A DNA stretch of 64,000 nt from positions 11,153 through 75,152 of the forward strand of contig CAZIZI010000002.1 in the NCBI GenBank assembly GCA_964543765.1, written 5' to 3'. The position numbers and the translations under genes are program-made. Positions 1 to 64,000 of the stretch are shown in pieces; the stretch's first letter is position 1, and the number at the start of each line of letters is the position of its first letter. This DNA comes from an uncultured Thermodesulfobacteriota bacterium (GTDB lineage: Bacteria > Desulfobacterota > B13-G15). The notes under the pieces were generated by a model, which did not search any database, was not told where the DNA came from, and saw nothing but the letters and a program-made list of their open reading frames with translations.

Positions 1-2
1 AT

Positions 3-479
3 AACAAAATCCAGGTTTTGGTCTCAACAACTGTGATCGAGGTTGGGATTGATGTGCCCAACGCTACGGTGATACTTGTGGAAGAGGCTCAAAGGTTTGG
101 TCTTGCTCAGTTACATCAGTTAAGGGGACGAGTTGGAAGGGGGCCTTACCCTTCTTATTGTCTTCTTGTTGCCCGAGGTCAACTCAGTGAAGAAGCGGAG
201 AAAAGGCTAAACTTTATGAAAGAAAACCGGGATGGCTTCAAAATAGCCGAAGCGGACCTCATTTTGAGGGGGCCTGGAGAAATATTGGGTACGAAACAAT
301 GGGGTATACCCAAATTTAAAGTAGTAGAACTTCCTCGAGATTTAGATCTCTTTTTCCTCGCAAGAAGAGAGGCGTTTAAATTAGTCCAGCAAGATCCAAC
401 TCTTCAGAGGCACAAAGCTCTACGGGATATTGTCATTAAAAGACTGGGAGAAAGGTTAGCTTTTGTAAATATAGGTTGA
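3..479 (+). CDS. recG: ATP-dependent DNA helicase RecG, C-terminal fragment (gene starts upstream of window)
   Basis: Frame-3 translation from nt 3 gives helicase motif VI-like ...[39 protein letters not shown]... and a RecG-type C-terminus. Confidence 0.65.
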
Positions 480-526
480 ATTAATTTGCCTATTTGTGAT
501 ATCTTTCTCAAAAAAAGGAGGGAGCC

Positions 527-1306
527 ATGACTCACCATTATCAAAACATTTTATATGAAATAAAGGATCAGGTTGCTAGAATCGTGATTAACAGGCCTCC
601 TTATAACGTGTTAGATATACCCACAATGCGCGAGATGGTAGATGCTTTAAAGGATGTAAGGGCTCGTCAGAAGGAGGTGAAGGTTCTGCTTATTACCAGT
701 GCAGGTGAGAAGGCCTTTTCCACTGGTGTGGACGTGAAGGATCATATGGGTGACAAGATGGAAGAGATGTTAGAGGTCTTTCATGATATTTTTCGAGTTA
801 TGGCGACCCTGGAGATTCCTACGGTGGCGGCGGTGAGGGGACACGTATTAGGAGGAGGTTGTGAGGTGGTTATGTTCTGTGATATGGTAATAGCCAGCGA
901 ATCGGCCAAGCTCGGACAGCCCGAGATAAAAGTAGGGGTTTATCCTCCGGTTGCGAATTCTTATTTGCCGAGGATTATACCGATGAAAAAGGCCATGGAG
1001 TTAATCCTTACCGGTGACGTGATCTCGGCCAGAGAAGCCGAAAAGTTGGGTCTCGTTAACGTGGTGGTACCCGATGATAAGTTTGAGGAAGAGGTGGAGA
1101 AGTTCCTTAAGAGGCTTACTGAAAAGAGCGGAATAGTGTTGAGGATTACCAAGAGGGCCATTTTAGCCAGTTTAAATGTTGATTTTGAAACCGCCCTTCA
1201 AAATAACGAATTGATTTATAAATACGCCTTGATGAAGACCCATGATGCTAATGAAGGACTTGAAGCATTTGTGCAAAAGAGGCAGCCACAATGGAAGAAC
1301 GAGTAA
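527..1306 (+). CDS. enoyl-CoA hydratase/isomerase (crotonase) family protein
   Basis: 259 aa. Crotonase-fold motifs (AAVRGHVLGGGCEV, oxyanion-hole region). RBS aaaggaggg upstream of the ATG. Confidence 0.85.
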   Translation: MTHHYQNILYEIKDQVARIVINRPPYNVLDIPTMREMVDALKDVRARQKEVKVLLITSAGEKAFSTGVDVKDHMGDKMEEMLEVFHDIFRVMATLEIPTVAAVRGHVLGGGCEVVMFCDMVIASESAKLGQPEIKVGVYPPVANSYLPRIIPMKKAMELILTGDVISAREAEKLGLVNVVVPDDKFEEEVEKFLKRLTEKSGIVLRITKRAILASLNVDFETALQNNELIYKYALMKTHDANEGLEAFVQKRQPQWKNE

Positions 1307-2076
1307 TCACCGTAGGCATTGATGTGGGATCTATCACTACTGAAGCCCTTGTTTATGAACCACAAAGGGGAATCCTCGGGTATTCGATACTTCTTACCGG
1401 GGGTTCGAGTTATGAAGCGGCTTCTTTAGCTTTAGAAAAGGCTTTGATATTTTCAGGGATTAAGAGGGATGAGGTTAAGAGGATAGTAGCTACCGGTGCT
1501 GGACGAGGGATAGTTGATTTTGCTCACAAAAAAGTCACGGAGATAACTTGTTTGGCCCGAGGGGTTCATCACCTCTTTCCGGAAGCGAGGACCGTCATTG
1601 ACATTGGCGGACAGGATACCAAGGTTATAAGGATTAATGAAAAAGGGCAAGTCGTGGAGTTTGATATGAACGACAAATGTGCCGCGGGGACCGGCCGGTT
1701 TTTAGAAGTTATGGCAAGAGCTTTAGGAGTAGAACTTGATAAAATGGGAGAGATATCCCTTCGGGCCAAAAAGGACTTAAGCATATCCAGCATATGCACC
1801 GTTTTTGCTGAAAGTGAAGTAGTCTCGCTGGTCTCTCAAGGCGAACAGGTAGAGGAAATACTCCGAGCAGTTCATAAGGCCATAGCGAAAAGAACCGTTG
1901 GGCTCCTGGAGCGCATAGGTGGAGCCAACCCCCAAGTGGTGATGACCGGAGGTGTGGCGAAGAATATTGGCGTTGTGAGGGCATTGGAAGAAGAGATCAA
2001 AATGCCTTTGACGGTTTACTTTGAGCCACAGATAGTATGCGCTTTGGGAGCCGCCCTTTTGGCCCAAGAGGCTTAA
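1291..2076 (+). CDS. CoA-substrate-specific enzyme activase (BadF/BadG/BcrA/BcrD / HgdC family ATPase)
   Basis: 261 aa. N-terminal ITVGIDVGSITTEALV actin-like ATPase motif and DKCAAGTGRFLE, as in HgdC/BcrAD activators. Overlaps the crotonase gene by 16 nt. Confidence 0.8.
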   Translation: MEERVITVGIDVGSITTEALVYEPQRGILGYSILLTGGSSYEAASLALEKALIFSGIKRDEVKRIVATGAGRGIVDFAHKKVTEITCLARGVHHLFPEARTVIDIGGQDTKVIRINEKGQVVEFDMNDKCAAGTGRFLEVMARALGVELDKMGEISLRAKKDLSISSICTVFAESEVVSLVSQGEQVEEILRAVHKAIAKRTVGLLERIGGANPQVVMTGGVAKNIGVVRALEEEIKMPLTVYFEPQIVCALGAALLAQEA

Positions 2077-2077
2077 G

Positions 2078-3004
2078 ATGTTTTTAAAAAGGCTCAAGGA
2101 AAGGCTTTCAAAGTCACAGATGAACTTTTTTAATAAACTAAAAGGAGTTTTAAATTCTTCTCGAGTCTTAAATGCCCATCTATGGGAGGAGCTTGAGGAA
2201 ATCCTCATCGAATCGGATATAGGGGTTAAAGCCACGCAGGAGCTTATAAAAGAGCTTCAAGAGGAGGCGAGGAAAAGAGGCATAAAAGAAGTCTCCGAGC
2301 TTTATGAGGTTTTGAGGGGACTTTTGATCAAGCTGTTAAAGCCCTATGAAGCCCCCTTTGAACTTAAGGATAGGAAAAAACCGATGGTTGTACTCTTTGT
2401 AGGGGTAAACGGGGTTGGGAAAACCACCACCTTGGCCAAATTAGCCTATAGGTACACTTCACAAGGCAAAAAGGTGATGGTGGCTGCAGGTGACACCTTT
2501 CGAGCAGCTGCTATTGAGCAATTGGAGATATTGGCCAAACGGGCTGGAGCTTCCCTTATAAAACACCAACCAGGTTCTGATCCCGCTGCGGTAACTTATG
2601 ATGCTCTTTCTTCAGCAATGTCAAAGGGCTATGATTTGCTTTTGATAGATACAGCTGGAAGGCTCCATACGAAGGAAGGGCTCATGGAGGAGGTCAAAAA
2701 GATAAAAAGGGTTTTGAGGAAGATAGATCCCGAATTCCCTCAAGAGACCCTGCTTGTCCTTGATGCCACAAATGGTCAAAATGCCCTCATTCAAGCCAAG
2801 ACCTTTCATCAAGAAGTAGGTATTGACGGGATTGCCCTTGCCAAATTGGATGGTACTGCAAAGGGGGGTATAATCGTAGCAATTGCAAAAGAGCTCGGCC
2901 TTCCCATAAGATTTATAGGGATAGGGGAAGACCTTGAAGACTTAACGGATTTCTCAGCTGAAGCCTTTATAAAGGCGCTTTTGCCTACCTTTAACGGTAA
3001 TTGA
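2078..3004 (+). CDS. ftsY: signal recognition particle receptor FtsY (short form, NG domain only)
   Basis: 308 aa. [11 protein letters not shown]-loop, DTAGR and LDGTAKGG motifs of SRP GTPases. Start is 2 nt after the upstream stop. Confidence 0.9.
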
Positions 3005-3005
3005 G

Positions 3006-3479
3006 ATGAAAAAGACCCTTGAAGACGCAAAAAAAATAGTGGCTCAGAACAGAAAAGCCCGGAGCCAATATTTTATCGAAGAGACATACGAGGCTGGAAT
3101 AGTGCTACAGGGGTCTGAGGTCAAGGCCCTCCGAGAGGGAAGAGCGAGTCTAAAAGACGGATATGCTCAGATAGAGAACGGGGAAGTTTATCTTTTAAAC
3201 GTTCATATAAGCCCTTATGCCCACGGGAATCGATTCAATCACGATCCCTTAAGGCCCAGGAAATTGCTTCTTCATAAAAGGGAGATAAAAAAAATTATAG
3301 GAAAGGTCCAACAAAGAGGGTATACCCTGATACCTTTGAGCATTTACTTTCGGCAAGGAAAAGCGAAGGTGGAACTGGCTTTAGCCAGAGGTAAGAAAGT
3401 ATACGATAGGCGAGAAGAACTGAAACGAAAAGCCCTTGAAAAGGAGTTTGAAAGGGATTATAAAAGATTTAAGCTCTAA
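3006..3479 (+). CDS. smpB: SsrA-binding protein SmpB
   Basis: 157 aa with the typical SmpB sequence. Sits immediately 5' of the tmRNA gene (classic smpB-ssrA linkage). Confidence 0.9.
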
Positions 3480-3484
3480 GAAAG

Positions 3485-3832
3485 GGGGGCGAAAAGGGTT
3501 CGACGGGGGTAAGGAGAAAGGAGAAAGCATGCCGAGGTCCCACTCCTCGTTAAACAGTGGGGTAAACACAAGTGCCGACTCTTATGAGTATGCCTTGGCT
3601 GCCTAAGTAGCAGCCACGTCCTATGAGATTAGCTCATGGGTCTCATAGGGCGTTATGAACATGAGCTAAGCCCTTGCTGAGGCTCATAGGCAAGGGTGAT
3701 ACTAGATGAGCTAGTCAAGAAGCAGTCCTGCCTGTGGGACGCTTCTTGGCGAAAGTTAAACACAGGCTAAGCATGTAGATGTCCCTTTCGAATTACCCTC
3801 GGACGCGGGTTCGATTCCCGCCGCCTCCACCA
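3485..3832 (+). ncRNA. ssrA: tmRNA (ssrA), ~348 nt. The tag ORF GCC GAC TCT TAT GAG TAT GCC TTG GCT GCC TAA (3574-3606) encodes A-D-S-Y-E-Y-A-L-A-A.
   Basis: 5' GGGGGCG...GGUUCGACGGGG and 3' GGACGCGGGUUCGAUUCCCGCCGCCUCCACCA (tRNA-Ala-like acceptor/T-arm with G3:U wobble and CCA). Internal ...YALAA* tag reading frame. Confidence 0.9.
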
Positions 3833-3913
3833 AATTTATCGTTGACGAAATATTCTTAAAATTGTTAAATATTGCCAATGGATTTTCCTAAAATCGAACG
3901 TTTTTGAAAAAAA

Positions 3914-3940
3914 CTTTCTCCTGAGGAGAAAGAATTTTTA
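3914..3940 (+). terminator. rho-independent terminator downstream of ssrA
   Basis: Perfect 8-bp stem ctttctcc/ggagaaag with a 3-nt loop, followed by aattttta. Confidence 0.6.
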
Positions 3941-3967
3941 CTATTTTTTCTTTTCCTTCCCAAACCT

Positions 3968-6935
3968 GTGACAATAGATTTGCTCAGTTCAGCCACCGGT
4001 ATTCTAGTAACTCGTATTTTGAACGTGATGGAAAAATTTAAAAGGAGGGGGTTTGTCCTTGAAAGGAAAGATTTAGGGCGAGGAGTATATGCGATTAAGG
4101 ATTCTTTGAGATGGAGGGAAGCGAAAGACTCACTCTCTTCTGAAGAATTTTCCCTGTTTGTGGAGCGTTTGACAAATTTTTATGAGCAGAAAGATACAAG
4201 AGACGAAGAAACGAAAATAATTTTAGCAGAGTTATATAAATACACTTCGATTAACTTAGAACGTTTAGAGATTATAAAAGAAGTAGCCGATTTGTTTAAT
4301 AAAGGTCCTAATAAATTAAAAGCTGTTGAATACTATGATTGCATTATTAAATATTTTGAAAAGAAAGAACCTCGTACCGAAAAAGAAATTGAGCTATTTC
4401 TGGAAAGTATTATAGCAAAAACTTTTACATTGATGCATAAAATGGCAGCTCAACAGCAGATTGACCTATTAAAAAAAGCAAAAGATATAGCGGAGAAAAA
4501 TAATCTTTTTGAGAAGTTAGCTTTAATAAGCTTACGTTTAGCGAGAGCTTACCAGGATCTTGGTTTATATCAGGAATCTTCCAAATTTATTGAAAAATTC
4601 ATCCGGTTCTCAAAATATATTGAAGATATTAAACGTATAAAGTTGGCTTCCCATTGTTTGAGTGAATATTATGTTTGGAAAGGCAGATTTAAAGAAGCTA
4701 TCAGTTGTTATGAAAAACTAATAGGCAATATTGAAGAGTTCGAAGATGATGATAACGCTCTTATGGCAACACAGTTAATAGGTTTTACTCATGTGTTATG
4801 TGGTAGAGTTTCCCGTGGATTAGGAATGATTGAGGCAGTGATGAACAAGGCCCGCAGCTTAGGTTATGAACAAGTTGTTAATTATTGTCATCAAGCATAT
4901 GCCATATCTTTTTTAACATTACAAAAAATTGAGGAAGCGAAACCCCATGTTGAGGTTCTTTTGTCGTTTCCGGAAGAGGTTTTGGGTGACATTCTCTATT
5001 GGGCTGTTCTGATTCACAAGGCTTACATTTTGTGTCTTGAAGGGGATTTGGAGAGTTCATTTTCGCTTTTGAAAAAGGCGATGGAGTTTCAATTTAAGAA
5101 AAACAGAATTTTTACTCCCTATCCGTGGCTGTTTGAGACAGTTCGCATCTTGGAGAGCAAAGGTTTTTGGGATCAGGATATAAATTTGGAGAGGATGATT
5201 CAGCGCTTTATGGAACTGGATGATGTTTATATTCGTGGTGTAGTCCTGCGATATAGGGGTTTAAAATTTTTAGAAAATGGAGATGAGCGAGCTTTAGGTT
5301 GTCTTCTGAGCAGTGAAAGGTATTTGAGATATGTCGGGGCGGAGGTGGAATTAGCTAAAACAAGACTCTGGTTGGGCAAGTATTATCTGGCTAAAAATGA
5401 GGTAAAGAAGTCAAAACCTTACTTAGAAAAGGCGTGGGAGGTATTTTCTGCAGTTCAATCATCCCTTTTCCCTCCAGAGTTAATAAGTTTAGTTTCTCCT
5501 CAACAACACGCTCAAGCGATTATCAATAGAATAATAAAACTCACCGAAAACCTGGGAGGCGGTAAAGATGCCCTTTCTTTTTTGGAAGAGGTTTTAAACA
5601 CAGCCATGGATATTACCTTAGCTATGAGGGGTAGCATTTTGAGAAATATTCAGGAGGATTTGACCATTATAGTGAGCAGAAATGTATATCCCGAGACATT
5701 TTGGCAGGTGGTTTTAAAACTTATTTGATGGAGGCCGTTTTAAGAGGAGCGGAGGTTGTGAAGAGGGCGAAGGAGAGCGAGAAGGGCCCCTTTTTGATCA
5801 TACCAATGAAAGTTAGTGGTAAAAGTTGGGGATGTCTTTACTTGGAAGGAAGGGTTGATAACGAGGATTTTTCGCCTGATATTGTTCTGTTTGTAAAGAT
5901 GTTATGTGTTCAAGCAGCATTGGTTTTAAATGCTCTAACCTTACAAGAAGAGTTTGAGAAACAGCAACAAATCCTGACTCCTGAATTTCCTGAGGATGAA
6001 ATTTCCATAATCGGAGAATCGCCAGCTATAAAGAGGGTAATAGAACAAATAAAACAAGTAGCACCAACGGATGCAACGGTTTTAATTTTAGGAGAAACGG
6101 GCGTTGGAAAAGAGCTTGTAGCGCGTACTATACACGCTAAAAAGTACTCGGAGAAATGGGCCTTTTATAGCGGTTAACTTAGCTGCTATTCCCCAAGAGC
6201 TTATCGCGAGTGAGCTTTTTGGCCATGAGAGGGGAGCTTTTACAGGGGCTTATGAAAGGCAAAGAGGATTACTCGAACTTGCAGACGGGGGGACTGTGTT
6301 TTTTGATGAGATCGGAGATTTGCCGTTGGCAATTCAAGTAAAACTCCTAAGAGTGTTAGAGGAAGGGGTTTTTACAAGGCTTGGAAGTGCAAAACCTATA
6401 AAATCGAATTTTCGCATTATTGCTGCTACGAACAAGAATTTGGGGGAAGAAGTAAAAAAGGGTAACTTTAGACAAGATCTTTTTTATAGGTTAAATGTGT
6501 TTCCCATTTATATTCCCCCTTTAAGAGAGAGGAAGGAGGATATAATTCCGCTTGCTTTTTATTTTTTAAAAAGTTTAGCGAAAAGTATGGCAAAAAATCC
6601 GAAACATTTCCAATTTAGAATTGAGCAAATTATTAAATTATCATTGGCCGGGAAATGTAAGAGAATTGAAGCACGTCATCGAAAGAGCTGTTATTTCATC
6701 CAGCGGTTCAACTATAAACTTTGTATTTGATATTTCTTTGAATAAAACACAAGTCGAATCAAAGGAGGTTGTAAAAACCCTCGCCGAAATAGAAAAGGAG
6801 CATATAGAAAAGGTTTTGAGTTTGACCGGTTGGCGCGTGAGTGGCACGAAAGGAGCGGCTAATTTATTAGGAGTAAAACCCTCCACTCTTAGATTTAGAA
6901 TGAAAAAACTAGGTATAACACGTCCTTGCGTTTAA
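3968..6935 (+). pseudogene. sigma-54-dependent transcriptional activator with a long N-terminal TPR-like helical sensor, GAF, AAA+ and Fis-type HTH domains. Interrupted by at least 3 frameshifts (ORF pieces 3968-5728, 5701-6177, 6296-6730, 6621-6935).
   Basis: The GAF domain is split across the 3968 and 5701 ORFs. AAA+ motifs: GESPAIKRV...GETGVGKEL / (frameshift) / [11 protein letters not shown]...[13 protein letters not shown]...[14 protein letters not shown]...VRVIAATN / (frameshift) / [19 protein letters not shown]-terminal HTH AANLLGVKPSTLRFRMKKLGI. Restoring one A in gagaaatggg gives ...[11 protein letters not shown]. Confidence 0.75.
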
Positions 6936-7005
6936 AATTTAAAAAATTTGGCAAAATTTTGCGCCTTTTTTAAATTACCAGGAATTAAAGGATAAAAATT
7001 TTATG

Positions 7006-7020
7006 TGGCACGATTGTTGA
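7006..7020 (+). promoter_or_regulatory. candidate sigma-54 (-24/-12) promoter for the 7061 operon
   Basis: TGGCACGattgTTGA matches TGGCACG-N4-TTGC spacing with a C-to-A change at -12. Lies ~40 nt upstream of ATG 7061 and its RBS aaggcggaaggagg. The 12-bp palindrome gcaaaattttgc at 6951-6962 is a possible activator site. Confidence 0.45.
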
Positions 7021-7060
7021 TAATTCTTCGTGTAAAGTAAGGCGGAAGGAGGTTTTCCTT

Positions 7061-9649
7061 ATGCAAAAATATAGAAAGCTTCTTGAACCCCATTATATAG
7101 GGAAGGTAAGGACGAGAAATCGCATTATAAAAACTGGTGCGGCCATGAACTATTGGCATAAGGATGATACGAAGATGGACCCTAAGGCTCTATCCTTTTA
7201 CGAAAATCTTGCCCGAGGAGGTGTTGGTCTTCTTGTGGTGGAGTCGCCTATTGTGGATTATCCCTTGGGAGGCCGATGGTCCAATAGGTATAGATTGGAT
7301 GAAGACATTTTTATCGAAGGAATGGCCCAACTTGTAGAGGTTATGCACAAGCACGGTTGTCCTACTTTCATGTTAATGTGGCACGATGGGCCTTGGCAAA
7401 ATCCCTTATTTCCGGATGTTCCTCCCTTATACGATGGTCCCCCCGTAGGTTCGTATCCCTTAAACCTTCCTACTCCGCTTGATTTCCATAGGGACATCCC
7501 TAGGCAGTTAAGTGTTGCGGAGATAGAGGACATTATAGATAAATTCGCATCCGCTGCCCTTAGAGCCAAAAAGGCTGGATTTGATGGAGTGGAGATAAAT
7601 GCGGCAAGTAGTCATCTTTTTCATAATTTTCTCTCGCCCTTTTGGAATCGAAGAGAAGATGAATATGGAGGTAATACCGAAAACAGAGCAAGGATTTTAA
7701 TCAGAACGGTAAAGGAAATCAAAAACAGAGCAGGTAAGGATTTCCCGGTTTCAGTCATTATAAACGCCATAGAGATGGGAAGGGCTTTGGGAATGGATGA
7801 TAATCAATGTCTTACCTTTGAAGAGGCAAAGAAAATAGCCCTTCTTTTACAGGAGGCAGGGGTTGATGCTATCCATGTGCGAAGTCATTGGCTCGGGTAT
7901 CACGTAGGCGGGTTTTTACCAGATTATCTCTTTTACCCGGAGCCACCTGTTAGGAAGTTTCCGGAGCTCTATAATTGGAGGGAGAGAGGAAGAGGAGCTA
8001 ACATTTATTTGGCAAAAGAATTAAAGAAAATCTTATCCATTCCCATCATAGTTGTGGGTAAGATCGATCCTCCGCTTGGAGAACAAATTCTTCAACGGGG
8101 TTACGCTGACTTTATAGCGATGAATCGGCGACTTCTCGCTGATCCAGAACTTCCTCGAAAATTGGCTGAAGGAAGAGAGGATGAAATAGCTCCCTGTACT
8201 GCCTGTGGAACTCGTTTGGATCAAAGCAAAGGGATGCAAAGGCGGTGTAGGATAAACGCCACAATGGGCAAAGAAGAGTTCCTTATTAAAAAAGCCGAGA
8301 AGAAAAAAGAGTTCTCATTGTGGGAGGAGGGCCTGCGGGAATGGAAGCATCAAGAGTAGCGGCTTTAAGAGGACATGAGGTGATATTGGTGGAAAAGGAA
8401 AATAGGTGGGTTATTGCCCTTAGCTTCCTTGATAAAAGGATTAGAAATAGAGGATTTGTCAGCTATAATAAAGTACTACAAAATAACTTTAAAAAATTAG
8501 GAGTTAAAATAATCACAAAAAAGGAAGCTGATACAAATTTCGTTAGCACTATAAAACCAGACGTAATCATTTTAGCATGTGGTGGTAAATTTCGGACTCC
8601 AGAAACTATTACTTCAAAAAAGAAAAAGATTATAACTGCTCCAGAACTTCATAAAAAAAGCGAAAATATTCCTTAGAATATTCGGCCCCAGATTTTTAGG
8701 ATGGTTAACAAGGTTTTGGCTCCCTATGGGCAAAAAGGTTGCCATAGTCGGAGGATCACTTCAAGGATGCGAGCTTGCAGAGTTTCTCGTGAAAAGGAAT
8801 AGAGAGGTTACAATAATTGAAGAATCAGGAAAAATAGGGGAAGGAGTAGTTGATTTTCGTTTAGCTTTACTATTGGATTGGTTCTCAAAAAAGGGAGTAA
8901 AGATTTACAAAAATGCAAAAGTCGAAGAAATTAATGATGAAGGTGTTGTAATAAATCAAAATAATCAGCAGATATTAGTTCCTGCTGATACGATTATTAT
9001 ACTTTCTCCTTTATTACCAAATATCGAATTATACAATTCATTTAAAAGATATGTAAAAGAAATATACGCTATAGGTGATTGTAAAGAACCAAGTTTAATA
9101 GTTGATGCAATACACCAAGCTTGGGAAATTGTAAGACATACCATGACCATAGAAGATCTTCAAAGAAAAATAGTAGAACTTGAACAAAAAATAAAAGAAT
9201 TAGAAAGTAGAGTTCAGATTTTAGAGGATATTAATGAGATAAAAGAACTACAACGTCGATATGTAGATGCTTTAATATGCACTGAATGGGATGAATGTGC
9301 TGAATGTTTTTCGGAGGATGCGGTAGTTGATGTATACTTGCATAAACCTGTGCATGGAAAGGAAAATATTCGTCGGTGGTTTAAAGAAGAACTTTCCAAA
9401 ACTCATGCAGGGAAAGAGGGAGATTTTGTAGTGCATCCCATTGTAAAGGTTGAAGGTGATAAAGCCAAAGGAAGGTGGTTGCTTTATATGATGTACATGT
9501 ATCCGCGGACAGGTCAATCATTGTTTTGGGTTCAGGGGTATTACAAAAACGAATATGTGAGGGAAAAAGGGAAATGGAAGATAAGCCTTATGACTTGGAC
9601 TGAGCGTTTAGGATTACCTGGAGGAGGTCCCCCTACTGGTCTTTGGTAA
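7061..9649 (+). pseudogene. NADH:flavin oxidoreductase (OYE TIM-barrel + 4Fe-4S + FAD/NAD(P) domains, as in 2,4-dienoyl-CoA reductase or BaiCD/BaiH enoate reductases) fused to a C-terminal coiled coil and a SnoaL/NTF2-like domain. Fragmented into ORFs 7061-8359, 8320-8676 and 8726-9649.
   Basis: OYE motifs in the first ORF. GGGPAGMEAS FAD-binding GxGxxG at 8320. Second Rossmann GKKVAIVGGSLQGCELAEFL at 8726. NTF2-like C-terminus (RRYVDALICTEWDE...GKWKIS). Lesions: A6 run ~8296-8301, in-frame TAG 8674-8676, A5 run ~8730-8735. Confidence 0.75.
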
Positions 9650-9656
9650 TGGTGAG

Positions 9657-11703
9657 ATGGGAGAGCTAAAAGTTTTCATTAACGGTAGGGAAGTTAAGGG
9701 TAAGGAAGGGAGTACCATTTTAGAGACGGCTCTCGGAGCGGGAATTTATATTCCCTATTTATGTCATCATCCTAACCTCCCTCCCATAGGGGAGTGTGGA
9801 TTATGTGTGGTTCGAGTTAATGGGATGGGGTTTGTTAATGCATGTGATACTTTAGTTGAGGAAGTGATGAAGATTGTAACCGAAGACGAGGAGATTGCGT
9901 CTCTTAGGCGAGAAAGGCTTACCGGTTTATTGATGTCACATCCTTTGGAATGCATAGGCTGTTGGAAATATCTCAAATGTGAACTTCAAGCTTTAAAGCA
10001 ATACGTCGGAATTAATCGAGTTGAGGTTTTAAAAGGGCGTCCGAGGTTCATAGAGATTGAGGAAGATAATCCTCTCTTTGAATATGATCCACATAAATGT
10101 GTTCTTTGCAAAAGATGTGTTAGAGCCTGTAAAGACTTGAGGGGATTGGGGATTTTAGAGGTAAAGGAAAAAGACGGAGTCCGATACATATTTACTCGTT
10201 CGGATTTACCGCTGGCTGAGGAGGGATGTAAGTTTTGTGGTTTATGTGTAGAAGTATGTCCTACAGGAGCTCGGAGGGATAAGGTAGAAATAAATACAAT
10301 GGAAGATAATAGAAAAAGGACATTACTTCCTTGTAAATACAATTGTCCACTTGAAATAGATATACCGCTTTTCGTTCGACTCATTAAAAGGGGGATTACG
10401 ATAAGGCCTTAAGAGTTATAAAAGAAAAAACTCCTTTGGTTGAAGTGTTAGGTCATATTTGTACCCATCCCTGTGAGGATGCTTGTAGGCGTAATCATTT
10501 AAGTGAATCCATTTGCGTTCGAGAACTGAAGAAATTTGTCGCTCAAAGGGCTTTTTATACCTCTTCAGTTAGGAAAGACAAGGGAAAAAGGGTCGCTATA
10601 ATTGGCTCCGGCCCAGCTGGTTTAACAGCGGCTTATTTTCTTAGGGTTTTAGGATATAGGGTTACCCTCTTTGAGCAGATGGCATTTTTGGGAGGTATGT
10701 TGAAGATAGGGATACCTTTTTACAGGTTACCTCGGCGGGTAGTGGATAAGGAGATTGAAGAAATTCTCAAATTGGGCATTAAGGTTGAACTAAAAAACGC
10801 GTGGAGAATTTGGAAGACCTTTTGATCAAAGGTTTTTCGGCAGTAATAATAGCCATAGAAACCCAGCGGCCTATAGTGCCGGATTTAGTGAGGTGGAGGA
10901 AAATTAAAGATGTTCACTTAGGGCTTGATTTTTTACGAGCTTTTAACTTGGGTGAAGGAGTAAAATTAAGGCAAAAAGTTGCGATAATCGGAGGAGGTGC
11001 TAGTGCTTTCGATTGCGCAAGGGTCGCTTTAAGACAAGGAGCTTCGGAGGTCCATATCTTTTGTTTGGAAGAGTTTTCCGAAATGCGCGTTAATAAAGAG
11101 GACCTTGAAGAAGCACTTTTGGAAGGAGTAGCCATTCACAATCATAAAGCGCTTGTTCATTTAGATGAAGTATCTGATAAGCTCCAATTGGTTTTCAGAG
11201 ATGTGGAAAGTTTTGAATTTGATGAATTGGGAAGGCTCGACCTGAAAACCATTCCGGGATCAGAAAGATCTTTTTTCCTTCGAAGGAGTGATATTTGCCA
11301 TAGGACAGATTCCGGAAGTTCCCTTGGGATTCAAGGTTAAGCTTAAGCCATGGGTACCATTGAGGTAGATCCCTTTAGCCTTATGACTTCTAGAGAAGGA
11401 ATTTTCGCTTGTGGTGATGTGGTGACTGGGACAAGGTCAGTAGCAGAGGCCTCTGCGATGGGAAGAAGAGCAGCTTTAAGTGTGGACGAGTTTTTGGGAG
11501 GAGATGGTTTGAAGGAATTAAAAGATCTTCAATATGTGCCTACATTCTTTTCCGAAAAGAAGGGAGGATTTGCATATTTAAGAAGACCCAAAGGGGAGTT
11601 TAGTATAAAAGAGGCCACTTATGAATCAAGTCGTTGTTTGGAATGTGACCTTAGGTTCCAACTAATGGAGGTGAAGTTCTGGCCAGCATATGGAAAGCCA
11701 TGA
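9657..11703 (+). pseudogene. 2Fe-2S ferredoxin + 4Fe-4S dicluster + GltD-like FAD/NAD(P)H oxidoreductase fusion (NfnB / glutamate synthase small-subunit-like). Fragmented into ORFs 9657-10412, 10436-10825, 10801-11340 and 11350-11703.
   Basis: CxxC...C 2Fe-2S motif, two CxxCxxCxxxCP motifs, then the GltD signature CTHPCEDAC and AIIGSGPAGL. Frame breaks at G5 (~10391-10395; adding one G gives ...IKRGDYDKALRVIKEK...), at A5/A6 (~10789-10794), at a T6 run (~11270) and at a G3 run (~11350). Confidence 0.7.
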
Positions 11704-13139
11704 AGCTCATTGAGACCGAAGTAGCCATTATAGGAGCTGGAGCAGCGGGACTTGCAGCTTCAATCGCTGCAGCAGAAAGGGGGGGTATCGGTCGCAGTTT
11801 TCGAAAAAGGAGCCACCACCGGCGGGACAGCTAATATGGGAATGGGATTGTTTGCGGTCGAAAACCGTCACCAGAGATTTCGGCAGATGGGACCAAGTCG
11901 CGATGAAGCTTTTAAGGTTTTTATGGAGTTTATCCATTGGCGTGTGGATGCCCGTTTGGTTAGGGTTTATATCGATAGATCCGGCGACACGATCCATTGG
12001 CTCGAAAACATGGGCGTTGAGTTTTTAGAGCCTATGGCTTATTTCCCGGGAGGATGGCCTACATGGTACATAGTGAAACCTGGCGGTTCTCCCGGTTGTG
12101 CTGCTAATATGTGTAAAGCTATGACTTATAAAGCAAAGTCACTTGGTGTAAGTTTTCATTTTAAAACACCCGCTAAAAGATTGATAAGGAAGGGTAATAG
12201 AATTATAGGATTTATCGCAGAAACACCAGAAGGTGAAGAGCTTTTAGTAAGAGCAGGTACGGTTATTATTGCTACAGGAGGGTTTGGAGACAATCCCGAT
12301 TGGATAAAGAAATATACCGGATACGAACACGAAAAGGATCTCATTACCTTCAGGGTTTCAGGTCTTAAAGGTGACGGAATAAGGATGGCGTGGGAAGTGG
12401 GCGCTCTTTCCACTCCTATGAACATGCAACTCATTTATATTGTACCAGGCGAAGTTCATCCTAAATTAGCGGAGGCTTTTAGGCAACCTCACTTATTAGT
12501 CAACTTAAGAGGGGAGAGATTTGTTAACGAAGGAATAATATTTAATTCAACGTTTATAGGGAACGCAATATCGCAACAACCCAAAAGAATAGCCTTTATG
12601 ATCTTTGATGAGAAAATTAAAGAGCACATGAAGAATGTGGGTTTAGATTTTATTCATGTTCCTTTTCCGTATTTTAAAGTAGAGGACTTCGATGATTCGT
12701 TTTTTGATTCGTTAAAGAGATGTAAAGAGACTCTATTTGTGGCTAATTCTATCTCAGAACTGGCTCAAAAAGCGGGCATAGACGAGAAGGGGTTAGCGAG
12801 GCAAGTGGAAGAATATAACGAATTTTGTAGTTGCGGGTTTGATCCCGTTTTTAACAAAAACCATCGTTATTTAAGGCCTATAAAAAACCTCCTTTTTATG
12901 GCGCGAAGCTTATGCCCGCATCTTACGAGAGCTTGGGAGGTATAAAGATAAACTACAAAATGGAAGTAATAGGTGAAGATTATAATCCATTGAGAGGGCT
13001 ATATGCAGCAGGTACAGATGTTAATTCCATAAATGGTGATTCCTATGTTTTCATTTTGCCTGATAATACCATGGGGTTCGCGGTGAATTCTAGTCGAATA
13101 GCAGGGGAAAACGCTGCTGATTTTGTAAAAGGCAGATGA
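11701..13139 (+). pseudogene. FAD-binding dehydrogenase of the fumarate reductase/succinate dehydrogenase flavoprotein (FAD_binding_2) family, 3-oxosteroid 1-dehydrogenase (KstD)-like. Fragmented into 11701-11832, 11752-12945 and 12912-13139.
   Basis: N-terminus MKLIETEVAIIGAGAAGLAASIAAAERG breaks at a G7 run (aaagggggggtatc, ~11786-11792). C-terminal piece GLYAAGTDVNS...RIAGENAA is typical of the family. Second break at T5 (cctttttatg, ~12893-12897); T6 restores ...NLLFYGAKLMPASYE.... Confidence 0.7.
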
Positions 13140-13274
13140 TATAAAAATTCCCGTCCCCTTTCTAGCTTTTACAATTTTTCTCCTAAGAGGCGGTATAGAC
13201 GATTTAAAAGAAAAGGCAATAAAATTTTAAAAAATCCATGTTGCTCATTATACGAAAGCAGGGGGAGTTAAGTT

Positions 13275-14585
13275 ATGTTCGAAAGGTTGAGCGAACGCCT
13301 ACAGCTTGTTTTCAATAAATTGAGGAAAAAGGGCAAATTAACGGAAGAGGACGTGATGGGGGCTTTAAGGGAAGTTCGGTTGGCCCTTCTCGAGGCGGAT
13401 GTGCATTATAAAGTGGCCAAGGAATTTCTCGAAAGAGTAAAAGAAAGGGCAGTGGGGCAAGAGGTTATGAAAAGTCTAACCCCTGTTCAGCAGGTCATAA
13501 AAATCGTAAAAGAAGAGCTTGTCTCTCTTATGAGTGGTGATACTTCCCTTAATTTAAAAGGAAACCCTGCGATTTTGATGCTCGTAGGTCTTCAAGGCTC
13601 AGGAAAGACCACCACTGCAGCGAAGCTTGCCTTAAAGTTTAAAAGAGAAGGTTATAGACCTGTAGTTTTACCCCTCGATTCGAGAAGGCCTGCTGCTTCG
13701 GAACAGCTTGAAAAATTGGCGGAAAAGATAGGGGTTGTGTGTTATAAAAGTTCCTCTTCTCCTTTTGAACTTTTCGAAAGCGTTCTAAAGGAAACGAGAC
13801 AAAAGGGCTTTTCTCCTCTGATAGTTGATACTGCCGGGACTTTACATATAGAGCGGGAGCTTATGGAGGAGCTAAGGGAGTTAAAAGAAAAGATTAAACC
13901 GAATGAGGTGCTCCTTGTAGTTGACTCCATGACCGGACAAGATGCCGTGAACGTGGCTCAAGGGTTTGAGAAAGGAGTAGGAATTACCGGCATTATATTG
14001 ACGAAACTCGATGGCGATGCTCGAGGAGGAGCAACCCTTTCCATTAAAGCCGTGACCGGAAAACCCATAAAACTCATAGGAATCGGCGAGGGGCTTGAAG
14101 CACTTGAACCATTTTATCCGGACCGGATCGTTTCGCGCATTTTAGGCATGGGAGATGTGCTCACTTTGATAGAGAAGACCCAAAGAGTAATAGAGGAAGA
14201 GGAAGCAAAAAAACTGGAGAAAAAGCTCAAAGAAGACCGCTTCGATTTCGAGGATTTTCGAGAATATTTGCGGATGTTGAAGAAGCTGGGGGATTTGGAA
14301 AGTTTGTTAAAATTAATCCCAGGCCTTCCCAAGGTTCTTAAAAATGGGGTAAAAGTGGATTATACTAAGATGCGTAGGATGGAAGCTATAATAAATTCGA
14401 TGACTATTGAAGAAAGACGAAAACCGCATATAATAAACGCTAGTCGGAAAAAAAGAATTGCGAAAGGTAGTGGCACAAGCATACAGGAAGTTAATCAATT
14501 GTTGAGGCAATTTGAGATGATAAGAAAACTGGTGAAGGAAATGAAGACAACGAAAGGAAGAAGATGGTTTGGGGTTTTTCAGTAA
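13275..14585 (+). CDS. ffh: signal recognition particle protein Ffh (SRP54)
   Basis: 436 aa. NG domain (GLQGSGKTTT, DTAGT, LTKLDGDARGG) and methionine-rich M domain. Confidence 0.95.
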   Translation: MFERLSERLQLVFNKLRKKGKLTEEDVMGALREVRLALLEADVHYKVAKEFLERVKERAVGQEVMKSLTPVQQVIKIVKEELVSLMSGDTSLNLKGNPAILMLVGLQGSGKTTTAAKLALKFKREGYRPVVLPLDSRRPAASEQLEKLAEKIGVVCYKSSSSPFELFESVLKETRQKGFSPLIVDTAGTLHIERELMEELRELKEKIKPNEVLLVVDSMTGQDAVNVAQGFEKGVGITGIILTKLDGDARGGATLSIKAVTGKPIKLIGIGEGLEALEPFYPDRIVSRILGMGDVLTLIEKTQRVIEEEEAKKLEKKLKEDRFDFEDFREYLRMLKKLGDLESLLKLIPGLPKVLKNGVKVDYTKMRRMEAIINSMTIEERRKPHIINASRKKRIAKGSGTSIQEVNQLLRQFEMIRKLVKEMKTTKGRRWFGVFQ

Positions 14586-14598
14586 AAGGAGGAAGGAG

Positions 14599-14847
14599 AT
14601 GGTGAAGATCAAACTTTCAAGGTATGGTGCCCGACATCGTCCATTTTACCGGATAGTGGTGGCCGATGCGCGGTCTCCAAGGGATGGTAAGTTTATCGAG
14701 AAGCTCGGGGTTTATGATCCTTTACAGGATCCTCCTCTTGTGGAGGTCGATAAAGAGAGATTAACTCAGTGGCTCCATAAAGGAGCTCAATTGACAGATA
14801 CGGTTGCGGGGCTTTTAAAAAAGGCGGGAATCAGATTAGAGGCATAA
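14599..14847 (+). CDS. rpsP: 30S ribosomal protein S16
   Basis: MVKIKLSRYGARHRPFYRIVVADARSPRDGKFIEKLGVYDP. Start taken at the internal ATG after SD aaaggaggaaggag (the ORF track extends to 14569). Confidence 0.9.
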   Translation: MVKIKLSRYGARHRPFYRIVVADARSPRDGKFIEKLGVYDPLQDPPLVEVDKERLTQWLHKGAQLTDTVAGLLKKAGIRLEA

Positions 14848-14865
14848 AAATTTAAAAGGAGGAGG

Positions 14866-15105
14866 ATGATGCAGCTTAAGGATCTCATCGAAACGATTGC
14901 TAAATCTTTGGTGGATCATCCAGAACAAGTGAGGGTTACGGAAATTCAAGGGGAGAAGACTTCGGTGATCGAACTTTCGGTTGCTAAAGAGGATTTGGGC
15001 AAAATAATAGGTAAACAAGGACGTACCGCCAGAGCTATGAGAACCATATTAAGCGCGGCTTCAAGCAAAAATAACAAAAGGGTAGTCTTAGAGATCATTG
15101 AATAA
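14866..15105 (+). CDS. KH-domain RNA-binding protein (YlqC/UPF0109 family)
   Basis: 79 aa with [20 protein letters not shown] motif. Conserved position between rpsP and rimM. Confidence 0.75.
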
Positions 15106-15622
15106 GGAAGACGCCCTTGAGGATTTCATCCTAATAGGCAAGGTCCTGCGACCACATGGTAGAAAAGGGGATCTGAGGATTAAATATTTTAATCCCGATC
15201 CCCTCTTTATTTTAAATTACAGCCGATTATTCCTTTTGGATCACAAAAGGGGTATCTTCCGATCATTTAAGGTAAAACAGGTTTTGGTAAATAAGGGAAA
15301 CGTGATCGTGGCTTTAGAAGGCATTAACGATCGAGATGCTGCCGAAAGGTGGTCACAAAGTAGCATTTACGTCCATCGCGATGATCTTCCGCCTTTAGAA
15401 GAAGGAGAGTATTATTACGTGGATATAATTGGACTCAAGGTCTTTAGTGAAGAAGGTAAGTATGTGGGAGAAGTGGTGAATATATTTCCCACCGGTAGTA
15501 ATGATGTTTATGAAATAAAGGGCCCAGAGAGAGAAATAATGTTACAAGCTTCAAATGATGTTATTAAGGAAATTAACCTGAAAGAACGCAAGATGATCGT
15601 TAAAATCCCCGAGGAGTATTAA
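15098..15622 (+). CDS. rimM: 16S rRNA processing protein RimM
   Basis: 174 aa. N-terminal [24 protein letters not shown]-barrel signature. Conserved operon position. Confidence 0.85.
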
Positions 15623-15625
15623 AAA

Positions 15626-16354
15626 ATGGTCTTTTATGTATTGACGCTTTTCCCAGAGATGGTGCTTCAACCATTAAAGTTTAGCGTATTAGGTAAGGCC
15701 ATGGAAAATGGGGTATTTCGAGTTGAAGGGATTAATATCCGTGATTTTGCGCTTGATAAACATAAGACTACCGATGATTATCCCTATGGTGGTGGACAAG
15801 GAATGATAATGAAGCCGGAACCGGTAACGCGGGCTATAAAGTTCTTATTAGATCAAGATCCTAAAATTTGGTTTATATTGCTTACTCCCCAAGGCATATC
15901 TTTTTCTCAAAGCACTGCCCAAAGGCTTTCTAAATTTAAAAAATTGGCCCTTATTTGTGGCCGTTATGAGGGGATTGACGATAGGGTAAGGGGGTATGTG
16001 AACGAGGAGATTTCAATAGGGGATTATGTATTAACAGGAGGGGAGTTTGCGGCTTTAGTGATCATAGATTGTGTAGCCAGGCTTTTGCCGAACGCCTTAC
16101 ACCGAGCTGAATCTGCTCAAGAGGAGTCCTTCAGCGAGGAGCTGCTGGAGTATCCCCAATATACGCGTCCCCCCCTTTTCGAAGGAAAGGGCGTTCCTGA
16201 GGTCTTACTTTCGGGCAATCATAGGGAGATAGAAAATTGGCGTAGGAGACAAGCCCTACTTAGGACTTGGGTAAGGCGTCCTGATCTTTTAAAAAGGGCA
16301 AGATTAAGGGAAGAAGATAAAAGGTATTTATCGGCATTAGAAGATGGATACTGA
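15626..16354 (+). CDS. trmD: tRNA (guanine37-N1)-methyltransferase TrmD
   Basis: 242 aa. VLTLFPEM...YPYGGGQGMIMKPEP...LICGRYEGIDDRV SPOUT/TrmD motifs. Confidence 0.9.
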   Translation: MVFYVLTLFPEMVLQPLKFSVLGKAMENGVFRVEGINIRDFALDKHKTTDDYPYGGGQGMIMKPEPVTRAIKFLLDQDPKIWFILLTPQGISFSQSTAQRLSKFKKLALICGRYEGIDDRVRGYVNEEISIGDYVLTGGEFAALVIIDCVARLLPNALHRAESAQEESFSEELLEYPQYTRPPLFEGKGVPEVLLSGNHREIENWRRRQALLRTWVRRPDLLKRARLREEDKRYLSALEDGY

Positions 16355-16925
16355 GAGGGTTTTTTTAGCGCTTTTGCATTGGCCCGTTTATGACCGGAAT
16401 GGCAACGTGATCACCACCGCTTTGACCACAATTGATATTCATGATTTAGGAAGGTTGTGTAAAACTTATGGCCTCGGTGGCGTTTACATAGTAACCCCTT
16501 TATCCTCACAGATTGAGCTTGGGGAGAGGATGGTCAAGTATTGGCGTGAGGGACCGGGAGCTTCCTTTAATCCATTGAGGAAGATGGCTCTGGAGAATAT
16601 AAAGTTTAGCCCTACCTTGGAGGATGTGCTCTCCGACCTTCAAGCAAAGTTCAAGGATAGGCCTAAAACAATTGCTACAAGTGCGAAAAGATGGCCGAAG
16701 ATCATAGGATACCGGGCTTTAAAAGAAGAAATGAAAAAGGGGGGGCTTTTCCTTTTGATCTTTGGAACTGGATGGGGACTCACCTGGGAATTAATAATGT
16801 CCTGTGATATGGTACTGGAACCGATAGAAGGAAAAGGGTATAATCATCTTTCAGTCCGCACAGCAGCGGCGATCATTATTGATAGGTTGTTTGGGAGGTG
16901 TGAAGATGAAAGAAACGATTCGTGA
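16344..16925 (+). CDS. uncharacterized SPOUT-like (alpha/beta-knot methyltransferase-like) protein inserted between trmD and rplS
   Basis: 193 aa. C-terminal [10 protein letters not shown]...[16 protein letters not shown] resembles the SAM-binding knot of TrmH-like enzymes. Assignment is tentative. Confidence 0.45.
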
Positions 16926-17250
16926 GGTAGAAAAGGAATACTTAAAATCAAATATTCCGGAGTTTTGGCCAGGGGATACGGTGAGGGTGTATTATCGTTT
17001 CCCAGAGGGAGAGAAGGAAAAAACCCATATGTTCGAAGGGGTTGTCATAAGAAAAAGAGGCGGAGGGACAAGGGGTACTTTTACGGTGAGAAAGGTCTCT
17101 TATGGGGTAGGGGTAGAGAGGATATTTCCCCTTAATTCTCCCAATATCGAGAAGATCGAAATTGTGAGGCGTGGGAAGGTAAGAAGGGCTAGGCTTTATT
17201 ACCTCAGAGAAAGAACCGGAAAAAGTGCTAGGATCAAAGAACGAAAGTAA
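16906..17250 (+). CDS. rplS: 50S ribosomal protein L19
   Basis: [13 protein letters not shown]... typical L19. Start at the ATG after SD gggagg (the ORF track extends to 16879). Confidence 0.9.
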
Positions 17251-17854
17251 ATCCTTATGTACCCCGGATAAATGCCCAGGTTTTGTCTATTGTCAGGAGG
17301 GTCTGTGTGCTGGGATCGATGAGGCAGGACGAGGGCCGTTGGCCGGTCCGGTAGTGGCAGCTGCTCTTATCATCAATCCTAAGGAACTTGTTTCCGAGAT
17401 AAGAGATTCCAAAGCCTTGAGCCCGAAACTTCGGGAAGAGCTTTACGCTTATCTTATTTCCCGAGCTCGAGCTTGGGCCATTTCTTCAGTAGGGCCGAGG
17501 ACTATCGAAAGGATAAACATACTTAATGCCTCTTTACGGGCTATGCGTCAAGCGGTTCAAAAACTCAAGTTAAGGCCAAAGATCCTCATAGTAGATGGCC
17601 CTTATGCCATTCCCAAACTGGATATCCCTCAAATTCCCCTTATCGATGGGGATGTTCGATGCCCACTCGTTGGGGCTGCCTCAATTTTGGCCAAAGTCAC
17701 CCGGGATCGAATTATGGATCATTATCATAAGCTGTTTCCCCAATACGGTTTCGATCGCCACAAAGGTTATCCTACCGAAGAACATCGCAAAGCCCTAAGG
17801 CAATTCGGCCCCTCTCCCATTCATAGACGGAATTTTAAGGGCGTAGGTGAATAA
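17225..17854 (+). CDS. rnhB: ribonuclease HII
   Basis: [18 protein letters not shown] and DSK motifs. The exact start is uncertain (overlaps the rplS end). Confidence 0.85.
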
Positions 17855-18224
17855 AAGGAGACTGGAAGAAGAGGCTGAGAGATTGGCGGAAGTATTCCTT
17901 AAGAGATCCGGCTATACAATTCTTCAAAGGTGGCCAAATAGACCTAATCGCCGAAGAAAGGGGGATACTCGTATTTGTAGAGGTTAAAGCTAGAAGATCT
18001 AAGGTGTATGGTTTACCTTATGAGGCGGTTACCCGGAGAAAAATTAAAAAATTAACTCAAGTAGCCCTTCATTATTTACAAAGACATGGATTATATGAAG
18101 ACATGGATTATATGGGAAAGTACCAGTGAGATTCGACATAGTAAGCATAGAGCTTTATCGAGGTGAGCCAATTATAGGAATAATCAAAGGGGACTTTTTT
18201 TTTGGAATAAACCGGGTATTTTGA
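17849..18224 (+). pseudogene. yraN: YraN-family (UPF0102) endonuclease, disrupted
   Basis: GTG start overlapping the rnhB stop. ...LEEEAERLAEVFLKRSGYTILQR | frameshift | GQIDLIAEERGILVFVEVKARRSKVYGLPYEAVTRRKIKKLTQVALHYLQRHGLY | 17-bp tandem duplication | VPVRFDIVSIELYRGEPIIGIIKGDF.... Confidence 0.65.
18083..18116 (+). repeat. 17-bp tandem duplication inside yraN (gacatggattatatgaa / gacatggattatatggg)
   Basis: Two adjacent near-identical 17-nt units. Deleting one restores the YraN frame (...LQRHGLYGKVPVRFDIV...). Confidence 0.8.
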
Positions 18225-18331
18225 AATCTAAGAAGACCTTGTCAATGCTTGTTTTTTATGATAATAAAAGGGCCACACAGAAGGGGAGATGTGTAATTTT
18301 TAAAATAAAAAACTTTTAAGGAGGGGGACCG

Positions 18332-18604
18332 ATGAAAAAGGCCGATTTGGTAGCAAAAGTGGCAGACGAGGCCAAAATACCAAGAACTGCTGCCGAGAGG
18401 GCGATAAACGCTTTTGTAAATGTGGTAACCGAAGCCCTCAAGGCAGGAGATAAGGTAGCCTTGCCCGGTTTCGGTACTTTCATGGTAGCTCAAAGGGCTG
18501 CCCGTAAAGGAAGAAACCCTCGAACAGGCCAGGAGATAACCATCCCTTCGGTTAAAGTTCCGAAATTTAAGGTGGGGAAAAACTTGAGGGAAGCTATAAA
18601 GTAA
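18332..18604 (+). CDS. hup: DNA-binding protein HU
   Basis: 90 aa. MKKADLVAKVA...GFGTF...RNPRTGQEITIP HU/IHF signature. SD aaggaggg. Confidence 0.9.
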   Translation: MKKADLVAKVADEAKIPRTAAERAINAFVNVVTEALKAGDKVALPGFGTFMVAQRAARKGRNPRTGQEITIPSVKVPKFKVGKNLREAIK

Positions 18605-18607
18605 CCC

Positions 18608-18648
18608 CCTTTGCCGTGATCCCCTTTCTAAGGGGATCACGGCAAAGG
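18608..18648. terminator. 17-bp perfect inverted repeat between convergent hup and the PflX-like gene (putative bidirectional terminator, weak U-tracts)
   Basis: cctttgccgtgatcccc-tttctaa-ggggatcacggcaaagg. The 3' arm overlaps the last codons of the minus-strand gene. Confidence 0.5.
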
Positions 18649-19551
18649 AAATCCTCTATATAAACCAAATTCCTTCGCCATCTGTAAGGCAGTAAGGTAT
18701 TCCTTTAAACTTATGCGCCTTGCGATTTCGGAATACTGATGGGCCATATAAAGAGGGCGATATTGATTCATGATGTTTGTATAAGTGTCTGTGGATATTT
18801 CTTTGGCTATGAAGTGTAATATCTCTTTTGTATCTTCTAAGCAATTAGGCATAACCAAATGCCTTATTAATAGTCCGCGATAAGCGATGCCGTTATTATC
18901 TATTAATAAATCCCCTACCTGTCTATGCATTTCTTTAACCACTTTTTTTACTACTTCAGGATAGTCAGGAGCATTACAATATTTTTTTGCAAGCTCTGCA
19001 TTAAAGAACTTTATGTCAGGCATGTAAATATCGAATATTCCTTCTATAAGTTTTATTACTTCTAATGACTCGTATCCGCCACAATTGTAAACTAAAGGTA
19101 TATTTAATCCACCTCCAATAGCATGCTTTAAGCCTTCTACTATTTGAGGAACATAATGGGTGGGTGTGACGAAGTTGATGTTATGACAACCTTGGCTTTG
19201 AAGATAAAGCATGATTTTTGCTAAGTCCCTTGGAGTAATAGTTTCGCCTTCGCCCAAGTGGCTTATTTCGTAATTTTGGCAAAATATGCACCGTAAATTA
19301 CAATGGGTTAAGAAAATGGTTCCTGATCCGTAAAGTCCTACAAGGGGTGGTTCTTCGCCGAAGTGAGGGAAAGCGCTGGACACCATGAGCTCGTAAGGGG
19401 CCTTACAGTAGCCCTTTTCCCCTTTAAGTCGGTTTACTTTGCATTGACGGGGGCATAGTTGGCAACTTTGGAGTATTTCTTTTAGGAGCTTAAGTCGTTC
19501 CTCCATTTGGCCTGAATGATAAAGCTGAATATAAGAAGGTTCTCGGCTCAT
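18637..19551 (-). CDS. radical SAM protein, PflX-like (pyruvate formate-lyase activating enzyme homolog, COG1313)
   Basis: 304 aa. CNLRCIFCQN radical-SAM CxxxCxxC motif plus additional N-terminal Cys (CQLCPRQC). Confidence 0.8.
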   Translation of the reverse strand: MSREPSYIQLYHSGQMEERLKLLKEILQSCQLCPRQCKVNRLKGEKGYCKAPYELMVSSAFPHFGEEPPLVGLYGSGTIFLTHCNLRCIFCQNYEISHLGEGETITPRDLAKIMLYLQSQGCHNINFVTPTHYVPQIVEGLKHAIGGGLNIPLVYNCGGYESLEVIKLIEGIFDIYMPDIKFFNAELAKKYCNAPDYPEVVKKVVKEMHRQVGDLLIDNNGIAYRGLLIRHLVMPNCLEDTKEILHFIAKEISTDTYTNIMNQYRPLYMAHQYSEIARRISLKEYLTALQMAKEFGLYRGFPLP

Positions 19552-19654
19552 GGGTATATAAAATTTAAAAAAATTTCAAAAGAAGGTCTACTTTGTGGTC
19601 TTGAAGGCGAGAGTGTGTTGTGTTAAAGGCTTACAATAAAAAGAAGAAGGAACT

Positions 19655-21139
19655 GTGAAGATGGAGCCTAAAAGGGAAAGATGGGCGTCGAGGGTGGGGT
19701 TAATCCTTGCGGCTGCGGGTAATGCCATTGGGCTCGGGAATCTGTTGAGGTTTCCTTCTAAAGTGGCCCTTTATGGGGGAGGTGCCTTTATGGTGCCTTA
19801 TGTCTTAAGTTTTTTCATACTTGGCTTACCCCTCATGATATTGGAATGGGTTGTGGGAAGGACCGCCGGGGAGAAGGGGCGAGGGTCCATGAGCGGAATA
19901 TTTGGCGTTTTCTTTAAGGAGTCCCGGATTGCAAAGAGTATCGGAAGTCTTGGGATTACGATTCCATTTTTAATCGCCAGTTATTACCTTTACATAGAAT
20001 CCTGGACATTAGGTTATAGTTTTTTGTCCCTTTTTAAGGCGTTTTACCCAGAAAAGGTATCCATGGAGTATTTCCTTGAGAGTTTTCGAGTCTATGTGAC
20101 TCCCTCCTCTTGGGCCATATTCTTTTTGGTTGTAACCCTCCTCTTAAACTTTTGGGTCCTCCTAAGGGGGATCAGCAAGGGGATAGAACTGGTGGCTAAA
20201 GTGGGGCTACCCATGCTTTTTGGTATGGGGTGTTTTCTTGCGGTTTTTTCCTTGTCCCTTGAAGGATGGAAAGGCTTTGAGGGATTACTTTTTATGTTTA
20301 AACCCGATTTTCCCAAACTAAGAGACTTTCAAGTTTGGATTGAGGCAGCAGGACAGATTTTCTTCACCCTTTCTTTAGGCATGGGGTGTATTGCGGCCTA
20401 TGCGAGTTATGCCAGACCTAAAGAGGACATTGTGAAAGTGGGGCTTTGGACAGCTGCCTTGAATGAGATTGTGGAATTAGGCCTTGGGGGGTGTATTGCT
20501 ATACCGGCGGCCTTTGCCCTGTTTGGGGCCTCTTCTATAGGGGTACTTGCTGCCGAAGGTAGTTTTAGGATTGGATTTGTAAGTATGCCTGCGGTTCTCT
20601 TTTCCCTTCCTTTTGGTTTCATTTTGTCTTTTCTGTGGTTTTTCCTCCTTTTCATCGCTGCCATTACCTCTTCCTTAGCCCTAGCTCAACCTCTTATAGC
20701 CTTTTTTGAGGATGAATTAGGATGGAGGCATCAGAAAGCAGTCCTGGTGACAGTTTCCGGTATGAGTGTGGGTAGTTTTTGTTCGGCTTTTATTCCGGGT
20801 TTTATAGATGAGCTTGATTTTTGGGCCGGTACTTTCTTTTTGGTCCTTTTCGCCCTTTTGGAGGTTTTGTTCTTCGTTTGGATATGGGGACCTGAGAGGT
20901 TTAGACAAGAGTTGATGAAGGATTCTTTCCTTCGTGTTCCAAGGCCTGTTGTTTATATTCTTTTTGGAATCTCAGGGGGGTTTTTGTTGGTGATACTCTA
21001 TCTTTGGTCCTTAAGTAAGATCGGTGAAGTTTTTGCCACAAGTTCTTGGAGCTTATGGGTCGCGAGGATTTTTATATTGGTTTCCCTTTTGGGTTTGATA
21101 TTCCTTAGTTTGAAAACCAAAAGAGGGGATAATAAATGA
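19655..21139 (+). CDS. sodium-dependent transporter, neurotransmitter:sodium symporter (NSS/SNF) family
   Basis: 494 aa. N-terminal RERWASRVGLILAAAGNAIGLGNLLRFP NSS signature. Multiple TM helices. Confidence 0.85.
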   Translation: MKMEPKRERWASRVGLILAAAGNAIGLGNLLRFPSKVALYGGGAFMVPYVLSFFILGLPLMILEWVVGRTAGEKGRGSMSGIFGVFFKESRIAKSIGSLGITIPFLIASYYLYIESWTLGYSFLSLFKAFYPEKVSMEYFLESFRVYVTPSSWAIFFLVVTLLLNFWVLLRGISKGIELVAKVGLPMLFGMGCFLAVFSLSLEGWKGFEGLLFMFKPDFPKLRDFQVWIEAAGQIFFTLSLGMGCIAAYASYARPKEDIVKVGLWTAALNEIVELGLGGCIAIPAAFALFGASSIGVLAAEGSFRIGFVSMPAVLFSLPFGFILSFLWFFLLFIAAITSSLALAQPLIAFFEDELGWRHQKAVLVTVSGMSVGSFCSAFIPGFIDELDFWAGTFFLVLFALLEVLFFVWIWGPERFRQELMKDSFLRVPRPVVYILFGISGGFLLVILYLWSLSKIGEVFATSSWSLWVARIFILVSLLGLIFLSLKTKRGDNK

Positions 21140-22500
21140 AGGTCACCATAATAGGAACTGGTTATGTAGGGTTAACTACGGCTGTCACCCTTGCTTACAT
21201 AGGCCATAAAGTAGTAGGTGTGGAGAAGGACAGGGAAAAGCTCAGGTTGATCCAATCCTTTAAAAGCCCCATTTACGAACCGGGTTTGGAGGAACTGATG
21301 GAACTTTGTAAAGATAACTTAACCTTCACCGATGATCCCGTGCCTTCAGTCAGCGATTCAGAGGTGATAATGATCGCTGTGGGGACGCCGAGTAAACCCA
21401 ATGGTCAGACCGACCTTAGATATGTGGAAACGGCTGCAAGAGAGATCGCCGAAGGCTTACAGGAAGGACGGACATATACGTTGGTGATAAAATCCACGGT
21501 TCCAATTGGTACAAATAGAAGAGTGGCCTACATAGTGGAACAGGTGATTAACGCGAAGAAATCCAAGGATAACATAAGGGTTAATGTGGCTTCTAATCCG
21601 GAATTTTTAAGAGAGGGATCTGCCATAAAGGATATGCTTTATCCCGATAGGATTGTGGTTGGAAGTAGAGAACCCGAGAGCGTGGATATCTTGCGAAGAC
21701 TTTATCGACCCATTTTAGAACAAACTTTTGAACCGCCTCCCTTTTTACCAAGACCCGAAGGTTATGATCTCCCTCCTTTTATAACCACGGACCCGATCAG
21801 CGCGGAGATGATCAAATACGCGGCCAATGCCTTTCTGGCTCTGAAGATAAGTTTCATTAACGAAATAGCTTCCCTTTGCGAGAAGGTAGGAGCTGATGTA
21901 ACCGAAGTGGCCAGAGGCATTGGTCTTGATCCCCGTATTGGCCCCCGATTCTTAGAAGCAGGGCTTGGATGGGGAGGGAGTTGTTTCCCCAAAGATACCG
22001 CAGCTTTAGTGGCCATGGGAAAGGAGCTTTCTTGTCCCATGCGGTTAGTAGAGGCCGCTCGGGAGGTGAATTATCGGCAAAGGGAAAGGGCGGTTGAGAG
22101 GCTTCAAGAGGTCTTAAAAGGGGTTAGAGGAAGGATAATAGGCCTCTTAGGGCTGGCTTTTAAACCCGGTACGGACGACGTTCGGGATTCACCATCTATT
22201 GATATCATTCACATGTTGCTTCAAAGAGAGGCCCATGTGAGGGTAAACGATCCAGTGGCAATGGATAATGCTCGGAAGGTCTTACAAGGACTTGAAGTGG
22301 AGTTTGTGGATGATCCATATGAGATGGCAAAAGGGGCTGATGCACTTCTTCTGGTTACGGCCTGGCCTCAATATCGAAAGTTATCCCTTAGGAGATTGGC
22401 TTCAGTTATGCGAATTCCCATTCTCTTTGACGGCCGAAACTTTTTTGAACCAGAAGAAGCCCGAAAGGCAGGATTTGTTTACCTTGGCATTGGGCGGTAA
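21136..22500 (+). CDS. ugd: UDP-glucose 6-dehydrogenase / nucleotide-sugar dehydrogenase family
   Basis: 454 aa. MKVTIIGTGYVGL N-terminal Rossmann fold, catalytic GGSCFPKD motif. Confidence 0.85.
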   Translation: MKVTIIGTGYVGLTTAVTLAYIGHKVVGVEKDREKLRLIQSFKSPIYEPGLEELMELCKDNLTFTDDPVPSVSDSEVIMIAVGTPSKPNGQTDLRYVETAAREIAEGLQEGRTYTLVIKSTVPIGTNRRVAYIVEQVINAKKSKDNIRVNVASNPEFLREGSAIKDMLYPDRIVVGSREPESVDILRRLYRPILEQTFEPPPFLPRPEGYDLPPFITTDPISAEMIKYAANAFLALKISFINEIASLCEKVGADVTEVARGIGLDPRIGPRFLEAGLGWGGSCFPKDTAALVAMGKELSCPMRLVEAAREVNYRQRERAVERLQEVLKGVRGRIIGLLGLAFKPGTDDVRDSPSIDIIHMLLQREAHVRVNDPVAMDNARKVLQGLEVEFVDDPYEMAKGADALLLVTAWPQYRKLSLRRLASVMRIPILFDGRNFFEPEEARKAGFVYLGIGR

Positions 22501-22501
22501 A

Positions 22502-22538
22502 GGACCCATCGACCGATTTTCGATGGGTCCTTTTTTTC
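22502..22538 (+). terminator. rho-independent terminator after ugd
   Basis: ggacccatcga-ccgattt-tcgatgggtcc followed by ttttttt. Confidence 0.85.
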
Positions 22539-22544
22539 AAAATC

Positions 22545-22748
22545 TTACTTTTCGACCTTTTCCCCTCCATCAGCTGCCGTCAAACCAAGCTCAACTGGAA
22601 GTTCCCCAAAGGCCAAGGCCTTGATTGCGGTGAACCAACCTTCCACCGTTTTAATAAGAGGATAAATCACTACAAGCCCTAAAAAACCTCCAACTAAAAC
22701 TCCCACCATAATTCCCAATGCTATCTTTAATCCTAACATCTCCCTCAC
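22545..22748 (-). CDS. small hydrophobic membrane protein (67 aa), function unknown
   Basis: Strong SD (aaggaggtga) 6 nt upstream of the ATG on the minus strand. One long TM segment. Confidence 0.5.
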   Translation of the reverse strand: MREMLGLKIALGIMVGVLVGGFLGLVVIYPLIKTVEGWFTAIKALAFGELPVELGLTAADGGEKVEK

Positions 22749-22939
22749 CTCCTTTCTCTTATGTCCGCCCTATTAGGCGCAACTGTCGTGCCAAAACTCA
22801 AAAAGGCAATTCTTCCCAAAAGGAACCTCAAAACTTTAACAGACCCTTTCAAAAGCTCTGGTTATCTGTGGAGAAAATTTCTACAATTAAGTATAATTTT
22901 TCGACAGAAAACTCACCTTAAAAGCTTTCTTGGCATAAC

Positions 22940-22968
22940 TTGACATTGGATATTAAGGAAATTAAAAT
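22940..22968 (+). promoter_or_regulatory. sigma-70-type promoter of the tRNA operon (TTGACA-N17-TAAAAT)
   Basis: Consensus -35 and near-consensus -10 with a 17-nt spacer, ending 12 nt upstream of tRNA-Ala +1. Confidence 0.65.
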
Positions 22969-22979
22969 CGAAAAAGAGT

Positions 22980-23055
22980 GGGGCTGTAGCTCAGATGGGA
23001 GAGCGCGTGAATGGCATTCACGAGGTCACGGGTTCGAATCCCGTCAGCTCCACCA
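22980..23055 (+). tRNA. tRNA-Ala (anticodon GGC)
   Basis: 76 nt cloverleaf. Acceptor GGGGCUG/CAGCUCC with G3:U70, anticodon loop AUGGCAU, GGUUCGAAUCC T-arm, encoded CCA. Confidence 0.85.
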
Positions 23056-23068
23056 AGGTTTTAAATGG

Positions 23069-23144
23069 GCGGGCATAGCTCAGGTGGTAGAGCACAAGCT
23101 TCCCAAGCTTGGGGTCGCGGGTTCGAGTCCCGTTGCCCGCTCCA
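23069..23144 (+). tRNA. tRNA-Gly (anticodon CCC)
   Basis: 76 nt. Acceptor GCGGGCA/UGCCCGC, anticodon loop UUCCCAA, GGUUCGAGUCC T-arm, encoded CCA. Confidence 0.85.
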
Positions 23145-23155
23145 AGGAAGGGCAG

Positions 23156-23230
23156 AGGCACGTAGCTCAGGGGGAGAGCGCTACCTTGACGCGGTAGAGG
23201 TCGGCGGTTCAAAGCCGCCCGTGCCTACCA
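23156..23230 (+). tRNA. tRNA-Val (anticodon GAC)
   Basis: 75 nt. Acceptor AGGCACG/CGUGCCU, anticodon loop UUGACGC, GGUUCAAAGCC T-arm, encoded CCA. Confidence 0.7.
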
Positions 23231-23257
23231 TTTTTTAATAGGGGATGGTGTTAAAAA

Positions 23258-23291
23258 GGGGAGGTATAAAGAAGGGAAATACCTCCCCTTT
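23258..23291 (+). terminator. hairpin after the tRNA cluster (10-bp stem ggggaggtat/atacctcccc, 11-nt loop, TTT). Candidate terminator of the tRNA operon.
   Basis: Perfect inverted repeat directly after tRNA-Val, 16 nt upstream of thrS. Confidence 0.45.
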
Positions 23292-23306
23292 AGTATTGAG
23301 TGGTTC

Positions 23307-25049
23307 ATGGGAATGGAGAAGGAAAGGCTTCAAGTATTGAGGCATAGTACGGCTCATGTTATGGCTCAGGCGGTTAAGGAACTTTATCCCGATGTGCGTT
23401 TAGGGATTGGGCCTCCGACGGAGGATGGTTTTTATTATGATTTTGATGGTGATCTCAGTGAAGATGACCTGCCGAAAATCGAAGAGAAGATGAGGGAGAT
23501 TATAAGAGAGGATCTTCCTTTCCGGAGGGAAGAGGTCTCAAAGGAAGAGGCGAAGAGGATTTTTGAAGAGCGGGGTGAGATTTATAAGCTTGAACTTCTG
23601 GAGGAGATTCCAGATGAGCGGGTGAGCCTTTATTGGCAGGGTTCGTTTGTGGATCTTTGTCGAGGGCCTCATGTGGAATCTACCGGTCAGATAAAGGCCT
23701 TCAAACTTTTGAATGTAGCGGGTGCTTATTGGCGCGGTGATGAAAGAAATAAGATGTTGAAACGGATTTATGGTACGGCCTTTTTTACCGAAGAGGAACT
23801 CCAAAAGTATCTTAGCCGACTTGAAGAGGCTAAGAAACGAGATCATAGGAAGTTGGGCAAAGAGCTCGAGCTTTTTTCATTCCATGAAGAAGTAGGGGCT
23901 GGTTTTGTCATTTGGCATCACAAAGGGGTCATTCTAAGATGGATCTTGGAGGAGTTTGAGAAGAGGGAACATTTAAAAAGGGGTTATCAATTCGTCCTCG
24001 GACCTCAACTTTCGAAGCTCGAGCTTTGGAATCAATCTGGTCATTATGAATTTTATAGAGACCATATGTTCTTCACGGAGATAGAAGGGCAAAAATATGC
24101 CTTAAAGCCCATGAATTGTATAGGCCATATCCTGGTTTATAAGACCAGGCATCGAAGTTGGAGGGAATTGCCTTTGAGGTTTTTTGAGCTTGGGCGGGTT
24201 CATAGGTTTGAGCGTTCAGGTGTTTTGCATGGACTTTTGCGGGTAAGGGAGTTTACTCAAGATGATGCCCATATTTTCTGTCGGCCCGATCAGTTAGAAG
24301 AGGAGATAAAGGGGGTTTTGCACTTCGTTCAAGAGACCATGGACCTTTTTGGGTTCTCCTATGAAGCAGAACTAAGTACCAAACCAGAAGAGGCTATAGG
24401 GACGGAGGAATCTTGGGAAAGGGCCACCGAGGCTTTGCGTAACGTATTGGAGAAAGAGGACATTCCCTATGAGATTAACGAAGGCGAGGGGGCTTTTTAT
24501 GGGCCTAAAATAGATATCAAGCTTGAGGATGCCCTTGGGAGAAAGTGGCAGTGTGCTACTATCCAATGTGATTTTTCCTTGCCAGAGCGTTTTGATTTGA
24601 GTTATATAGCTCAAGATGGTTCGAGGCAGAGACCGGTCATGATCCATCGGGTGATCCTCGGAGCATTGGAAAGGTTTATCGGTATTTTGATTGAGCATTA
24701 TGGTGGAGCCTTTCCCTTATGGCTTGCTCCCGAACAGGTAAGGGTAATAAGTTTGACTTCTAGGAACATACCTTATGCAGAGACGGTATTAAATAAATTG
24801 AAGGAAGCGGGGATTAGAGCAGAAGGGGACTTCCGAAATGAGACGCTTGGTTATAAGATACGTCAAGCACGGTTGGAGAAAGTGCCTTATATGTTAATTG
24901 TTGGCGAAAAAGAAGAGAGGGAAGGGCTTATAGCGGTAAGGAGTAGAGAAAAAGGGGAATTAGGCACTTTACGCCTTGAGGCATTTATAGAAGAGATACG
25001 GCCGCAATGTCAGATACCATCTTTAAGAGGAGGAGGTGGTAGAGTATAG
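23307..25049 (+). CDS. thrS: threonine--tRNA ligase (no N-terminal TGS domain)
   Basis: 580 aa. Begins at the editing/second additional domain (HSTAHVMAQAV...GFYYDFD). Class II aaRS core and C-terminal anticodon-binding domain present. Confidence 0.9.
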   Translation: MGMEKERLQVLRHSTAHVMAQAVKELYPDVRLGIGPPTEDGFYYDFDGDLSEDDLPKIEEKMREIIREDLPFRREEVSKEEAKRIFEERGEIYKLELLEEIPDERVSLYWQGSFVDLCRGPHVESTGQIKAFKLLNVAGAYWRGDERNKMLKRIYGTAFFTEEELQKYLSRLEEAKKRDHRKLGKELELFSFHEEVGAGFVIWHHKGVILRWILEEFEKREHLKRGYQFVLGPQLSKLELWNQSGHYEFYRDHMFFTEIEGQKYALKPMNCIGHILVYKTRHRSWRELPLRFFELGRVHRFERSGVLHGLLRVREFTQDDAHIFCRPDQLEEEIKGVLHFVQETMDLFGFSYEAELSTKPEEAIGTEESWERATEALRNVLEKEDIPYEINEGEGAFYGPKIDIKLEDALGRKWQCATIQCDFSLPERFDLSYIAQDGSRQRPVMIHRVILGALERFIGILIEHYGGAFPLWLAPEQVRVISLTSRNIPYAETVLNKLKEAGIRAEGDFRNETLGYKIRQARLEKVPYMLIVGEKEEREGLIAVRSREKGELGTLRLEAFIEEIRPQCQIPSLRGGGGRV

Positions 25050-25600
25050 AAAAGCAATATAGGGTCAATTGGCAGATCAAGGCGAAACTGGTAAGGGTGA
25101 TCAGTCCAGAGGGCAAGCAAATGGGGGTTATGCCTTTAAAAGAGGCGTTGATGAAAGCAGAGGAGTATGGTTTGGATTTAGTGGAGGTGGCGCCCAATGT
25201 GGATCCTCCGGTCTGTCGGATTATGGATTACGGAAAGTTCAAATACATTGAGGCTAAAAAGGCTCAAGAAGCCAAGAAAAAACAACATGCTTCTTCTCAG
25301 ATTAAAGAGATCCAGATGAGGCCTTCTACGGATGAACACGATTTAAATATAAAGCTGAGAAAGATAAAGGAATTTCTCACGGAAGGACATAAGACCAAAG
25401 TCAGAATTATATTCAGAGGCAGAGAGCTTGCGCATAAGGAGATAGGGGAGAATCTGATGCAAAGGGTGCTGGAAGAACTCAAAAGCGTGGGGAAACCCGA
25501 TCATCCTCCGAAATTTGAAGGCCGACAGATAGTGGTGATGATAAGCCCTGTTTCTTCAAAAGGTCATAAGGAGGGAGGAAATGCCCAAAATAAAAACTAA
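25046..25600 (+). CDS. infC: translation initiation factor IF-3, probable AUA start overlapping the thrS stop
   Basis: The conserved IF3 N-terminus (YRVNWQIKAKLVRVISPEGKQMGVM, cf. RINGEIRAQEVRL in E. coli) lies upstream of the first ATG/GTG. The only in-frame start after the TAG is ATA at 25046. Confidence 0.75.
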   Translation: MEKQYRVNWQIKAKLVRVISPEGKQMGVMPLKEALMKAEEYGLDLVEVAPNVDPPVCRIMDYGKFKYIEAKKAQEAKKKQHASSQIKEIQMRPSTDEHDLNIKLRKIKEFLTEGHKTKVRIIFRGRELAHKEIGENLMQRVLEELKSVGKPDHPPKFEGRQIVVMISPVSSKGHKEGGNAQNKN

Positions 25601-25781
25601 CCGTTCGGCTGCCAAAAGGTTCAAAGTGACCGCTTCTGGTAAAATACGCCGCTTTAAAGCAGGGGCAAGTCATTTGATGAGAAAAAAAACCTCTAAGAGA
25701 AGGAGGCACTTAACCAGGCCTACTTTGGTTAAAAAGGCCAACCTCAAAAATGTTAAGAGGTTAATTCCCTATGCCTTTTAA
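25581..25781 (+). CDS. rpmI: 50S ribosomal protein L35
   Basis: MPKIKTNRSAAKRFKVTASGKIRR... typical L35. Confidence 0.9.
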   Translation: MPKIKTNRSAAKRFKVTASGKIRRFKAGASHLMRKKTSKRRRHLTRPTLVKKANLKNVKRLIPYAF

Positions 25782-25799
25782 GGGTAAAGGAGGAGAAAG

Positions 25800-26156
25800 A
25801 TGAGGGTTAAGGGTGGTCCGCGTAGAGCGAGACGGAGAAATAAAATCCTCAAACTGGCTGAAGGTTATTGGGGCAGAAGGAGTAGGGCTTTTAAGATAGC
25901 GAAGTTAACCGTTCAAAAAGCCCTTCAGTATGCTTATAGGGACAGAAAGGCCAAAAAGAGGGAGTTCCGAAGACTTTGGATCGTAAGGATCAATGCCGCA
26001 ACCAGAGCACATGGTTTGAATTATAGTCGCTTTATGGAGGGGTTAAAGAAGGCCCATATTTCCCTTGATCGTAAAACCTTGGCGGATATTGCAGTTAGGG
26101 ATCAAGAGGCCTTTGCCGAACTCGTGAAGATAGCCAAAGCACATGTTAGTGCGTGA
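25800..26156 (+). CDS. rplT: 50S ribosomal protein L20
   Basis: [32 protein letters not shown]... typical L20. Confidence 0.9.
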
Positions 26157-27174
26157 ATTTGAAGAGGAGCTAAAGAGATTAGAGAAAGAAGCCTTTCAGT
26201 GCCTTAAGGAAGTAAAGGACATATCGGCTCTTGAGGAATTAAGAGTTAAGTTCTTAGGCCGGAGAGGGAGGCTCACTTTACTCCTTAGGTCCCTTAAGGA
26301 TATTCCCCTGGAAGAGAGGCCTCGCTTAGGAGATGCCTGTAATAGGACTAAAGCGCTTCTTGAGGAGGAGATCGAGCTTAAGAGGCTTCAACTCAAGGAA
26401 GAGGAGAGAATTAGGGGGCTTTTAAAAGAAAAGATAGACGTAACTCTTCCTGGAAGGCCGATCTTGAGAGGTAGATTGCATATCTTAACGCAGGTGATGG
26501 AAGAGATAATCGACATATTTGTATCAATGGGTTTTCAGGTTTACGAAGGGCCTGAGGTGGAATTGGATTACTACAACTTTGAAGCCCTTAACATCCCTCC
26601 CGATCACCCAGCTCGGGAGATGAACGATACGTTTTATTTTTCTCAAGAGATACTGCTTCGAACTCATACCTCTCCCATGCAGATTCGAGTCATGGAAAAG
26701 CAGAAGCCTCCGGTTCAGATGATTTCGCCCGGACCCGTATATAGAAGGGATGCTGACATCTCTCATAGCCCGATGTTTCATCAGATTGAGGGATTATGGG
26801 TTGATAGAGAGGTATCCTTTGCCCATCTGAAAGGGACTTTAGCTTACTTTGTAAGAGAGTTTTTTGGGGAAAAGACCCAAATGCGTTTCAGACCCAGTTA
26901 TTTTCCCTTTACCGAACCGAGCGCCGAAGTGGACATTACCTGTGTGATCTGCAAAGGCTCAGGCTGTCCTACCTGCAAGAACACCGGCTGGATAGAGATC
27001 TTGGGATGCGGTATGGTGAGACCAGAGGTTTTTCAGGCCGTAAATTATAATTTCCCCGAGTGGAGAGGATATGCCTTTGGGATGGGAGTTGAAAGAATAG
27101 CCATGCTTAGGCATGGGATAAACGACATACGTTTGTTTTTCCAAAATGATCTTAGGTTCCTGGATCAGTTTTAG
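26143..27174 (+). CDS. pheS: phenylalanine--tRNA ligase alpha subunit
   Basis: 343 aa. Class II motifs ([32 protein letters not shown]). Confidence 0.9.
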
Positions 27175-27185
27175 AACGGGAGAGG

Positions 27186-29564
27186 GTGATGAAGGTGCCT
27201 CTTTCTTGGCTCAGGGAATTCGTGGAGGTAGAAGAGGGTCCCTCTAAACTGGGTGAGATCCTTACCCTTGGGGGCATTGAGGTAGAAGAGGTTCAAGAGG
27301 TCGGTCCTTCTTTCCAGGGCGTAATAATAGGAAAGGTCTTAAGGGTTTGGGATCATCCCAATGCCACAAAGCTTAAACTCTGCGAAGTTATAGATGATAA
27401 ACGTTCCTTTAGGGTGGTTTGTGGGGCTCCTAATCTTCAAGAAGGGCAAAAGGTCGCCTTTGCCCCTCCCGGAGCGCTTTTGTCCAAAATGCAGATTGAA
27501 ACGAGGAGAATAAGGGGTGAGCTTTCAGAGGGCATGATTTGTTCGGAAGCCGAACTGGAGCTCTCGGAGGACTCAAGTGGCATAATGGTCCTTCCTGAAG
27601 ACGCTCCTTTGGGAGCTGATTTGGCTGAATATTTGGGACTGAAGGATTATATATTAGAGGTTTCTCCCACTCCTAATCGAGGAGATTGCCTTAGCATATT
27701 TGGAATAGCGAGGGAAATAGCGGCTTTAAAGGGGGTTCCCCTTAAATTTCCACCCATTGACCTCAAAGAGGAAGATCTGGATGTGAAGGAGTTTATAAGG
27801 GTTGAGATAGAGGCCCCTCATCATTGTCCGCGTTATACTGCCAGGTACTTATTTGATGTGAATGTTGGTCCCTCTCCTTTTTGGATGAGGTTGAGGCTTT
27901 TACGGTGTGGGATGAGGCCGATTAACAATGTAGTGGATATAACCAATTACGTGATGCTTGAGTTCGGACAGCCCCTTCACGCTTTCGATTACGATAAACT
28001 GAGGGGCAAAAAAATTATAGTGAAGCTGGCTAAGGATGGGGACAGTTTTACCACCCTGGATGGCAAACAGAGGGTTTTAGATGCTCAAACACTCATGATA
28101 TGTGATGCGGAAGGACCTGTAGCTATTGGGGGGATAATGGGTGGGTTGGAATCGGAGATAGAGGAAAGGACAAAGAGGGTGCTTTTGGAAAGTGCCTACT
28201 TCTCACCCGAATCAATAAGGAGAAGTGTTCGGGTTTTAGAGCTTAATACGGAGGCTTCTTTCAGGTTTTCAAGGGGGGTCGATCCTGAGCTTTCCCCCGT
28301 TGCTTCCGCGAGGGCGGCGAGTTTAATGATTAAATACGCAGGGGCTAAGTTAGCCAAAGGGATCGTGGACGTTTATCCAAATCCTTCATGCCCTAACAAA
28401 ATTTTGGTGGATTTAAATTGGATAGAAAATTTTTTGGGCATAAAGGTGCGAGAAGAGGAGTTTGTGGATTACCTTAAACGCTTACAGATGGGAGTCGAAA
28501 AAACGCCCGAAGGGAAGTTTTACGTGAGGCCTCCTTCCTTTCGGTTCGATTTAAAACGGGAAGTGGATATAGGCGAAGAGATAGCTCGGCTCAAAGGGTA
28601 CCATAATATACCCGAAACTCTACCTCGCCTCATGCCACTGCCCAAGGAATCAAAAACGAGGGCCTTTGAAAAGAGGTTAAAAGAGATAATTATAGGGTTT
28701 GGTTTTAACGAGATTATTACTTATAGCTTTCTTTCTCCTCGATCACTTCAAGCCTTTGGTTTCTCTGAAGTTTTAAAGCTTTTAAACCCTTTATCCGAAG
28801 AGATGTCCGTCATGAGGCCAAGCCTCATTCCGGGTCTATTGGAAGTAGCTCGGTTTAACGCTAATCGGGGAATAAAGGACCTTCGGATTTTTGAGTTGAG
28901 AAAAGTTTTTCTGCCTCAGGAGGATAAGCTTCCGAAAGAGGAGAAAAGGTTAGGGCTTCTCATTATGGGTGAGTTTTATCCCTCCTGGTGGCAGAAAAAG
29001 GGAGAAAAGGGGGATTTCTATGTCTTGAAAGGATGTTTAGAAAGGATATTCAAAGAATTCGGGGTTCTGGAGAAAATAAGTTTTAAGCCCGTTGAACTTT
29101 CTTATCTTCACCCCTTCCAAGGTGCTAAAGTGGAATTAGAAGGTCTGAGGATCGGTGTATTGGGAAGGCTTAACCCAGATTTGGAAGATCTTTTGGAGTT
29201 AAAAGAAGTTTATTTGGCTGAAATTTCAGTGGAGAGGCTTTTGGAAGAAGCAATTGAGGTGAGAACCTTCAAAGGCCTTCCCAAGTTCCCAGGTACATTT
29301 CGCGATCTGAGTGTTCTAGTAGAAGAAGAGGTTCAGGTTCAGAAGTTATTGGAAGTCCTGAAAGCGAGTGATCTTCCTTATCTTGAAAGGATGGAAATAA
29401 TAGATTGTTATGTTGGTCCTCCTATTCCCGAAGGGAAGAAAAACATAACTGTAAGGCTATTTTTACGAATGTCCGAAAAAACCATAACCGATGAGGAAGC
29501 GGATCTGGCTTTAAACAAGGCTGTTGAAGCGGTGAGAAGAGCCGGATGGTCAATAAGAGAATGA
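27186..29564 (+). CDS. pheT: phenylalanine--tRNA ligase beta subunit
   Basis: 792 aa. tRNA-binding, B3/B4, B5 and FDX-ACB domains, in conserved order after pheS. Confidence 0.9.
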   Translation: MMKVPLSWLREFVEVEEGPSKLGEILTLGGIEVEEVQEVGPSFQGVIIGKVLRVWDHPNATKLKLCEVIDDKRSFRVVCGAPNLQEGQKVAFAPPGALLSKMQIETRRIRGELSEGMICSEAELELSEDSSGIMVLPEDAPLGADLAEYLGLKDYILEVSPTPNRGDCLSIFGIAREIAALKGVPLKFPPIDLKEEDLDVKEFIRVEIEAPHHCPRYTARYLFDVNVGPSPFWMRLRLLRCGMRPINNVVDITNYVMLEFGQPLHAFDYDKLRGKKIIVKLAKDGDSFTTLDGKQRVLDAQTLMICDAEGPVAIGGIMGGLESEIEERTKRVLLESAYFSPESIRRSVRVLELNTEASFRFSRGVDPELSPVASARAASLMIKYAGAKLAKGIVDVYPNPSCPNKILVDLNWIENFLGIKVREEEFVDYLKRLQMGVEKTPEGKFYVRPPSFRFDLKREVDIGEEIARLKGYHNIPETLPRLMPLPKESKTRAFEKRLKEIIIGFGFNEIITYSFLSPRSLQAFGFSEVLKLLNPLSEEMSVMRPSLIPGLLEVARFNANRGIKDLRIFELRKVFLPQEDKLPKEEKRLGLLIMGEFYPSWWQKKGEKGDFYVLKGCLERIFKEFGVLEKISFKPVELSYLHPFQGAKVELEGLRIGVLGRLNPDLEDLLELKEVYLAEISVERLLEEAIEVRTFKGLPKFPGTFRDLSVLVEEEVQVQKLLEVLKASDLPYLERMEIIDCYVGPPIPEGKKNITVRLFLRMSEKTITDEEADLALNKAVEAVRRAGWSIRE

Positions 29565-29574
29565 AGGTTTAAAG

Positions 29575-29850
29575 ATGGTGAAAGTCGATTTAGTCGAAAG
29601 GGTTTACGAAAAGATGGGGTTTTCAAAAAAAGAAGCGGCAAAAGCGGTGATGATTTTCTTTGAATTGATAAAAGAAAGCCTTGAGAAAGGGGAAGAGGTC
29701 AAATTGTCGGGCTTCGGTTCTTTCAAAGTCCGAACGAAAAAATCACTTAAAACCCGAAATCCGAAAACAGGTGAGCAAATCGAGATAAGGTCAAAGAGAA
29801 CTTTGATTTTCAAACCGAGTGGAATTTTAAGAAAATTGATGAACAGGTGA
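29575..29850 (+). CDS. ihfA: integration host factor alpha-like (HU/IHF family) DNA-binding protein
   Basis: 91 aa HU/IHF fold (GFGSFKVR...RNPKTGE). Conserved thrS-infC-rpmI-rplT-pheST-ihfA synteny. Confidence 0.7.
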   Translation: MVKVDLVERVYEKMGFSKKEAAKAVMIFFELIKESLEKGEEVKLSGFGSFKVRTKKSLKTRNPKTGEQIEIRSKRTLIFKPSGILRKLMNR

Positions 29851-30164
29851 GGAGACAAAAGTTTTTTTACCGCATCGGAGAGGTGAGTCGTATCTTAGGG
29901 GTAAAACCCCACGTGATAAGATACTGGGAGCAAGAATTTGAGCTTAATCCTAAAAGAAAAGAAGGTACCCATCGACGTTACACCCTCGAAGAGATAAAAA
30001 GATTAGAATTAATAAAAAGTTTGCTTTACGAACAGGGTTATACCATAGCTGGAGCTAAAAAAAAGATAAAATCTCTTTCTACAAACACCATCAATTACAA
30101 AGCTTTGGTGAAAGAAATTCTCGAAGAACTTTGTGAAATAAGACACATTTTAAAAAAATCTTGA
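29847..30164 (+). CDS. MerR-family transcriptional regulator
   Basis: 105 aa. N-terminal HTH YRIGEVSRILGVKPHVIRYWEQEF. Confidence 0.75.
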   Translation: MRRQKFFYRIGEVSRILGVKPHVIRYWEQEFELNPKRKEGTHRRYTLEEIKRLELIKSLLYEQGYTIAGAKKKIKSLSTNTINYKALVKEILEELCEIRHILKKS

Positions 30165-30228
30165 CAACCCCCTCGTTTTGTTTATTATTTTTTAATAAGC
30201 AAAAATTATTTTAAAAGGAGGTGAGGAG

Positions 30229-30339
30229 ATGGATTTGATGTTTCCTTTTTGGGTGTGGTTATGGATCGTTATAGGTACGAGTGTAATGAGTCTTGTGGGT
30301 ACATGGGTTGTCATTAAAAAGTCACGCCTTCTTAAATAA
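30229..30339 (+). CDS. 36-aa single-TM peptide upstream of the SSS transporter (possible small accessory subunit)
   Basis: ATG 8 nt after SD aaggaggtgagg. Sequence MDLMFPFWVWLWIVIGTSVMSLVGTWVVIKKSRLLK. The downstream transporter has the same SD (aaggaggtgag). Not in the ORF track (<60 aa). Confidence 0.5.
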   Translation: MDLMFPFWVWLWIVIGTSVMSLVGTWVVIKKSRLLK

Positions 30340-30357
30340 AGTATAAGGAGGTGAGAG

Positions 30358-31899
30358 ATGCAGTTTTTAGAAGTTCCAAAGCCAACGATAGCTACAGCTA
30401 CATGGGGTGCTATTGCGGTAGCTTTAATGTTGCTTTTTTCGCTATGGTTTGGGTTAATGGGGAGAAGGAGATGGGCTACTTTTGACGAATATATGGTCGG
30501 ACAGAGGACGATGGGTCCAATTGTAACTGGAGCGGCTGTTGCAGCGGCTTATTTAAGTGGTTGGGCCTTTTGTGGAAGCGCTGGGATAACTTATGCCTTT
30601 GGTTGGTCAGGCATGTGGTTTGCAGGGGTATGGACGCTTGTCGGTATTATGCCCTGTGTGTGGTTTACGGCTTTAAGAACTAGGGAATTATCGGCGGCTT
30701 TTGGAGCCACCACTTTGCCTGAACTTTTAGGCAGGCGATTTGACAGTAAGCTCCTTCAGACGGTCATAAGTATAGTGATGCTCATTTTCCTTTTCATGTA
30801 TTCCATAGGTCAGCTTAAAGCAGCAGGTGGCGTATGGTATGTGGCTACTGGATGGTCACCCCTTGCGTGTTTATTGGTCGCGGTGTTGGTGACTTGGGTT
30901 TACATGGCTTTAGGTGGGTATACCTCTTCCCAATGGGCTATGGGTTTTCAAGGTGCAGTTATTGGAGCGGTTGGGTTGATTATGGGCATATTAGCCATTA
31001 TAAAAATAGGTGGTCCTATTGGTCTTAATGAAAAGCTTGTAGCTGAGAACCCAGTTTTAATCAAGTTGATGAGGCCAGATTTGCCAAAAGTTGGACCAAC
31101 TCAGCTCTTTTCAAGTTTGGTGGGTATTTTGGCCACCCCAGTTTTATTCTTCACGATGGCTATAGGTTTTCCTCATAATGTGAGCCGTTTCCTTGGCATG
31201 AGGGAACTCACGAAAAGGGATTATGCCATCATGTGCTTTTTCGTTTGGCTTATAGCGGGAATACCTATAATGATAGATTGTGCTTGGAATGGGCTTGTTT
31301 CCAGGGCATTTTATGGTCCCCAACTTCTCAAGATTGAGCCTTGGAAAGCGGATTTAGCTAATCCAATGCTTGCATGGGCGGTTGGTGGGGTTCCACTTCT
31401 GGCAGCTTACACCGCTGCTCTTTTTGCCGCAGCCCTTTCCACGCTTTCGGCTATGGTCTTTATAATGGCCGGGAATGTGACGAGAGACCTGGTAAAGTTA
31501 TGGCGTCCTCAAACATCTGACAAAACGCTTATTTGGTTATTGAGAATTCTGCTCGGTGTGTTCCTTTTCTTCCCCTTCATTTATACTTTCTTTAGACCTC
31601 CTGCCCTTTTGGCCCTTTTTATGGGACAGGCCGCTATAGCACTTGGTGGGATCTTCTTCTTCGTAACCGCTATGTCCTATTATTGGAAAAGGGCTACTAA
31701 ATGGGGAGCCATTGCGGCTTGTATTTATGGAACCGTTATGACCCTTTGGGGCGCGACCCAGATAGCCAAAAAGACACTTGGAATGGGAACTCTTTTATGG
31801 ATCGTAGTTATAGGATGCGGAATTTGCTATTTCGTGGTAAGTTTACTTACTCGTCCACCTCGTGAGGAAGTGTTAAATAAAGCTTTTCCTCAGAAATAA
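30358..31899 (+). CDS. sodium:solute symporter (SSS) family transporter
   Basis: 513 aa, ~13 TM segments. SSS-type N-terminus (GRRRWATFDEYMVGQRTMG). Confidence 0.8.
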   Translation: MQFLEVPKPTIATATWGAIAVALMLLFSLWFGLMGRRRWATFDEYMVGQRTMGPIVTGAAVAAAYLSGWAFCGSAGITYAFGWSGMWFAGVWTLVGIMPCVWFTALRTRELSAAFGATTLPELLGRRFDSKLLQTVISIVMLIFLFMYSIGQLKAAGGVWYVATGWSPLACLLVAVLVTWVYMALGGYTSSQWAMGFQGAVIGAVGLIMGILAIIKIGGPIGLNEKLVAENPVLIKLMRPDLPKVGPTQLFSSLVGILATPVLFFTMAIGFPHNVSRFLGMRELTKRDYAIMCFFVWLIAGIPIMIDCAWNGLVSRAFYGPQLLKIEPWKADLANPMLAWAVGGVPLLAAYTAALFAAALSTLSAMVFIMAGNVTRDLVKLWRPQTSDKTLIWLLRILLGVFLFFPFIYTFFRPPALLALFMGQAAIALGGIFFFVTAMSYYWKRATKWGAIAACIYGTVMTLWGATQIAKKTLGMGTLLWIVVIGCGICYFVVSLLTRPPREEVLNKAFPQK

Positions 31900-31921
31900 G
31901 ATTTAGGAATTAACAAAATGA

Positions 31922-31954
31922 GGGGAACAGGGGGATTAGCCTTGTTCCCCTTTT
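31922..31954. terminator. bidirectional rho-independent terminator between the SSS gene and the convergent isochorismatase gene
   Basis: ggggaacag-ggggattagc-cttgttcccc followed by tttt. Upstream A/T-rich on the opposite strand. Confidence 0.65.
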
Positions 31955-32502
31955 AATTCTTTTAAAAATTCATCCGAAGAAATAATCCGTAAAAGAGGCC
32001 AAAGGGCGAAATTTCGATAAAGCTCTAAGGTTTTCTCATGAAATTCCCGTTTATGAGCAGCACAACAGTCTTCAAGCCAAATCACATAAAAATCATGGCA
32101 TAAGGCATCCATTACAGTCATCAAAACACAGACATTAGTGGTGATTCCTCCTACAGCTACTGTGTCTACGCCTAAAGTACGAAGCGTTTGATCGAGATCG
32201 GTTTTGAAAAATGCGCTAAATCTTCTTTTAGGCAGATAAATATCCGTATCACAAACCTCAATTTTCTCTGTTACCATTGAGCCTTCAGTTCCTCTTAAAG
32301 AATGTGGCTTCATCTTGCCTTTGAAGATAAAATCTTGGGGTAAAAAAGAATCACAAGCAAATATTACGGGTATATCTCTTTTTCTTGCCTCTCGCAAAAG
32401 CTTATTTATATTGGGAATGATTAATTCAGCTTCTTTAGCGATTGGGAATTTTGGGTCCAAATTGTCTTTTACCATATCTACTATTATTACAGCGGGCCTC
32501 AT
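31936..32502 (-). CDS. isochorismatase-family cysteine hydrolase (nicotinamidase-like)
   Basis: 188 aa. AVIIVDMVKD...GVDTVAVGGITTNVCV isochorismatase fold motifs. Confidence 0.8.
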   Translation of the reverse strand: MRPAVIIVDMVKDNLDPKFPIAKEAELIIPNINKLLREARKRDIPVIFACDSFLPQDFIFKGKMKPHSLRGTEGSMVTEKIEVCDTDIYLPKRRFSAFFKTDLDQTLRTLGVDTVAVGGITTNVCVLMTVMDALCHDFYVIWLEDCCAAHKREFHEKTLELYRNFALWPLLRIISSDEFLKELKGEQG

Positions 32503-32511
32503 TTCAATACT

Positions 32512-33159
32512 TCATTTTAGTTTTTCGATATCTTCCTGTTTTCCCAATACGTAAAGAATATCGCTATCCTTAATGAGGAAATTTGCTCCTGGATTAATTA
32601 TGAGTTTTTCCGGGACAAGTTGCCTTACGGCTAAGACATTTATTCCATAACGTGAACGCAATTCGAGCTCGCCTAAAGTTTTGCCAATAAAATTTTTGGG
32701 GGGCGCCAGTTCGATAATGGAATATTCGGGTGTTAAGGGGAGATAATCCATTATGTTTGGTGTAGTGAGGGCTTGAGCAAGTCTCAATGCTGTATCCCTT
32801 TCGGGGAAGATTATATCGGTTGCCCCAACCCTTTCTAATATCCTCCTATGGTCTTCGTTTGCTATTTTAACGATGATCCTTTTACATTTTAGGTCTTTAA
32901 GGTAAAGAGTAACCAAGACGCTTGCTCCCAGATCTCGTCCTAAGCTCACGATCACGGCATCCATTTTGTCTAAACCCAGTTCCTCTAAGACCCTTTTTTG
33001 GGTGGCATCCGCCAGTATAGCCTGAACCGTGTATTTCCCTATGGCCTGAACACGCTCTTTTTCCTTATCAATGGCGATTACCTCATGACCCTCTTCAGCT
33101 AAAGCGCGAACCAAGGTGGCCCCAAAGTTTCCTAAACCAATTACGGCAAATTTTTTCAT
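32512..33159 (-). CDS. trkA: K+ uptake protein TrkA/KtrA (NAD-binding RCK subunit)
   Basis: 215 aa. MKKFAVIGLGNFGATL Rossmann motif, RCK_C domain. Confidence 0.85.
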   Translation of the reverse strand: MKKFAVIGLGNFGATLVRALAEEGHEVIAIDKEKERVQAIGKYTVQAILADATQKRVLEELGLDKMDAVIVSLGRDLGASVLVTLYLKDLKCKRIIVKIANEDHRRILERVGATDIIFPERDTALRLAQALTTPNIMDYLPLTPEYSIIELAPPKNFIGKTLGELELRSRYGINVLAVRQLVPEKLIINPGANFLIKDSDILYVLGKQEDIEKLK

Positions 33160-33160
33160 T

Positions 33161-34501
33161 TTATCCTACCATTACCCCCTCTTCTGCATATTTAAATATG
33201 GGCTTTTCACGGATTACTACGAGAGCATAACTCATCGTTAAAAATCCAAGACGCCCTACAAGCATGGTGATAATTATAAGGATTTTGCCGCTATTATTCA
33301 AATAAGGGGTTATACCCGTAGATAACCCAACTGTTCCAAAAGCTGAAACCACTTCAAAAAGAATAGAGTGAAAGGATCCCTTATTCGGAGGGAGCACTCC
33401 AAGAATTAAACATAGAAAAAATATCAACGAAATGAACAAAAACGAGCCAATTACAAGGGAAATACTTCTGGACACAGTTTCAGAAGGAAGAGTCCTTTTG
33501 AAAAGTATAACCTCCTCTCTTCCTTTAAGCCGATTATAAAGAAGCGAAATAAGCACCGCAAAAGTAACTGTTTTTATTCCTCCACCACAAGAACCTGGGG
33601 AAGCCCCAATAAACATTAAGGTCATTAATAAAAATAAAGCTGCATCATTTAATTTTCCTATATCCACTGTGTTTAAACCACAAGTCCTGGCACTTACAGA
33701 ATGAAAGATTCCTACAAGTATTTTGTGCTTTAATGACATTATACTGAAAGTAGGATCACTTAATAATGTCAATATCAAAATAGAGCTACCAATTAAAATC
33801 AAAAATAACGAAGTTGTAACAGCCACTTTCGAATGTAATGAAAGCCGAGTGTGCTTTATTATGGCTTCTTTGAAATCCATTATTACGAGGAAACCTATCC
33901 CTCCCAAGAAAATAATTGTCATTATGATTAAATTTATTTTGACATCGCCTTGGAATCGGATTAAATTATCAGAAAATACCGAAAAACCCGCATTACAGAA
34001 AGCGGAGATGGAGTGAAATATGGAAACATAGATAGCTTCATAAAAAGAAAAGTGTTCATTCCAGCTGAAAAAGAGTAAAATTGCTCCTATAGATTGTATG
34101 ATAAAAGCTATAGTTATCACTTGTTTAGCCAAGGAAAATACATCTTTAAACGGTCTATAGGTAAAACTGGTTTCGATAGCCAATTTTGTCCTTAATGATA
34201 TATCCATTCCGATCATTTTCCAAAAGAATATGGAAAAGGTCATTATTCCTAAACCACCGAGTTCTATAAGTGTCAAAACTACAATTTGGCCAAAAAGTGT
34301 TAAGTCGTTTCCTATATCCAATATGGTAAGACCAGTTACACAAGTGGCTGAAGTAGCAGTGAGGATAGCGTCTATTAAAGTCAAAGGTTTTTTTGTAGAG
34401 ATGGGTAACATTAACAACGAAGTTCCTATAGATATTAACATAGCAAAACTTAATAAAAGCATCCTTTCTGGGGTCAGTAATTTGTAATAAACTTTTCTCA
34501 T
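33161..34501 (-). CDS. trkH: K+ transporter membrane subunit TrkH/KtrB
   Basis: 446 aa polytopic protein with repeated GxG-containing pore loops (GLGIMT, GFLVIM). Confidence 0.85.
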   Translation of the reverse strand: MRKVYYKLLTPERMLLLSFAMLISIGTSLLMLPISTKKPLTLIDAILTATSATCVTGLTILDIGNDLTLFGQIVVLTLIELGGLGIMTFSIFFWKMIGMDISLRTKLAIETSFTYRPFKDVFSLAKQVITIAFIIQSIGAILLFFSWNEHFSFYEAIYVSIFHSISAFCNAGFSVFSDNLIRFQGDVKINLIIMTIIFLGGIGFLVIMDFKEAIIKHTRLSLHSKVAVTTSLFLILIGSSILILTLLSDPTFSIMSLKHKILVGIFHSVSARTCGLNTVDIGKLNDAALFLLMTLMFIGASPGSCGGGIKTVTFAVLISLLYNRLKGREEVILFKRTLPSETVSRSISLVIGSFLFISLIFFLCLILGVLPPNKGSFHSILFEVVSAFGTVGLSTGITPYLNNSGKILIIITMLVGRLGFLTMSYALVVIREKPIFKYAEEGVMVG

Positions 34502-34504
34502 CTT

Positions 34505-35245
34505 TTATTCTTTGTAGTTTTTTATCAATCGTAGAGCTAAAAAAAGAAACATCAGAGAGAAACCTATAGTTATGAATAAGCTCAATAAGGCCACACGATC
34601 CCATTGGGACTTTCTAATCAGAATAGTGGAATAAGTTAATGGGAGTGCGTATATCAATGGTTTTACGAAAAAGGGCAGTTTTTCTAAGGGGAAGAAAGTC
34701 CCGCTGAAAAAGGCCATGGGCACCATCAGGAAGTTAGAGTAAATAGCCGTTTCCTCATGGCTTTTGGTGATCATTCCGATGATTACCCCTAAGGTTGAAA
34801 ACATAAAACAATTTAAAAGTAAACCTAACCAGAATATACCATTTGGATAGAAGGAGGTGCAACACAGAAGGTCTACACTTATAATAAGGGAGGAGGCGAA
34901 GAGTCCTCTTATAATCCCCGCCGTTATAATTCCCATTAAGATAGCTATGGGTTTAATCGGGGCTTGGACTAAGAGTTGGAAGGTTTTGAAATAAAGCCTG
35001 TCTATATTCAGACCATTAGCTATCCAGATGTAAGAATTGGTCATTGAGGTCATGGCTATAAGACCCGGGAGAAGGAAAGTGATGTAGTTTGTACCTGTTA
35101 CAGTTAGGTTTTCTCCAAGCCCAAAGCCGAATACTGCAAGATAAATGAGAGGACTAATAAGGGCTGACAGCACATAACTCAACTTAAGAAGTCGTTTTTT
35201 ATAAATGATAAGCTCACGGTATAGGATTGGTAAAAAATCAGTCAA
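34505..35245 (-). CDS. ABC-2 type transporter permease
   Basis: 246 aa, 6 TM. Immediately downstream of an ABC ATPase. Confidence 0.75.
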   Translation of the reverse strand: MTDFLPILYRELIIYKKRLLKLSYVLSALISPLIYLAVFGFGLGENLTVTGTNYITFLLPGLIAMTSMTNSYIWIANGLNIDRLYFKTFQLLVQAPIKPIAILMGIITAGIIRGLFASSLIISVDLLCCTSFYPNGIFWLGLLLNCFMFSTLGVIIGMITKSHEETAIYSNFLMVPMAFFSGTFFPLEKLPFFVKPLIYALPLTYSTILIRKSQWDRVALLSLFITIGFSLMFLFLALRLIKNYKE

Positions 35246-36077
35246 TTTTTTCTCCTGTCAGTCTTATGAAGATGTCTTCAAGGTTACTTTTTCTTATCGT
35301 AACAGGGCCTTCTTTTTCCCGGGCTTTTAAAAGGGCCTCTTCACGAGTCTTGAAGAATTCGTATTCAAAGCCCGCATCGTTTAAGGATTCTAATACCCAA
35401 AGCCCCACTTGATTTTTCAGTTCCTGAGGGGTTCCGCAGGCGATTATTTCTCCCTTGTTCATTATGGCTACACGGTCACATAAATATTCCGCTTCTTCTA
35501 TATAGTGGGTTGTCAAAAGGATGGTTTTTCCTTTATCCTTCGCCTTTTTTATAAAAGTCCAAATCTCCCGCCTTATCTGTGGATCAAGGCCGGTGGTGGG
35601 TTCGTCTAAGAAAATAACCGAAGGGTCATTTAGAAAGGATCTTGCTAAAAGAAGCCTTTTTTGCATGCCAAGAGAAAATTTTCTAATTTCTTCTTTACGG
35701 TATTCCCAGAGTCCCACAAATCGTAAAGCTTCTTCTATTTTGTGTTTTTTATCCCTTATTTTATGAAGCATGCAGTATATTAGGAGATTTTCGTAGGCAT
35801 TGAGTTCTTTATCCAAGTTAATTTCCTGAGGAATAACGCTTATACGGGATTTTACCACCAATGGATATTTCCATATATCCAGGCCTTCTATTTTACAACT
35901 TCCGCGGTCCGGTTTGGTCAAAAAGGTTAGGATCTTCAAAGTCGTTGTTTTACCCGCGCCATTGGGGCCAAGAAGGCCGAATATCTCCCCTTTCCTTACT
36001 TCCAGGTTAAGATCCTTTACGGCCCAAACGGAGCCATAGGATTTCCACACTCCCTTTGTCTCGATGCTTATTACCAT
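35238..36077 (-). CDS. ABC transporter ATP-binding protein
   Basis: 279 aa. Walker A GPNGAGKTT, signature LSLGMQKRL, Walker B ILFLDEPTTGLD. Confidence 0.85.
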   Translation of the reverse strand: MVISIETKGVWKSYGSVWAVKDLNLEVRKGEIFGLLGPNGAGKTTTLKILTFLTKPDRGSCKIEGLDIWKYPLVVKSRISVIPQEINLDKELNAYENLLIYCMLHKIRDKKHKIEEALRFVGLWEYRKEEIRKFSLGMQKRLLLARSFLNDPSVIFLDEPTTGLDPQIRREIWTFIKKAKDKGKTILLTTHYIEEAEYLCDRVAIMNKGEIIACGTPQELKNQVGLWVLESLNDAGFEYEFFKTREEALLKAREKEGPVTIRKSNLEDIFIRLTGEKID

Positions 36078-36083
36078 GGCGGT

Positions 36084-37286
36084 TTATTCGTGCCTTAAAG
36101 CCTCGATAGGATTGAGATGTGCGGCCTTCCGAGCCGGGAAGAGACCGAAAAAGACCCCTATTGCAAAAGAAACCCCAAAAGCTAAAAGGGTCATTTCGGG
36201 ACGAAAGACAAAAGGAAGAAGTAGAAGTTTACATAAAAGTAGAGAAACTCCTAAGGCTACTCCAAGTCCTATGAACCCACCCAAGGTGGAGAGAATGACA
36301 GCCTCGAACAAAAACTGACGTATTATATCCCCTTGTGTTGCTCCGAGGGCTAACCTTAAGCCTATTTCTCTTGTGCGCTCAGTAACCGAAACAAGCATGA
36401 TATTCATTATACCAATACCACCCACCAAGAGGCTAACTGCAGCTACTGCTCCCAAAAAGAGGGTTAGAGTCCTGGTGGTTCCGGAAAAGGCTTCGAGCAA
36501 TTCCCGAGCGTCCCTTATTTCGAAATTATCAAGTTCATTGGGTCCGAGTTTTCTTTGTTCCCTTAAAATTTCCCTGATTTGCTCCTTTACCCTGTCAATA
36601 GAGAAACCCTCTTCTACTGATACATACATAAAGTTTACGTTATCATTTCCGGCTATTCTTCTCTGAAAGGTCTTTAAGGGCACAAGAACCACATCATCGG
36701 CATCGGGGCCGAAACTTATTCCCTTTTCCTTCAATAAACCTATTACCCGAAAGGGTACGCTTTTAATCCTGATGGCGTTTCCGATTGGATCCTCTTCGCC
36801 AAAAAGTTGTCTTTTGACTGTTTGTCCTATCAGACAAACTGCTTCTCCCCGTTTCTCTTCATTCACGTCAAAGGATCTTCCGCTTTCAAGTTCCCAATTC
36901 CGAGCTTGAAGAAAGGAAGAATTTGTGCCTGTACAGGTTGTGGCCCAGTTTTTGTTGCCAAAAACCACCTGGACGCTTTTTGAAGAAGCGGGAGCTATAA
37001 TTCTTATTCCCTGAACCTGTCTCTGTATGACCTGTAAATCCCTCAGCTTGAAAGGTGGAGCTTCTTCTCTTACTCCTCCGTGTCTGAATTGCCCTGGCCT
37101 TATGGTTAGAAGGTTCGTCCCCATCTTGGAAATTTCCCTTTGGACTTTAAGGGTAGCACCACTTCCAATTGTCACCATGGTTATTACGGAAGCTACTCCT
37201 ATAACCACCCCTAAGCAAGTGAGGATTGACCTTAAGGGGGTACGGCTTATCTCTCTTAGGGCTATCTTAAAGATCTCACGCCACAT
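36084..37286 (-). CDS. ABC transporter permease, FtsX/MacB-like
   Basis: 400 aa. N-terminal TM, large periplasmic domain, C-terminal FtsX 4-TM bundle. Confidence 0.8.
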   Translation of the reverse strand: MWREIFKIALREISRTPLRSILTCLGVVIGVASVITMVTIGSGATLKVQREISKMGTNLLTIRPGQFRHGGVREEAPPFKLRDLQVIQRQVQGIRIIAPASSKSVQVVFGNKNWATTCTGTNSSFLQARNWELESGRSFDVNEEKRGEAVCLIGQTVKRQLFGEEDPIGNAIRIKSVPFRVIGLLKEKGISFGPDADDVVLVPLKTFQRRIAGNDNVNFMYVSVEEGFSIDRVKEQIREILREQRKLGPNELDNFEIRDARELLEAFSGTTRTLTLFLGAVAAVSLLVGGIGIMNIMLVSVTERTREIGLRLALGATQGDIIRQFLFEAVILSTLGGFIGLGVALGVSLLLCKLLLLPFVFRPEMTLLAFGVSFAIGVFFGLFPARKAAHLNPIEALRHE

Positions 37287-37971
37287 ATTCTTCTTTTATG
37301 ATTTTACCATCAGAAAGGACAATTCTTCTTTTAGCATAACTAGCGATATCCTCTTCGTGAGTCACCAATATTATGGTCACTCCCTCTTCCCGATTAAGGC
37401 GCAAGAAAAGCTCCATTATCTCGTGGCTACTTTTAGAATCCAAGTTCCCCGTAGGTTCATCCGCCAAAAGTAACACTGGTTCCGTTACCATAGCCCTTGC
37501 GATTGCAACCCTCTGTTGTTCCCCTCCCGAAAGTTCTGAAGGGCGGTGATGTATCCGGTCTTTCAAGCCCACAAGTTCGAGCATCTCAAGGGCCTTTTTC
37601 CTTCTTATGTCCTTCGGTAATCGGTGATAAATAAGAGGTAGTTCTACATTTTCTAAAGCTGAAGCCCGTTCTAAAAGGTTAAAGCTTTGAAAGACAAATC
37701 CAATGAAATAACGCCTTAAAAGGGCCCTCTGATCAGGCGATAAGTTCGTTACTGGTAGGTTTTGAAAAAGATACTCTCCCGAAGAGGGCACATCCAAACA
37801 TCCCAATATGTTCATACAGGTCGATTTACCTGAGCCACTTGCTCCCATAATTGCCACAAATTCGCCGTGTTTCACCCTTAGGCTTATACCTCTTAAGGCA
37901 TGAACCGCATTTTGGCCTTTTCCGTAAATTTTCGTAACTTCTTTTAGTTCCACTATAATATGGTCCTTCAT
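37276..37971 (-). CDS. ABC transporter ATP-binding protein (MacB/LolD-type)
   Basis: 231 aa. GASGSGKST Walker A, LSGGEQQRVAIARA signature, LLLADEPTGNLD Walker B. Confidence 0.85.
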   Translation of the reverse strand: MKDHIIVELKEVTKIYGKGQNAVHALRGISLRVKHGEFVAIMGASGSGKSTCMNILGCLDVPSSGEYLFQNLPVTNLSPDQRALLRRYFIGFVFQSFNLLERASALENVELPLIYHRLPKDIRRKKALEMLELVGLKDRIHHRPSELSGGEQQRVAIARAMVTEPVLLLADEPTGNLDSKSSHEIMELFLRLNREEGVTIILVTHEEDIASYAKRRIVLSDGKIIKEEYVA

Positions 37972-39203
37972 TTTTCCTCCATTCCCACCACCACTTCCAT
38001 CCCTGGTTTTAAAAGATCAGATATAACCTGAGTGAATTGACCGTCACTTGGCCCTGTTTTAACCGGGATAGGAATGAGTTTACCTTCCTTTAAGACCCAA
38101 ACTTTTTTTTCCAATGGAGTAATTTGGGGCATCCTTCTTGGGAAAACCGGCATAAAAAGCGAGACAAATCCTCTCTTTTCTTTTTTATATATCCTTGAAG
38201 GATCAAACCTTAAAGCTTGGTTTGGAATAAGGAGGACATCCTTCAATTCCTTAACGATGATTTCGGCCGTTGCAGTCATTCCTGGCCTTAAAAGGAGTTC
38301 CGGGTTGCTGACCTCCAAAACAACCTCATAGGTGACTACTCCTTGGGATGTTTTGGGATAAAAGCGGACCTCTTGTACCTTGGCTTCAAATTCCTTTTCG
38401 GGGTATGCATCAACAGTGAATTTGGCCTTTTGGCCTACTTGGACTTGGGCGATGTCGGCCTCATCTACGTCCAATATTAATTGCATTTTCCTCAAGTCCT
38501 CAGCCAGGGTAAATAAAGCAGGGCTTTGAAGCGAGGAGACTATAGTTTGGCCCACTTCTACATGTCTTGCCAATACTATCCCATTGATAGGGGACCTGAT
38601 GATCGCCTTTTGGAGTTCGGCTTCTTTAAGCTTTATTAGAGCCTTGGCCTCCTCGATGAGTGCTTGAGAGCGTAACATTTCTGCTTGAAGCTTCTGAACT
38701 TCGGATCTTTGTAGCTCTATCTCTAGTTGTGAGGGCGTTTTCCCTCCTGAACGCTCATAAGCTTCGAGCATCCTATTGAGTTTCCCTTCTGCTAAAGTCA
38801 AATCCGCCTGGACTTTTTTGAAATTGGCCATTTCGCCTTCTACCTTGGCTTGGGCTTGTAAAAGCTCCGACTCAATCCGAGTGGTATCAAGCCGAGCCAA
38901 TACCTGTCCCTTCTTTACCCTATGGTTGTAATCAACTTCTATTGAACGAATTGTGCCTGAAATTTCACTGCCTACTTCCACTTGATTGAGGGGTTTTAAG
39001 GTACCTGTCGCATTAACCTTTACCACTAAATTACCCCTGGATATCTTAACGGTTCTATAATTGACCTTTGGTTGGGAAGTTATAAAAATCAAGATCAAGA
39101 CCACCAAAATAATGGCCAAAATTGCAATTCCCCATATCACTTTTTTGCCAGAGGATTTTGGGGAGATAGTGAGGATCTTTTCAAGGCTCGTTCTTTCTTC
39201 CAT
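37968..39203 (-). CDS. efflux periplasmic adaptor (HlyD/MacA family)
   Basis: 411 aa. N-terminal TM, coiled-coil hairpin, lipoyl and beta-barrel domains. Confidence 0.8.
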   Translation of the reverse strand: MEERTSLEKILTISPKSSGKKVIWGIAILAIILVVLILIFITSQPKVNYRTVKISRGNLVVKVNATGTLKPLNQVEVGSEISGTIRSIEVDYNHRVKKGQVLARLDTTRIESELLQAQAKVEGEMANFKKVQADLTLAEGKLNRMLEAYERSGGKTPSQLEIELQRSEVQKLQAEMLRSQALIEEAKALIKLKEAELQKAIIRSPINGIVLARHVEVGQTIVSSLQSPALFTLAEDLRKMQLILDVDEADIAQVQVGQKAKFTVDAYPEKEFEAKVQEVRFYPKTSQGVVTYEVVLEVSNPELLLRPGMTATAEIIVKELKDVLLIPNQALRFDPSRIYKKEKRGFVSLFMPVFPRRMPQITPLEKKVWVLKEGKLIPIPVKTGPSDGQFTQVISDLLKPGMEVVVGMEEK

Positions 39204-40638
39204 CTTTTTCCTCCAAAAGGCCTAAACCTCCTCCAAGGGCCTTGTAAAGGGATACAAAAGATGTGGCTAATTCGCCCTTCTTTTCCAAAAGTTCCATTTG
39301 TAACTCATAAAGGTTCTTTTTTGCCTCGATCAAGGTGAGCTTGTCGATCAAACCACTTTCATAAAGGCTTTTCTCAAGTTTGAGAATGTTTTCTGCCGAT
39401 GTTAAAGATTCTTGGATCAACTCTAATTTCTTTGAGTTTGCTTCGATCATAAAAAGCGCTTCTTGTATTTCCTTTAAAGCGTGTAAAAATGTTCCCTCGT
39501 AACGGGTAAGTGCTTCTTGGAATTTAGCTTTCTGGGCTTCTATTTCCCACTTGAGACTACTTCCGTCAAAAAATACCTTACTCAAAGAGGCACCTATTTG
39601 AAGCGTCAATTTAGGGGAGTAAAGAAGATCGCCCAAGGTAAGACTTCCTAAGGTTATAGCGCTTAACAGTTTAACGGTCGGTAAACGTTCAAGCCTTTTG
39701 GCTCTTAAATAACTCTCTTCCTTGAGGATCTCTTCTTGAGCGCGCCTAAGGTCAGGCCTTAACTTTATGACTTCCAGTGGAGTTGTTAACATCACTTCCA
39801 TCGGGGGAAGGGGAATGGGTTTAAAGGTTTCCAATTTCTCCTCGAGACTTTGAGGAGGTTTACCCAAAAGAACGCACAGTGAATTTTTTATGCTTTTAAT
39901 CTCCTTTTGTAGTGATTCCCTTTGATCATAAAGTGATTGTAACATTTGTTTAGCCCTTTCGAGTTCTTTCAAATCGATAAGACCGGCGTTATACCTATAA
40001 GAAATGAGTTTTTCATGTTCCTTTTCGCAATCTTCTAATCTCTCATCAATTAGTTTAAATTTTGCCTGGAGGGTTCTTAATTGAATGTAATTTTTCACTA
40101 CCTCACCGATTAGGCTCACTAGTGAATCTCGCAGATTTTCTTCCTCTATTTGAACTTCGGCTTCTTTGGCTTTTAAAAGTGGATTTTTCTTGACCAAAAA
40201 ATCCGCTTCCCAGTAGGCGTCAAACCTAACTTCATATAAAGATTCTTCAAAGTGATCCACCTTTTTTTCACTGAAAGAGGCCTCTCCTTGAAGCTTGGGG
40301 AAAAGACGGTTCTTTTCACTTTTCATCATGGCCCTTGATGCTATTATTCTGGCAAAACCTTCTCGGAGAGAAGGGTTCCGAAGGAGATTATCTTCTATGA
40401 GATCATTTAACTCTGGATCATTAAAGAGCCTCCACCACTTGTTGAGTTTTTGGACATCTAAAGGGGAAACCGATAGGGTAAATTCAAAACTGGAAGGAAT
40501 GGGTAAAGAAGAGTGGGGGAGGGGAGGGGAAGGTTTTAAGATTGTACATCCCCAAAGTGTTAAAAAAGTCAAAGCCAAGAAGAAGCGCTTCATTTTATTA
40601 TTTAGACAAATAAAACCCCTTTCAGGTTTAAAAATCAA
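39181..40638 (-). CDS. TolC-like outer-membrane efflux protein
   Basis: 485 aa. Lipoprotein-like signal (LWGCTIL), two repeated coiled-coil/beta-barrel halves. Confidence 0.75.
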   Translation of the reverse strand: MIFKPERGFICLNNKMKRFFLALTFLTLWGCTILKPSPPLPHSSLPIPSSFEFTLSVSPLDVQKLNKWWRLFNDPELNDLIEDNLLRNPSLREGFARIIASRAMMKSEKNRLFPKLQGEASFSEKKVDHFEESLYEVRFDAYWEADFLVKKNPLLKAKEAEVQIEEENLRDSLVSLIGEVVKNYIQLRTLQAKFKLIDERLEDCEKEHEKLISYRYNAGLIDLKELERAKQMLQSLYDQRESLQKEIKSIKNSLCVLLGKPPQSLEEKLETFKPIPLPPMEVMLTTPLEVIKLRPDLRRAQEEILKEESYLRAKRLERLPTVKLLSAITLGSLTLGDLLYSPKLTLQIGASLSKVFFDGSSLKWEIEAQKAKFQEALTRYEGTFLHALKEIQEALFMIEANSKKLELIQESLTSAENILKLEKSLYESGLIDKLTLIEAKKNLYELQMELLEKKGELATSFVSLYKALGGGLGLLEEKDGRKNEP

Positions 40639-40718
40639 GACAAAGGGTGCAAGGATTTTAAGGTTAAGTTAAAATTTTTACAAATTAATAAACCTCTAAA
40701 TCGGCTTGGAGGGAAAGA

Positions 40719-43121
40719 ATGCTCCCGAAGGTGGCGGTTGTAAGCATAGAAGAAGAGATGAAGAAATCTTACCTGGAATACGCCATGAGCGTAATAGTTG
40801 GTCGGGCTTTACCCGATGTGCGGGATGGATTGAAGCCTGTTCAACGGCGCATCCTTTACGCCATGTACGAAATGGGGCTTGAACCCAACAAGCCCTACCG
40901 AAAAAGCGCTAGGATTGTAGGAGAGGTTTTGGGGAAATACCATCCGCATGGGGATGTGGCAGTTTATGAGGCTCTTTCGCGGATGGCGCAATATTTCACC
41001 ATGAGATATCCCTTAATAGAGGGCCAAGGAAACTTTGGGTCCATAGATGGAGATCCTCCTGCGGCCATGAGGTATACCGAAGCCAGGCTTACCCCTATTG
41101 CCTTGGAGATGCTCAAAGATATTGAAAAAAACACCGTTGACTTTATGCCAAATTTTGATGGTTCCATGGAAGAAGCTGTGGTTTTGCCTTCTAGGATTCC
41201 CAATCTGCTTGTAAATGGGGCTTCCGGTATAGCGGTAGGGATGGCCACCAACATTCCTCCTCATAATTTAACCGAAACCATTAAGGCCTGTTTGGCTTTG
41301 TTGGAGAATCCCAATCTTGAAATTGAGGATATTTTGAAGATTTTACCCGGTCCCGACTTTCCCACAGGAGGTATAATTTATGGCCGAGAAGGCTTGCTCA
41401 ATGCGTATCGTACAGGTAGAGGCATCATCCAGGTTCGGGGCAAGGTGAGGATTGAGAAGGGAAAGGACAGGTATAGGTTAGTCATAACCGAAATCCCCTA
41501 TCAAGTTAACAAATCCCAACTTGTGGAGAAGATAGCCGAACTGGGTCAGACAAAGAGGATTGAAGGAATCCTTGAAGTAAGGGATGAGTCCGATAGGGAA
41601 GGCTTAAGGGTGGTTGTAGAGATAAAGAAGGACGAAAACCCTCAGGCCGTTCTTAGACAATTGTACAAACTGACCCCGCTCGAGAGTTCCTTTGGGATAA
41701 TACTTTTGGCTTTGGTGAATGGACAACCCATGTTGCTCAACCTCAAGCAGATGCTTCAGCTTTTCCTGGATCATAGAAGAGAAGTGGTAAGACGTCGTTC
41801 CGCTTTTGAGTTGGAGGAATCCGAGAGAAGAGCACATATATTGCAGGGATTGTTGAAAGCACTCGACCTTATAGACCAGGTGATAAGCCTGATAAGGAAT
41901 TCCGAAAGCCCCAAAGAAGCTAAAGAAGGATTGGTTTCCAAATTTGGCTTCAGTGAAGTTCAAGCTCAGGCCATATTGGATATGAGGCTTCAGAGGTTAA
42001 CGGGCCTTGAGAGGGACAAGATCCAAGAGGAGTTTGAGGAAATAAGCCGGAAAATCCTAACCCTTAAGGAAATATTGGGGTCGGAGAAGAAATTGGATGA
42101 GGTAGTGGCCGAAGAGCTTAAAGAAATACTTGACCTTTACGGCGATCCTCGTCGCACGGAGATACAAGCTGCTTTGCTCCCTTCAGAAGAGGAGGTCATA
42201 GAAGAGAAAGATGTGGTGGTTATTTTGACCTCATCGGGATATATAAAGAGGGTTTCCGTGGATGAGTACCGAAAACAAGCACTTGGAGGGAGGGGAAAGA
42301 CCAGCATAACCTTGAAAGAGGGAGATTTTGTGAAGCAGATCCTAGTTTGTAATACCGTTGATAACCTCCTCTTTTTCACAGATAAGGGACGGGCATATGG
42401 GTTAAAAGTCTCTGAAGTTCCCTCTTTGCCCATTTCGGTAAAGGGCAAGCCCCTAACGACACTTCTTAAACTAGGGGAAGAAAGCATATCTTCCGTTATA
42501 TCCGTTAAGAACTTTAACACCGGAGAGGTGATTTTTGTTACAAAAATGGGAATGATCAAAAAGACTCCGCTCGGGGAGTTCAAAAGCGTGCGTTATGGAG
42601 GAAGTTCGGCGATTTCGTTAAAAGAAGGTGATCAATTAATCGGGGTTCAATTGATAAGCGATGAAACAAAGGTTTTAATAGGTACCAAACTCGGTAAGGG
42701 CATTTTAATCGGATCAGATGAAATAAGGTCCATGGGCAAACAGGCTCAAGGGGTAAAAGGAGTCAAATTATCACAAGGTGATGAGGTAATAGGAGTGATA
42801 CCAATAGGTGAAAAGGGATATTTATTTTTGGTTACCGAGAAAGGGTACGGGAAACTGATCAATAGAGATGAACTATCCCTTCAAAAAAGAGGAGGAAAAG
42901 GCGTAATTCTTCTCAAAATCACTTCCCAAAGCGGTCCTCTGGTTGGTATACTTTTCTTGAACGAAAATAGGGATGAAAACCTTCTTTTATGTTCTTCGGA
43001 GGGAAAGGTACTTAGAATAAGCGCGAAGCAAATTCCCGTTCAGGGACGTTATTCCAGAGGGGTTAAACTTATGAAATTAAAGGAAGACGAGAGGTTGACA
43101 GATATTACCCTATTAAGATAA
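40719..43121 (+). CDS. gyrA: DNA gyrase subunit A
   Basis: 800 aa. Active-site region with YHPHGD and catalytic Tyr ([10 protein letters not shown]). C-terminal beta-pinwheel repeats. Confidence 0.85.
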
Positions 43122-43176
43122 GAAAACTTGACAAATACCTGGATTCAGGGTTAAAAATCCGGCGGAGGAGAGACAG

Positions 43177-43377
43177 ATGAGTCAGGTATGTGCCATATGC
43201 CAAAAAAGGCCTATGAGAGGGCATAATGTGAGTCATGCTGGAAATAGGACTAAACGCGTTTTTAATCCGAATTTGCAACGCGTTAAGGTATTAATCGATG
43301 GACAAGTGAAAAGAATAAGAGTATGCACGAAATGCCTTAAAGCTGGGAAAATAATAAAACCCGGCCCCCTTTCTTAA
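43177..43377 (+). CDS. rpmB: 50S ribosomal protein L28
   Basis: 66 aa. [34 protein letters not shown] typical L28. Candidate promoter TTGACA-N17-TTAAAA at 43127-43155. Confidence 0.9.
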
Positions 43378-43386
43378 TTAATTGAT

Positions 43387-45534
43387 TTATATCCACTTTT
43401 TGACTCTTTCTGCTTTTTTTACTCCTTTTACTTTGCGGAGGTGAGAGAGTAGTTTTTCTAATTGTTTTGTATTAGAAATTTCTACTTCAAAAAAGTTTAA
43501 GGCCTCTCCGCTTTTGGTGGTGCTTACATGAGCCTTGAGGATGTTGATACCCAATTGGGAAATGGAGTTGCTTAAAGCGGCAAGTAACCCTTTGCGATCT
43601 TCAGCCTGGACTTTTATTTTAACGGGGAAAAGAAAGCCATTTTCACCTTTCCATTCCACTTCCACATATCGTTCAGGAGGAACAGAAAGCACATTGGGAC
43701 AATCGAAAGTATGAATGCTAATACCATGGCCCCTGGTGACAAATCCTATTACCTCATCTCCCGGCAAAGGATTACAGCATTTAGCGAAATGTACTAAGAG
43801 GTTTTCCATTCCATTGATTTTTATTAAAGTACCTAGGTTAATTTTTTTGCTTTTGCCTTTTCTTACTAAAGTTTCTTGAGGTGCTATTTTACCTATTATT
43901 TGAGAAACCGTAACTTTGCCAAAACCGATAGCCGCAAATAGGTCGTCAGGTGATTTAAAATTGAAAAGTTCAAGTAATTTTTTAAATTCTTCCCTTTTTT
44001 GAATTTCACCGAGGGAGAAGCCCACCTTTTTTAGTTCCTTCTCGCATAATTCTTGGCCCAGTATGATAGCGTGATTTTTTTCTTGTTCCCTTAAGAATTT
44101 CAATATTTTAGCCCTGGCCCTGGAAGTTCTTGCAAACTTAAGCCAATCGCGATTAGGATGAGCCTTCGGAGAGGTCAAAATTTCCACGATCTCACCACTT
44201 TTAAGTTCGTAATCCAGGGGCACTAACTTTCCATTAACCCTTGCACCATAACAATGATTTCCTATCTCCGTGTGAATGCTGTAAGCGAAATCTATCGGAG
44301 TAGCTCCTTTGGGAAGAACCTTGACTTCACCTTTAGGGGTGAAGACATAAACTTCATCGGGATAAAGGTCAATTTTTAAAATATGCAGGAATTCCCTTGA
44401 ATCCTCCAATTCTTGTTGTAGCTCCAATATCTGTCTAAGCCAACCAATTCTCTTGACTTCCTCTTCATCTAACCCCTTTCCTGTTTTATACTTCCAATGA
44501 GCGGCTATGCCCTCTTCCGCCACTTTATGCATCTCCCATGTCCTTATCTGCACTTCCATCATTTCCCCATACGGTCCTATTACTGTGGTATGTAATGATT
44601 GATAAAAATTAGGTTTAGGTAAAGCAATATAATCCTTAAACCTTCCTGGAACTGGAGTCCACAATGAATGTATAATCCCCAAAGCCTGATAACATTCTTG
44701 CTCGCTATTTACAATTACGCGAAAAGCTAAAAGATCATACACTTGTTCAAAATCTATACCTAACCGTTTTATTTTTTCATAAACACTATAAGGCTCTTTT
44801 ATTCTTCCCTGAATTTCAGCCTCGATGCTATTTTCTTCCAATTTGTTTTTTAAAATTTTCTTTACTTCTTCTATGTATTTCTGCTTTTCTTTTTCAAAAT
44901 GTCGAAGTTTTCTATAAATTTCGTTATATGCAACTGGATCAAGATGCTGAAACGCGAGATTTTCAAGTTCATTTTTCATCCACTCTATTCCTAAGCGATG
45001 AGCAATAGGAGCATAAATTTCAATAGTTTCTTTTGCTATAAGTTTCCTTTTTTCTTCTTCATGATATTCAAGAGTTCTAACGTTATGAAGCCTATCGGCA
45101 AGCTTGATTAAAATTACTCTAATATCTTTTGCCATAGCCATAATCATTTTTCTATAAGTTTCAGCTTGCGTAATTTTAGGGTCAGTAAATGGTAATTTGC
45201 TAATCTTTGTCACTCCGTCTACAAGATTTGCTATTTCTTCTCCGAATAACTCTTTTATTTCTTGAAAAGAAGTTAAAGTATCTTCGAGAACATCGTGTAA
45301 AAGACCAGCGGATATAGTAGGTAGGTCCATTCTCAATTTTGCCAATATCATTGCTACTTCTAAGGGGTGTATAAGGTATGGTTCTCCCGAAAGACGAGTT
45401 TGTCCTTTGTGGACCTTAGCTGAAAAGACGTAAGCTTTTTCTAATAATGAAAAATCCGCCTCTGGGAGATAAGATGCAACTTCTTCTTTTATGTCCGTAA
45501 AACGGACAAAATTTCTCCTTTTGAGAAACCTCAT
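43387..45534 (-). CDS. relA: bifunctional (p)ppGpp synthetase/hydrolase RelA/SpoT
   Basis: 715 aa. HD hydrolase domain (HPLEVA...LLHDVLEDT), synthetase domain, TGS and ACT domains. Confidence 0.9.
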   Translation of the reverse strand: MRFLKRRNFVRFTDIKEEVASYLPEADFSLLEKAYVFSAKVHKGQTRLSGEPYLIHPLEVAMILAKLRMDLPTISAGLLHDVLEDTLTSFQEIKELFGEEIANLVDGVTKISKLPFTDPKITQAETYRKMIMAMAKDIRVILIKLADRLHNVRTLEYHEEEKRKLIAKETIEIYAPIAHRLGIEWMKNELENLAFQHLDPVAYNEIYRKLRHFEKEKQKYIEEVKKILKNKLEENSIEAEIQGRIKEPYSVYEKIKRLGIDFEQVYDLLAFRVIVNSEQECYQALGIIHSLWTPVPGRFKDYIALPKPNFYQSLHTTVIGPYGEMMEVQIRTWEMHKVAEEGIAAHWKYKTGKGLDEEEVKRIGWLRQILELQQELEDSREFLHILKIDLYPDEVYVFTPKGEVKVLPKGATPIDFAYSIHTEIGNHCYGARVNGKLVPLDYELKSGEIVEILTSPKAHPNRDWLKFARTSRARAKILKFLREQEKNHAIILGQELCEKELKKVGFSLGEIQKREEFKKLLELFNFKSPDDLFAAIGFGKVTVSQIIGKIAPQETLVRKGKSKKINLGTLIKINGMENLLVHFAKCCNPLPGDEVIGFVTRGHGISIHTFDCPNVLSVPPERYVEVEWKGENGFLFPVKIKVQAEDRKGLLAALSNSISQLGINILKAHVSTTKSGEALNFFEVEISNTKQLEKLLSHLRKVKGVKKAERVKKWI

Positions 45535-45594
45535 CTATAAAAATTTACTACCACAATCTCGAAAAAGTAAGAGCAATTAAAGAAGCAGGATCCT

Positions 45595-46185
45595 TCAAAT
45601 CTCCTGGATCAGCCTTTTCCCTTCCCGGAAGGCCATAAGGTTAATTTCTAAAGCTCGTTTTGGTACATTTTCCATAATGCTCTCTTCCCAAAGCGATTCT
45701 TCAAACTCCAAGAAATTGCTCAGTGCTCCGAGTAACACTACGTTGGCAATTCTTGGGTCCCCCAGATTTTTTGCGATCTCTGTAGCTGGTAGGAGATAAA
45801 CCCTTTCGAAGTTAGACCTCAAGAACTCTTCTATGTCTTTGGGATATTCCATTTCGCCTCTGTTTACCGCTGGTGGATAAATCTCCAATGAGTCAGCAAT
45901 TACTACAGTTTTTGGACTGCACCATTCGATCCATCTTAAGGCTTCTAACTTCTCGGTAGAAAATAGAAAATCAACCTCCCCTTTTGGAATCAAAGGAGAA
46001 TAGACCTTTTCCCCGAATCTCAGATTACTCACCACTGATCCGCCTCTTTGGGCCATTCCTTTAACTACACCTTGTTTAACATCATAACCCTTTCTAAGAG
46101 CTAAATCGGCCAATAAAGCACTCGCCAAAACCACCCCTTGTCCCCCTACTCCGCATATTAAAATATTGGTATTCTTCCTTCCCAT
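45595..46185 (-). CDS. iorB: indolepyruvate:ferredoxin oxidoreductase subunit beta
   Basis: 196 aa. ILICGVGGQGVVLAS PFOR gamma-type domain. Adjacent to iorA. Confidence 0.8.
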   Translation of the reverse strand: MGRKNTNILICGVGGQGVVLASALLADLALRKGYDVKQGVVKGMAQRGGSVVSNLRFGEKVYSPLIPKGEVDFLFSTEKLEALRWIEWCSPKTVVIADSLEIYPPAVNRGEMEYPKDIEEFLRSNFERVYLLPATEIAKNLGDPRIANVVLLGALSNFLEFEESLWEESIMENVPKRALEINLMAFREGKRLIQEI

Positions 46186-46219
46186 GTTTCTCTCCTCATT
46201 TGAGTCTTTATTTTTGAAC

Positions 46220-48064
46220 TTATTCTTTCTTCACTTTAAACCCCTTAGGCGGAACCTCCGTATGAGCCTTTATAGCGTCGAATTTACACACTTGATAACA
46301 GAGACCACAACCGTTACATAATAGGTCATTAATCTTTGAAACGCCCTTTCTCTTTTTAGTTTTTCCTTCCTTTGTGGTGTATTCACCGGCCTTTGAGGAA
46401 TCCCAGTAAATGGCCGGACAACCAAGCTCGAGACATTGCCGACATCCGGTGCACAAGTTTTCATCGACAAAAAGAGGCGGATTATAACGTTCTATAGCCC
46501 GCCTTAAAAGCGCGCACGGACTATTTTTGGTGACTATAAAAGAGGGTTCGTTTTTGGCTATTTCTTCCTTTATTACTCTCTCCGTTTCCTCAATATCATA
46601 GGGGTTTATCTCTCTTATGTTCTCTTCTTTAACCCCTAAAGCTTTGGCGAGTTCCACATAGTTAACCGCGAAGGTTTCTTGTCCCTTGGCAGTATAACCT
46701 GAACCGGGATGTTCCTGGGAACCGGTCATCGCGGTGGTCCAATTGTCCAAAACTATCACGGTTCCGTTAGCTTTATTGTAAGTAATGCCCAAAAGGGGCG
46801 TAATACCTGCATGCAGAAAAGTAGAATCACCTAATACAGCCACCGTTTTATTTAAAGCACCTTCTTTTAGCACCTGAACCGCTCCTTCTAACATACCGAT
46901 ACTTGATCCCATGCACACACATGTGTGGAGGGAGCTAAGGGGCGGTAAGGTGGCCAAGGTATAACATCCGATGTCGCCAAAAGTAAAGACCTTAAGTTTT
47001 TTAAGGACATAAAACACTCCCCGGTGAGGGCAACCGGGACAAAGGTTTGGTGGGCGTCCAGGGATAGGGGAATGATATTTAATTGGAGGCACATAAGGTT
47101 TACCTTCAACGGCTTCCTTTATAACAGTGGGGGACAATTCGCCGCAGATGGGTATTTTGTCCTTACCAAGATGGACCTTTATACCCATTGCCCTAATGTT
47201 TTCTTCTAAAAAGGGATCTAACTCTTCAATAACCCAAACTTCTTCCACTTCACTTGCGAATTCTTTTATCTTCTTTTCCGGCAATGGCCACACCATTCCC
47301 AATTTCAAAAAGCTATATTGAGGAAACACCTCCTTCGCGTATTGGTACGCAATGCCACTGGTGATTATGCCTACCTTTTTATCTCCCCATTCAATCCGAT
47401 TATGTTCAAAAGTTTCGGCAAATTCCTTGAGTTTTTTCATCCTTTCTTCTACGAAAACATGCCTTGGTCCAGCAAAAGCAGGTATCATGGTGTACTTTTT
47501 CTCATTGGGGTTAAGATCGTAAGTGCGATTTAATTCTTTTCTTTCTCCTAGTTCGACAACCCCCCGCGTATGGGACACGCGGGTTACAGTCCGTAAAAGA
47601 ACCGGAGTATCAAACTGTTCGGATATTTCAAACGCGATCTTGACAAAATCCTTCGCTTCTTGGGCGTCGGAAGGTTCAAGCATTGGAACCTTAGCAAAAC
47701 GGGCGTAATGACGATTATCCTGTTCGTTTTGAGAGCTGTAAAGAGAGGGATCATCAGCGGTGACGATCACCAGTCCTCCCTCTACCCCAGTGTAAGAAAG
47801 GGTCATAAGAGGGTCAGAAGCCACATTCAAACCCACATGCTTCATCGCGGCTAAAGCCCTGGCTCCCGTTAAAGAAGCCCCTGCAGCTGCCAAAACTGCA
47901 TCTTTTTCGTTAGGTGCCCATTCAGCTTGAACTTCAGGGTATTCGATTAAGCTTTCCAAAATCTCCGTACTGGGTGTCCCGGGATAGGCAGAAGCAAACA
48001 CAACTCCCGCTTCCCACGCTCCCCTTGCTATAGCCTCATTTCCAAGCAATACCTTTTTCATCAA
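46220..48064 (-). CDS. iorA: indolepyruvate:ferredoxin oxidoreductase subunit alpha
   Basis: 614 aa. TPP-binding domains, GDIGCYTL, C-terminal 2x[4Fe-4S] (CTGCRQCLELGCP ... CNGCGLCYQVCKF). Confidence 0.85.
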   Translation of the reverse strand: MMKKVLLGNEAIARGAWEAGVVFASAYPGTPSTEILESLIEYPEVQAEWAPNEKDAVLAAAGASLTGARALAAMKHVGLNVASDPLMTLSYTGVEGGLVIVTADDPSLYSSQNEQDNRHYARFAKVPMLEPSDAQEAKDFVKIAFEISEQFDTPVLLRTVTRVSHTRGVVELGERKELNRTYDLNPNEKKYTMIPAFAGPRHVFVEERMKKLKEFAETFEHNRIEWGDKKVGIITSGIAYQYAKEVFPQYSFLKLGMVWPLPEKKIKEFASEVEEVWVIEELDPFLEENIRAMGIKVHLGKDKIPICGELSPTVIKEAVEGKPYVPPIKYHSPIPGRPPNLCPGCPHRGVFYVLKKLKVFTFGDIGCYTLATLPPLSSLHTCVCMGSSIGMLEGAVQVLKEGALNKTVAVLGDSTFLHAGITPLLGITYNKANGTVIVLDNWTTAMTGSQEHPGSGYTAKGQETFAVNYVELAKALGVKEENIREINPYDIEETERVIKEEIAKNEPSFIVTKNSPCALLRRAIERYNPPLFVDENLCTGCRQCLELGCPAIYWDSSKAGEYTTKEGKTKKRKGVSKINDLLCNGCGLCYQVCKFDAIKAHTEVPPKGFKVKKE

Positions 48065-48082
48065 AGCCTCCTCACTTTGTTG

Positions 48083-48101
48083 TGTTTGATTAAATCAAAC
48101 A
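48083..48101. promoter_or_regulatory. 19-bp perfect palindrome TGTTTGATT-A-AATCAAACA in the iorA / CDP-alcohol-transferase divergent promoter region. Candidate operator.
   Basis: 9-bp arms, 1-nt spacer, 18-36 nt upstream of the iorA start codon (minus strand). Confidence 0.45.
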
Positions 48102-48184
48102 CCTATTTCGTGAAAAAAATAACATACCTTTTCGTGGACGTCAACCTTTATTAAGAATTTATTTCTTGTATCCGTTTATGATTC

Positions 48185-48787
48185 GTGATAATAGCAAAAA
48201 TAATGTTAGGAAAACTGGGACATCGACTTGATCCTGTGGTCTATAAAATTGCTCGGGCTTTAAGGCTTAACCTCAAGCCGAGTTTTTTAACCTTTTTGGG
48301 TTTTGTTTTTAATGGGGTGGCTTCCGTTTTAGTGGCTTTAGGGGAGTGGTTTGGAGGAGGCCTAATCGTTTTAATCGGCGGGTTGTTTGATATGATGGAT
48401 GGGGCGGTTGCTAGACTGGAAGGAAAAAGCAGCCTGTTTGGAGCCTTCTTTGATTCGGTTATGGATCGTTTCTCGGATTTTTTGGTGTTTATAGGATTGG
48501 CTTATTTTTATTGTCAAAAAGGGGAAAAGGCATCGTTATTACTCACGCTTTTTGCCCTCATGGGAAGTATTCTTGTTCCCTTTTGTAGAGCCAGGGCAGA
48601 GGTTTTTATACCCTCCTGCAAAGTTGGGGTTTTAGAGCGCCCCGAAAGGGTTTTACTTATGGCCTTCGGGTTCATAAGTGGATTAATGATTGAGGTCCTT
48701 TGGGTCATTACGGTTTTGAGCTTTTTTACGGTTTTTCAGAGGATCCTTTACACCAAGAGGGTTCTTTCGAAGAGAGAAAGCGGTTAA
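48185..48787 (+). CDS. CDP-alcohol phosphatidyltransferase family protein
   Basis: 200 aa. D-x2-DG-x2-AR...G-x3-D-x3-D motif (DMMDGAVARLEGKSSLFGAFFDSVMDRFSD). Confidence 0.75.
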   Translation: MIIAKIMLGKLGHRLDPVVYKIARALRLNLKPSFLTFLGFVFNGVASVLVALGEWFGGGLIVLIGGLFDMMDGAVARLEGKSSLFGAFFDSVMDRFSDFLVFIGLAYFYCQKGEKASLLLTLFALMGSILVPFCRARAEVFIPSCKVGVLERPERVLLMAFGFISGLMIEVLWVITVLSFFTVFQRILYTKRVLSKRESG

Positions 48788-49817
48788 CCTCTTCCATGAT
48801 CCTTTCCGCCCATTTTGCCGAAGGTATTTTCTCTATCACCTTTCCCTTTTTGAATAAAACGCCATATTTTTTCCCCGCCGCTATACCGAGATCTGCGTTT
48901 TTCGCCTCTCGAGGACCATTTACGATACATCCCATAACGGCTATCTTTAAGGGTTCCGAAATAGGGGAGAGCTTGGACTCTAACTCAGCCACTATTTTGG
49001 ATAGGTCTACTTCGCATCTTCCACAGGTCGGACAGGAGATTATCTCAACTCCTCTTCTTCTTAGTCCTAAGGCGCCGAGGATATGATAAGCGGCTCTGAC
49101 TTCTAATACCGGTGAAGCGGTGAGGGAAACCCGTATGGTGTCCCCTATACCCTCATTGAGAAGAATCCCTATCCCCACAGCCGATTTTATGGCTCCACTT
49201 AAAGGGGGGCCTGCTTCGGTTATTCCCAAATGAAGTGGATAATCGGAGATCTGACTGAACTTTCGGTAAGCCTCAATTGTCTCCATAACATCGGTAGCTT
49301 TGAGTGAGACCTTTATCTCCTGAAATCCTACCGCTTCCGCTATTTCTAATGCCTCAAGGGCAGAAGCCACAAGAGCCGAAGAAAGTTTATCGTAATTGAG
49401 GTACTTCTTAGGTAAAGACCCCGCGTTCACCCCTATGCGGATGGCCGTTTTTTTCTCTTTGGCTGCTTCAAATATTTCCTTCATCGCCTTCCGAGAAGGC
49501 ATTGTCCCGGGATTGATCCTTAATCCGTCAATTCCCTTTTCTAAAGCCTTTAAAGCTAATTTGGGCACAAAATGCACGTCCCCTATCAAGGGGACCGGAG
49601 ACTGGCTCCTTATGTCGGGGATGGCTTCAACGGCCTCTTCGTCTGGTAAAGCAATCCTCATTATCTCGCAACCAGCTTCGTAAGCTTCTCGAATTTGTAA
49701 AAGGGTTAAGCGGACATCTTTGGGATGTACTTTCGTCATAGATTGGACTACAATCGGTAACCCTCCACCTATTAATACAGAACCAACCCTTATGATCTTC
49801 GTCTTTTTAGATGGCAT
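48726..49817 (-). CDS. ispG: 4-hydroxy-3-methylbut-2-en-1-yl diphosphate synthase (flavodoxin)
   Basis: 363 aa. TIM-barrel N-domain and C-terminal CPTCGRC ... C 4Fe-4S ligands. Confidence 0.85.
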   Translation of the reverse strand: MPSKKTKIIRVGSVLIGGGLPIVVQSMTKVHPKDVRLTLLQIREAYEAGCEIMRIALPDEEAVEAIPDIRSQSPVPLIGDVHFVPKLALKALEKGIDGLRINPGTMPSRKAMKEIFEAAKEKKTAIRIGVNAGSLPKKYLNYDKLSSALVASALEALEIAEAVGFQEIKVSLKATDVMETIEAYRKFSQISDYPLHLGITEAGPPLSGAIKSAVGIGILLNEGIGDTIRVSLTASPVLEVRAAYHILGALGLRRRGVEIISCPTCGRCEVDLSKIVAELESKLSPISEPLKIAVMGCIVNGPREAKNADLGIAAGKKYGVLFKKGKVIEKIPSAKWAERIMEEVNRFLSSKEPSWCKGSSEKP

Positions 49818-50306
49818 TTATATTTTTGAAAATTTTTCCTTAAGTTTTAAAGCTACTAAAGGCGGAACGAAATCGTCCACCTTACCACCGAGGCTCGCAA
49901 TTTCTTTAATGGTCCGAGAACTTATAAAGAAGTAATCCTTTGCAGTAACCATAAAAATCGTATCAGCTTCAGGGTATAAACTTTTGTTCATCGATGCCAT
50001 ATGATACTCATATTCAAAATCCGAAGTAGCTCTTAAACCTCGGATTATAATCTTCACTCCTTTACGTTTCATATATTCTACAAGTAAACCTTCAAAGCTT
50101 TCAACTTCAACTCGTGGCTCGTTTTTATAAATTTCCCTTATCATTTTCACTCTCTCTTCCGGAGTAAAAAGCGCTTGTTTTTGATAATTAATAGCAACTG
50201 CTACTATTATTTTGTCAAAAATCCTCAAAGATCGCTCTATGATATTCATATGGCCATACGTTAAAGGGTCAAAAGAACCAGCGTAAACAGCTTGTGTTTC
50301 ACCCAT
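49818..50306 (-). CDS. coaD: phosphopantetheine adenylyltransferase
   Basis: 162 aa. AVYAGSFDPLTYGHMNII (HxGH nucleotidyltransferase motif). Confidence 0.9.
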   Translation of the reverse strand: MGETQAVYAGSFDPLTYGHMNIIERSLRIFDKIIVAVAINYQKQALFTPEERVKMIREIYKNEPRVEVESFEGLLVEYMKRKGVKIIIRGLRATSDFEYEYHMASMNKSLYPEADTIFMVTAKDYFFISSRTIKEIASLGGKVDDFVPPLVALKLKEKFSKI

Positions 50307-50307
50307 A

Positions 50308-51684
50308 TTAATCCTCCTGTGTCGGCGAATAGTTTTTCTTTACGTATTCGATGGCTTCTTCCTTATTTTTAATAACACCTTCTATTTGAAGTTGTGTGAT
50401 CTTTTTTAATATTTCACCCATATATTTACCGGGCTGGAATCCCATCTGGAGGAGGTCTTTTCCGGTTAAAAGCCGAGGAGGGTGGGATATATTTTCTTTT
50501 TCAACAAGGTCCAAAATTTTTCTTGAGAGTTCTAAAAGGAGCGTTTTTTCCTCTTCTTTTCCTTTTTCTTCTGTTTCGGCGAGGCTCAATATTAATAAAG
50601 ACTTTATATCTTCTCCCATTTCGTGAGCTAATCTTCTTAAACTTTTTTCGGAAAAACCAGTTTTGATGAGTTGGAATGGGCGCATATGGTTTAAGATTAC
50701 TAAAAGTATACGTTTTTTTATATCGCTTGGAAAGGGATATCTGTCCATTATTTTTTTCGCTTTTATTTTGGAAACAACTTCATGACCGTAAAAGTGGACC
50801 TTTTCCTCTTCTTCTGTGGTTTTTGTTTCCGGTTTACCTAAGTCGTGAAATAAGGCGCTCCATCCGATTACTAATAAATCCTTGGGATCTTGCGAAAAAC
50901 GTATGACTTTACCCTCTTTAGCGAGTTTTAACGCCAAAATTGTTACCCAAACCGAATGTTCAAAGGCATCGCGAATGTGATTTTCGCCTTGTTGGAGGTT
51001 TCTCAAGGATTCCATTTCAGGGAAAATGACATCCAAAATGTGCAACTCCGCCATCATCAATAGCGCTTGAGAGACTTCTTCTCCTAAAAAGATTTCTTCC
51101 ATTTCCATTAAAATTCTTTCTCGTGAGACGGTCTTCAAAAGTTCTCTTTTTTTATAGATCTCTTCCTTCAATTCTTCCGATAGTTCAAAATTCATGGTTG
51201 CTTTATATCTAAAAGCCCTCAGTATCCTCAATGGGTCTTCTACAATAGCTCGATCTGAGAGTAAGACCAGTTTCTTTTCCAAAAGATGCTTAAATGATTC
51301 CGGGTGCGAGTAAAACCTCTTATATTGAGGCGAATAAGCGATCGCATTTATGGTGAAATCCCGGCGGGAGAGGTCATCCATAATGTCTTTGCCCGAAAGG
51401 GTTGAAAAATCCAGAACTTTGCCTCCTTTGACAAGGCGATAAACTTTTTCTCCTCTTCCTAAGGGGAAATATTTTGTCTCGAAAAATATCCCTAAACTTC
51501 TGAGTAAATGATAAGGGTCTCCTTCTATTATGAAGTCATAATCCCGATGAGGTCTTCCGAGAATATGATCCCTTACGGCTCCTCCAACGATGTATAGGCG
51601 AACTTTATGTTTTGAGGCTTCTTCGGTTACAAGCCTTACGATCGGATCATCGAGGATTCTTCTTTCAGCATCCTTCAGGTTCAT
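50308..51684 (-). CDS. cca: CCA-adding tRNA nucleotidyltransferase / poly(A) polymerase family with C-terminal HD domain
   Basis: Start set at the internal Met (MNLKDAERRIL...) to avoid a 65-aa extension overlapping the divergent aldolase gene. GGAVRD...RRDFTINA head domain. HD motif (ALFHDLGK). Confidence 0.75.
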   Translation of the reverse strand: MNLKDAERRILDDPIVRLVTEEASKHKVRLYIVGGAVRDHILGRPHRDYDFIIEGDPYHLLRSLGIFFETKYFPLGRGEKVYRLVKGGKVLDFSTLSGKDIMDDLSRRDFTINAIAYSPQYKRFYSHPESFKHLLEKKLVLLSDRAIVEDPLRILRAFRYKATMNFELSEELKEEIYKKRELLKTVSRERILMEMEEIFLGEEVSQALLMMAELHILDVIFPEMESLRNLQQGENHIRDAFEHSVWVTILALKLAKEGKVIRFSQDPKDLLVIGWSALFHDLGKPETKTTEEEEKVHFYGHEVVSKIKAKKIMDRYPFPSDIKKRILLVILNHMRPFQLIKTGFSEKSLRRLAHEMGEDIKSLLILSLAETEEKGKEEEKTLLLELSRKILDLVEKENISHPPRLLTGKDLLQMGFQPGKYMGEILKKITQLQIEGVIKNKEEAIEYVKKNYSPTQED

Positions 51685-51757
51685 CACTTTTGAAGATATA
51701 GCACACCTTGAAAAAAGGATACAAAAAATGCTTACATTCACAAAAGAGGAGGGGGTT

Positions 51758-52333
51758 ATGAAGGAACTATTACTTAAGATAGGGAGAGAACTTGGGCGCT
51801 TGGGCTTGGTGTCGTCCCACAGTGGAAATTTGAGCATAAGGACCAAAGAGGGGCTTCTGATAACCCGCCATAAAGCCATGTTGGCCTCTTTAAGCGAAGA
51901 AGACCTCGTAGAAGCTCCGCTTTTTGGCCAAGTGGAGGGTGCCTCCAGTGAACTTGAAGTCCATCAGTCTATTTACCTTAATACCGAAGCGAAGGCCATC
52001 CTTCACTGTCATCCCCCATATGCGGTTTTGCTTTCCCTTTACCTTGAAGAGATTAAACCGGTAGATGCTGAGGGGAAACACATATTACAAAGCGTCCCCG
52101 TTGTTGAGTTTAAAGAAAGTGTAGCTTCAAAGGAGGTAGCTCAAGCTTTACCCCATTACCTCAAAACGAAAAAGATCGTCATTATACGAGGGCACGGAAG
52201 TTTCGCAATCGGTGACGACTTAGAGGAAGCCCTGATGTACACTTCTTCTCTTGAAAGTTCGGCTAAAATCCTTTACCTTGCATTGTTACTTCAAGCGATA
52301 GTGGAGAAAACGCCAAAAGGAGGTGTTTCATGA
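51758..52333 (+). CDS. class II aldolase/adducin-family protein (L-fuculose-phosphate aldolase-like)
   Basis: Start at the ATG after SD gaggaggg. Metal-binding His pattern (HQSIY...HCHPPYA...HG) typical of class II aldolases. Confidence 0.75.
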
Positions 52334-52986
52334 AATTTTTCTTAGATACCGCCAACTTGGATGAGATAAGAAGGGGTTTAGAGATGGGATTGGTAGACGG
52401 AGTCACCACCAATCCGACCCTTATATCAAAAGAGGGAAAGGAAGTTTGGGATCTTTTAAGCGAAATCTGTTCTTTAGTACCAGGACCGGTAAGTGTGGAA
52501 GTTACAGCCTGCGATACAAAAGGAATGATTCAAGAAGCCCATGAATTATCAAAATTGGGCAATAACGTAGTTATTAAAATACCCATGACTGAAGAAGGCA
52601 TAAAAGCAGTGAGACATCTGGAGGAGGAAGGAATAAAGACGAATGTCACTCTGGTATTTTCACCTGTACAAGCCCTTATAGCGGCCAAGGCGGGTGCTTC
52701 TTTTGTAAGTCCATTTATAGGTCGTCTGGATGATATTTCTTCTTATGGGATGCGGCTTGTTGAAGACATAATTACTATTTTTTCTAATTATGATGTTTTT
52801 ACTCAGGTAATAGTAGCTAGTGTCAGACATCCCATGCATGTACTTGAAGCAGCACTTTTAGGAGCCGATATTGTGACGATGCCTTTTAAGGTGATGGAAC
52901 AACTGTTTAAACATCCTTTAACAAATATAGGTTTGGAAAATTTCTTAAAAGATTGGAAAAAAGTTCCTAAAAGAAAAAAGGATTAA
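52330..52986 (+). CDS. tal: transaldolase / fructose-6-phosphate aldolase (short Tal/Fsa family)
   Basis: 218 aa. [13 protein letters not shown]...GVTTNPTL and the Schiff-base Lys region (VVIKIP). Confidence 0.85.
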
Positions 52987-53429
52987 GTTTGAGAAGATAA
53001 AGCTTTTATGTATCTTATCCTTAGTTCTGTTAGAGAGCTTTTCAATAATCCTTCCTCCTCAGGTGTCAAGTTACCTTTGGTTTTTTCGCTTAATATTTCT
53101 AATAAATCGATTGTTTGCTTTGCTAAGACTAAATTTTTTTGATAAGTCCCGGATGTTGGTTCGGGGATCTCTCCAAGGTGTATTAGACAGGTACTGCTCA
53201 AAGAATAGATAAAACTCGAAAAGGTGATATTTGGAATTACCTTTTCCTGGGTAACTTTTTCTTTTGCTTCTTTAGTATCTTTGCCTTTTTCTTCTTGAGC
53301 GAAGAACCGCTTATCCACTACTTTAAATCCCTTTCTTTCTTCGCTCTTTTCCTCCATTTTTACCCCTCTTTTCTGTTTTTGTTTTTGATCTTTTTGCTTT
53401 GACTTTTTTCTTAGGTAACACCTTTTCAA
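52983..53429 (-). CDS. DUF1844-family protein (start uncertain; possibly the internal Met at 53357)
   Basis: Lys/Glu-rich N-terminus followed by the conserved KGFKVVDKR...FSSFI...L...HLGEIPEP block. Confidence 0.6.
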
Positions 53430-53982
53430 CCGGAGGCCCGAGGATGTAACTCGGCGGTATCTCCTTAGCCAAAAACATAAGAGGAGCTACTTGAAAGAAA
53501 CGTACCCCCTTTCGAGAAGCTTCATGGGCCTGGATTTCCAATATTAAAGGTTTCGGATCCCGGCGTTTGGCTATTCTTAAAGCTAGGTCCCTTGAGGGCG
53601 TAAGCGGTATATAGGTTTCTTTTGGAGCTATAAGGCCTTTTTCCCTCACAAAAGGGTAGGCTTTTTTCTTGATCCCACAGTAAAGGATTTTTGGGGGAAG
53701 GGTTAGCTCATAAGGAATCTTTAAAAAGCCAGAAAATACCTCTATGGAACGCACTTTTCCATCTTTGATTTCAAACTTTCCCTCCGGATCCGAACGAATA
53801 GCTTCAACTATATCGCTTTTTTTAACGAATTTCCATTCTTCCTCTTCCGAAAGGGCTTGTTTAATTGAATCAACACTTACAAATCCCTCCTCATTGGGGA
53901 ATAAACCAAACTCATCCGGCCTATAAGCAAGAAGGTAATTAAGGACCTTTAAAAGCGCTTCCTGTTTGCGTTTAAAAGACAT
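53323..53982 (-). CDS. KptA/Tpt1 (RNA 2'-phosphotransferase)-like protein with substituted catalytic tetrad and a polybasic C-terminal tail
   Basis: 219 aa. Alignable throughout with E. coli KptA, but LRH>LAY, QGHS>EVFS, HGT>CGI, RHYVHLS>ETYIPLT. C-terminal [29 protein letters not shown]. Confidence 0.65.
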   Translation of the reverse strand: MSFKRKQEALLKVLNYLLAYRPDEFGLFPNEEGFVSVDSIKQALSEEEEWKFVKKSDIVEAIRSDPEGKFEIKDGKVRSIEVFSGFLKIPYELTLPPKILYCGIKKKAYPFVREKGLIAPKETYIPLTPSRDLALRIAKRRDPKPLILEIQAHEASRKGVRFFQVAPLMFLAKEIPPSYILGPPVEKVLPKKKVKAKRSKTKTEKRGKNGGKERRKKGI

Positions 53983-53990
53983 CTTTTTGT

Positions 53991-54374
53991 TTAGTTCGCC
54001 CTTTTTAAGAAATCCTGTTTAAATCGAGACAACTCTTCCAAGAACTTGTCTATCTCCTTAATAGCTCTTTGTTTATAATAGTAATCCCCAGTAGAACCAT
54101 AAAGATAAAGGTATCGCATTATGTTTTGATAAAAACCGTTTGTATCGCGACACCAATGATTGATAGGGCAGAGACTACATTGAAAATTGAATTCCACACA
54201 GAAAGGACCTACCATACGGGCATTTTCCAAAATGGCAGGAAGTTCCTCTTTACCTTTTTCGAACAAACAATTTCTTATCCTTTTCCATTTTTCAAAGGCG
54301 ATGTCGAAAAGGTTTTCCCCTTTTTGAGATCTTTCTACGATCTCTTGAAAGGAGAGGAGACCCTTCACCACCAC
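53991..54374 (-). CDS. hypothetical Cys-containing protein (127 aa), first gene of the KptA-like/DUF1844 operon
   Basis: ORF ends 8 nt before the KptA-like start. Cys pattern C-x8-C-x2-C-x5-C (CVEFNFQCSLCPINHWC) suggests a metal site. Confidence 0.45.
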   Translation of the reverse strand: MVVKGLLSFQEIVERSQKGENLFDIAFEKWKRIRNCLFEKGKEELPAILENARMVGPFCVEFNFQCSLCPINHWCRDTNGFYQNIMRYLYLYGSTGDYYYKQRAIKEIDKFLEELSRFKQDFLKRAN

Positions 54375-54439
54375 CCCTCGCCTCCTTCTTCGTTAGATTC
54401 CGTGAATAACTTAAGACTTTAAGGGGAAGTCTTCAAGTG

Positions 54440-54805
54440 TTAAAGCTCTTTTACGATTTTGGTGATTTTGTTTTCCTCGTCAACGTATACGAGGCTTGGT
54501 TTATGGGACTTTACTTCCTCTTCATTAAAAACGGCATAACTGGCGATTATAATAATATCTCCCTCTTTGGCTAAATGGGCGGCGGCTCCATTTATCCCTA
54601 TGATGCCACTGCCTCTTTTCCCCTTTATAGCGTAAGTTTCAAACCTGTTCCCATTTGTCACATTATAGACTTGTACTTGTTCGAAAGGGAAAATGGATGC
54701 CGCTTCCATAAGCTCTTCATCAATTGTGATACTGCCTTCATAGTGGAGGTTAGATTCAGTGACTCGAGCCCTATGGATCTTGGATTTTAACATAATCCTC
54801 TGCAC
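54440..54805 (-). CDS. panD: aspartate 1-decarboxylase
   Basis: 121 aa. [17 protein letters not shown]...GSITID pyruvoyl-dependent PanD signature (Gly-Ser cleavage site). Confidence 0.9.
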
Positions 54806-54825
54806 GGTCCTCCTCCCCCCTTCCT

Positions 54826-55671
54826 TTATTCTAATATTATGTTATCAATTAAGCGGGTTTTACCCACCCAGGCGGCAATCGCCAAAAGTCCCCGCTTCTT
54901 TATATCGCCAGAAAGAGGTTCCAGCGTCTCAGGATCACATAATTCCAAATATTGAAGATTAACCAAAGGTTCTTGCTCTATTACCCTCCTTGAGACTTCG
55001 AGAATTTTTGAAACGCTCCTTTCTCCTTCTTCGAAAAGCCTCTTTGCTTCCATTAAAGCCTTATAAAGTGCTCTTGCAGCTTCTCTTTCCTCCGCATTGA
55101 GATAAACGTTACGTGAACTTGCAGCCAAATGATCTTCTTCCCTCACAGTGGGAATACCTACCACTTCTATGTCCAAATTTAAATCCTCAACCATCCGTTT
55201 TATGATCAAATACTGTTGGTAATCCTTCAAACCAAATACTGCTACGTGAGGTTTTACGATATTGAAAAGTTTTAACACTACTGTTGCCACTCCCCGAAAA
55301 TGCCCAGGTCTAAATTTCCCACACAAATATTTTTGAAGCTCACTTACTTCTACATACGTCTGAAAATTTGAAGGATACATATCATACACCTGAGGACAAA
55401 AAACTATATCAACGCCGACCCCTTCGGCCATTTTTAAATCTCGTTCCAAGTCCCTCGGATATCGTTCGTAATCCTCCGAAGGCCCAAATTGGAGGGGGTT
55501 TACAAAGATACTAATAACCAAAACGTCACCCAATCTCTTTGCTTCTCTCATTAAGGTCAGATGCCCCTCGTGAAAATACCCCATGGTAGGGACAAAGGCT
55601 ATCCTCTTTCCTTCTCTTCTCATGGCTTCTGAAAGCGATTGCATCTGTTTTGGTTTTTCTATCACTTGCAT
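54826..55671 (-). CDS. panC: pantoate--beta-alanine ligase
   Basis: 281 aa. [20 protein letters not shown]-type motif. Confidence 0.9.
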
Positions 55672-55676
55672 GAGGT

Positions 55677-56468
55677 TTACATCCTAAATATATGTTCCTC
55701 TGTGGGAAAAGCCCCCGTTTTTACCTCTTCTATAAATTCTTTTACCGCTTTTGAGATAATGCTTCTTAAATCTACATATTTCTTTACAAATTTAGGCCTA
55801 AAATCGCCTAACATGCCCAATAAATCATGGATTACTAAAACTTGCCCATCACAATAACGACCAGCTCCTATGCCTATAGTGGGTATAGTTAACATTTCGG
55901 TGATTTCTTTGGCTATTTCTTCTGGGACACATTCCAAAACTATAGCGAAAGCTCCTGCTTCTTCTATAGCCTTGGCATCTTCTAACAACTTCTCCCTTTG
56001 TCTCTGTATCTTATATCCTCCAAACTTATGTATGGATTGAGGCGTGAGACCTATATGGCCTACTACAGGAATATCTATATCAACAATAGCTTTCACTATG
56101 TCCTTAACAGATATTCCTCCTTCGATCTTAACTGCTTCAGCTCCGCTTTCTTTGATCATCCTTCCGGCATTCCTTTTAGCTTCTTCTATGCTTACCTGAT
56201 AAGACATGAATGGCATATCAATCACCACCAACGCCCTTTTTACCTTCCTACAAACAGCTTTAGTGTGATAGATCATCTCCTCCACTGTTACAGGCAAAGT
56301 ATTAGGATAACCTGCGATTACGGTCCCGACCGAATCACCCACCAGGATCATATCGATACCGCTTTCGTCTATGATTTCCGCCATCGGAGCGTCATAAGCG
56401 GTAAGCATCGTTATTTTTTCTCCTCTTTCCTTCATCCTTTGTATTTCAGGTACAGTGATTTTCTTCAT
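55677..56468 (-). CDS. panB: 3-methyl-2-oxobutanoate hydroxymethyltransferase
   Basis: 263 aa. ITMLTAYD...ILVGDS and KIEGG motifs. SD aaggagg on the minus strand. Confidence 0.9.
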
Positions 56469-56501
56469 AATTCCTCCTTATCAAGGTTTTTGGAATAGGG
56501 C

Positions 56502-56534
56502 AAAAAAAAACCTCCTGGTAGGATCCAGAAGGTT
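56502..56534 (-). terminator. rho-independent terminator-like hairpin + U9 located between the DUF362 gene and the panB SD (terminator and/or panBCD leader attenuator)
   Basis: Minus-strand RNA aaccuucugg-auccua-ccaggagguu followed by UUUUUUUUU. Only ~19 nt separate the U-tract from the panB SD. Confidence 0.6.
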
Positions 56535-56662
56535 CCCTTTTTCCGTCTTGGTCCCTTTTTACGGATCCAAGCGGTTTATGCATCCAGCTCCTCTTTCGTG
56601 TCCTGCCTTAAGGCTAGGACCGTTTTATAATAACACGTAGTTTTTATATATCCTTTTCTCAC

Positions 56663-58411
56663 TCATGTCAATTGAAATTTTTGAAGGATTTCTTTTAACA
56701 TCCCTTCCAATTTCGCTTCTTCGGATTCGTCCGCATAACTAGGCCTTGGGACATCAGGGAAGAGTTTGAAAATGGCGTTCATCATCGCTTCAGCATGAGG
56801 GGGACATCCCATTACGAGTTCTCCCTTCGAGGCGTTGTGGCTTTGGCAAAGTCCTATGAAGATGTTTTTCTTCTTTTCTGATATTTTTCCGTTCTCATAT
56901 GGACCTATAAAGACGTTAACCTCTGGGTCAAAAGGACGTTCTATCAATTGCCTCTCCGGATTTTTAGGATCGGGCCTTCTTAATTTGTGTATGACAAAAT
57001 GGAGGTAACCCTTACAACCAGGACAAGCTCCTTCAGCAAAAATCTTAAAATGGGGACCGCTACTTAAGTTTATTTCGGGTAAGAGGAAAAAAGTGCGAAC
57101 TTCCTCTATAGAATTGCCGACGACTTCTATGTTCTCCTCCTCCATCGGGCCTATTCCTTGGATATAAGCTAAATAAACGGCAGGAGAATCCGTGGGTTTA
57201 AGCCACATTATCCTCATACAAACTGCATCAACAGCTACAGGATTATCACCTGCTATAAGCAGACCCATCTCTTTCGGTTCCCCATAAACCGGACCAAAAC
57301 CCTCTTGAGCTACCAGGGCATCCACAATAGTTAACTTGGGCTTCGCTAAATGGTGAATATTTACAAGATTTTGCCATAAACCGAAGAAATGGGTCATATA
57401 CTTTTCCAAAGGAGGCATACAACCCTGTAAATTCTTCACCCCCAATGAAACAACAGCCGCAAAATGGGTCTTCATTACCGGCAGATTTATAATGACATCT
57501 GCTTCTAACAAGGTCTTCGGAACCTTCCGAGCTTCTAACCTCTTAGCATACGGAACCGGTATCTCTTCTGTATCATCTGTATTGAGATCACAAAGACTTA
57601 CTTTTTTGGGATCGAGTTCAACAAGTTCAAAATAATTGTAAAGTTCAAACAACTTGAAGGTTTCTTTTCTATTAATCGATGACCCTTCTGCAACTATGAT
57701 CCTCTCAGCCAGAGGTAATAATAGCTCAATTAACGCTTTTAATATCCTTTTGTCAGTAACTACTCCACCAACATATTTACCATTTCTCATTCCGTGATCA
57801 GCTACTACATTTGGTTTTAAAACTACTGTCATCCCTTTCTGCACATATTTATCGATCCCACCAAGCAATATGAATATTTCTCTCAAAGTTTCCTTGATTT
57901 GATCATAAGTAATAGAAGGAAGTTTCTTTATTACCACTTTCTCTTTTTGGTATTTTACTTTTGGTTTTATCTCCTTACCCTTTATTCTCTCAAAGTAAAC
58001 GGCAGTACTTAATTCAAAACGCACGAATTTTAAATCATTTTTCCGTTTTCTTATAAAAGGCCTGAATCCATATCCGATTAGCAAATCTATAATTTTGTGG
58101 CTTTCTTCTTCTAATATTTCTGCCCCTATGAGGCTCTCTTTTAGGATAAATTCATCAAGAGCGTCTGATAGAAGTCTTAACATATCTTGAGTATTTTCAA
58201 ATAAAAAAGAGCATATGGTGCTTCTTTTGGGCGAATAGAGGATCCATAAAGTACCGTTATTGGGATCGGAGAACTTATAAGGTTCAACTTCTTCTTCCTG
58301 ATACAAGGTGAGAAGTTCTTCTGTTTGTAAGGGGGAGAGATTTAAATTTTGGAGTAAGTGTTTTTTGAGTTTTTCTCTTATTTTGGTAATAACCTCCCTT
58401 CGGATCTGCAT
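56663..58411 (-). CDS. DUF362-domain protein with ~170-aa N-terminal and Cys-rich C-terminal extensions
   Basis: 582 aa. Central block (VVLKPNVV...IINLPVMKTHFAAVVSLGVKNLQGCMP...IVDALVAQEGFGP) matches DUF362. C-terminal CPGC...GLCQSH...GCPPH. Confidence 0.6.
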   Translation of the reverse strand: MQIRREVITKIREKLKKHLLQNLNLSPLQTEELLTLYQEEEVEPYKFSDPNNGTLWILYSPKRSTICSFLFENTQDMLRLLSDALDEFILKESLIGAEILEEESHKIIDLLIGYGFRPFIRKRKNDLKFVRFELSTAVYFERIKGKEIKPKVKYQKEKVVIKKLPSITYDQIKETLREIFILLGGIDKYVQKGMTVVLKPNVVADHGMRNGKYVGGVVTDKRILKALIELLLPLAERIIVAEGSSINRKETFKLFELYNYFELVELDPKKVSLCDLNTDDTEEIPVPYAKRLEARKVPKTLLEADVIINLPVMKTHFAAVVSLGVKNLQGCMPPLEKYMTHFFGLWQNLVNIHHLAKPKLTIVDALVAQEGFGPVYGEPKEMGLLIAGDNPVAVDAVCMRIMWLKPTDSPAVYLAYIQGIGPMEEENIEVVGNSIEEVRTFFLLPEINLSSGPHFKIFAEGACPGCKGYLHFVIHKLRRPDPKNPERQLIERPFDPEVNVFIGPYENGKISEKKKNIFIGLCQSHNASKGELVMGCPPHAEAMMNAIFKLFPDVPRPSYADESEEAKLEGMLKEILQKFQLT

Positions 58412-58522
58412 TTTAACCCCCTTTCTTGTTTTCTAACTTTACTTTGAAACTCTTTTATAAATCAAGCGGGAAAGTATGTTTTTGTTGACATCGGGGGGAT
58501 TAAGGGCTATAAAGGTTAAGCC

Positions 58523-59173
58523 ATGGCTAAGGAAGGAGCTACCATCAAGACTTTTGAGGTTTTTAGGGAGAGGCTAGAAAAATTTGTGCAGAAAGTTTTT
58601 GCCTACAAGAAGTGGGTAATTTTGGGGGTTTTGATAGTTATAGGGGTAGGGGGCTCTTTTTATGCCTACAACCGGATTGCCCTAAAAAGGGAAGAGGGGG
58701 CTTCTTTTGAGCTTTTTAAGGCTTTGAACGTCAACGATGCTAAAGAACGGTTGAATATCCTAAACAACCTCATTGATAAATTCCCCTCAACGAGATCTGG
58801 TATAATTGGCCGTTATCTCCGGGCAAAGGCATTGATGGAAGAGGAAAAATGGGATGAGGCGGAGAAGGATCTTTTGAATGTTATAAAAAATGCTCCAAAA
58901 CCACTTAAAGCGGGAGCCTTGTGCCTTTTGGGTGATGTCATGTTAAAAAAAGACAATCCCCAGGAAGCACTTCAAAAGTTCAAATTATGCCAAAAAGAAG
59001 GAAGAGGATGGCTTGAGAGTTATGCCCTATTTAAAGAGGCCACTTTGCTCGATCAGATGGGAAAAACTCAAGAGGCCATCCTCGCCTATCAGAAGCTTTT
59101 ACCACTTCTTCCACCCGGTGAGATGGAACTGTTTGTGAGGATTAGGCTTAAAGAACTTGGAGCTGAGGCGTAA
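58523..59173 (+). CDS. membrane-anchored TPR-like protein (YfgM-like architecture)
   Basis: 216 aa. One N-terminal TM (WVILGVLIVIGVGGSFYAY) then helical TPR-like repeats. Confidence 0.5.
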   Translation: MAKEGATIKTFEVFRERLEKFVQKVFAYKKWVILGVLIVIGVGGSFYAYNRIALKREEGASFELFKALNVNDAKERLNILNNLIDKFPSTRSGIIGRYLRAKALMEEEKWDEAEKDLLNVIKNAPKPLKAGALCLLGDVMLKKDNPQEALQKFKLCQKEGRGWLESYALFKEATLLDQMGKTQEAILAYQKLLPLLPPGEMELFVRIRLKELGAEA

Positions 59174-59182
59174 GCCTTAAAG

Positions 59183-59602
59183 CTAATCGGATAAAACCTG
59201 CAGAAGAAGTTCTTTAAGCATAGAGGAAGAGACATAACCGATTATCGGTCCAAAAAGATGCCCTTTTTTGTAAATCCAAATGGTCGGGAAGCCCACTATT
59301 CTAAAATGCATCATCAATTCGGGATTTTTCTCAGCCTCTACTTTCGTTGAGACGAATTGTCCGTTCAAAATTTTTATTATGTCATGGGATTCCAAAACTT
59401 CATACTCTAATCGCTCACACATTGGGCAATATCGGCTTACGAAAAATATAAAAACAGGCTTACCGCTTTTTTTCCCTTCATGGATGGCTTCCTCATAGCT
59501 TTTCCATTCTATTTTTGAAGAAGGTTTTGATCCTTTGCAAGCCCATACAAATAAGATCAAAATTAATGCGATAACGGCATGATACCTTTGTAAATTAACC
59601 AT
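59183..59602 (-). CDS. thioredoxin-fold lipoprotein (CxxC: YCPMC)
   Basis: 139 aa. Lipobox LFVWAC, thioredoxin-like CPMC motif. Overlaps the ccdA 3' end. Confidence 0.65.
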   Translation of the reverse strand: MVNLQRYHAVIALILILFVWACKGSKPSSKIEWKSYEEAIHEGKKSGKPVFIFFVSRYCPMCERLEYEVLESHDIIKILNGQFVSTKVEAEKNPELMMHFRIVGFPTIWIYKKGHLFGPIIGYVSSSMLKELLLQVLSD

Positions 59603-60231
59603 ATGCCTACTCCCAAAAGTAATATTGAAAGGATTAAAGATACATATCGCGATAATTTTTTAAAGCGCATTATTACATTCAGGGCTTTTTCCCAAAATAG
59701 CCCTATTAATAAAAATGGCAAGGCCATTCCTGCCGAAAAACTTGCCAAGAGCATAAAAGAACCCTTAAGGTCTTGTGTTGTAGCTGCATACGTCAAAATT
59801 GCACCAAGAACTGGGCCTATACAAGGGGACCAGCCGAAGGAGAAGGATATTCCCATTAAGAAGGGGCCTAAAATTGGTAAAGAGAGAACAAAATATGGCC
59901 TTCTTTCCCTTTGAAGTAACAGAAGTTTAGGAAACCCGAGGAGTTGAAGCGCGAAAAATAAGATGATAAGCCCACCAATGAGGGTAAAGAGAGGCTTATT
60001 TACAAGTAAAAAAGAAAAAACCCCTGTGATGGATACTCCTAAAAGTATAAAGATCAAAGAAAATCCCAAAACGAAAAAAACAGAATAAAGGAGAATGGGC
60101 GGTTTTTCCTTAATTGCTAAAGCGTTAGTATTCATCATTAACGAAAAATAAACCGGTAAGATGGGCAATATACAAGGGGAAAAGAAACTGATTAGCCCTG
60201 CAACAAAAGCCACAAGAACGGAGATTCCCAA
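59563..60231 (-). CDS. ccdA: cytochrome c-type biogenesis / thiol-disulfide transporter CcdA (DsbD core)
   Basis: 222 aa. Two conserved Cys in TM1/TM4 (FFSPCILPILP, WSPCIGPVLG). Confidence 0.85.
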   Translation of the reverse strand: MGISVLVAFVAGLISFFSPCILPILPVYFSLMMNTNALAIKEKPPILLYSVFFVLGFSLIFILLGVSITGVFSFLLVNKPLFTLIGGLIILFFALQLLGFPKLLLLQRERRPYFVLSLPILGPFLMGISFSFGWSPCIGPVLGAILTYAATTQDLKGSFMLLASFSAGMALPFLLIGLFWEKALNVIMRFKKLSRYVSLILSILLLGVGIWLIYKGIMPLSH

Positions 60232-60232
60232 G

Positions 60233-60556
60233 CTATAGTGCCTTTTTTATCAAATTTTCAATTACTTCAAAAGGGACAAATCCTACTATTCTATCCACAA
60301 TCTGACCATTTTTAAACAACAACAACGTAGGAATGCTCCTTATGCCAAAACGAACCGCTATTTCTGCATTTTCATCAACATTTACCTTGCCTATTTTACA
60401 TACACCTTTGTATTTTTCCGCAATTTTTTCGATCACAGGACTTAACATTTGACAAGGGCCACACCAGGGTGCCCAAAAATCCACCAAAACAGGAAGATCC
60501 GATTGTTCTACTTCCTTTGAAAAGTTTTCTTGATTGATGACAATAACATTTCCCAT
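60233..60556 (-). CDS. trxA: thioredoxin
   Basis: 107 aa. WAPWCGPCQ active site. Confidence 0.9.
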   Translation of the reverse strand: MGNVIVINQENFSKEVEQSDLPVLVDFWAPWCGPCQMLSPVIEKIAEKYKGVCKIGKVNVDENAEIAVRFGIRSIPTLLLFKNGQIVDRIVGFVPFEVIENLIKKAL

Positions 60557-60614
60557 TTATAACCTCCTGAGCAAGAGAACTTTTTGGCACCCGGCCATAA
60601 TATAGGCTTTACCT

Positions 60615-60797
60615 TCAGGCGAAAAAGCCCCTTTTCCCAGATCCACAGCAATAAGCTGCGAAAGTCGAAAGGGTTTGCTTCACCTTTTCACTGCCACATT
60701 TTGGACATTGGATCGTTTCATTTTGTTTGGGAAGCACCAAGACCTCAAACCGAAAACCACAATCTTCACATTTGTACTCATAAAGTGGCATTTTCAC
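60615..60797 (-). CDS. FmdB-family zinc-ribbon protein
   Basis: 60 aa. MPLYEYKCEDCG...CPKCGS paired CxxC motifs. Confidence 0.7.
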   Translation of the reverse strand: MKMPLYEYKCEDCGFRFEVLVLPKQNETIQCPKCGSEKVKQTLSTFAAYCCGSGKRGFFA

Positions 60798-61068
60798 TGC
60801 CCTCCTTCCTTTTTAAGATCTTAATTATCTCCTTAACTTTTTCGTCTTTAACATAATACTTAACCTTATTACCTTCTCTTTCAAAGCCCACAATATTTTT
60901 GTTCCTTAATATAGAAAGATGCTGAGAGACCACTGCTTGAGGTAAATCCAAACAACTCCATATGTCCTTAACACACGACTCATCCTCCATTAACCTCTCG
61001 ACAATCCGCAACCTCACCGGATGCGCTAAAGCCTTTAATAAGGCTGCCCACTCTATTTCTTTAATCAT
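60778..61068 (-). CDS. ArsR/SmtB-family transcriptional regulator
   Basis: 96 aa. LKALAHPVRLRIVERL...CVKDI...QAVVSQHLSILR winged HTH. Confidence 0.8.
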   Translation of the reverse strand: MIKEIEWAALLKALAHPVRLRIVERLMEDESCVKDIWSCLDLPQAVVSQHLSILRNKNIVGFEREGNKVKYYVKDEKVKEIIKILKRKEGSENATL

Positions 61069-61090
61069 AGCTTTATTGAAATATATTAAT

Positions 61091-62062
61091 TCATATATTT
61101 CCTGTCAAGCCCTCGATGATGGCTCCTACAAGGAGGGGGAAGAGGATTTCGTGGTGGCCTCGAAGGAAATAGGAAGCACGGCCTCCGGTTTCGTGGGGTC
61201 GGTGAAGTACGTTTTCCAAGGCGCGGTATTGGGGGAGGAAGTCCATGTTGATGGTGATGTAGTTTTTGACCTTATGGCCTAAGTTTCTCGCTAAGCTTAA
61301 GGCCTTGAGGAAGACTTCAGGCATTATGGTGGCTGATCCGAGGTTGAGGTAGATGCCTTCGGTTAGTTTGGTCACTTCGGAGGAGAAAGTTAAGAAATCC
61401 CTATGGCTCATCTCTCCGATTACGCTTCCTGTTGCCGAAGGGTGCATGTGGAATATGTCGGTACCTATTGCGATATGAACGGTTACGGGGATACCTAATT
61501 TATAAGCCATTCCGAAAAGGCTTATTTCCCTATAGGGAAGTTTTTCCTCCCATATGGCTTCGCCTAAGGCTTCTCCTGCTCCTTTACCCTTTGGTAATCC
61601 TCTTTTTAAGGCCTCATTGATGAAGGTGGCGGTTTCTTCTGCGAAGCCGAAACTCCCATCCTTTAAACCTTCTTTTACCTCTTCCGAGGTCTTTCCAACA
61701 AGGGCTATTTCCACATCGTGAACCATAGAAGCCCCATTGGTTCCGATCAGGGAGATTACGCTACGTTTCATAAGCTCTATTATGTAGGGATTTAGGCCAA
61801 CCTTAATGGGATGGGCTCCCATTCCCAAAAGGACCTTTTTGCCTTTTCTTTTTGCTTCAACAATTGCCCGGGCCACTTCCAAGAGGTCTTTGGCCCCCAG
61901 TATTTTGGGGAGGGAAAGGAGGAATTCTTTTAAGCTGATTCCCTCTTTTGGAGGGGTTCCGAACATCTCGATCGATATCTTGCGAGGGGAGGAGCTAAGT
62001 TTAAAGGTTTTCACCTTTTCAAGTTTAATCCTCTCCATGAAACTTAGCCTCAACCAGTTCAC
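61091..62062 (-). CDS. deoxyhypusine synthase-like protein
   Basis: 323 aa DHS-family fold (…LLGMGAHPIKVGLNPY…GTNGASMVHD…). The true start may be an internal Met. Confidence 0.65.
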   Translation of the reverse strand: MNWLRLSFMERIKLEKVKTFKLSSSPRKISIEMFGTPPKEGISLKEFLLSLPKILGAKDLLEVARAIVEAKRKGKKVLLGMGAHPIKVGLNPYIIELMKRSVISLIGTNGASMVHDVEIALVGKTSEEVKEGLKDGSFGFAEETATFINEALKRGLPKGKGAGEALGEAIWEEKLPYREISLFGMAYKLGIPVTVHIAIGTDIFHMHPSATGSVIGEMSHRDFLTFSSEVTKLTEGIYLNLGSATIMPEVFLKALSLARNLGHKVKNYITINMDFLPQYRALENVLHRPHETGGRASYFLRGHHEILFPLLVGAIIEGLTGNI

Positions 62063-62600
62063 ATATTAAATGTCCAAAAAAGAGGTGAAGCTCTTGAATC
62101 CTCGGGACTTCCTCGAGGGGTATTATCAAAACCACGTGAGCTAACTCTTTCGCCTTTCCGCCTTTTTTGCCCGTGAAAAGTAAGCTTTTCATTCCCTTTT
62201 CCCTTGCCTTTTTCAATCCTTCGATGACATTAGGAGAATTTCCACTTGTGGTTAAGGCCCAAGCAAGATCCCCTTCAGATCCCAAGGCCTCTATTTGGCG
62301 GGAGAATACCAGGGAAAAATCGCGGTCATTTCCTATACTGGTAAGGACCGATCCGTCAGTATTTAAAGCCAAAGCGGGAAGGGCTTTTCGTTCCAGTTTC
62401 AACCGATTGATGAACTCCGCTGCCAGATGTTGGGCTTGAGAAGCGCTTCCGCCGTTTCCAAAAAGAAGGATTTTTTTGTCTTTTTTAAGAGTTTCATAAA
62501 CCAGGTTTATTGCCTTTTGTAATTCCTCGCTTTGTTCTTTTAATATCTCCTCTATTGCTTGAGAAAGGTTTAAAAAAGCCTCTTTGATTTTATTGACCAC
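62025..62600 (-). CDS. SIS-domain sugar phosphate isomerase (GmhA-like)
   Basis: 191 aa. LLFGNGGSASQAQHLAAEF and GNSPN SIS motifs. Confidence 0.75.
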   Translation of the reverse strand: MVNKIKEAFLNLSQAIEEILKEQSEELQKAINLVYETLKKDKKILLFGNGGSASQAQHLAAEFINRLKLERKALPALALNTDGSVLTSIGNDRDFSLVFSRQIEALGSEGDLAWALTTSGNSPNVIEGLKKAREKGMKSLLFTGKKGGKAKELAHVVLIIPLEEVPRIQELHLFFGHLICELVEAKFHGED

Positions 62601-63339
62601 TTAACCCCTCCAAAAACCTTTTTACCACCTTTCCCAAATGAGGAAGGTAATAACCGCCTTCTAAAACCGCAAAACAGGGGACATGGACAGTGGCTTCATT
62701 GATGAGCTTTCCTAAGCGGCAGTAATCTTCAAGATCTAGTGTTCTTCCCCAATCGAGCTTGTAACAGTCAAAGCCAGCCGAGACGGCCAATAGGTCTTCT
62801 TTAAAATTTCCAAGCGCCTTTTCGGTTTCTCGGAGAAAATCATGGGGATCATCCTTTTGGATGTTTATCACCTTTACCTCCTCACAAGAGGAGAAAATAT
62901 CGGCGGTTCCATCTCCATAGTGGAGATCTATATCGAGAATCATGGCGCTTTTTATCTGGTTTTCCTCAAGGAGCTTTTTAACCGCGATGGCCACGTTGTT
63001 AAAAAAACAAAAGCCCCAATGGAAATCGCGCCTCGCATGATGGCCAGGGGGTCTGATGAGGGCAAAGGCCTTTTCTCCGCGCAGGGCGATCCTTGAGGCC
63101 GAAATGGCTCCTCCGACTGCCATAAGAGCCACTTTATAAAGATGAGGGATTTCCTTTACCCTCAACACAAGTTGAGGGGTATGAACGAGGAGCACATCCT
63201 CTTCGGTTGCCTCTTGGGCCTCAACAAAAGGGAAGGAGTTTTCGAGTTCTCTTTTTATCACCTGGACCCTTTCGGGGGATTCCACCTGGGCTGTTGGATA
63301 ATGGGTTTCGAAAAGGGGGTGATATACTACTTTTATCAT
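62590..63339 (-). CDS. histone deacetylase-family amidohydrolase (AcuC/acetylpolyamine amidohydrolase-like)
   Basis: 249 aa. RPPGHHA, DIDLHYGDGT and EGGY motifs of the arginase/deacetylase fold. Confidence 0.7.
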   Translation of the reverse strand: MIKVVYHPLFETHYPTAQVESPERVQVIKRELENSFPFVEAQEATEEDVLLVHTPQLVLRVKEIPHLYKVALMAVGGAISASRIALRGEKAFALIRPPGHHARRDFHWGFCFFNNVAIAVKKLLEENQIKSAMILDIDLHYGDGTADIFSSCEEVKVINIQKDDPHDFLRETEKALGNFKEDLLAVSAGFDCYKLDWGRTLDLEDYCRLGKLINEATVHVPCFAVLEGGYYLPHLGKVVKRFLEGLSGQ

Positions 63340-63367
63340 TTGAAAGAGATTTTATAATGATTCTGCC

Positions 63368-64000
63368 ATGTATGAAAGACTACTTCCTTTGGTGAGAAGG
63401 CCTTCTTCTTACATTGATCATGAATTCAACCTACATAAGAAGGATCCCAAGGGAAAGGTCCTTTTTTGTTTGTGTTTTCCAGATCTTTATGAGGTTGGAA
63501 TGTCCCACATAGGGCTTCAGATTTTGTACTACCTTTTAAACTCCATGGAAGAAGTGATGTGTGATAGGGCATTTGCCCCCTTGCCGGATATGGAGGAAAA
63601 GCTTAGGGAAAATGGCTTTCCCCTTTTAAGTATAGAAGCTCGAATACCTTTGCGTGAGTTTCACATCCTGGGTTTTTCCTTACAGTACGAGTTAAACTAC
63701 ACGAACCTTCTCAACATGTTGGATTTAGGAGGCGTTCCGCTTTTGAGTTCGGAAAGGGATCGGAATATGCCTTTGGTGATCGCAGGAGGACCTTTGGCCA
63801 TGCAACCGGAACCTCTGGCGGATTTTGTCGATGCCTTTGTGCTTGGCGATGGAGAAGTGGTTGTGCCGGAGTTAATAAGGGTTTATAAACTTTGGAGAGA
63901 AGCCAAAGGTAAGAAGGAAGAGCTATTAGAGGCCCTTTCGGGGATTCCTGGTGTATACGTTCCTTCTTTTTTCCAAATTCGTTGGGAAGGACATGAGGTA
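63368..64000 (+). CDS. uncharacterized radical-SAM-associated protein (TIGR03960-like N-terminal domain), 5' part. Gene continues beyond the window.
   Basis: ATG at 63368, open to the window end. Conserved FPDLYEVGMSHIGLQILY...FSLQYELNYTNLL...VIAGGP...FVLGDGE block. Confidence 0.55.
   Translation, partial: MYERLLPLVRRPSSYIDHEFNLHKKDPKGKVLFCLCFPDLYEVGMSHIGLQILYYLLNSMEEVMCDRAFAPLPDMEEKLRENGFPLLSIEARIPLREFHILGFSLQYELNYTNLLNMLDLGGVPLLSSERDRNMPLVIAGGPLAMQPEPLADFVDAFVLGDGEVVVPELIRVYKLWREAKGKKEELLEALSGIPGVYVPSFFQIRWEGHEV

Follow-up and report, generated by a model that had tools for sequence, protein, structure and literature searches.

Architecture of the ssrA–ffh locus

Between the intact genes ssrA and ffh, a variable segment of the window (the 64-kb stretch of DNA analysed here) carries a five-gene module whose plus-strand coding sequence, from 3878 to 13139, is broken into 13–14 stop-free pieces (Table 1). 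The module comprises a TPR/GAF sigma-54 activator, an OYE-FAD Fe-S flavoenzyme, a SnoaL-like protein, a ferredoxin–GltD fusion (Fd-GltD) and an FAD_binding_2 reductase. The initial annotation had recognized the fragmentation, the position downstream of ssrA and the domain content, which are corroborated by the stop-free pieces, the tmRNA and Pfam, respectively. It had counted four genes starting at GTG 3968; the module begins instead at ATG 3878, with a nonsense mutation in codon 10, and contains five genes, as SnoaL is a separate gene of 168–170 aa in every intact relative. The apparent OYE–SnoaL fusion results from the 15-nt deletion at 9138/9139, which took both the OYE-FAD stop codon and the SnoaL Shine-Dalgarno sequence.

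Full-length intact homologues were found for every set of fragments. A comparison with orthologous loci, proposed in the initial annotation, retrieved intact modules in L008 (1031, 696, 170, 688 and 489 aa), L019 (696, 168 and 672 aa) and L009, as well as three intact genes in the sister lineage L020–L023 (1019, 696 and 168 aa in L020). Intact homologous modules of more distant relatives occupy a different locus.

Table 1. Features of the ssrA–ffh locus and lesions of the module (sister, lineage L020–L023).
Feature	Position	Strand	Basis
Intact tmRNA gene ssrA, bordering the variable locus on the left	3485..3832	+	ARAGORN; Rfam RF00023, 215.6 bits
Variable segment, ssrA to ffh	3844..13260	.	blastn breakpoints vs L026 and L024, gene calls, remnant analysis
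Activator: pseudogene, 1019-aa sigma-54 enhancer-binding protein	3878..6935	+	Pfam; frameshift-aware alignment, sister protein 979/1016 identical; motifs
Nonsense TGG>TGA, activator codon 10	3905..3907	+	Trp in sister, L008, L007
−1 frameshift, activator	5699..5702	+	T4 vs T5 in intact sister
+1 frameshift, activator, just 3' of Walker A	6139..6143	+	A5 vs A4 in intact sister
−1 frameshift, activator	6568..6572	+	A5 vs A6 in sister
−1 frameshift, activator	6592..6597	+	A6 vs A7 in sister
Perfect palindrome GCAAAATTTTGC upstream of putative promoter	6951..6962	+	similar in L008, L009, L007
Sigma-54-type −24/−12 element TGGCACGATTGTTGA, ~40 nt upstream of OYE start	7006..7020	+	sequence comparison
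OYE-FAD: pseudogene, 696-aa OYE(FMN)+FAD/NAD(P) Fe-S flavoenzyme	7061..9138	+	Pfam; ~700 aa homologues; alignment to P0140/L020, 659/692 identical; PDB and NCBIfam neighbours
Missense TGT>CGT (C385R) in CxxCxxC...C motif	8213..8215	+	Cys in sister, L008, L019
−1 frameshift, OYE-FAD	8303..8308	+	A6 vs A7 in sister
5-nt deletion, OYE-FAD	8402..8403	+	TGATT kept in sister
−1 frameshift, OYE-FAD	8491..8496	+	A6 vs A7 in sister
+1 frameshift, OYE-FAD	8653..8659	+	A7 in window and L002; A6 in L001, L003, L004, sister
15-nt deletion	9138..9139	+	TATATAAAGGAGGTG kept in sister
SnoaL_4 (NTF2-like) gene, 168-aa ORF intact, RBS lost	9143..9649	+	166/168 identical to sister's
Fd-GltD: pseudogene, ~672–688-aa ferredoxin–GltD fusion	9657..11703	+	Pfam; NCBIfam; alignment to L019 and L008 proteins
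−1 frameshift, Fd-GltD, window lineage only	10386..10389	+	A4 vs A5 in sister
−1 frameshift, Fd-GltD, A6 run, common to sister lineage	10792..10797	+	alignment
+1 frameshift, Fd-GltD, T-run	11271..11276	+	sister offset by equal amount modulo 3
−1 frameshift, Fd-GltD, window lineage only	11345..11346	+	AA vs AAA in sister
Pseudogene, 479–489-aa FAD_binding_2 flavoprotein, two frameshifts	11700..13139	+	Pfam; NCBIfam; PDB; alignment to L008 and L007
+1 frameshift, FAD_binding_2	11779..11785	+	G7 vs G5 in sister; frame needs G6
−1 frameshift, FAD_binding_2	12881..12881	+	T vs TT in sister
Intact ffh gene, bordering the variable locus on the right	13275..14585	+	

The activator and its putative target promoter

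The activator consists of a TPR/MalT-like N-terminus, a GAF domain, an AAA+ domain (Pfam Sigma54_activat, E = 2.5e-53) with GETGVGKE (Walker A) and GAFTGA (at 6233) motifs, and an HTH_8 domain; the protein had no equivalog match. The gene is intact in the sister lineage and broken in the window by five lesions (the codon 10 nonsense mutation and four slips). The AAA+ domain with GAFTGA and the C-terminal HTH_8 are shared with NtrC/NifA-class enhancer-binding proteins, and a putative −24/−12 promoter next to the target operon would fit this class, whereas an unusually long TPR/MalT-like N-terminal sensor region of ~600 aa replaces the receiver domain. Equivalents of the −24/−12 element occupy the corresponding position in L020, L019, L008, L009 and L007, with a −12 part that reads TTGA/TTGT rather than TTGC. 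The palindrome upstream may be the activator-binding site (UAS), judging from the sequence comparison. Near 22793, the minus strand carries a perfect sigma-54 promoter consensus, TGGCACGACAGTTGC, a hint that this genome uses sigma-54.

The enzymes of the module

OYE-FAD has NCR as its best PDB match (E = 3e-70) and shares a length of ~700 aa, the Oxidored_FMN and Pyr_redox_2 domains and the CxxCxxC...C motif with FadH (PDB 1ps9), 2-naphthoyl-CoA reductase (6qkg), BaiCD and the long form of bilirubin reductase. Since every NCBIfam equivalog score was far below cutoff, we assign it to the FadH/2-naphthoyl-CoA reductase/BaiCD class at the level of superfamily membership only. The four-cysteine 4Fe-4S motif and the Oxidored_FMN and FAD/NAD(P) domains are found in the sister lineage and in the outgroups. 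The window gene differs from FadH/NCR-type OYE enzymes in that it is broken by four frameshifting lesions (three slips and the 5-nt deletion), has lost its stop codon and has the third cluster cysteine replaced by arginine.

Fd-GltD joins a HoxU/NuoG-like ferredoxin (2Fe-2S plus 4Fe-4S) to a GltD-like NAD(P)H flavoprotein, is interrupted by four frameshifts and would have served as the NAD(P)H electron-input module of the operon. The last gene had been described as a KstD-like FAD dehydrogenase; it is indeed an FAD_binding_2 flavoprotein, but KstD is only distantly related, and the protein belongs to the soluble fumarate/urocanate reductase class. Its best named NCBIfam match, vinyl phenol reductase VprA, scores below cutoff.

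Inventory and clustering of the lesions

DNA alignment together with frameshift-aware protein–DNA alignment against intact orthologues placed 16 structural lesions in the window, rather than the ten previously listed: 13 single-base indels, the 5-nt and 15-nt deletions and one nonsense mutation. The Cys>Arg missense in the OYE-FAD 4Fe-4S motif comes in addition. Eleven of the 13 single-base indels sit in A, T or G runs of 4–7 nt, and such ±1 slips, which make up most of the lesions, are the normal spectrum of replication slippage in the absence of selection.

The initial annotation had traced every junction it resolved to a 1-nt homopolymer change, which leaves out the two deletions and the nonsense substitution. 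It had missed TGA 3905, the T-run at 5699–5702, the A-runs at 6568–6572, 6592–6597 and 8491–8496, and the deletions at 8402/8403 and 9138/9139. Its sites near 8297, 10791, 11270 and 11790 were essentially right. Others were displaced: A3/4 at ~6150 is the A-run at 6139–6143, G5 at ~10393 the adjacent A-run at 10386–10389, G3/4 at ~11350 the AA vs AAA difference at 11345–11346, and T5/6 at ~12895 a T1 vs T2 difference at 12881. The supposed true in-frame TAG at 8674 and the A5 slip at ~8733 are a single event: TAG 8674 is read as a stop because of the +1 slip in the A7 run at 8653–8659, and in the three population assemblies with A6 at this site a 435-aa ORF continues uninterrupted past 8674.

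The lesions are strongly clustered, as had been proposed. Among homopolymer runs of at least 5 nt, 9/93 in the module carry a lesion vs 0/359 in the intact ORFs (44.7 kb in total; Fisher p = 4.8e-7). Gene calls bear out the earlier observation that long genes in the rest of the window run without a break, and the adjacent ORF pairs there that looked suspicious are separate whole-domain genes.

The same lesions in other assemblies

We compared the window with four assemblies of its own lineage (L001–L004), from JGI 3300008019, JGI 3300022546, ENA ERZ27245635 (with k141 contig names) and Logan SRR7539624. These are 99.90–99.96% identical to the window over 19–21 kb, and none is identical to it. 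All four yield matching fragmented gene calls, and of the 16 lesions, 15 recur in them at the assembly level. Three of the four carry further segregating lesions: GAA>TAA at 4205 and +G at 5255 in L001, TAC>TAA at 4552 in L002 and L003, and +G at 8182 in L002. The A6>A7 change at 8653, seen in the window and L002, is likewise a segregating and very recent lesion. The datasets are presumably short-read, to judge from the k141 contig naming and from JGI and Logan practice. Several of them share one laboratory and one spring system, which makes the samples only partly independent. They are Hedlund-laboratory hot-spring metagenomes, and 3300005298 is an in-situ enrichment from Great Boiling Spring (PMC9599585; bioRxiv 10.1101/2022.12.01.518715).

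A half-broken sister lineage and a deletion allele

The four assemblies of the sister lineage (L020–L023) are ~96% identical to the window, with matching synteny. They keep the activator, OYE-FAD and SnoaL intact, and their Fd-GltD and reductase genes are more broken than those of the window, with 9 lesions in the former and 8 in the latter (two stops and a 10-nt deletion among them). A protein of this lineage bears the label candidate division WOR-3.

L026 and L027, whose flanks are 99.2–99.9% identical to those of L020, lack the whole module; only a 71-nt spacer separates ssrA from ffh there. Homology of L026 to the window stops at 3843 and restarts at 13261 (blastn). The spacer contains colinear remnants, among them 17 nt that match the 5' end of the activator gene exactly, and TTTTTC microhomology lies at the deletion junction. 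In L024 and L025 a different 3.6-kb cassette replaces the block. The ssrA–ffh junction has three alternative contents among genomes that are 89–99.9% identical.

Selection and divergence

Constraint on the module is relaxed, most clearly for Fd-GltD and the reductase, its two downstream genes. When window and sister are compared, dN/dS is 0.60 for Fd-GltD, 0.44 for the reductase, 0.27 for the activator and 0.20 for OYE-FAD, vs 0.09 for the pooled flanks. The module accumulated 27 indel events between the two; the flank ORF intervals hold only one, at the rimM stop/trmD junction, which breaks no reading frame. Amino-acid changes polarised with the outgroup number 29 on the window branch vs 12 on the sister branch (p = 0.006), and 15 vs 4 for the activator alone (p = 0.0096). 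Synonymous divergence behaves differently: dS is 0.05–0.10 in all five module genes vs 0.158 in the pooled flanks (Mann-Whitney p = 0.002), and only two flank genes fail to exceed the module. Vertical decay alone, starting when the two lineages separated, does not predict this lower dS, and the block may have been exchanged through recombination.

Interpretation of the broken module

We conclude with high confidence that the five-gene, 9.4-kb block between ssrA and ffh is an accessory operon turned into a string of true pseudogenes by stepwise decay. The lesions, their reproducibility, their distribution over lineages, the relaxed dN/dS and the deletion allele are direct observations; the order of decay, the sigma-54 dependence and the biochemical role are inferred. 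The initial annotation had offered recent inactivation by slipped-strand mutation as one of two readings, and the recurring and segregating lesions, the relaxed dN/dS, the half-broken sister and the deletion strain strongly support it. Its statement that no functional product is encoded is nearly right and slightly overstated: the SnoaL ORF is intact, although its RBS is lost and the activator is dead.

The other reading was a low-coverage, error-rich stretch in which long-read homopolymer miscalls, for example, falsely break intact genes. Runs of 4–7 identical bases, which hold 11 of the 13 single-base indels, are the error mode of some platforms, and some assembly noise does exist, because L022 has, at codon 10 of the activator, an odd double change in run length that the three other sister assemblies lack. 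Even so, an artefact is very improbable. Fifteen lesions recur in four non-identical assemblies, one of which has MEGAHIT-style k141 names; TGG>TGA, the 5-nt and 15-nt deletions, T vs TT and AA vs AAA are not homopolymer changes; and the runs of the neighbouring ORFs are untouched. The sister assemblies, from the same laboratory's metagenomes, have frame-preserving run lengths in the activator and OYE-FAD, and base-calling errors would not raise dN/dS, produce an excess of substitutions on the window branch or remove an Fe-S cysteine. We find it scarcely credible that the breaks are functional, through contingency runs and phase variation, programmed frameshifting, transcriptional slippage or split subunits. 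The A6/A7 polymorphism at 8653–8659, the G7 vs G5 difference at 11779–11785 and the preservation of the putative promoter, the OYE start with its RBS and the SnoaL ORF would agree with such recoding. However, each gene carries 2–5 lesions of mixed sign that cut domain cores, as in the activator, whose AAA+ domain is severed between Walker A and GAFTGA; the runs are short (4–7 nt), and no single long repeat tract switching an otherwise intact gene was found at the module. The codon 10 nonsense mutation, the 5-nt and 15-nt deletions, the relaxed selection and the loss of the whole block without replacement in a strain close to the sister also argue against it.

It is unlikely, yet deserves serious weight, that the block was dead on arrival, a partly broken module having been moved by recombination between lineages into an ssrA–ffh hotspot. 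The low dS of the module, the alternative contents of the junction and the different locus of the intact modules favour such a transfer; against it, the block contains no integrase and no ssrA-derived direct repeat of at least 9 nt, and its GC content is only slightly lower than that of the flanks (0.37–0.42 vs 0.44). This reading alters the history of the module, not its pseudogene status.

A proposed course of decay

In intact relatives, the activator lies upstream of a conserved putative −24/−12 promoter that would drive OYE-FAD, the SnoaL-like gene, Fd-GltD and the fumarate/urocanate-reductase-like flavoprotein. Under stepwise decay, Fd-GltD would have broken first, by the two frameshifts common to the window and sister lineages. 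Its A6-run lesion appears to be ancestral; the T-run lesion is probably shared and ancestral too, because the reading frame of the sister is shifted equally there (modulo 3), with a polarity given by parsimony only. The FAD_binding_2 gene would have followed in both lineages, and its decay was apparently independent because the lesion sites all differ, except at the G-run 11779–11785. There, both lineages changed (G7 vs G5), so a shared first hit is possible, its polarity again resting on parsimony only. In the window lineage, the activator (codon 10 nonsense mutation and four slips) and OYE-FAD (three slips, 5-nt deletion, stop loss and Fe-S Cys>Arg) would then have fallen. Decay is ongoing, with population assemblies adding private nonsense and frameshift mutations, and its end point would be the clean removal of the entire block, as in a strain that has over 99% identity to the sister.

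Relation to known systems

Because the operon occurs half-broken or deleted in close relatives, the locus is an ordinary, though well-documented, case of gene loss. Stepwise ('domino') decay, in which dispensable operons turn into pseudogenes and are deleted, is known from Mycobacterium leprae, Salmonella Typhi, Shigella and insect endosymbionts. Common to these and the module are many frameshifts or nonsense mutations per gene, mostly in short homopolymers, relaxed dN/dS, the loss of one component, then of its partners and finally deletion, and lesions that are polymorphic in the population. The module differs in coming from natural populations of an uncultivated hot-spring bacterium, in which half-broken, wholly broken and deleted stages coexist at 95–99.9% identity and the intact form occurs in more distant relatives only. 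It is known here from a 64-kb window and does not imply genome-wide reductive evolution.

Like ssrA-adjacent genomic islands, the variable block begins close to the ssrA 3' end (11 nt past it), and close relatives bear alternative cargo or nothing at the site. Unlike in such islands, no integrase gene is present in the block, whose coding capacity is fully taken by the five module genes, and no copy of the ssrA 3' end marks the distal boundary (no k-mer of at least 9 nt is common to 3761–3980 and 12900–13400). Deletion via 6-nt microhomology, rather than site-specific excision, is the best explanation of the empty allele. Elsewhere in the window, yraN is the sole further pseudogene.

The ssrA–ffh module is genuinely and progressively decaying

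The module between ssrA and ffh is a dispensable accessory operon undergoing genuine, ongoing and stepwise decay. From the tmRNA gene to ffh, the forward strand comprises 13-14 stop-free pieces spread over three frames. Pfam assigns TPR, GAF, Sigma54_activat, AAA_lid and HTH_8 domains to the activator pieces, Oxidored_FMN and Pyr_redox_2 followed by SnoaL_4 to the OYE pieces, Fer2_4/Fer4/NADH-G, Fer4_20 and Pyr_redox_2 to the Fd-GltD pieces, and FAD_binding_2 to the last module gene. An Rfam search of 3300-13400 returned no RNA family besides tmRNA. Long ORFs outside the module are unbroken across the 64 kb, and the remaining same-strand ORF pairs of the window that are adjacent or overlap, in which we sought hidden frameshifts, all correspond to separate complete domains. 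The core observation of the initial annotation, of real and clustered lesions, therefore holds.

Lesions were placed using a nine-sequence DNA alignment (MAFFT --auto) and a custom frameshift-aware protein-DNA dynamic-programming aligner, used instead of plain tblastn, which with intact proteins passes through stops and masks frameshifts in the window. The resulting map adds seven lesions overlooked in the initial annotation, and alignment to orthologues indicates that two of its sites, A5 at ~8733 and T5/6 at ~12895, had been misplaced. Its in-frame TAG at 8674 is an out-of-frame stop met after the 8653-8659 slip, and assemblies with A6 at that run read through it (435-aa ORF).

Features of the ssrA–ffh region (window coordinates unless stated)
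Feature	Position	Strand	Remarks
tmRNA (ssrA)	3485-3832		ARAGORN; Rfam 215.6 bits
ssrA–ffh variable contents	window 3844-13260; L024 6408-9785; L026 9554-10000		
Activator pseudogene	3878-6935	+	
Activator codon 10 TGG>TGA	3905-3907		Trp in sister lineage, L008 and L007
Activator -1	5699-5702		T-run
Activator +1	6139-6143		A-run
Activator -1	6568-6572		A-run
Activator -1	6592-6597		A-run
OYE-FAD pseudogene	7061-9138	+	
OYE-FAD C385R			in conserved CTACGTC...C motif
OYE-FAD -1	8303-8308		A-run
OYE-FAD 5-nt deletion	8402/8403		
OYE-FAD -1	8491-8496		A-run
OYE-FAD +1	8653-8659		A-run; window and L002 only
15-nt deletion	9138/9139		removes OYE-FAD TAA stop and SnoaL AGGAGG
SnoaL	9143-9649	+	ORF intact; 166/168 identical to sister SnoaL
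Fd-GltD pseudogene	9657-11703	+	
Fd-GltD -1	10386-10389		
Fd-GltD -1	10792-10797		
Fd-GltD +1	11271-11276		
Fd-GltD -1	11345-11346		
FAD_binding_2 pseudogene	11700-13139	+	
FAD_binding_2 +1	11779-11785		G-run
FAD_binding_2 -1	12881		
ffh	13275-14585		

Shared and private lesions in other assemblies

Searching metagenome assemblies for exact matches to the ffh protein recovered four other copies of the locus (L001-L004), from JGI 3300008019, JGI 3300022546, ENA ERZ27245635 (contigs k141_*) and Logan SRR7539624. Over 19-21 kb, these copies match the window at 99.90-99.96% identity; none of the four is identical to it, and their gene calls are shattered as in the window. Base-by-base comparison showed that 15 of the 16 window lesions are common to all five sequences. 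Within the module, further disabling mutations are private to L001 (GAA>TAA at 4205, +G at 5255), private to L002 (+G at 8182) or common to L002 and L003 (TAC>TAA at 4552), and the run at 8653-8659 is polymorphic (A6/A7), with A7 in the window and L002. No indel separates the four assemblies from the window within the flanking genes, the sole flank indel lying in an intergenic T-run at 18195. PMC9599585 lists three IMG metagenomes (3300005278, 3300005298 and 3300008019) under B. P. Hedlund; of these, 3300005298 is a corn-stover enrichment made in situ at Great Boiling Spring (bioRxiv 10.1101/2022.12.01.518715).

The distribution of lesions rejects a model of uniform homopolymer error: among runs of at least 5 nt, 9 of 93 carry a lesion in the module, against none of the 359 in intact ORFs (p = 4.8e-7). 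In the comparison with the sister contig L020 (below), the module has 27 indel events, compared with one inside the flank ORF intervals, at the rimM stop/trmD junction, where it breaks no frame.

Intact relatives and the probable order of gene loss

Searching for homologues of the 432-aa OYE fragment yielded ~700-aa OYE+FAD proteins, with whole modules on their contigs; the search of genome contigs with this fragment found relatives at ≤78% identity. One of them, L008 (NCBI GCA_039803345.1), encodes an activator of 1031 aa, OYE-FAD of 696 aa, SnoaL of 170 aa, Fd-GltD of 688 aa and FAD_binding_2 of 489 aa, and another relative, L019, encodes OYE-FAD (696 aa), SnoaL (168 aa) and Fd-GltD (672 aa). 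Since both carry SnoaL as its own ORF, SnoaL is a separate gene and the module comprises five genes; the single OYE-FAD-SnoaL gene initially annotated is an apparent fusion, produced because the 15-nt deletion removed the intervening stop and ribosome-binding-like AGGAGG. L008 also has an extra 203-aa module gene (12668-13279): genes of 153-203 aa, with a faint DAPG_hydrolase match and no NCBIfam match, lie between SnoaL and Fd-GltD in L008, L009 and L007, and are absent from L019, the sister lineage and the window.

The 90%-identity cluster of the window OYE fragment includes a 696-aa protein, P0140 (UniRef A0A7C2NZS7, labelled candidate division WOR-3), whose contigs (L020-L023) share the window's gene order of smpB, ssrA, module and ffh and are ~96% identical to it. 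In this sister lineage, the activator (1019 aa), OYE-FAD and SnoaL are all intact, and Fd-GltD and FAD_binding_2 are more shattered than those of the window. One sister contig, L022 (JGI 3300005278), carries T5>T6 and A5>A6 changes around activator codon 10 (equivalent of window 3900-3912; net +2), which do not occur in L020, L021 or L023 and represent either a rare variant or assembly noise.

Fd-GltD was probably dead already in the common ancestor of the window and sister lineages, because both switch frame at the A6 run 10792-10797 and are out of frame by an equal amount modulo 3 at the T-run 11271-11276. The FAD_binding_2 lesions differ between the two lineages: at the G-run 11779-11785, where the reading frame needs G6, the window has G7 and the sister has G5. 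The activator and OYE-FAD lesions are all confined to the window lineage. Nei-Gojobori dN/dS ratios between the window and L020 are 0.60 for Fd-GltD, 0.44 for FAD_binding_2, 0.27 for the activator, 0.20 for OYE-FAD and 0.07, from only 9 changes, for SnoaL, against 0.09 for the nine flank genes pooled. Amino-acid differences polarised with outgroups L008, L007 and L019 fall on the window branch versus the sister branch in ratios of 15 to 4 (activator) and 14 to 8 (OYE-FAD), or 29 to 12 when pooled (p = 0.006). In the distant relative L007 (Logan SRR25243437), Fd-GltD is split into 508-aa and 143-aa pieces (13240-15306) and the rest of the module is intact, which hints that Fd-GltD is recurrently the first gene lost.

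Alternative alleles and divergence of the locus

Two more locus types came to light through other ffh variants within the 90% cluster of ffh. Strains L026 and L027 are 99.2-99.9% identical to the sister contig L020 in both flanks and have an ssrA–ffh gap of just 71 nt, whereas L024 and L025 (~89-90% identical) carry a radical-SAM and spermine-synthase-like (772-aa) cassette on the opposite strand. The junction has three alternative contents (decaying module, radical-SAM cassette or 71-nt spacer) among genomes that are 89-99.9% identical. The L026 spacer retains colinear module remnants, including 17 nt identical to the activator 5' end, which meet ssrA-proximal sequence via a TTTTTC microhomology. 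On sequence comparison, the L026 empty site is a recent deletion, because the module with its shared lesions is present in both the window lineage and L020, and L026 groups with L020 (flank identity >99%, closer than either to the window). We found no integrase at the junction and no att-like direct repeat of the ssrA 3' end of at least 9 nt at the distal boundary, and a classical ssrA island is therefore rejected.

Between the window and the sister lineage, dS is 0.05-0.10 in all five module genes (3878-13139) and 0.10-0.24 in nine flank genes (527-3479 and 13275-17854; pooled 0.158), a significant difference (p = 0.002, Mann-Whitney). The lower module dS is at odds with long neutral evolution, because a neutral block should diverge at least like flank synonymous sites. 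The block may have been swapped by recombination after the lineages diverged, which would account for the lower value. It is possible, though we consider it unlikely, that ssrA–ffh is an integrase-less exchange hotspot through which a partly dead operon moved between diverging lineages by homologous recombination and is now being erased; module dS would then lie below flank dS because of that passage. Were this so, the order of loss (Fd-GltD earliest, the sister lineage still keeping an intact activator, OYE-FAD and SnoaL) would show which parts are able to work alone.

A putative sigma-54-controlled flavoenzyme system

A putative sigma-54-type -24/-12 element, TGGCACGATTGTTGA, lies at 7006-7020 in the window. 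All orthologous loci have an equivalent element ~40-50 nt ahead of the OYE start, relatives reading TGGCAYGAWNNTTGW. The palindrome GCAAAATTTTGC (6951-6962) precedes the window element, and the activator carries a Walker A motif and GAFTGA. The nearest solved structures to OYE-FAD are 2-naphthoyl-CoA reductase (E = 3e-70) and FadH. Fd-GltD is similar to NADPH-dependent electron-input proteins of the GltD type and has a HoxU/NuoG-like N-terminus. The FAD_binding_2 protein, initially described as KstD-like, does bear a distant resemblance to that family, but NCBIfam and structure matches place it closer to fumarate and urocanate reductases, its nearest relatives being flavocytochrome c fumarate reductase and urocanate reductase; its best NCBIfam name, vinyl phenol reductase, scores below its cutoff. 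From these sequence features, we infer that the module encoded a sigma-54-induced reductive flavoenzyme system. We claim no specific substrate because no module protein scored above an NCBIfam equivalog cutoff.

The activator N-terminus (window 3878-5700) is an unusually long, TPR/MalT-like region of ~600 aa with no receiver domain there, and its GC content of ~0.34-0.37 is the lowest in the window. Elsewhere, a perfect sigma-54 consensus, TGGCACGACAGTTGC, is present on the minus strand at ~22779-22793, upstream of a 67-aa hydrophobic ORF (22545-22748, minus), and suggests that the organism still uses sigma-54.

Annotation and use of the decay series

The annotation of 3878-13139 should give five pseudogenes and mark SnoaL as an orphaned ORF, and the region should neither be entered as a dozen hypothetical proteins nor be discarded as assembly error; module fragments are already stored as separate proteins in public protein collections. 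The decay shows this sigma-54 flavoenzyme module to be dispensable in the hot-spring niche. It is well documented but ordinary in kind and reveals no new kind of system. Within one hot-spring population complex, the locus offers a clean time series of natural operon decay, with intact, half-broken, fully broken and deleted states all obtainable from public metagenomes, and could aid work on the mutation spectra and deletion bias of thermophiles.

A second pseudogene specific to the window lineage is yraN/UPF0102 (17847-18206), which is disrupted by two 17-nt changes, a deletion near 17930 and a tandem duplication (AAGACATGGATTATATG) at ~18065-18098, neither of which is a homopolymer change. 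Intact copies of 120 aa are present in L020 and L026, and one of 112 aa in L024.

What the first reader, a model, noticed from the sequence alone, without database searches (positions are those of the whole stretch)
3968..6935. Unusually large sigma-54 activator: ~520-aa TPR-like helical N-terminal module + GAF + AAA+ + HTH (reconstructed ~990 aa)
The ORF-track protein 3968-5728 is not a separate TPR protein. Its C-terminus (...[35 protein letters not shown]) is the N-half of a GAF domain. The C-half ([39 protein letters not shown]...LVLNALTL) opens the 5701 ORF. A long helical-repeat sensor fused in front of GAF-AAA+ is an atypical enhancer-binding-protein architecture and may sense a signal (ligand or partner protein) for the downstream reductase operon.
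Basis: partly seen in the sequence, partly recalled or inferred. Interest (0 to 1): 0.6.

Follow-up and report, generated by a model that had tools for sequence, protein, structure and literature searches.

The report
Decayed giant sigma-54 activator gene
The four neighbouring reading frames are the wreck of one gene for an unusually long (1019-residue) sigma-54 transcription activator with a winged-helix, TPR and GAF sensor arm; relatives keep it intact, but in this hot-spring bacterium it and the reductase operon it should switch on are dead.

Summary
ORFs 3968-5728, 5701-6177, 6296-6730 and 6621-6935 are pieces of one gene. The architecture is winged helix, about 13 TPR-like hairpins, GAF, sigma-54 AAA+ domain, then Fis-type HTH.

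Three corrections:
- The true start is ATG 3878, not GTG 3968.
- The gene carries four single-base homopolymer frameshifts (5699-5704, 6139-6143, 6568-6572, 6592-6597), not just the one in the GAF domain, plus a TGA at a conserved Trp codon (3905-3907).
- These lesions are real. Four independent metagenome assemblies of the same population (99.90-99.96% identical) share all of them, and some add further stop codons. About 54 kb of housekeeping sequence in the window shows no split genes.

The downstream four-gene ene-reductase operon, behind a conserved sigma-54 promoter at 7006-7020, is also decayed.

The sensor module defines a sizeable uncharacterised family: 165 clusters at E<=1e-10, mostly proteins of about 1040 aa from MAGs, with only generic annotation. 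So this is a fixed pseudogene of an undescribed sensor variant of a known regulator class. Interest is moderate.

The parts
3878..6935 (+). Whole pseudogene of the 1019-aa sigma-54 enhancer-binding protein (ATG 3878 to TAA 6933-6935).
   Evidence: After repair it aligns without gaps to intact P0178 and P0181 (1019 aa, 96.5%). It also aligns with P0001-P0008. Coordinates were checked.
3905..3907 (+). In-frame TGA replacing a conserved Trp codon (…IERF*KKLSPEEKEF…). It cuts off the first 30 codons.
   Evidence: Translation. The sister lineage reads MKSPKIERFWKKLSPEEKEF. Trp is conserved in homologues except P0003, which has Phe. All four other assemblies of this population share the TGA, with no difference at this site.
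3878..4126 (+). N-terminal winged-helix domain (about residues 1-83).
   Evidence: The AlphaFold model of P0002 shows four helices followed by two strands. Pfam gives only sub-threshold winged-helix matches: TrmB, Rrf2, RuvB_C and IclR, E 2e-4 to 0.1.
4139..5555 (+). TPR-like helical-repeat superhelix (about residues 88-560, roughly 26 helices).
   Evidence: Pfam TPR_12, TPR_8 and TPR_2, with TPR_MalT below threshold. The model built from the window's own sequence has pLDDT 92.6 and pTM 0.89. Foldseek finds TPR superhelices, including MalT domain III (1hz4), Rap (6t3h) and a STAND TPR protein (6mfv).
5555..5950 (+). GAF domain, split by frameshift 1.
   Evidence: GAF_2 covers 569-684 of P0002, profile 8-135 of 136. 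38 of 45 family members match GAF_2. The NifA model aligns from its GAF domain onwards in P0010, P0028 and P0087. The model shows a beta sheet at 582-659.
5699..5704 (+). Frameshift 1: one base missing (TTTTGG here, TTTTTGA in the sister lineage).
   Evidence: Shared by L009-L012.
6010..6720 (+). Sigma-54 interaction AAA+ domain plus lid. Walker A is GETGVGKE, the loop is GAFTGA, Walker B is DEIGD. Frameshifts 2 to 4 interrupt it.
   Evidence: Motifs are visible in the alignment. Foldseek matches NtrC1 1ny6 with TM 0.93 and 55% identity.
6139..6143 (+). Frameshift 2: one extra A (A5 here, A4 in the sister lineage).
   Evidence: Shared by L009-L012.
6568..6572 (+). Frameshift 3: one A missing (A5 here, A6 in the sister lineage).
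   Evidence: Shared by L009-L012.
6592..6597 (+). Frameshift 4: one A missing (A6 here, A7 in the sister lineage).
   Evidence: Shared by L009-L012.
6777..6915 (+). C-terminal Fis-type HTH_8 DNA-binding domain.
   Evidence: Pfam HTH_8, E 6e-10 and 1.6e-8.
6951..6962 (.). Palindrome GCAAAATTTTGC, a candidate activator-binding site 55 nt upstream of the -24 element.
   Evidence: Related GCAAAAT(T/G)TTG(C/T) elements lie 66-68 nt upstream of the -24 element in L002 and L004; L003 has GCAAAAT at 65 nt followed by a longer spacer before TTGC. Its role as a binding site is inferred, not tested.
7006..7020 (+). Sigma-54 type -24/-12 promoter TGGCACGATTGTTGA, 41 nt upstream of the first reductase gene.
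   Evidence: One mismatch to TGGCAC-N5-TTGC. The element keeps its position in L001/L015, L002, L003 and L004, starting 52-60 nt before the start codon.
7061..9136 (+). Pseudogene of the FadH/OYE-family Fe-S flavoenzyme (696 aa when intact).
   Evidence: Indels at about 8303 (-1), 8403 (-5), 8491 (-1) and 8653 (+1) relative to the intact sister copy. tblastn alignment. A conserved Cys is replaced (C385R). Nearest named families, all below cutoff, are bilirubin reductase, BaiCD and mycofactocin-system OYE.
9143..9649 (+). SnoaL_4-like gene, fused in frame to the preceding pseudogene by a 15-nt deletion at 9139 that removed the stop codon and the ribosome-binding site.
9657..11703 (+). Pseudogene of the 2Fe-2S/4Fe-4S plus GltD-like NAD(P)H oxidoreductase (672 aa when intact). 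It includes a frameshift in the A run 10792-10797 that the sister lineage shares.
   Evidence: Frame changes. The shared lesion is shown. Family matches.
11752..13140 (+). Pseudogene of an FAD_binding_2 flavoprotein (about 480 aa when intact). The nearest named family is vinyl phenol reductase VprA, below cutoff.

Best explanation
Window 3878-6935 is a genuine, population-fixed pseudogene of a one-component sigma-54 enhancer-binding protein of 1019 aa. Its domains are an N-terminal winged helix, about 13 TPR-like hairpins, GAF, a sigma-54 AAA+ ATPase and a Fis-type HTH.

How intact relatives most likely work (all steps in this paragraph are inferred):
- The protein binds through its HTH_8 domain near a GCAAAAT-n-TTGC palindrome.
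- When the winged-helix/TPR/GAF arm receives its signal, repression of the AAA+ domain is relieved.
- The AAA+ domains assemble into a ring and use ATP to open the sigma-54 promoter TGGCACGA-N3-TTG(A/T).
- That promoter lies in front of a four-gene operon encoding an OYE/FadH Fe-S flavoenzyme, a SnoaL-like protein, an Fe-S/GltD-like electron-input protein and a fumarate-reductase-like flavoprotein. Together these look like a set of C=C double-bond reductases.

In the window's lineage the regulon has decayed in steps. The Fe-S gene was already frameshifted in the ancestor shared with the sister lineage. The window lineage then lost the activator (TGA plus four homopolymer frameshifts) and the OYE gene, and the lesions continue to accumulate in individual strains.

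Shown here: the identity of the gene, its domains, the lesions and their reproducibility, the synteny and the promoter. Inferred: the nature of the signal, negative control by the sensor arm, and the binding site.
For: One gene:
- Intact orthologues exist at 989-1034 aa and at 1019 aa with no gaps.
- Domains are confirmed by Pfam and by high-confidence models (pLDDT 89.6 and 92.6).
- The AAA+ core superposes on NtrC1 at TM 0.93.

Real pseudogene:
- L009-L012 come from four different samples and pipelines. They are 99.90-99.96% identical over 21 kb and share every lesion.
- Some add new ones: TAC to TAA at 4552 in L010 and L011; GAA to TAA at 4205 and an extra G at 5255 in L009.
- Against the clean sister contig L015, gap columns number 4 in the activator, 23 in OYE-SnoaL and 34 in FeS-FAD2. 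There are none in 3.5 kb of upstream housekeeping genes and 2 in 3.65 kb downstream.
- Homopolymer density is the same inside and outside the island.
- The rest of the window shows no split genes on inspection of its ORFs.
- Non-homopolymer deletions of 5 nt and 15 nt are present.
- Derived amino-acid changes are skewed to the window lineage, 15 against 4, and hit invariant residues. OYE has C385R.

Stepwise decay:
- The sister lineage keeps the activator, OYE and SnoaL intact, but its FeS and FAD2 genes are fragmented in three assemblies.
- One FeS frameshift is identical in both lineages.

Link to the operon:
- The five-gene order is the same in the window, L001/L015, L002, L003 and L004.
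- The -24/-12 element is conserved.
- Distant family members also sit next to sigma-54-type promoters. In L008 a perfect TGGCACATTTGTTGC faces an SDR gene; L006 and L007 have similar elements.
Against: - No experiment exists for any family member.
- dN/dS between window and sister is still low: 0.25 for the activator and 0.20 for OYE. Substitution divergence in the activator (2.45%) is below that of flanking genes. Inactivation is therefore recent, and the relaxed-selection signal is modest (15 against 4, about p 0.02; OYE 14 against 10 is not significant).
- The candidate binding site is a single short AT-rich palindrome, and it is not identical across lineages.
- The -12 element is TTGA or TTGT rather than the consensus TTGC.
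- The window does not show whether the genome still has rpoN, although a perfect sigma-54 promoter at 22779-22793 suggests it does.
- Nothing identifies the signal.
Confidence: 0.82

Rival explanations
1. The gene is intact in the organism, and the frameshifts are homopolymer sequencing or assembly errors.
For: All four indels in the activator lie in A or T runs of 4-7 bases. L001, a low-quality contig containing Ns, has its own homopolymer errors at the N-terminus that the cleaner L015 lacks.
Against: - The same lesions appear in four other assemblies from different samples and pipelines that differ from the window by SNPs.
- No split genes were seen in about 54 kb of flanking sequence with equal homopolymer density.
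- The island also carries a TGG to TGA substitution, 5-nt and 15-nt deletions, C385R, and strain-specific nonsense substitutions.
Confidence: 0.04
2. The pieces are functional in their own right, either as a stand-alone TPR protein plus a short GAF-less activator, or joined by programmed ribosomal frameshifting.
For: The 586-aa fragment is deposited as a separate protein in NCBI. N-module hits of about 600 aa exist in metagenomes.
Against: - The AAA+ domain itself is cut into three frames, so no piece contains a complete ATPase.
- Recoding would have to happen four times and also read through a stop codon.
- Strains add further stop codons inside the TPR fragment.
- The roughly 600-aa homologues all end inside the GAF N-half, so they are truncations.
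- The target operon is also broken.
Confidence: 0.03
3. This rival concerns how the intact family works. The winged-helix/TPR arm is not a small-molecule sensor but a docking platform for a partner protein (partner switching, as with NifL-NifA or PspA-PspF) or for a peptide (as in Rap/RRNPP proteins).
For: - TPR superhelices usually bind peptides or proteins.
- The best structural matches are protein-binding TPRs (APC/C subunits, LGN/Pins, TSK, Rap).
- The most conserved stretch, …EEFEDDENALMATQLIGF…CGRVSRGLGMIEAV…, is a surface loop-and-helix region rather than an obvious pocket.
Against: - No conserved partner gene accompanies the activator across lineages. Only the enzyme genes are conserved.
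- MalT domain III, a sugar-binding TPR-like sensor, is also among the matches (1hz4, TM 0.58; TPR_MalT in 13 of 45 members).
- The adjacent GAF domain is a classical small-molecule binder.
Confidence: 0.3

Closest known systems
GAF-containing sigma-54 activators (NifA, NorR, FhlA)
   Same: GAF domain immediately before a Sigma54_activat AAA+ domain with the GAFTGA loop, and a C-terminal Fis-type HTH. The NifA model TIGR01817 aligns from its GAF domain through the AAA+ domain in family members, at 347-395 bits. The likely logic is the same, with the GAF domain repressing the ATPase until a signal arrives; this is known for NorR (PMC2941729) and only inferred here.
   Different: All scores fall below the equivalog cutoffs. 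About 560 extra N-terminal residues (winged helix plus about 13 TPR-like hairpins) precede the GAF domain. The GAF domain is short and divergent in the window's clade, matching Pfam only weakly. The target is an ene-reductase-type operon, not nif, nor or hyc.
MalT / STAND-type winged-helix plus TPR-like sensor arm
   Same: A winged helix is followed directly by a long TPR-like superhelix. There are Pfam TPR_MalT matches (13 of 45 members, best E 8e-11; 22.6 bits against a cutoff of 45 in the window). Foldseek matches MalT domain III (1hz4, TM 0.58) and a STAND TPR protein (6mfv).
   Different: There is no NACHT, NB-ARC or AAA_16 nucleotide-binding domain in front of the winged helix; the protein starts with it. 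The oligomerising ATPase is instead a C-terminal sigma-54 AAA+ domain, and the output domain is HTH_8 rather than LuxR. Structural similarity is at the level of generic TPR.
NtrC1 / DctD-type enhancer-binding AAA+ cores
   Same: The central domain is 49-55% identical and superposes at TM 0.91-0.93 with rmsd 1.3-2.0 A.
   Different: Those proteins are two-component response regulators with a receiver domain. This family has no receiver and looks like a one-component sensor-activator.
Gene decay of dispensable regulons in bacterial populations
   Same: Multiple independent inactivating lesions hit a regulator and its target operon. Some are ancestral, some lineage-specific and some still polymorphic.
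   Different: Nothing unusual. It is simply well documented here, because several assemblies of the same population are available.

Membership tests
Bacterial enhancer-binding protein (sigma-54 activator) | Sigma54_activat AAA+ domain with Walker A, Walker B and the GAFTGA sigma-54 contact loop. | tested here: met
[14 protein letters not shown] and DEIGD are present. 45 of 45 family members match. Structure matches NtrC1 at TM 0.93.
Bacterial enhancer-binding protein (sigma-54 activator) | C-terminal DNA-binding HTH (Fis type). | tested here: met
   HTH_8 E 6e-10 and 1.6e-8. 42 of 45 members match.
Bacterial enhancer-binding protein (sigma-54 activator) | A -24/-12 sigma-54 promoter at a plausible target. 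| tested here: met
   TGGCACGATTGTTGA at 7006-7020, conserved in position in four other lineages. The -12 element deviates from the consensus (TTGA or TTGT instead of TTGC).
Bacterial enhancer-binding protein (sigma-54 activator) | An uninterrupted coding sequence, meaning a functional member in this genome. | tested here: not met
   TGA at 3905-3907 plus four frameshifts, reproduced in L009-L012.
Bacterial enhancer-binding protein (sigma-54 activator) | ATP-dependent activation of sigma-54 RNA polymerase. | not testable with these tools
   This needs biochemistry on an intact orthologue.
GAF-regulated EBPs (NifA/NorR/FhlA type) | A complete GAF domain directly N-terminal to the AAA+ domain. 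| tested here: met
   GAF_2 covers 569-684 of P0002 (profile 8-135 of 136). 38 of 45 members match GAF_2 and 36 of 45 match GAF. The NifA model aligns from position 4-8 in P0010, P0028 and P0087.
GAF-regulated EBPs (NifA/NorR/FhlA type) | Equivalog-level similarity to a named member. | tested here: not met
   All NCBIfam scores are below their cutoffs, for example NifA 347-395 bits against 528.85 and NorR 321-363 against 476.
STAND / MalT-like signal-transduction ATPases | A NACHT, NB-ARC or AAA_16 nucleotide-binding oligomerisation domain upstream of the winged helix and sensor. | tested here: not met
   Family proteins begin 0-10 residues before the winged helix. Pfam finds no P-loop domain in the window's N-module fragment (residues 1-586).
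STAND / MalT-like signal-transduction ATPases | A MalT-type TPR-like sensor superhelix. | tested here: inconclusive
   TPR_MalT scores 22.6 bits against a cutoff of 45 in the window. 13 of 45 members match at E<=1e-3. 1hz4 gives TM 0.58 and rmsd 7.6 A amid many generic TPR hits.
Pseudogene | Frame-disrupting lesions relative to intact close orthologues, reproducible in independent data and confined to the locus. | tested here: met
   for the lesions and their reproducibility. for the flanking genes and equal homopolymer density.

The most novel reading that the evidence does not exclude
The winged-helix/TPR module is a STAND-derived (MalT-like) ligand-sensing arm transplanted in front of a GAF-AAA+ activator. 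That would create a previously undescribed class of one-component sigma-54 regulators. In this class the substrate of an adjacent C=C reductase operon (for example an unsaturated aromatic acid or vinyl-phenol-like compound) would be read by the TPR/GAF arm to license ring assembly. The window would then be a natural knockout of this system, caught during stepwise regulon loss in a hot-spring WOR-3 population.
Probability: 0.3. Interest if true: 0.55.

Novelty: new variant of a known kind. Interest (0 to 1): 0.35.

Why it matters
Sigma-54 activators are usually described with receiver, PAS, GAF, V4R or PRD sensor modules (for example PMC12316311). I found no open-access paper describing a sensor of about 560 residues made of a winged helix and TPR repeats placed in front of a GAF domain. 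Yet it defines at least 165 sequence clusters across Thermodesulfobacteriota, Syntrophia-like, Acidobacteriota and WOR-3 MAGs. It sits next to sigma-54 promoters that drive oxidoreductase genes.

Characterising one intact member would add a new input type to this regulator class. It might also reveal the substrate of an unassigned ene-reductase operon.

For annotation, the window shows how a decayed gene ends up deposited as several 'proteins', one of which looks like a stand-alone TPR protein. For this genome, the practical message is that both the regulator and its operon are non-functional.

Tried and rejected
- Sequencing error as the cause. I rejected this after finding the same lesions in four independent assemblies and none in flanking genes.
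- Genomic island integrated at the tmRNA gene. ssrA ends 45 nt before the gene, but no repeat of the tmRNA 3' end lies downstream (the longest match is an 11-mer inside a tRNA) and no integrase is present. In other lineages the cluster sits at other positions.
- Metal or redox sensing by conserved Cys and His residues in the N-module (SHC, LCGR, YCHQ). These are conserved only in the close clade, not across the 45-65-member family, where the near-invariant residues are mostly Gly, Tyr, Glu and Pro. I dropped the idea.
- A clearly defined upstream activator sequence. Only one short AT-rich palindrome is shared approximately. I kept it as a candidate only.
- A second sigma-54 promoter in TGGCAAAATTTTGC. 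The spacing is one base too short and it was not reported by the mismatch search.
- Literature searches for TPR-containing enhancer-binding proteins found nothing specific.
- The search of one genome per species found only five MAG relatives and no cultured organism. Cluster names are all generic.
Full report
**1. What is in the sequence**

Between 3968 and 6935 the + strand carries four overlapping or adjacent ORFs in three frames. Pfam assigns domains as follows:
- 3968-5728: TPR repeats.
- 5701-6177: the C-terminal half of a GAF domain plus the first 53 positions of Sigma54_activat.
- 6296-6730: the rest of Sigma54_activat and the start of the AAA+ lid.
- 6621-6935: the rest of the lid and a Fis-type HTH_8.

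Joined, they give full-length matches to Sigma54_activat (E 7e-72), AAA_lid_14 and HTH_8. The tmRNA gene lies immediately upstream (3485-3832). It is preceded by smpB and ftsY, and ffh follows the locus at 13275.

**2. It is one gene**

A search with the N-terminal 598 residues found an intact protein of 989 aa at 96% identity (P0001). It also found intact proteins of 1024-1034 aa at 44-57% identity with the same domains. The 90% cluster of the window's 586-aa fragment also holds two 1019-aa proteins (P0178, P0181). These begin MKSPKIERFWKKLSPEEKEF and align to my repaired 1019-aa sequence at 96.5% identity without a single gap.

In the intact homologue P0002, GAF_2 covers residues 569-684, almost the whole profile, and spans the point where the window changes frame.

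Hits of about 600 aa to the N-module all end inside the GAF N-half, so they are truncated rather than TPR-only proteins.

**3. Corrections to the observation**

Comparison with the sister-lineage contigs L001 and L015 shows exactly four single-base indels inside the gene:
- T run 5699-5704: one base missing.
- A run 6139-6143: one extra base.
- A run 6568-6572: one base missing.
- A run 6592-6597: one base missing.

A 24-nt stretch between the last two is read in a third frame. The gene also starts earlier than the ORF, at ATG 3878. The first 30 codons encode a segment conserved in all full-length relatives (…RFW..L…E…). In the window, TGA at 3905-3907 replaces the conserved Trp.

**4. Real pseudogene or artefact?**

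All four indels are in homopolymers, so error was a serious possibility. Five lines of evidence argue against it.

(a) Looking up the window's exact Ffh protein returned four other long contigs from different samples and assemblers. These are JGI 3300008019, JGI 3300022546, ENA ERZ27245635 and Logan SRR7539624. They are 99.90-99.96% identical to the window over 21 kb and differ from it by SNPs, so they are independent data. All share the TGA and all four frameshifts.

(b) Some carry additional inactivating changes. L010 and L011 have TAC to TAA at 4552. L009 has GAA to TAA at 4205 and an extra G at 5255.

(c) Against the clean sister contig L015, gap columns number 4 in the activator, 23 in OYE-SnoaL and 34 in FeS-FAD2. 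There are none in 3484 nt of upstream housekeeping genes and 2 in 3650 nt downstream. The remaining roughly 50 kb of the window holds long unbroken genes such as gyrA, relA, pheST and thrS. Homopolymer density is the same inside and outside the island.

(d) The island also has a 5-nt deletion and a 15-nt deletion that are not in homopolymers.

(e) Polarising amino-acid differences with outgroups gives 15 window-derived changes against 4 sister-derived in the activator. The window-derived changes include invariant positions (R188K, E292D, D604Y). OYE has C385R in a Cys-rich motif.

dN/dS between window and sister is still 0.25 (activator) and 0.20 (OYE), so inactivation is recent relative to the roughly 4% divergence.

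**5. Stepwise decay**

In three assemblies the sister lineage keeps the activator (1019 aa), OYE (696 aa) and SnoaL (168 aa) intact. Its Fe-S and FAD_binding_2 genes are fragmented in the same way in all three. A frameshift in the A run at window 10792-10797 is identical in both lineages (VELKN | RVENLEDLL), so it predates their split. The order of loss was therefore the electron-input and second flavoprotein genes first, then the activator and OYE in the window lineage.

**6. What the intact protein is**

The AlphaFold model of P0002 (65-sequence alignment, pLDDT 89.6, pTM 0.68) shows these regions:
- A four-helix, two-strand winged helix at 1-83.
- About 26 helices in TPR-like pairs at 88-580.
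- A small alpha/beta GAF domain up to about 696.
- A disordered linker.
- The AAA+ domain at 716-940.
- The HTH at 971-1014.

The model of the window's own N-module has pLDDT 92.6 and pTM 0.89. The AAA+ core superposes on NtrC1, FleQ and FlrC at TM 0.91-0.93 with 49-55% identity.

The N-module matches only generic TPR superhelices. Among bacterial proteins these are MalT domain III (1hz4, TM 0.58), a Rap regulator and a STAND TPR protein. By sequence it matches Pins/LGN and RapJ weakly. The first 80 residues give sub-threshold winged-helix matches.

A winged helix followed by a TPR-like sensor is the arrangement found in MalT-type STAND proteins (from my own knowledge). Here no NTPase domain precedes the winged helix, so this is a resemblance and not membership.

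**7. How large is the family?**

A full HMMER scan of 1.84 billion representatives with window 3968-5701 found 433 proteins at E<=1e-3, 165 at E<=1e-10 and 43 at E<=1e-30. Most are 1035-1060 aa with the module at about residues 30-605. Of 45 full-length members, 45 have Sigma54_activat, 42 HTH_8, 38 GAF_2, 37 TPR_12 and 13 TPR_MalT.

NCBIfam has no model for the N-module, and only the NifA, FhlA and NorR models match the C-terminal two-thirds, below their cutoffs. Named members are all MAG proteins called 'sigma 54-interacting transcriptional regulator', or 'transcriptional regulator with GAF, ATPase, and Fis domain / TPR repeat'. They come from WOR-3, Syntrophorhabdales and Deltaproteobacteria MAGs. 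The one-genome-per-species collection returned five MAG loci: Thermodesulfobacteriota, Syntrophaceae (two), Terriglobia and Pseudomonadota.

Full-text searches found no paper describing TPR-containing enhancer-binding proteins.

**8. Link to the operon**

The gene order is activator, OYE/FadH Fe-S flavoenzyme, SnoaL_4, 2Fe-2S/4Fe-4S/GltD-like protein, FAD_binding_2 flavoprotein. This order is the same in the window, L001/L015, L002, L003 and L004, even though the flanking genes differ.

The nearest named enzyme families, all below cutoff, are:
- Bilirubin reductase, BaiCD and mycofactocin OYE for the first gene.
- Vinyl phenol reductase VprA and flavocytochrome c for the last gene.
- HoxU/NuoG N-terminus plus GltD for the Fe-S protein.

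This looks like a C=C reductase set with its own NAD(P)H input.

A -24/-12 element, TGGCA(C/T)GA-N3-TTG(A/T), starts 52-60 nt before the first gene's start codon in every lineage; in the window it is at 7006-7020. A GCAAAAT(T/G)TTG(C/T) palindrome lies 55-68 nt further upstream in the window, L002 and L004, and in a looser form in L003. It is a candidate binding site only.

Distant relatives have other neighbours (SDR, LivK, enoyl-CoA hydratase-like and CoxS-like genes, judged from the sequences by eye, without a family search) but again sit next to sigma-54-type promoters. One is a perfect TGGCACATTTGTTGC facing an SDR gene in L008.

**9. Mechanism (inferred)**

By analogy with NorR, NifA and other GAF-regulated activators, the sensor arm probably holds the AAA+ domain inactive. 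A signal received by the TPR and/or GAF part would release it. Ring assembly and ATP hydrolysis would then open the sigma-54 promoter.

Whether the signal is a small molecule (MalT-like, substrate of the operon) or a partner protein or peptide (as TPRs often bind) cannot be decided. No conserved partner gene accompanies the activator, which mildly favours a small molecule.

**10. Verdict**

The object is a recently inactivated, population-fixed pseudogene of an uncharacterised but widespread sensor variant of sigma-54 activators. It sits within a regulon that is being lost stepwise. This is a new variant of a known kind, of moderate interest at the family level and low functional relevance for this genome.

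Noticed in passing
window 22779-22793 (-) and about 22545-22739 (-): A perfect sigma-54 consensus, TGGCACGACAGTTGC, lies about 27 nt upstream of an AGGAGGTG ribosome-binding site. A 64-aa hydrophobic ORF follows (MLGLKIALGIMVGVLVGGFLGLVVIYPLIK…), then an inverted repeat that looks like a terminator hairpin. This suggests sigma-54 is still used in this genome.
   Followed up: partly
window 9130-9150: A 15-nt deletion relative to the sister lineage removes the OYE stop codon and the SnoaL ribosome-binding site (AAGGAGGTG). The result is an in-frame fusion of the OYE C-terminus to SnoaL (…WEIVRHT|MTIEDLQ…).
   Followed up: partly
window about 8210-8220 (OYE residue 385): A Cys conserved in all four outgroups and the sister lineage is Arg in the window (CTACGTR). 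It lies in the Cys-rich motif that I take, from knowledge of FadH-type enzymes and not from any test here, to bind the Fe-S cluster.
   Followed up: no
window 10792-10797; L015 about 16940: The same A-run frameshift in the Fe-S/GltD-like gene is present in the window and in the sister lineage that is about 4% diverged. That gene was therefore already dead in their common ancestor.
   Followed up: yes
L015/L016/L017 15803-19400; L001 6194-9700: The sister lineage keeps the activator, OYE and SnoaL intact, but carries many frameshifts in the last two operon genes. The fragmentation is the same in three assemblies.
   Followed up: partly
window 3485-3832 and 13140-13275: In the window and sister lineages the five-gene cluster lies between ssrA and ffh. 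In L003 it lies between an MFS transporter and an MCP gene followed by ffh. In L002 it lies next to atpI/B/E and a CoA-disulfide-reductase-like gene; L004's flanks were not examined. The cluster moves as a unit, but no att-like repeat of the tmRNA 3' end was found.
   Followed up: partly
window 527-2076: An enoyl-CoA hydratase-like gene (527-1306) overlaps a BcrAD/BadFG-type activase ATPase gene (1291-2076), just upstream of ftsY. Any relation to the reductase operon was not examined.
   Followed up: no
L001 340-480: The metagenome contig L001 contains Ns and two extra homopolymer bases at the activator's N-terminus that the cleaner L015 lacks. This is why P0001 was called at 989 aa rather than 1019 aa.
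   Followed up: yes

Follow-up and report, generated by a model that had tools for sequence, protein, structure and literature searches.

The region from 7061 to 9649 is most probably (we would put this at roughly 85%) the remnant of two adjacent genes in a decaying operon, where a frameshifted ene-reductase gene and an intact gene for an NTF2-like protein have become joined by a 15-bp deletion. The region lies in a stretch of DNA of 64,000 nucleotides, the whole of which is called the window here. An earlier note, made from the sequence by itself, had read the region as an OYE/FadH-like flavoenzyme continuing through a coiled coil into an NTF2/SnoaL domain. The folds it named are borne out by Pfam (Oxidored_FMN, Pyr_redox_2/Pyr_redox and SnoaL_4). 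By contrast, the single reading frame from the barrel to the NTF2 domain is contradicted by four frame changes, which divide the region into three ORFs of 432, 118 and 307 aa. No full-length fusion protein can be made from the window locus; translation could yield at most a 307-aa fragment (i.e. part of the NAD domain with the NTF2 unit) or the NTF2 protein of 168 aa. The features are collected in Table 1.

Table 1. Features of the decayed operon, in order of position in the window. L009 is the sister allele.
Feature	Position	Strand	Basis or remark
TPR + sigma54-type AAA+ activator + HTH_8 regulator pseudogene	3884-6935	+	tblastn with intact L004 ortholog
Putative control region	6951-7020	+	Read from sequence; function inferred
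OYE barrel/[4Fe-4S]/FAD/NAD(P) ene-reductase pseudogene, FadH-BaiCD-NCR family	7061-9142	+	Pfam Oxidored_FMN + Pyr_redox_2
Cys385Arg, CGT codon, third ligand of the C-x2-C-x2-C-x11-C [4Fe-4S] motif	8213-8215	+	Alignment of homologs
Frameshift 1: A7 to A6, 1-nt deletion	8296-8302	+	Alignment with intact L009
Frameshift 2: 5-nt deletion (TGATT in L009)	8398-8406	+	Alignment with L009
Frameshift 3: A7 to A6, 1-nt deletion	8486-8496	+	Alignment with L009
Frameshift 4: A6 to A7, 1-nt insertion	8651-8657	+	Alignment with L009
7-nt inverted repeat with 4-nt spacer (AATATTC CTTA GAATATT)	8665-8682		Coincidental
15-bp deletion junction	9136-9142	+	Alignment with L009
Intact 168-aa SnoaL_4/NTF2-like gene, own ribosome-binding site gone	9143-9649	+	Pfam SnoaL_4, E=1.3e-22
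NuoG-N-terminal-like (2Fe-2S/4Fe-4S) + GltD-like flavoprotein pseudogene	9657-11703	+	Pfam, NCBIfam matches
FAD_binding_2 soluble flavoprotein pseudogene, fumarate-reductase/KstD/vinyl-phenol-reductase superfamily	11700-13139	+	Pfam, NCBIfam

The N-terminal TIM barrel of the reductase matches PF00724 (Oxidored_FMN) with E=1.7e-49 over 7061-8356. Both Rossmann domains (Pyr_redox_2 and Pyr_redox) are present but are cut up by the frame changes, which were placed at ~8302, ~8402, ~8490 and ~8653 by tblastn against intact orthologs and by DNA alignment. After correction of the frame the pseudogene encodes 696 aa, with 35 positions differing from the intact 696-aa protein of the sister allele (P0241), and the two fall in the same 90%-identity protein cluster. 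An uninterrupted frame through the FAD and NAD(P)H Rossmann domains is found in P0241 and in the L004 ortholog, not in the window. Frameshift 1 terminates the first ORF at 8359, and is common to the window, L008 and L013. Frameshift 2 involves no change in homopolymer length. Frameshift 4 is confined, among the assemblies of the window's lineage (lineage B), to the window and L019; the inserted A gives rise to the TAG at 8674-8676 that closes the ORF 8320-8676, confirming the premature stop noted at 8674. L008, L013 and L014 lack this insertion, and there one ORF of 435 aa is found instead.

The 4Fe-4S ligands reported earlier stand in part. The motif is present but has only three of its four cysteines, since the third is replaced by arginine, so that the window reads C-x2-C-x2-R-x11-C. 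Column 385 is cysteine in at least 98% of 121 homologs, P0241 included, and the CGT codon is common to all five lineage-B assemblies.

The sister allele is 95.5% identical to the window in nucleotide sequence, and has intact genes encoding 1019, 696 and 168 aa. It carries the UniRef label candidate division WOR-3, and on this label the bacterium is taken to be WOR-3-like; a scan of GTDB representatives gave four loci, none of them identical. Where the window has the 15-bp deletion L009 keeps a TAA stop codon and the ribosome-binding site AGGAGGTG. The deleted stretch, TATATAAAGGAGGTG in L009, comprises the last reductase codon, the TAA and the Shine-Dalgarno site. Because the deletion is in frame, the reductase and NTF2 frames read through as an apparent fusion. 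The junction is identical in the window, L008, L013, L014 and L019.

The 168-aa protein is 99% identical to its sister P0246 and retains all 53 family-invariant residues; the family also has a conserved C-terminal tail, GLPGGGPPTGLW. In the AF2 model (pLDDT 86.6) a long N-terminal helix is followed by an alpha+beta cone. The NTF2-like fold that had been proposed for the C-terminal domain is thus supported by Foldseek on this model (TM 0.64-0.74 to BaiE and LdpA) as well as by the SnoaL_4 match. The heptad-like coiled coil of ~35 aa exists as a helix, predicted by AF2 as a single one over residues 3-45 of the 168-aa unit. It does not serve as a linker domain but belongs natively to the N-terminus of the NTF2 protein, where BaiE and LdpA have such a helix too.

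All of the best 120 homologs of the C-terminal half stand alone, with lengths of 168-195 aa, and SnoaL_4 (PF13577) is attached to none of the 120 best OYE-FAD matches. These 120 + 120 best matches, drawn from 5.8 billion clusters, include no fused homolog. Of 62 metagenome loci, 28 have the NTF2 gene directly downstream of an OYE-FAD gene (fused in 0 of the 28), and 30 have it without an adjacent OYE gene. Together with the stop codon and ribosome-binding site of the sister allele, this counts against a functional OYE-FAD-coiled-coil-NTF2 fusion. In the homologs SnoaL is a separate gene, and its context is a related one, not the unrelated one that the earlier note had coupled with such a separation. 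The NTF2 protein keeps an identity of 62-85% across WOR-3, Thermodesulfobacteriota, Chloroflexota, Actinomycetota, Acidobacteria and Firmicutes. A literature search for a characterised OYE + SnoaL pair in anaerobes found nothing specific. We note that Chalcone_N genes lie near the homologous OYE-NTF2 pair in L018.

The genes on either side are damaged as well. The regulator is about 1019-1031 aa when intact, as it is in L009 and L004; its pieces align by tblastn with the L004 ortholog in frames 2, 1, 2, (1) and 3, and it has 1-nt indels relative to L009 at 5698, 6139, 6567 and 6591. The putative control region contains a 12-bp palindrome, GCAAAATTTTGC, at 6951-6962, and a sigma54-type -24/-12-like element, TGGCACGATTGTTGA, at 7006-7020, ~40 nt upstream of the OYE start. 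L009 has exactly this region, and the L004 ortholog has a similar TGGCATGAATGTTGT upstream.

Downstream, the NuoG/GltD-like pseudogene (688 aa intact in L004) aligns with L004 in frames 3, 2, 1, 2 and 1 with a dN/dS of 0.56, and its lesion at ~10800 is common to the window and L009. The FAD_binding_2 pseudogene (478 aa in L004; frames 3, 1 and 3 against it; dN/dS 0.45) has a G-run at 11776-11782 that is G7 in the window and G5 in L009. This is the gene that had been called an adjacent KstD-like dehydrogenase. It is frameshifted, and the highest score from a KstD model of NCBIfam is 89 bits, where the cut-off is 789; of all models the best is that for vinyl phenol reductase, which scores higher at 200 bits but also falls short of its cut-off (600). 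The suggested anaerobic toolkit for steroids, bile acids or cyclic enoates is dead in the window, the reductase upstream being a pseudogene too. L001 and L004 have an extra gene of 203 aa with a faint match to DAPG_hydrolase.

Lineage B is represented, beside the window, by an ENA MEGAHIT k141 contig (L008), a Logan assembly (L013) and two JGI assemblies (L014 and L019). The five assemblies, which derive from different samples and pipelines, share the CGT codon and the same lesions of 1, 5, 1 and 15 nt, and the series of lesions is nested, leading from L008/L013/L014 to the window and on to L019. Comparison of the window with L009 gives 33 indels, 27 of them within 5698-13053. The dN/dS ratio is 0.34-0.56 in the decayed parts versus 0.03-0.23 in flanking genes. 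It is not raised in the OYE barrel (0.12), which implies either that inactivation was recent or that there are too few changes to tell. In the sister lineage the lesions in the downstream genes differ from those of the window. Two co-occurring lineages of a single uncultured species show the operon decaying by different routes; the genes for electron input and the second reductase have been lost in one, and in the other the regulator and the first reductase have gone too. The locus is a clear natural case of operon decay in progress by alternative routes.

A probable course of events can be proposed. The ancestral operon would have been sigma54-controlled, reductive and catabolic, encoding a 696-aa ene-reductase (OYE FMN barrel, [4Fe-4S], FAD and NAD(P)H domains) followed by a stop codon, a ribosome-binding site and a separate 168-aa BaiE/LdpA-like NTF2 protein, an arrangement that the sister lineage and a distant Thermodesulfobacteriota MAG retain. 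In the lineage of the window the reductase gene has three shared frameshifting deletions and has lost an Fe-S ligand by the change of Cys to Arg, with one further A-run insertion in the window strain. The 15-bp in-frame deletion took away the last codon and stop of the reductase along with the Shine-Dalgarno site of the NTF2 gene, and the regulator and both oxidoreductase genes downstream are frameshifted too. The 15-bp deletion may predate the frameshifts, in which case there may for a time have been a functional fusion.

Some of the locus may remain functional, since the NTF2 gene is intact with a low dN/dS. Translation of the NTF2 protein could begin at its original ATG (9143) or, for the 307-aa ORF, at 8726, and the product could function independently of the dead reductase; we regard this as unlikely, if by no means negligible. 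It accords with the intact 168-aa frame, the near-identity to the sister allele, the full set of invariant residues and a dN/dS of 0.07, and the occurrence of the family without an adjacent OYE gene (the 30 loci above) indicates that it can work in other contexts. But the Shine-Dalgarno site has been deleted and the regulator of the operon is broken, and the dN/dS value is derived from only nine substitutions. Moreover, at the local density of lesions (14 in 9.2 kb) a target of 504 nt would escape with a chance of ~46%, and the intactness of the gene is therefore weak evidence.

It is very improbable that the real genes are intact and separate, the indels and the fusion having been generated in a low-quality stretch of the contig. 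The majority of the indels are changes in homopolymer length and they are grouped in one stretch of ~9 kb, as would be expected of an artefact, but the CGT codon and the lesions of 1, 5, 1 and 15 nt would then have to arise identically in five assemblies, errors would not raise dN/dS, and the lesions in the downstream genes differ in the sister lineage. Homopolymer density is equal inside and outside the cluster, and the 145 homopolymers of at least 6 nt outside it break none of the 30 ORFs examined there, which are full length in Pfam. Sequencing error was rejected on account of these intact genes and the identical lesions in independent Illumina-based assemblies. Least probable of all is a genuine OYE-FeS-FAD/NAD-coiled coil-NTF2 enzyme with breaks due to sequencing noise or to programmed or transcriptional slippage at A-runs: three of the four frame changes do fall in A6-A7 runs, the net change in length in the window is -6 nt so that the last ORF is back in the frame of the first, and the deletion junction is in frame, but one lesion is a 5-nt deletion and not slippage, the third Fe-S cysteine is gone, the regulator and two partner oxidoreductases are broken as well, the lesions repeat in Illumina-based assemblies, L008, L013 and L014 are without the frame-restoring +A, and no fused homolog is seen among the matches.

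The window locus is an ordinary pseudogenised operon, and annotation of the region as a novel multi-domain protein would be wrong, the fusion being a pseudogene artefact. As in other cases of bacterial operon decay the regulator and all the large enzyme genes are damaged, the lesions are concentrated in one dispensable operon, they are lineage-specific and nested, and dN/dS is relaxed. The sole peculiarity is that one deletion has welded two ORFs in frame.

The likeness to baiCD-baiE drawn in the earlier note is apt. In the bai operon the order is the same, a gene for an OYE-FeS-FAD/NAD protein being directly followed by one for a SnoaL_4 protein of ~168 aa. The similarity to BaiE was also upheld, with E=1e-8 in a sequence search of the PDB. 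The alignment of the window NTF2 protein with BaiE spans all of it and takes in the N-terminal helix (E=1e-8 to 4e-8), and the BaiE structures 4L8O, 4LEH and 4L8P have TM scores of 0.64-0.69 to the AF2 model by Foldseek, but the identity is only 22-23%. The catalytic triad of BaiE is Tyr30/Asp35/His83. In the HMM alignment with BaiE the tyrosine is aligned with the invariant Y40, the Asp35 position (the Asp of 'LD') with isoleucine or another hydrophobic residue of the NTF2 family, and the histidine region ambiguously, near the invariant H88 and H98. For the BaiCD model NF041087 of NCBIfam, scored with the intact L001 ortholog, E=4e-95, but the 319 bits compare with a cut-off of 825. The bai system belongs to gut Clostridia, whereas the hosts of the present family are environmental anaerobes (WOR-3, Thermodesulfobacteriota, Chloroflexota and Thermoleophilia). 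The other bai genes are absent, and the copy in the window is dead.

The closest solved structure in both sequence and fold is the diarylpropane lyase LdpA (PDB 8ABT-8ABW), with E=1e-11 to 1e-12, 25-28% identity and a TM score of 0.74, although normalised to the target the TM against the AF2 model is only 0.52-0.53. LdpA is a cofactor-less trimeric NTF2 enzyme of 235-263 aa; it has insertions, and its trimer is formed through a long C-terminal arm (PMC9942872). It shares with the window protein an N-terminal helix leading into the NTF2 cone, but the family described here has 168 aa and is without the arm and insertions. LdpA functions in lignin-dimer catabolism in aerobic sphingomonads and has no OYE partner.

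The intact reductase orthologs match the FadH/2-enoate reductase/2-naphthoyl-CoA reductase class in domain order and motifs (Oxidored_FMN, C-x2-C-x2-C-x11-C and two Rossmann domains), but no equivalog model is reached, and the window copy is frameshifted and lacks one Cys ligand. By analogy with these families the reductase of the intact relatives would reduce an activated C=C bond of a cyclic or conjugated carbonyl or CoA-ester substrate, and its NTF2 partner would perform acid/base chemistry (dehydration, isomerisation or a lyase reaction) on the same scaffold, in the way that BaiCD and BaiE treat bile acids. A flavonoid or polyphenol role for the operon was considered, on the strength of the DAPG_hydrolase match, the Chalcone_N genes of L018 and the vinyl-phenol-reductase score of the neighbouring flavoprotein, and set aside as speculative; the 203-aa gene of L001 and L004 has no NCBIfam match, and is absent from the window.

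The conserved, uncharacterised OYE-FAD + NTF2 pair is the sole modestly interesting residue of the analysis. The gene order, an OYE-FAD gene and then a 168-aa NTF2 gene, is frequent, very conserved and experimentally uncharacterised in anaerobes, in parallel with baiCD-baiE. Tentatively, and at somewhat less than even odds, the OYE-[4Fe-4S]-FAD reductase and the 168-aa BaiE/LdpA-like protein may constitute a widespread uncharacterised two-enzyme module or physical complex, by which environmental anaerobes would reductively transform cyclic enones or compounds resembling polyphenols, terpenoids or steroids; the module would be the environmental equivalent of BaiCD/BaiE. If so, the in-frame weld in the window would, although dead, be a hint from nature that the two proteins can be tethered. 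The chemistry should be sought in intact orthologs, e.g. P0241/P0246 or the L004 cluster.

We turn finally to the base composition. The 8320-9300 part had been described as AT-richer than its flanks, and the GC content computed along the region does dip, to 0.27-0.37 over ~8400-9300 compared with 0.42-0.48 in the barrel. The intact L009 and L004 orthologs have a similar dip (0.42-0.44 in the barrel and 0.36 in the FAD/NAD part), so the AT-rich stretch is not a signal of a horizontal mosaic or of decay; it is absent from high-GC homologs. The sequence at 8665-8682, described earlier as a perfect 18-bp palindrome, differs from its own reverse complement, and is an inverted repeat with a spacer. 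The window has seven such 7-4-7 repeats compared with 4.15 (range 1-8) in shuffled sequences, a chance-level count, and a functional element around the TAG was rejected in favour of a by-product of coding: read in the ancestral frame these nucleotides encode KIFLRIF, with the TAG falling outside that frame.

The region 7061-9649 had been described in an earlier note as a single frame that fuses an OYE/FAD flavoenzyme to a coiled coil and a SnoaL/NTF2-like domain. The domain inventory is borne out by Pfam, but the frame is not uninterrupted; three successive + strand ORFs occupy the region. Three-frame translation and tblastn with an intact ortholog place four frame changes at ~8302, ~8402, ~8490 and ~8653, and after correction of these the region encodes a reductase of 696 aa and an NTF2-like protein of 168 aa. 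The apparent fusion is the result of a 15-bp deletion that has welded two ORFs together within an ordinary pseudogenised operon.

Reading frames, lesions and upstream elements of the reductase-NTF2 region
Feature	Position	Strand	Details
ORF 1	7061-8359	+	432 aa; Pfam Oxidored_FMN
ORF 2	8320-8676	+	118 aa; Pfam Pyr_redox_2/Pyr_redox
ORF 3	8726-9649	+	307 aa; Pfam Pyr_redox_2/Pyr_redox, then SnoaL_4 (E=1.3e-22, residues 165-289)
1-nt deletion, A7 to A6	8302	+	window's lineage; alignment with L009
5-nt deletion	8402	+	window's lineage; alignment with L009
1-nt deletion, A7 to A6	8490	+	window's lineage; alignment with L009
1-nt insertion, A6 to A7	8651-8657	+	window; alignment with L009
15-nt deletion	9138/9139	+	window's lineage; alignment with L009
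Perfect 12-bp palindrome GCAAAATTTTGC	6951-6962		5′ of the sigma54-type element
Sigma54-type -24/-12-like element TGGCACGATTGTTGA	7006-7020		~40 nt 5′ of reductase start

In a protein-cluster look-up the broken ORFs of the window share 90%-identity clusters with an intact reductase (P0241, 696 aa) and an NTF2 protein (P0246, 168 aa), both labelled candidate division WOR-3. Their contigs, L009-L012 of the sister lineage, share the window's gene order (recG-ECH-BcrAD-ftsY-smpB-[cluster]-ffh-rpsP), with a nucleotide identity of 95.5-96.2%. The 15 nt lost from the window are TATATAAAGGAGGTG in L009 and include the final reductase codon with its TAA stop, as well as the Shine-Dalgarno site of the NTF2 gene. 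The inserted A generates the split between the 118- and 307-aa ORFs, and the TAG at 8674 is read because of this frameshift immediately 5′ of it. The Fe-S motif (C-x2-C-x2-C-x11-C) does not have all four of its Cys ligands in the window, the third being replaced by Arg (CGT, 8213-8215), in a column that is at least 98% Cys among 121 homologs, the sister allele included.

With the 307-aa ORF as query, each of the best 120 matches is a stand-alone protein, 168-195 aa long, that aligns to the C-terminal half of the query only, with 61-84% identity. The ORF from ATG 9143 is exactly 168 aa in length and begins MTIEDLQ (family consensus MT.EE), matching the family start, so the proposed coiled coil is the native N-terminal helix of the NTF2 protein. 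It is indeed helical, forming a single helix of residues 3-45 that continues into the NTF2 cone in the AF2 model of the 168-aa protein (pLDDT 86.6, pTM 0.80). The top PDB matches in Foldseek are LdpA, which is a lignin-dimer lyase (TM 0.74), and BaiE, the dehydratase of bile acids (TM 0.64-0.69). Both are also found by sequence search (E=1e-11 and 1e-8, respectively) and by profile search (1e-12 and 4e-8), the N-terminal helix aligning with both in the latter. No NCBIfam model was reached by the NTF2 protein.

SnoaL_4 is absent from the best 120 reductase homologs (661-727 aa). Among metagenome loci with enough upstream sequence, 28 of 62 have a same-strand OYE-FAD gene that ends 10-230 nt upstream of the gene for the 168-aa protein; a stop codon separates the genes in all 28 pairs, and none is fused. 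Adjacent pairs also occur in a Thermoleophilia genome and further contigs, and in two additional loci the genes are close together but non-adjacent. The NTF2 part is normally encoded by a gene of its own, and the reading as a fusion enzyme finds no support. We note that longer SnoaL_4 paralogs of 280 aa (L003 2969-3811) and 220 aa (L018 11144-11806) lie directly 3′ of other OYE-FAD paralogs, in clusters that also hold the 168-aa form, so several reductase/NTF2 pairs can coexist in one pathway cluster.

The lesions are genuine and not errors. Those at 8302, 8402 and 8490 are present on alignment in two independent assemblies of the window's lineage, L008 (ENA MEGAHIT) and L013 (Logan), and a JGI contig (L014) has 432-aa and 435-aa ORF calls identical to that type. 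All four assemblies carry the CGT codon and an identical fused junction, the fourth being a second JGI contig (L019), whose only differences from the window over 5727-12649 are two mismatches and an extra G. The inserted A is missing from L008 and L013, and L014 likewise reads one 435-aa ORF in place of the 118/307 split; L019 carries the insertion plus an additional G at 8182. The alleles thus form a nested series, which random error would not yield. Over 19 kb the window and L009 differ by 33 indels, 27 of them between 5698 and 13053. Runs of at least 6 nt have about equal density outside and inside the cluster (2.65 vs 3.35 per kb), and 30 ORFs outside it have full-length Pfam domain coverage.

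Decay extends across the operon. A more distant Thermodesulfobacteriota MAG has an intact cluster (L004/L001) encoding a regulator (1031 aa), the reductase (698 aa), the NTF2 protein, a 203-aa protein, a NuoG-N/GltD-like protein (688 aa) and an FAD_binding_2 protein (478 aa). Relative to this, the window has at least four frame changes in the regulator, four each in the reductase and NuoG/GltD-like genes and two in the FAD_binding_2 gene, and the 203-aa gene is absent. The system is non-functional in the window; native protein could still be obtained only from the 168-aa NTF2 frame, which has lost its ribosome-binding site. The 203-aa gene (L004 10543-11154) lies between the NTF2 and NuoG/GltD-like genes, corresponding to 9649/9657 in the window, and both WOR-3 lineages are without it; its product has a faint DAPG_hydrolase (phloretin-hydrolase family) match and no NCBIfam match.

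In the sister lineage the regulator, reductase and NTF2 genes are all intact, and the two downstream genes are more fragmented than in the window. The two lineages have at least one lesion in common, near 10800, so decay probably started downstream in their common ancestor. The G-run at 11776-11782 is G7 in the window and G5 in L009, while the intact ortholog's frame implies an ancestral G6; one homopolymer has therefore lengthened in one lineage and shortened in the other by independent mutations.

Between the window and L009, dN/dS is 0.03-0.23 for 11 flanking housekeeping genes, 0.25 for the regulator, 0.12 for the OYE barrel, 0.34 for the Fe-S/FAD/NAD part, 0.56 for the NuoG/GltD-like gene and 0.45 for the FAD_binding_2 gene; the value of 0.07 for the NTF2 gene comes from only 9 substitutions. 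The dS within the cluster (3968-13139) is 0.05-0.11, below the 0.10-0.25 of the flanking housekeeping genes and not what would be expected of neutrally evolving DNA; recent recombination between the lineages or codon-composition effects are possible reasons.

The AT-rich stretch noted earlier is real. GC fractions of the barrel, FAD-NAD and NTF2 parts are 0.44, 0.36 and 0.38 in both the window and L009, and 0.42, 0.36 and 0.40 in L004. Mosaicism can be dismissed as its cause, since these intact orthologs have the same dip. High-GC homologs have none, and the AT-richness reflects the base composition that a Lys/Ile/Asn-rich domain under less constraint has in low-GC genomes. The supposed perfect 18-bp palindrome at 8665-8682 is a 7-4-7 inverted repeat, of which the window has 7 (vs 4.15 in shuffles); in the true frame it codes KIFLRIF, and AATATT is self-complementary.

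What remains of value is a conserved, uncharacterised OYE-FAD and NTF2 gene pair of environmental anaerobes, of which no characterised case came up in a literature search. From its sequence we infer that the reductase belongs to the FadH/enoate-reductase/BaiCD/NCR class, and no curated equivalog was reached (BaiCD 319/825 bits, long-form BilR 343/750). The neighboring FAD_binding_2 protein had been called KstD-like, but KstD models score far weaker than the best model, vinyl phenol reductase (200/600 bits). If baiCD-baiE is taken as the model, the intact system would most likely reduce the C=C bond of a substrate that is a conjugated carbonyl or a CoA-ester, and couple this with NTF2-type acid/base chemistry. 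GCAAAATTTTGC and TGGCACGATTGTTGA are identical in L009, with similar elements 5′ of the ortholog in L004. The two may serve the adjacent TPR-AAA+ activator as binding site and promoter, and their conservation fits such control.

In the metagenome contig L018 (42-1615 and 9001-14251) the neighborhood of the homologous reductase/NTF2 set includes two Chalcone_N (bacterial chalcone isomerase) genes, SDR/ADH genes, an ETF subunit and CoA-transferase subunits, a hint that some members may act on polyphenol- or flavonoid-type substrates. Elsewhere in the window, the genes for an enoyl-CoA hydratase (ECH_1) and a BcrAD/BadFG-type activator ATPase overlap (527-2076, +); both are intact, lie just 5′ of ftsY and smpB and are kept in both lineages, with no cognate dehydratase or reductase subunit nearby. 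Beyond the cluster, a yraN-like UPF0102 gene (17851-18200, +) is also a pseudogene. Relative to L009 it has lost 17 nt near 17930 and has a tandem duplication of 17 nt, AAGACATGGATTATATG, near 18097, so that the middle of the protein is in a different frame.
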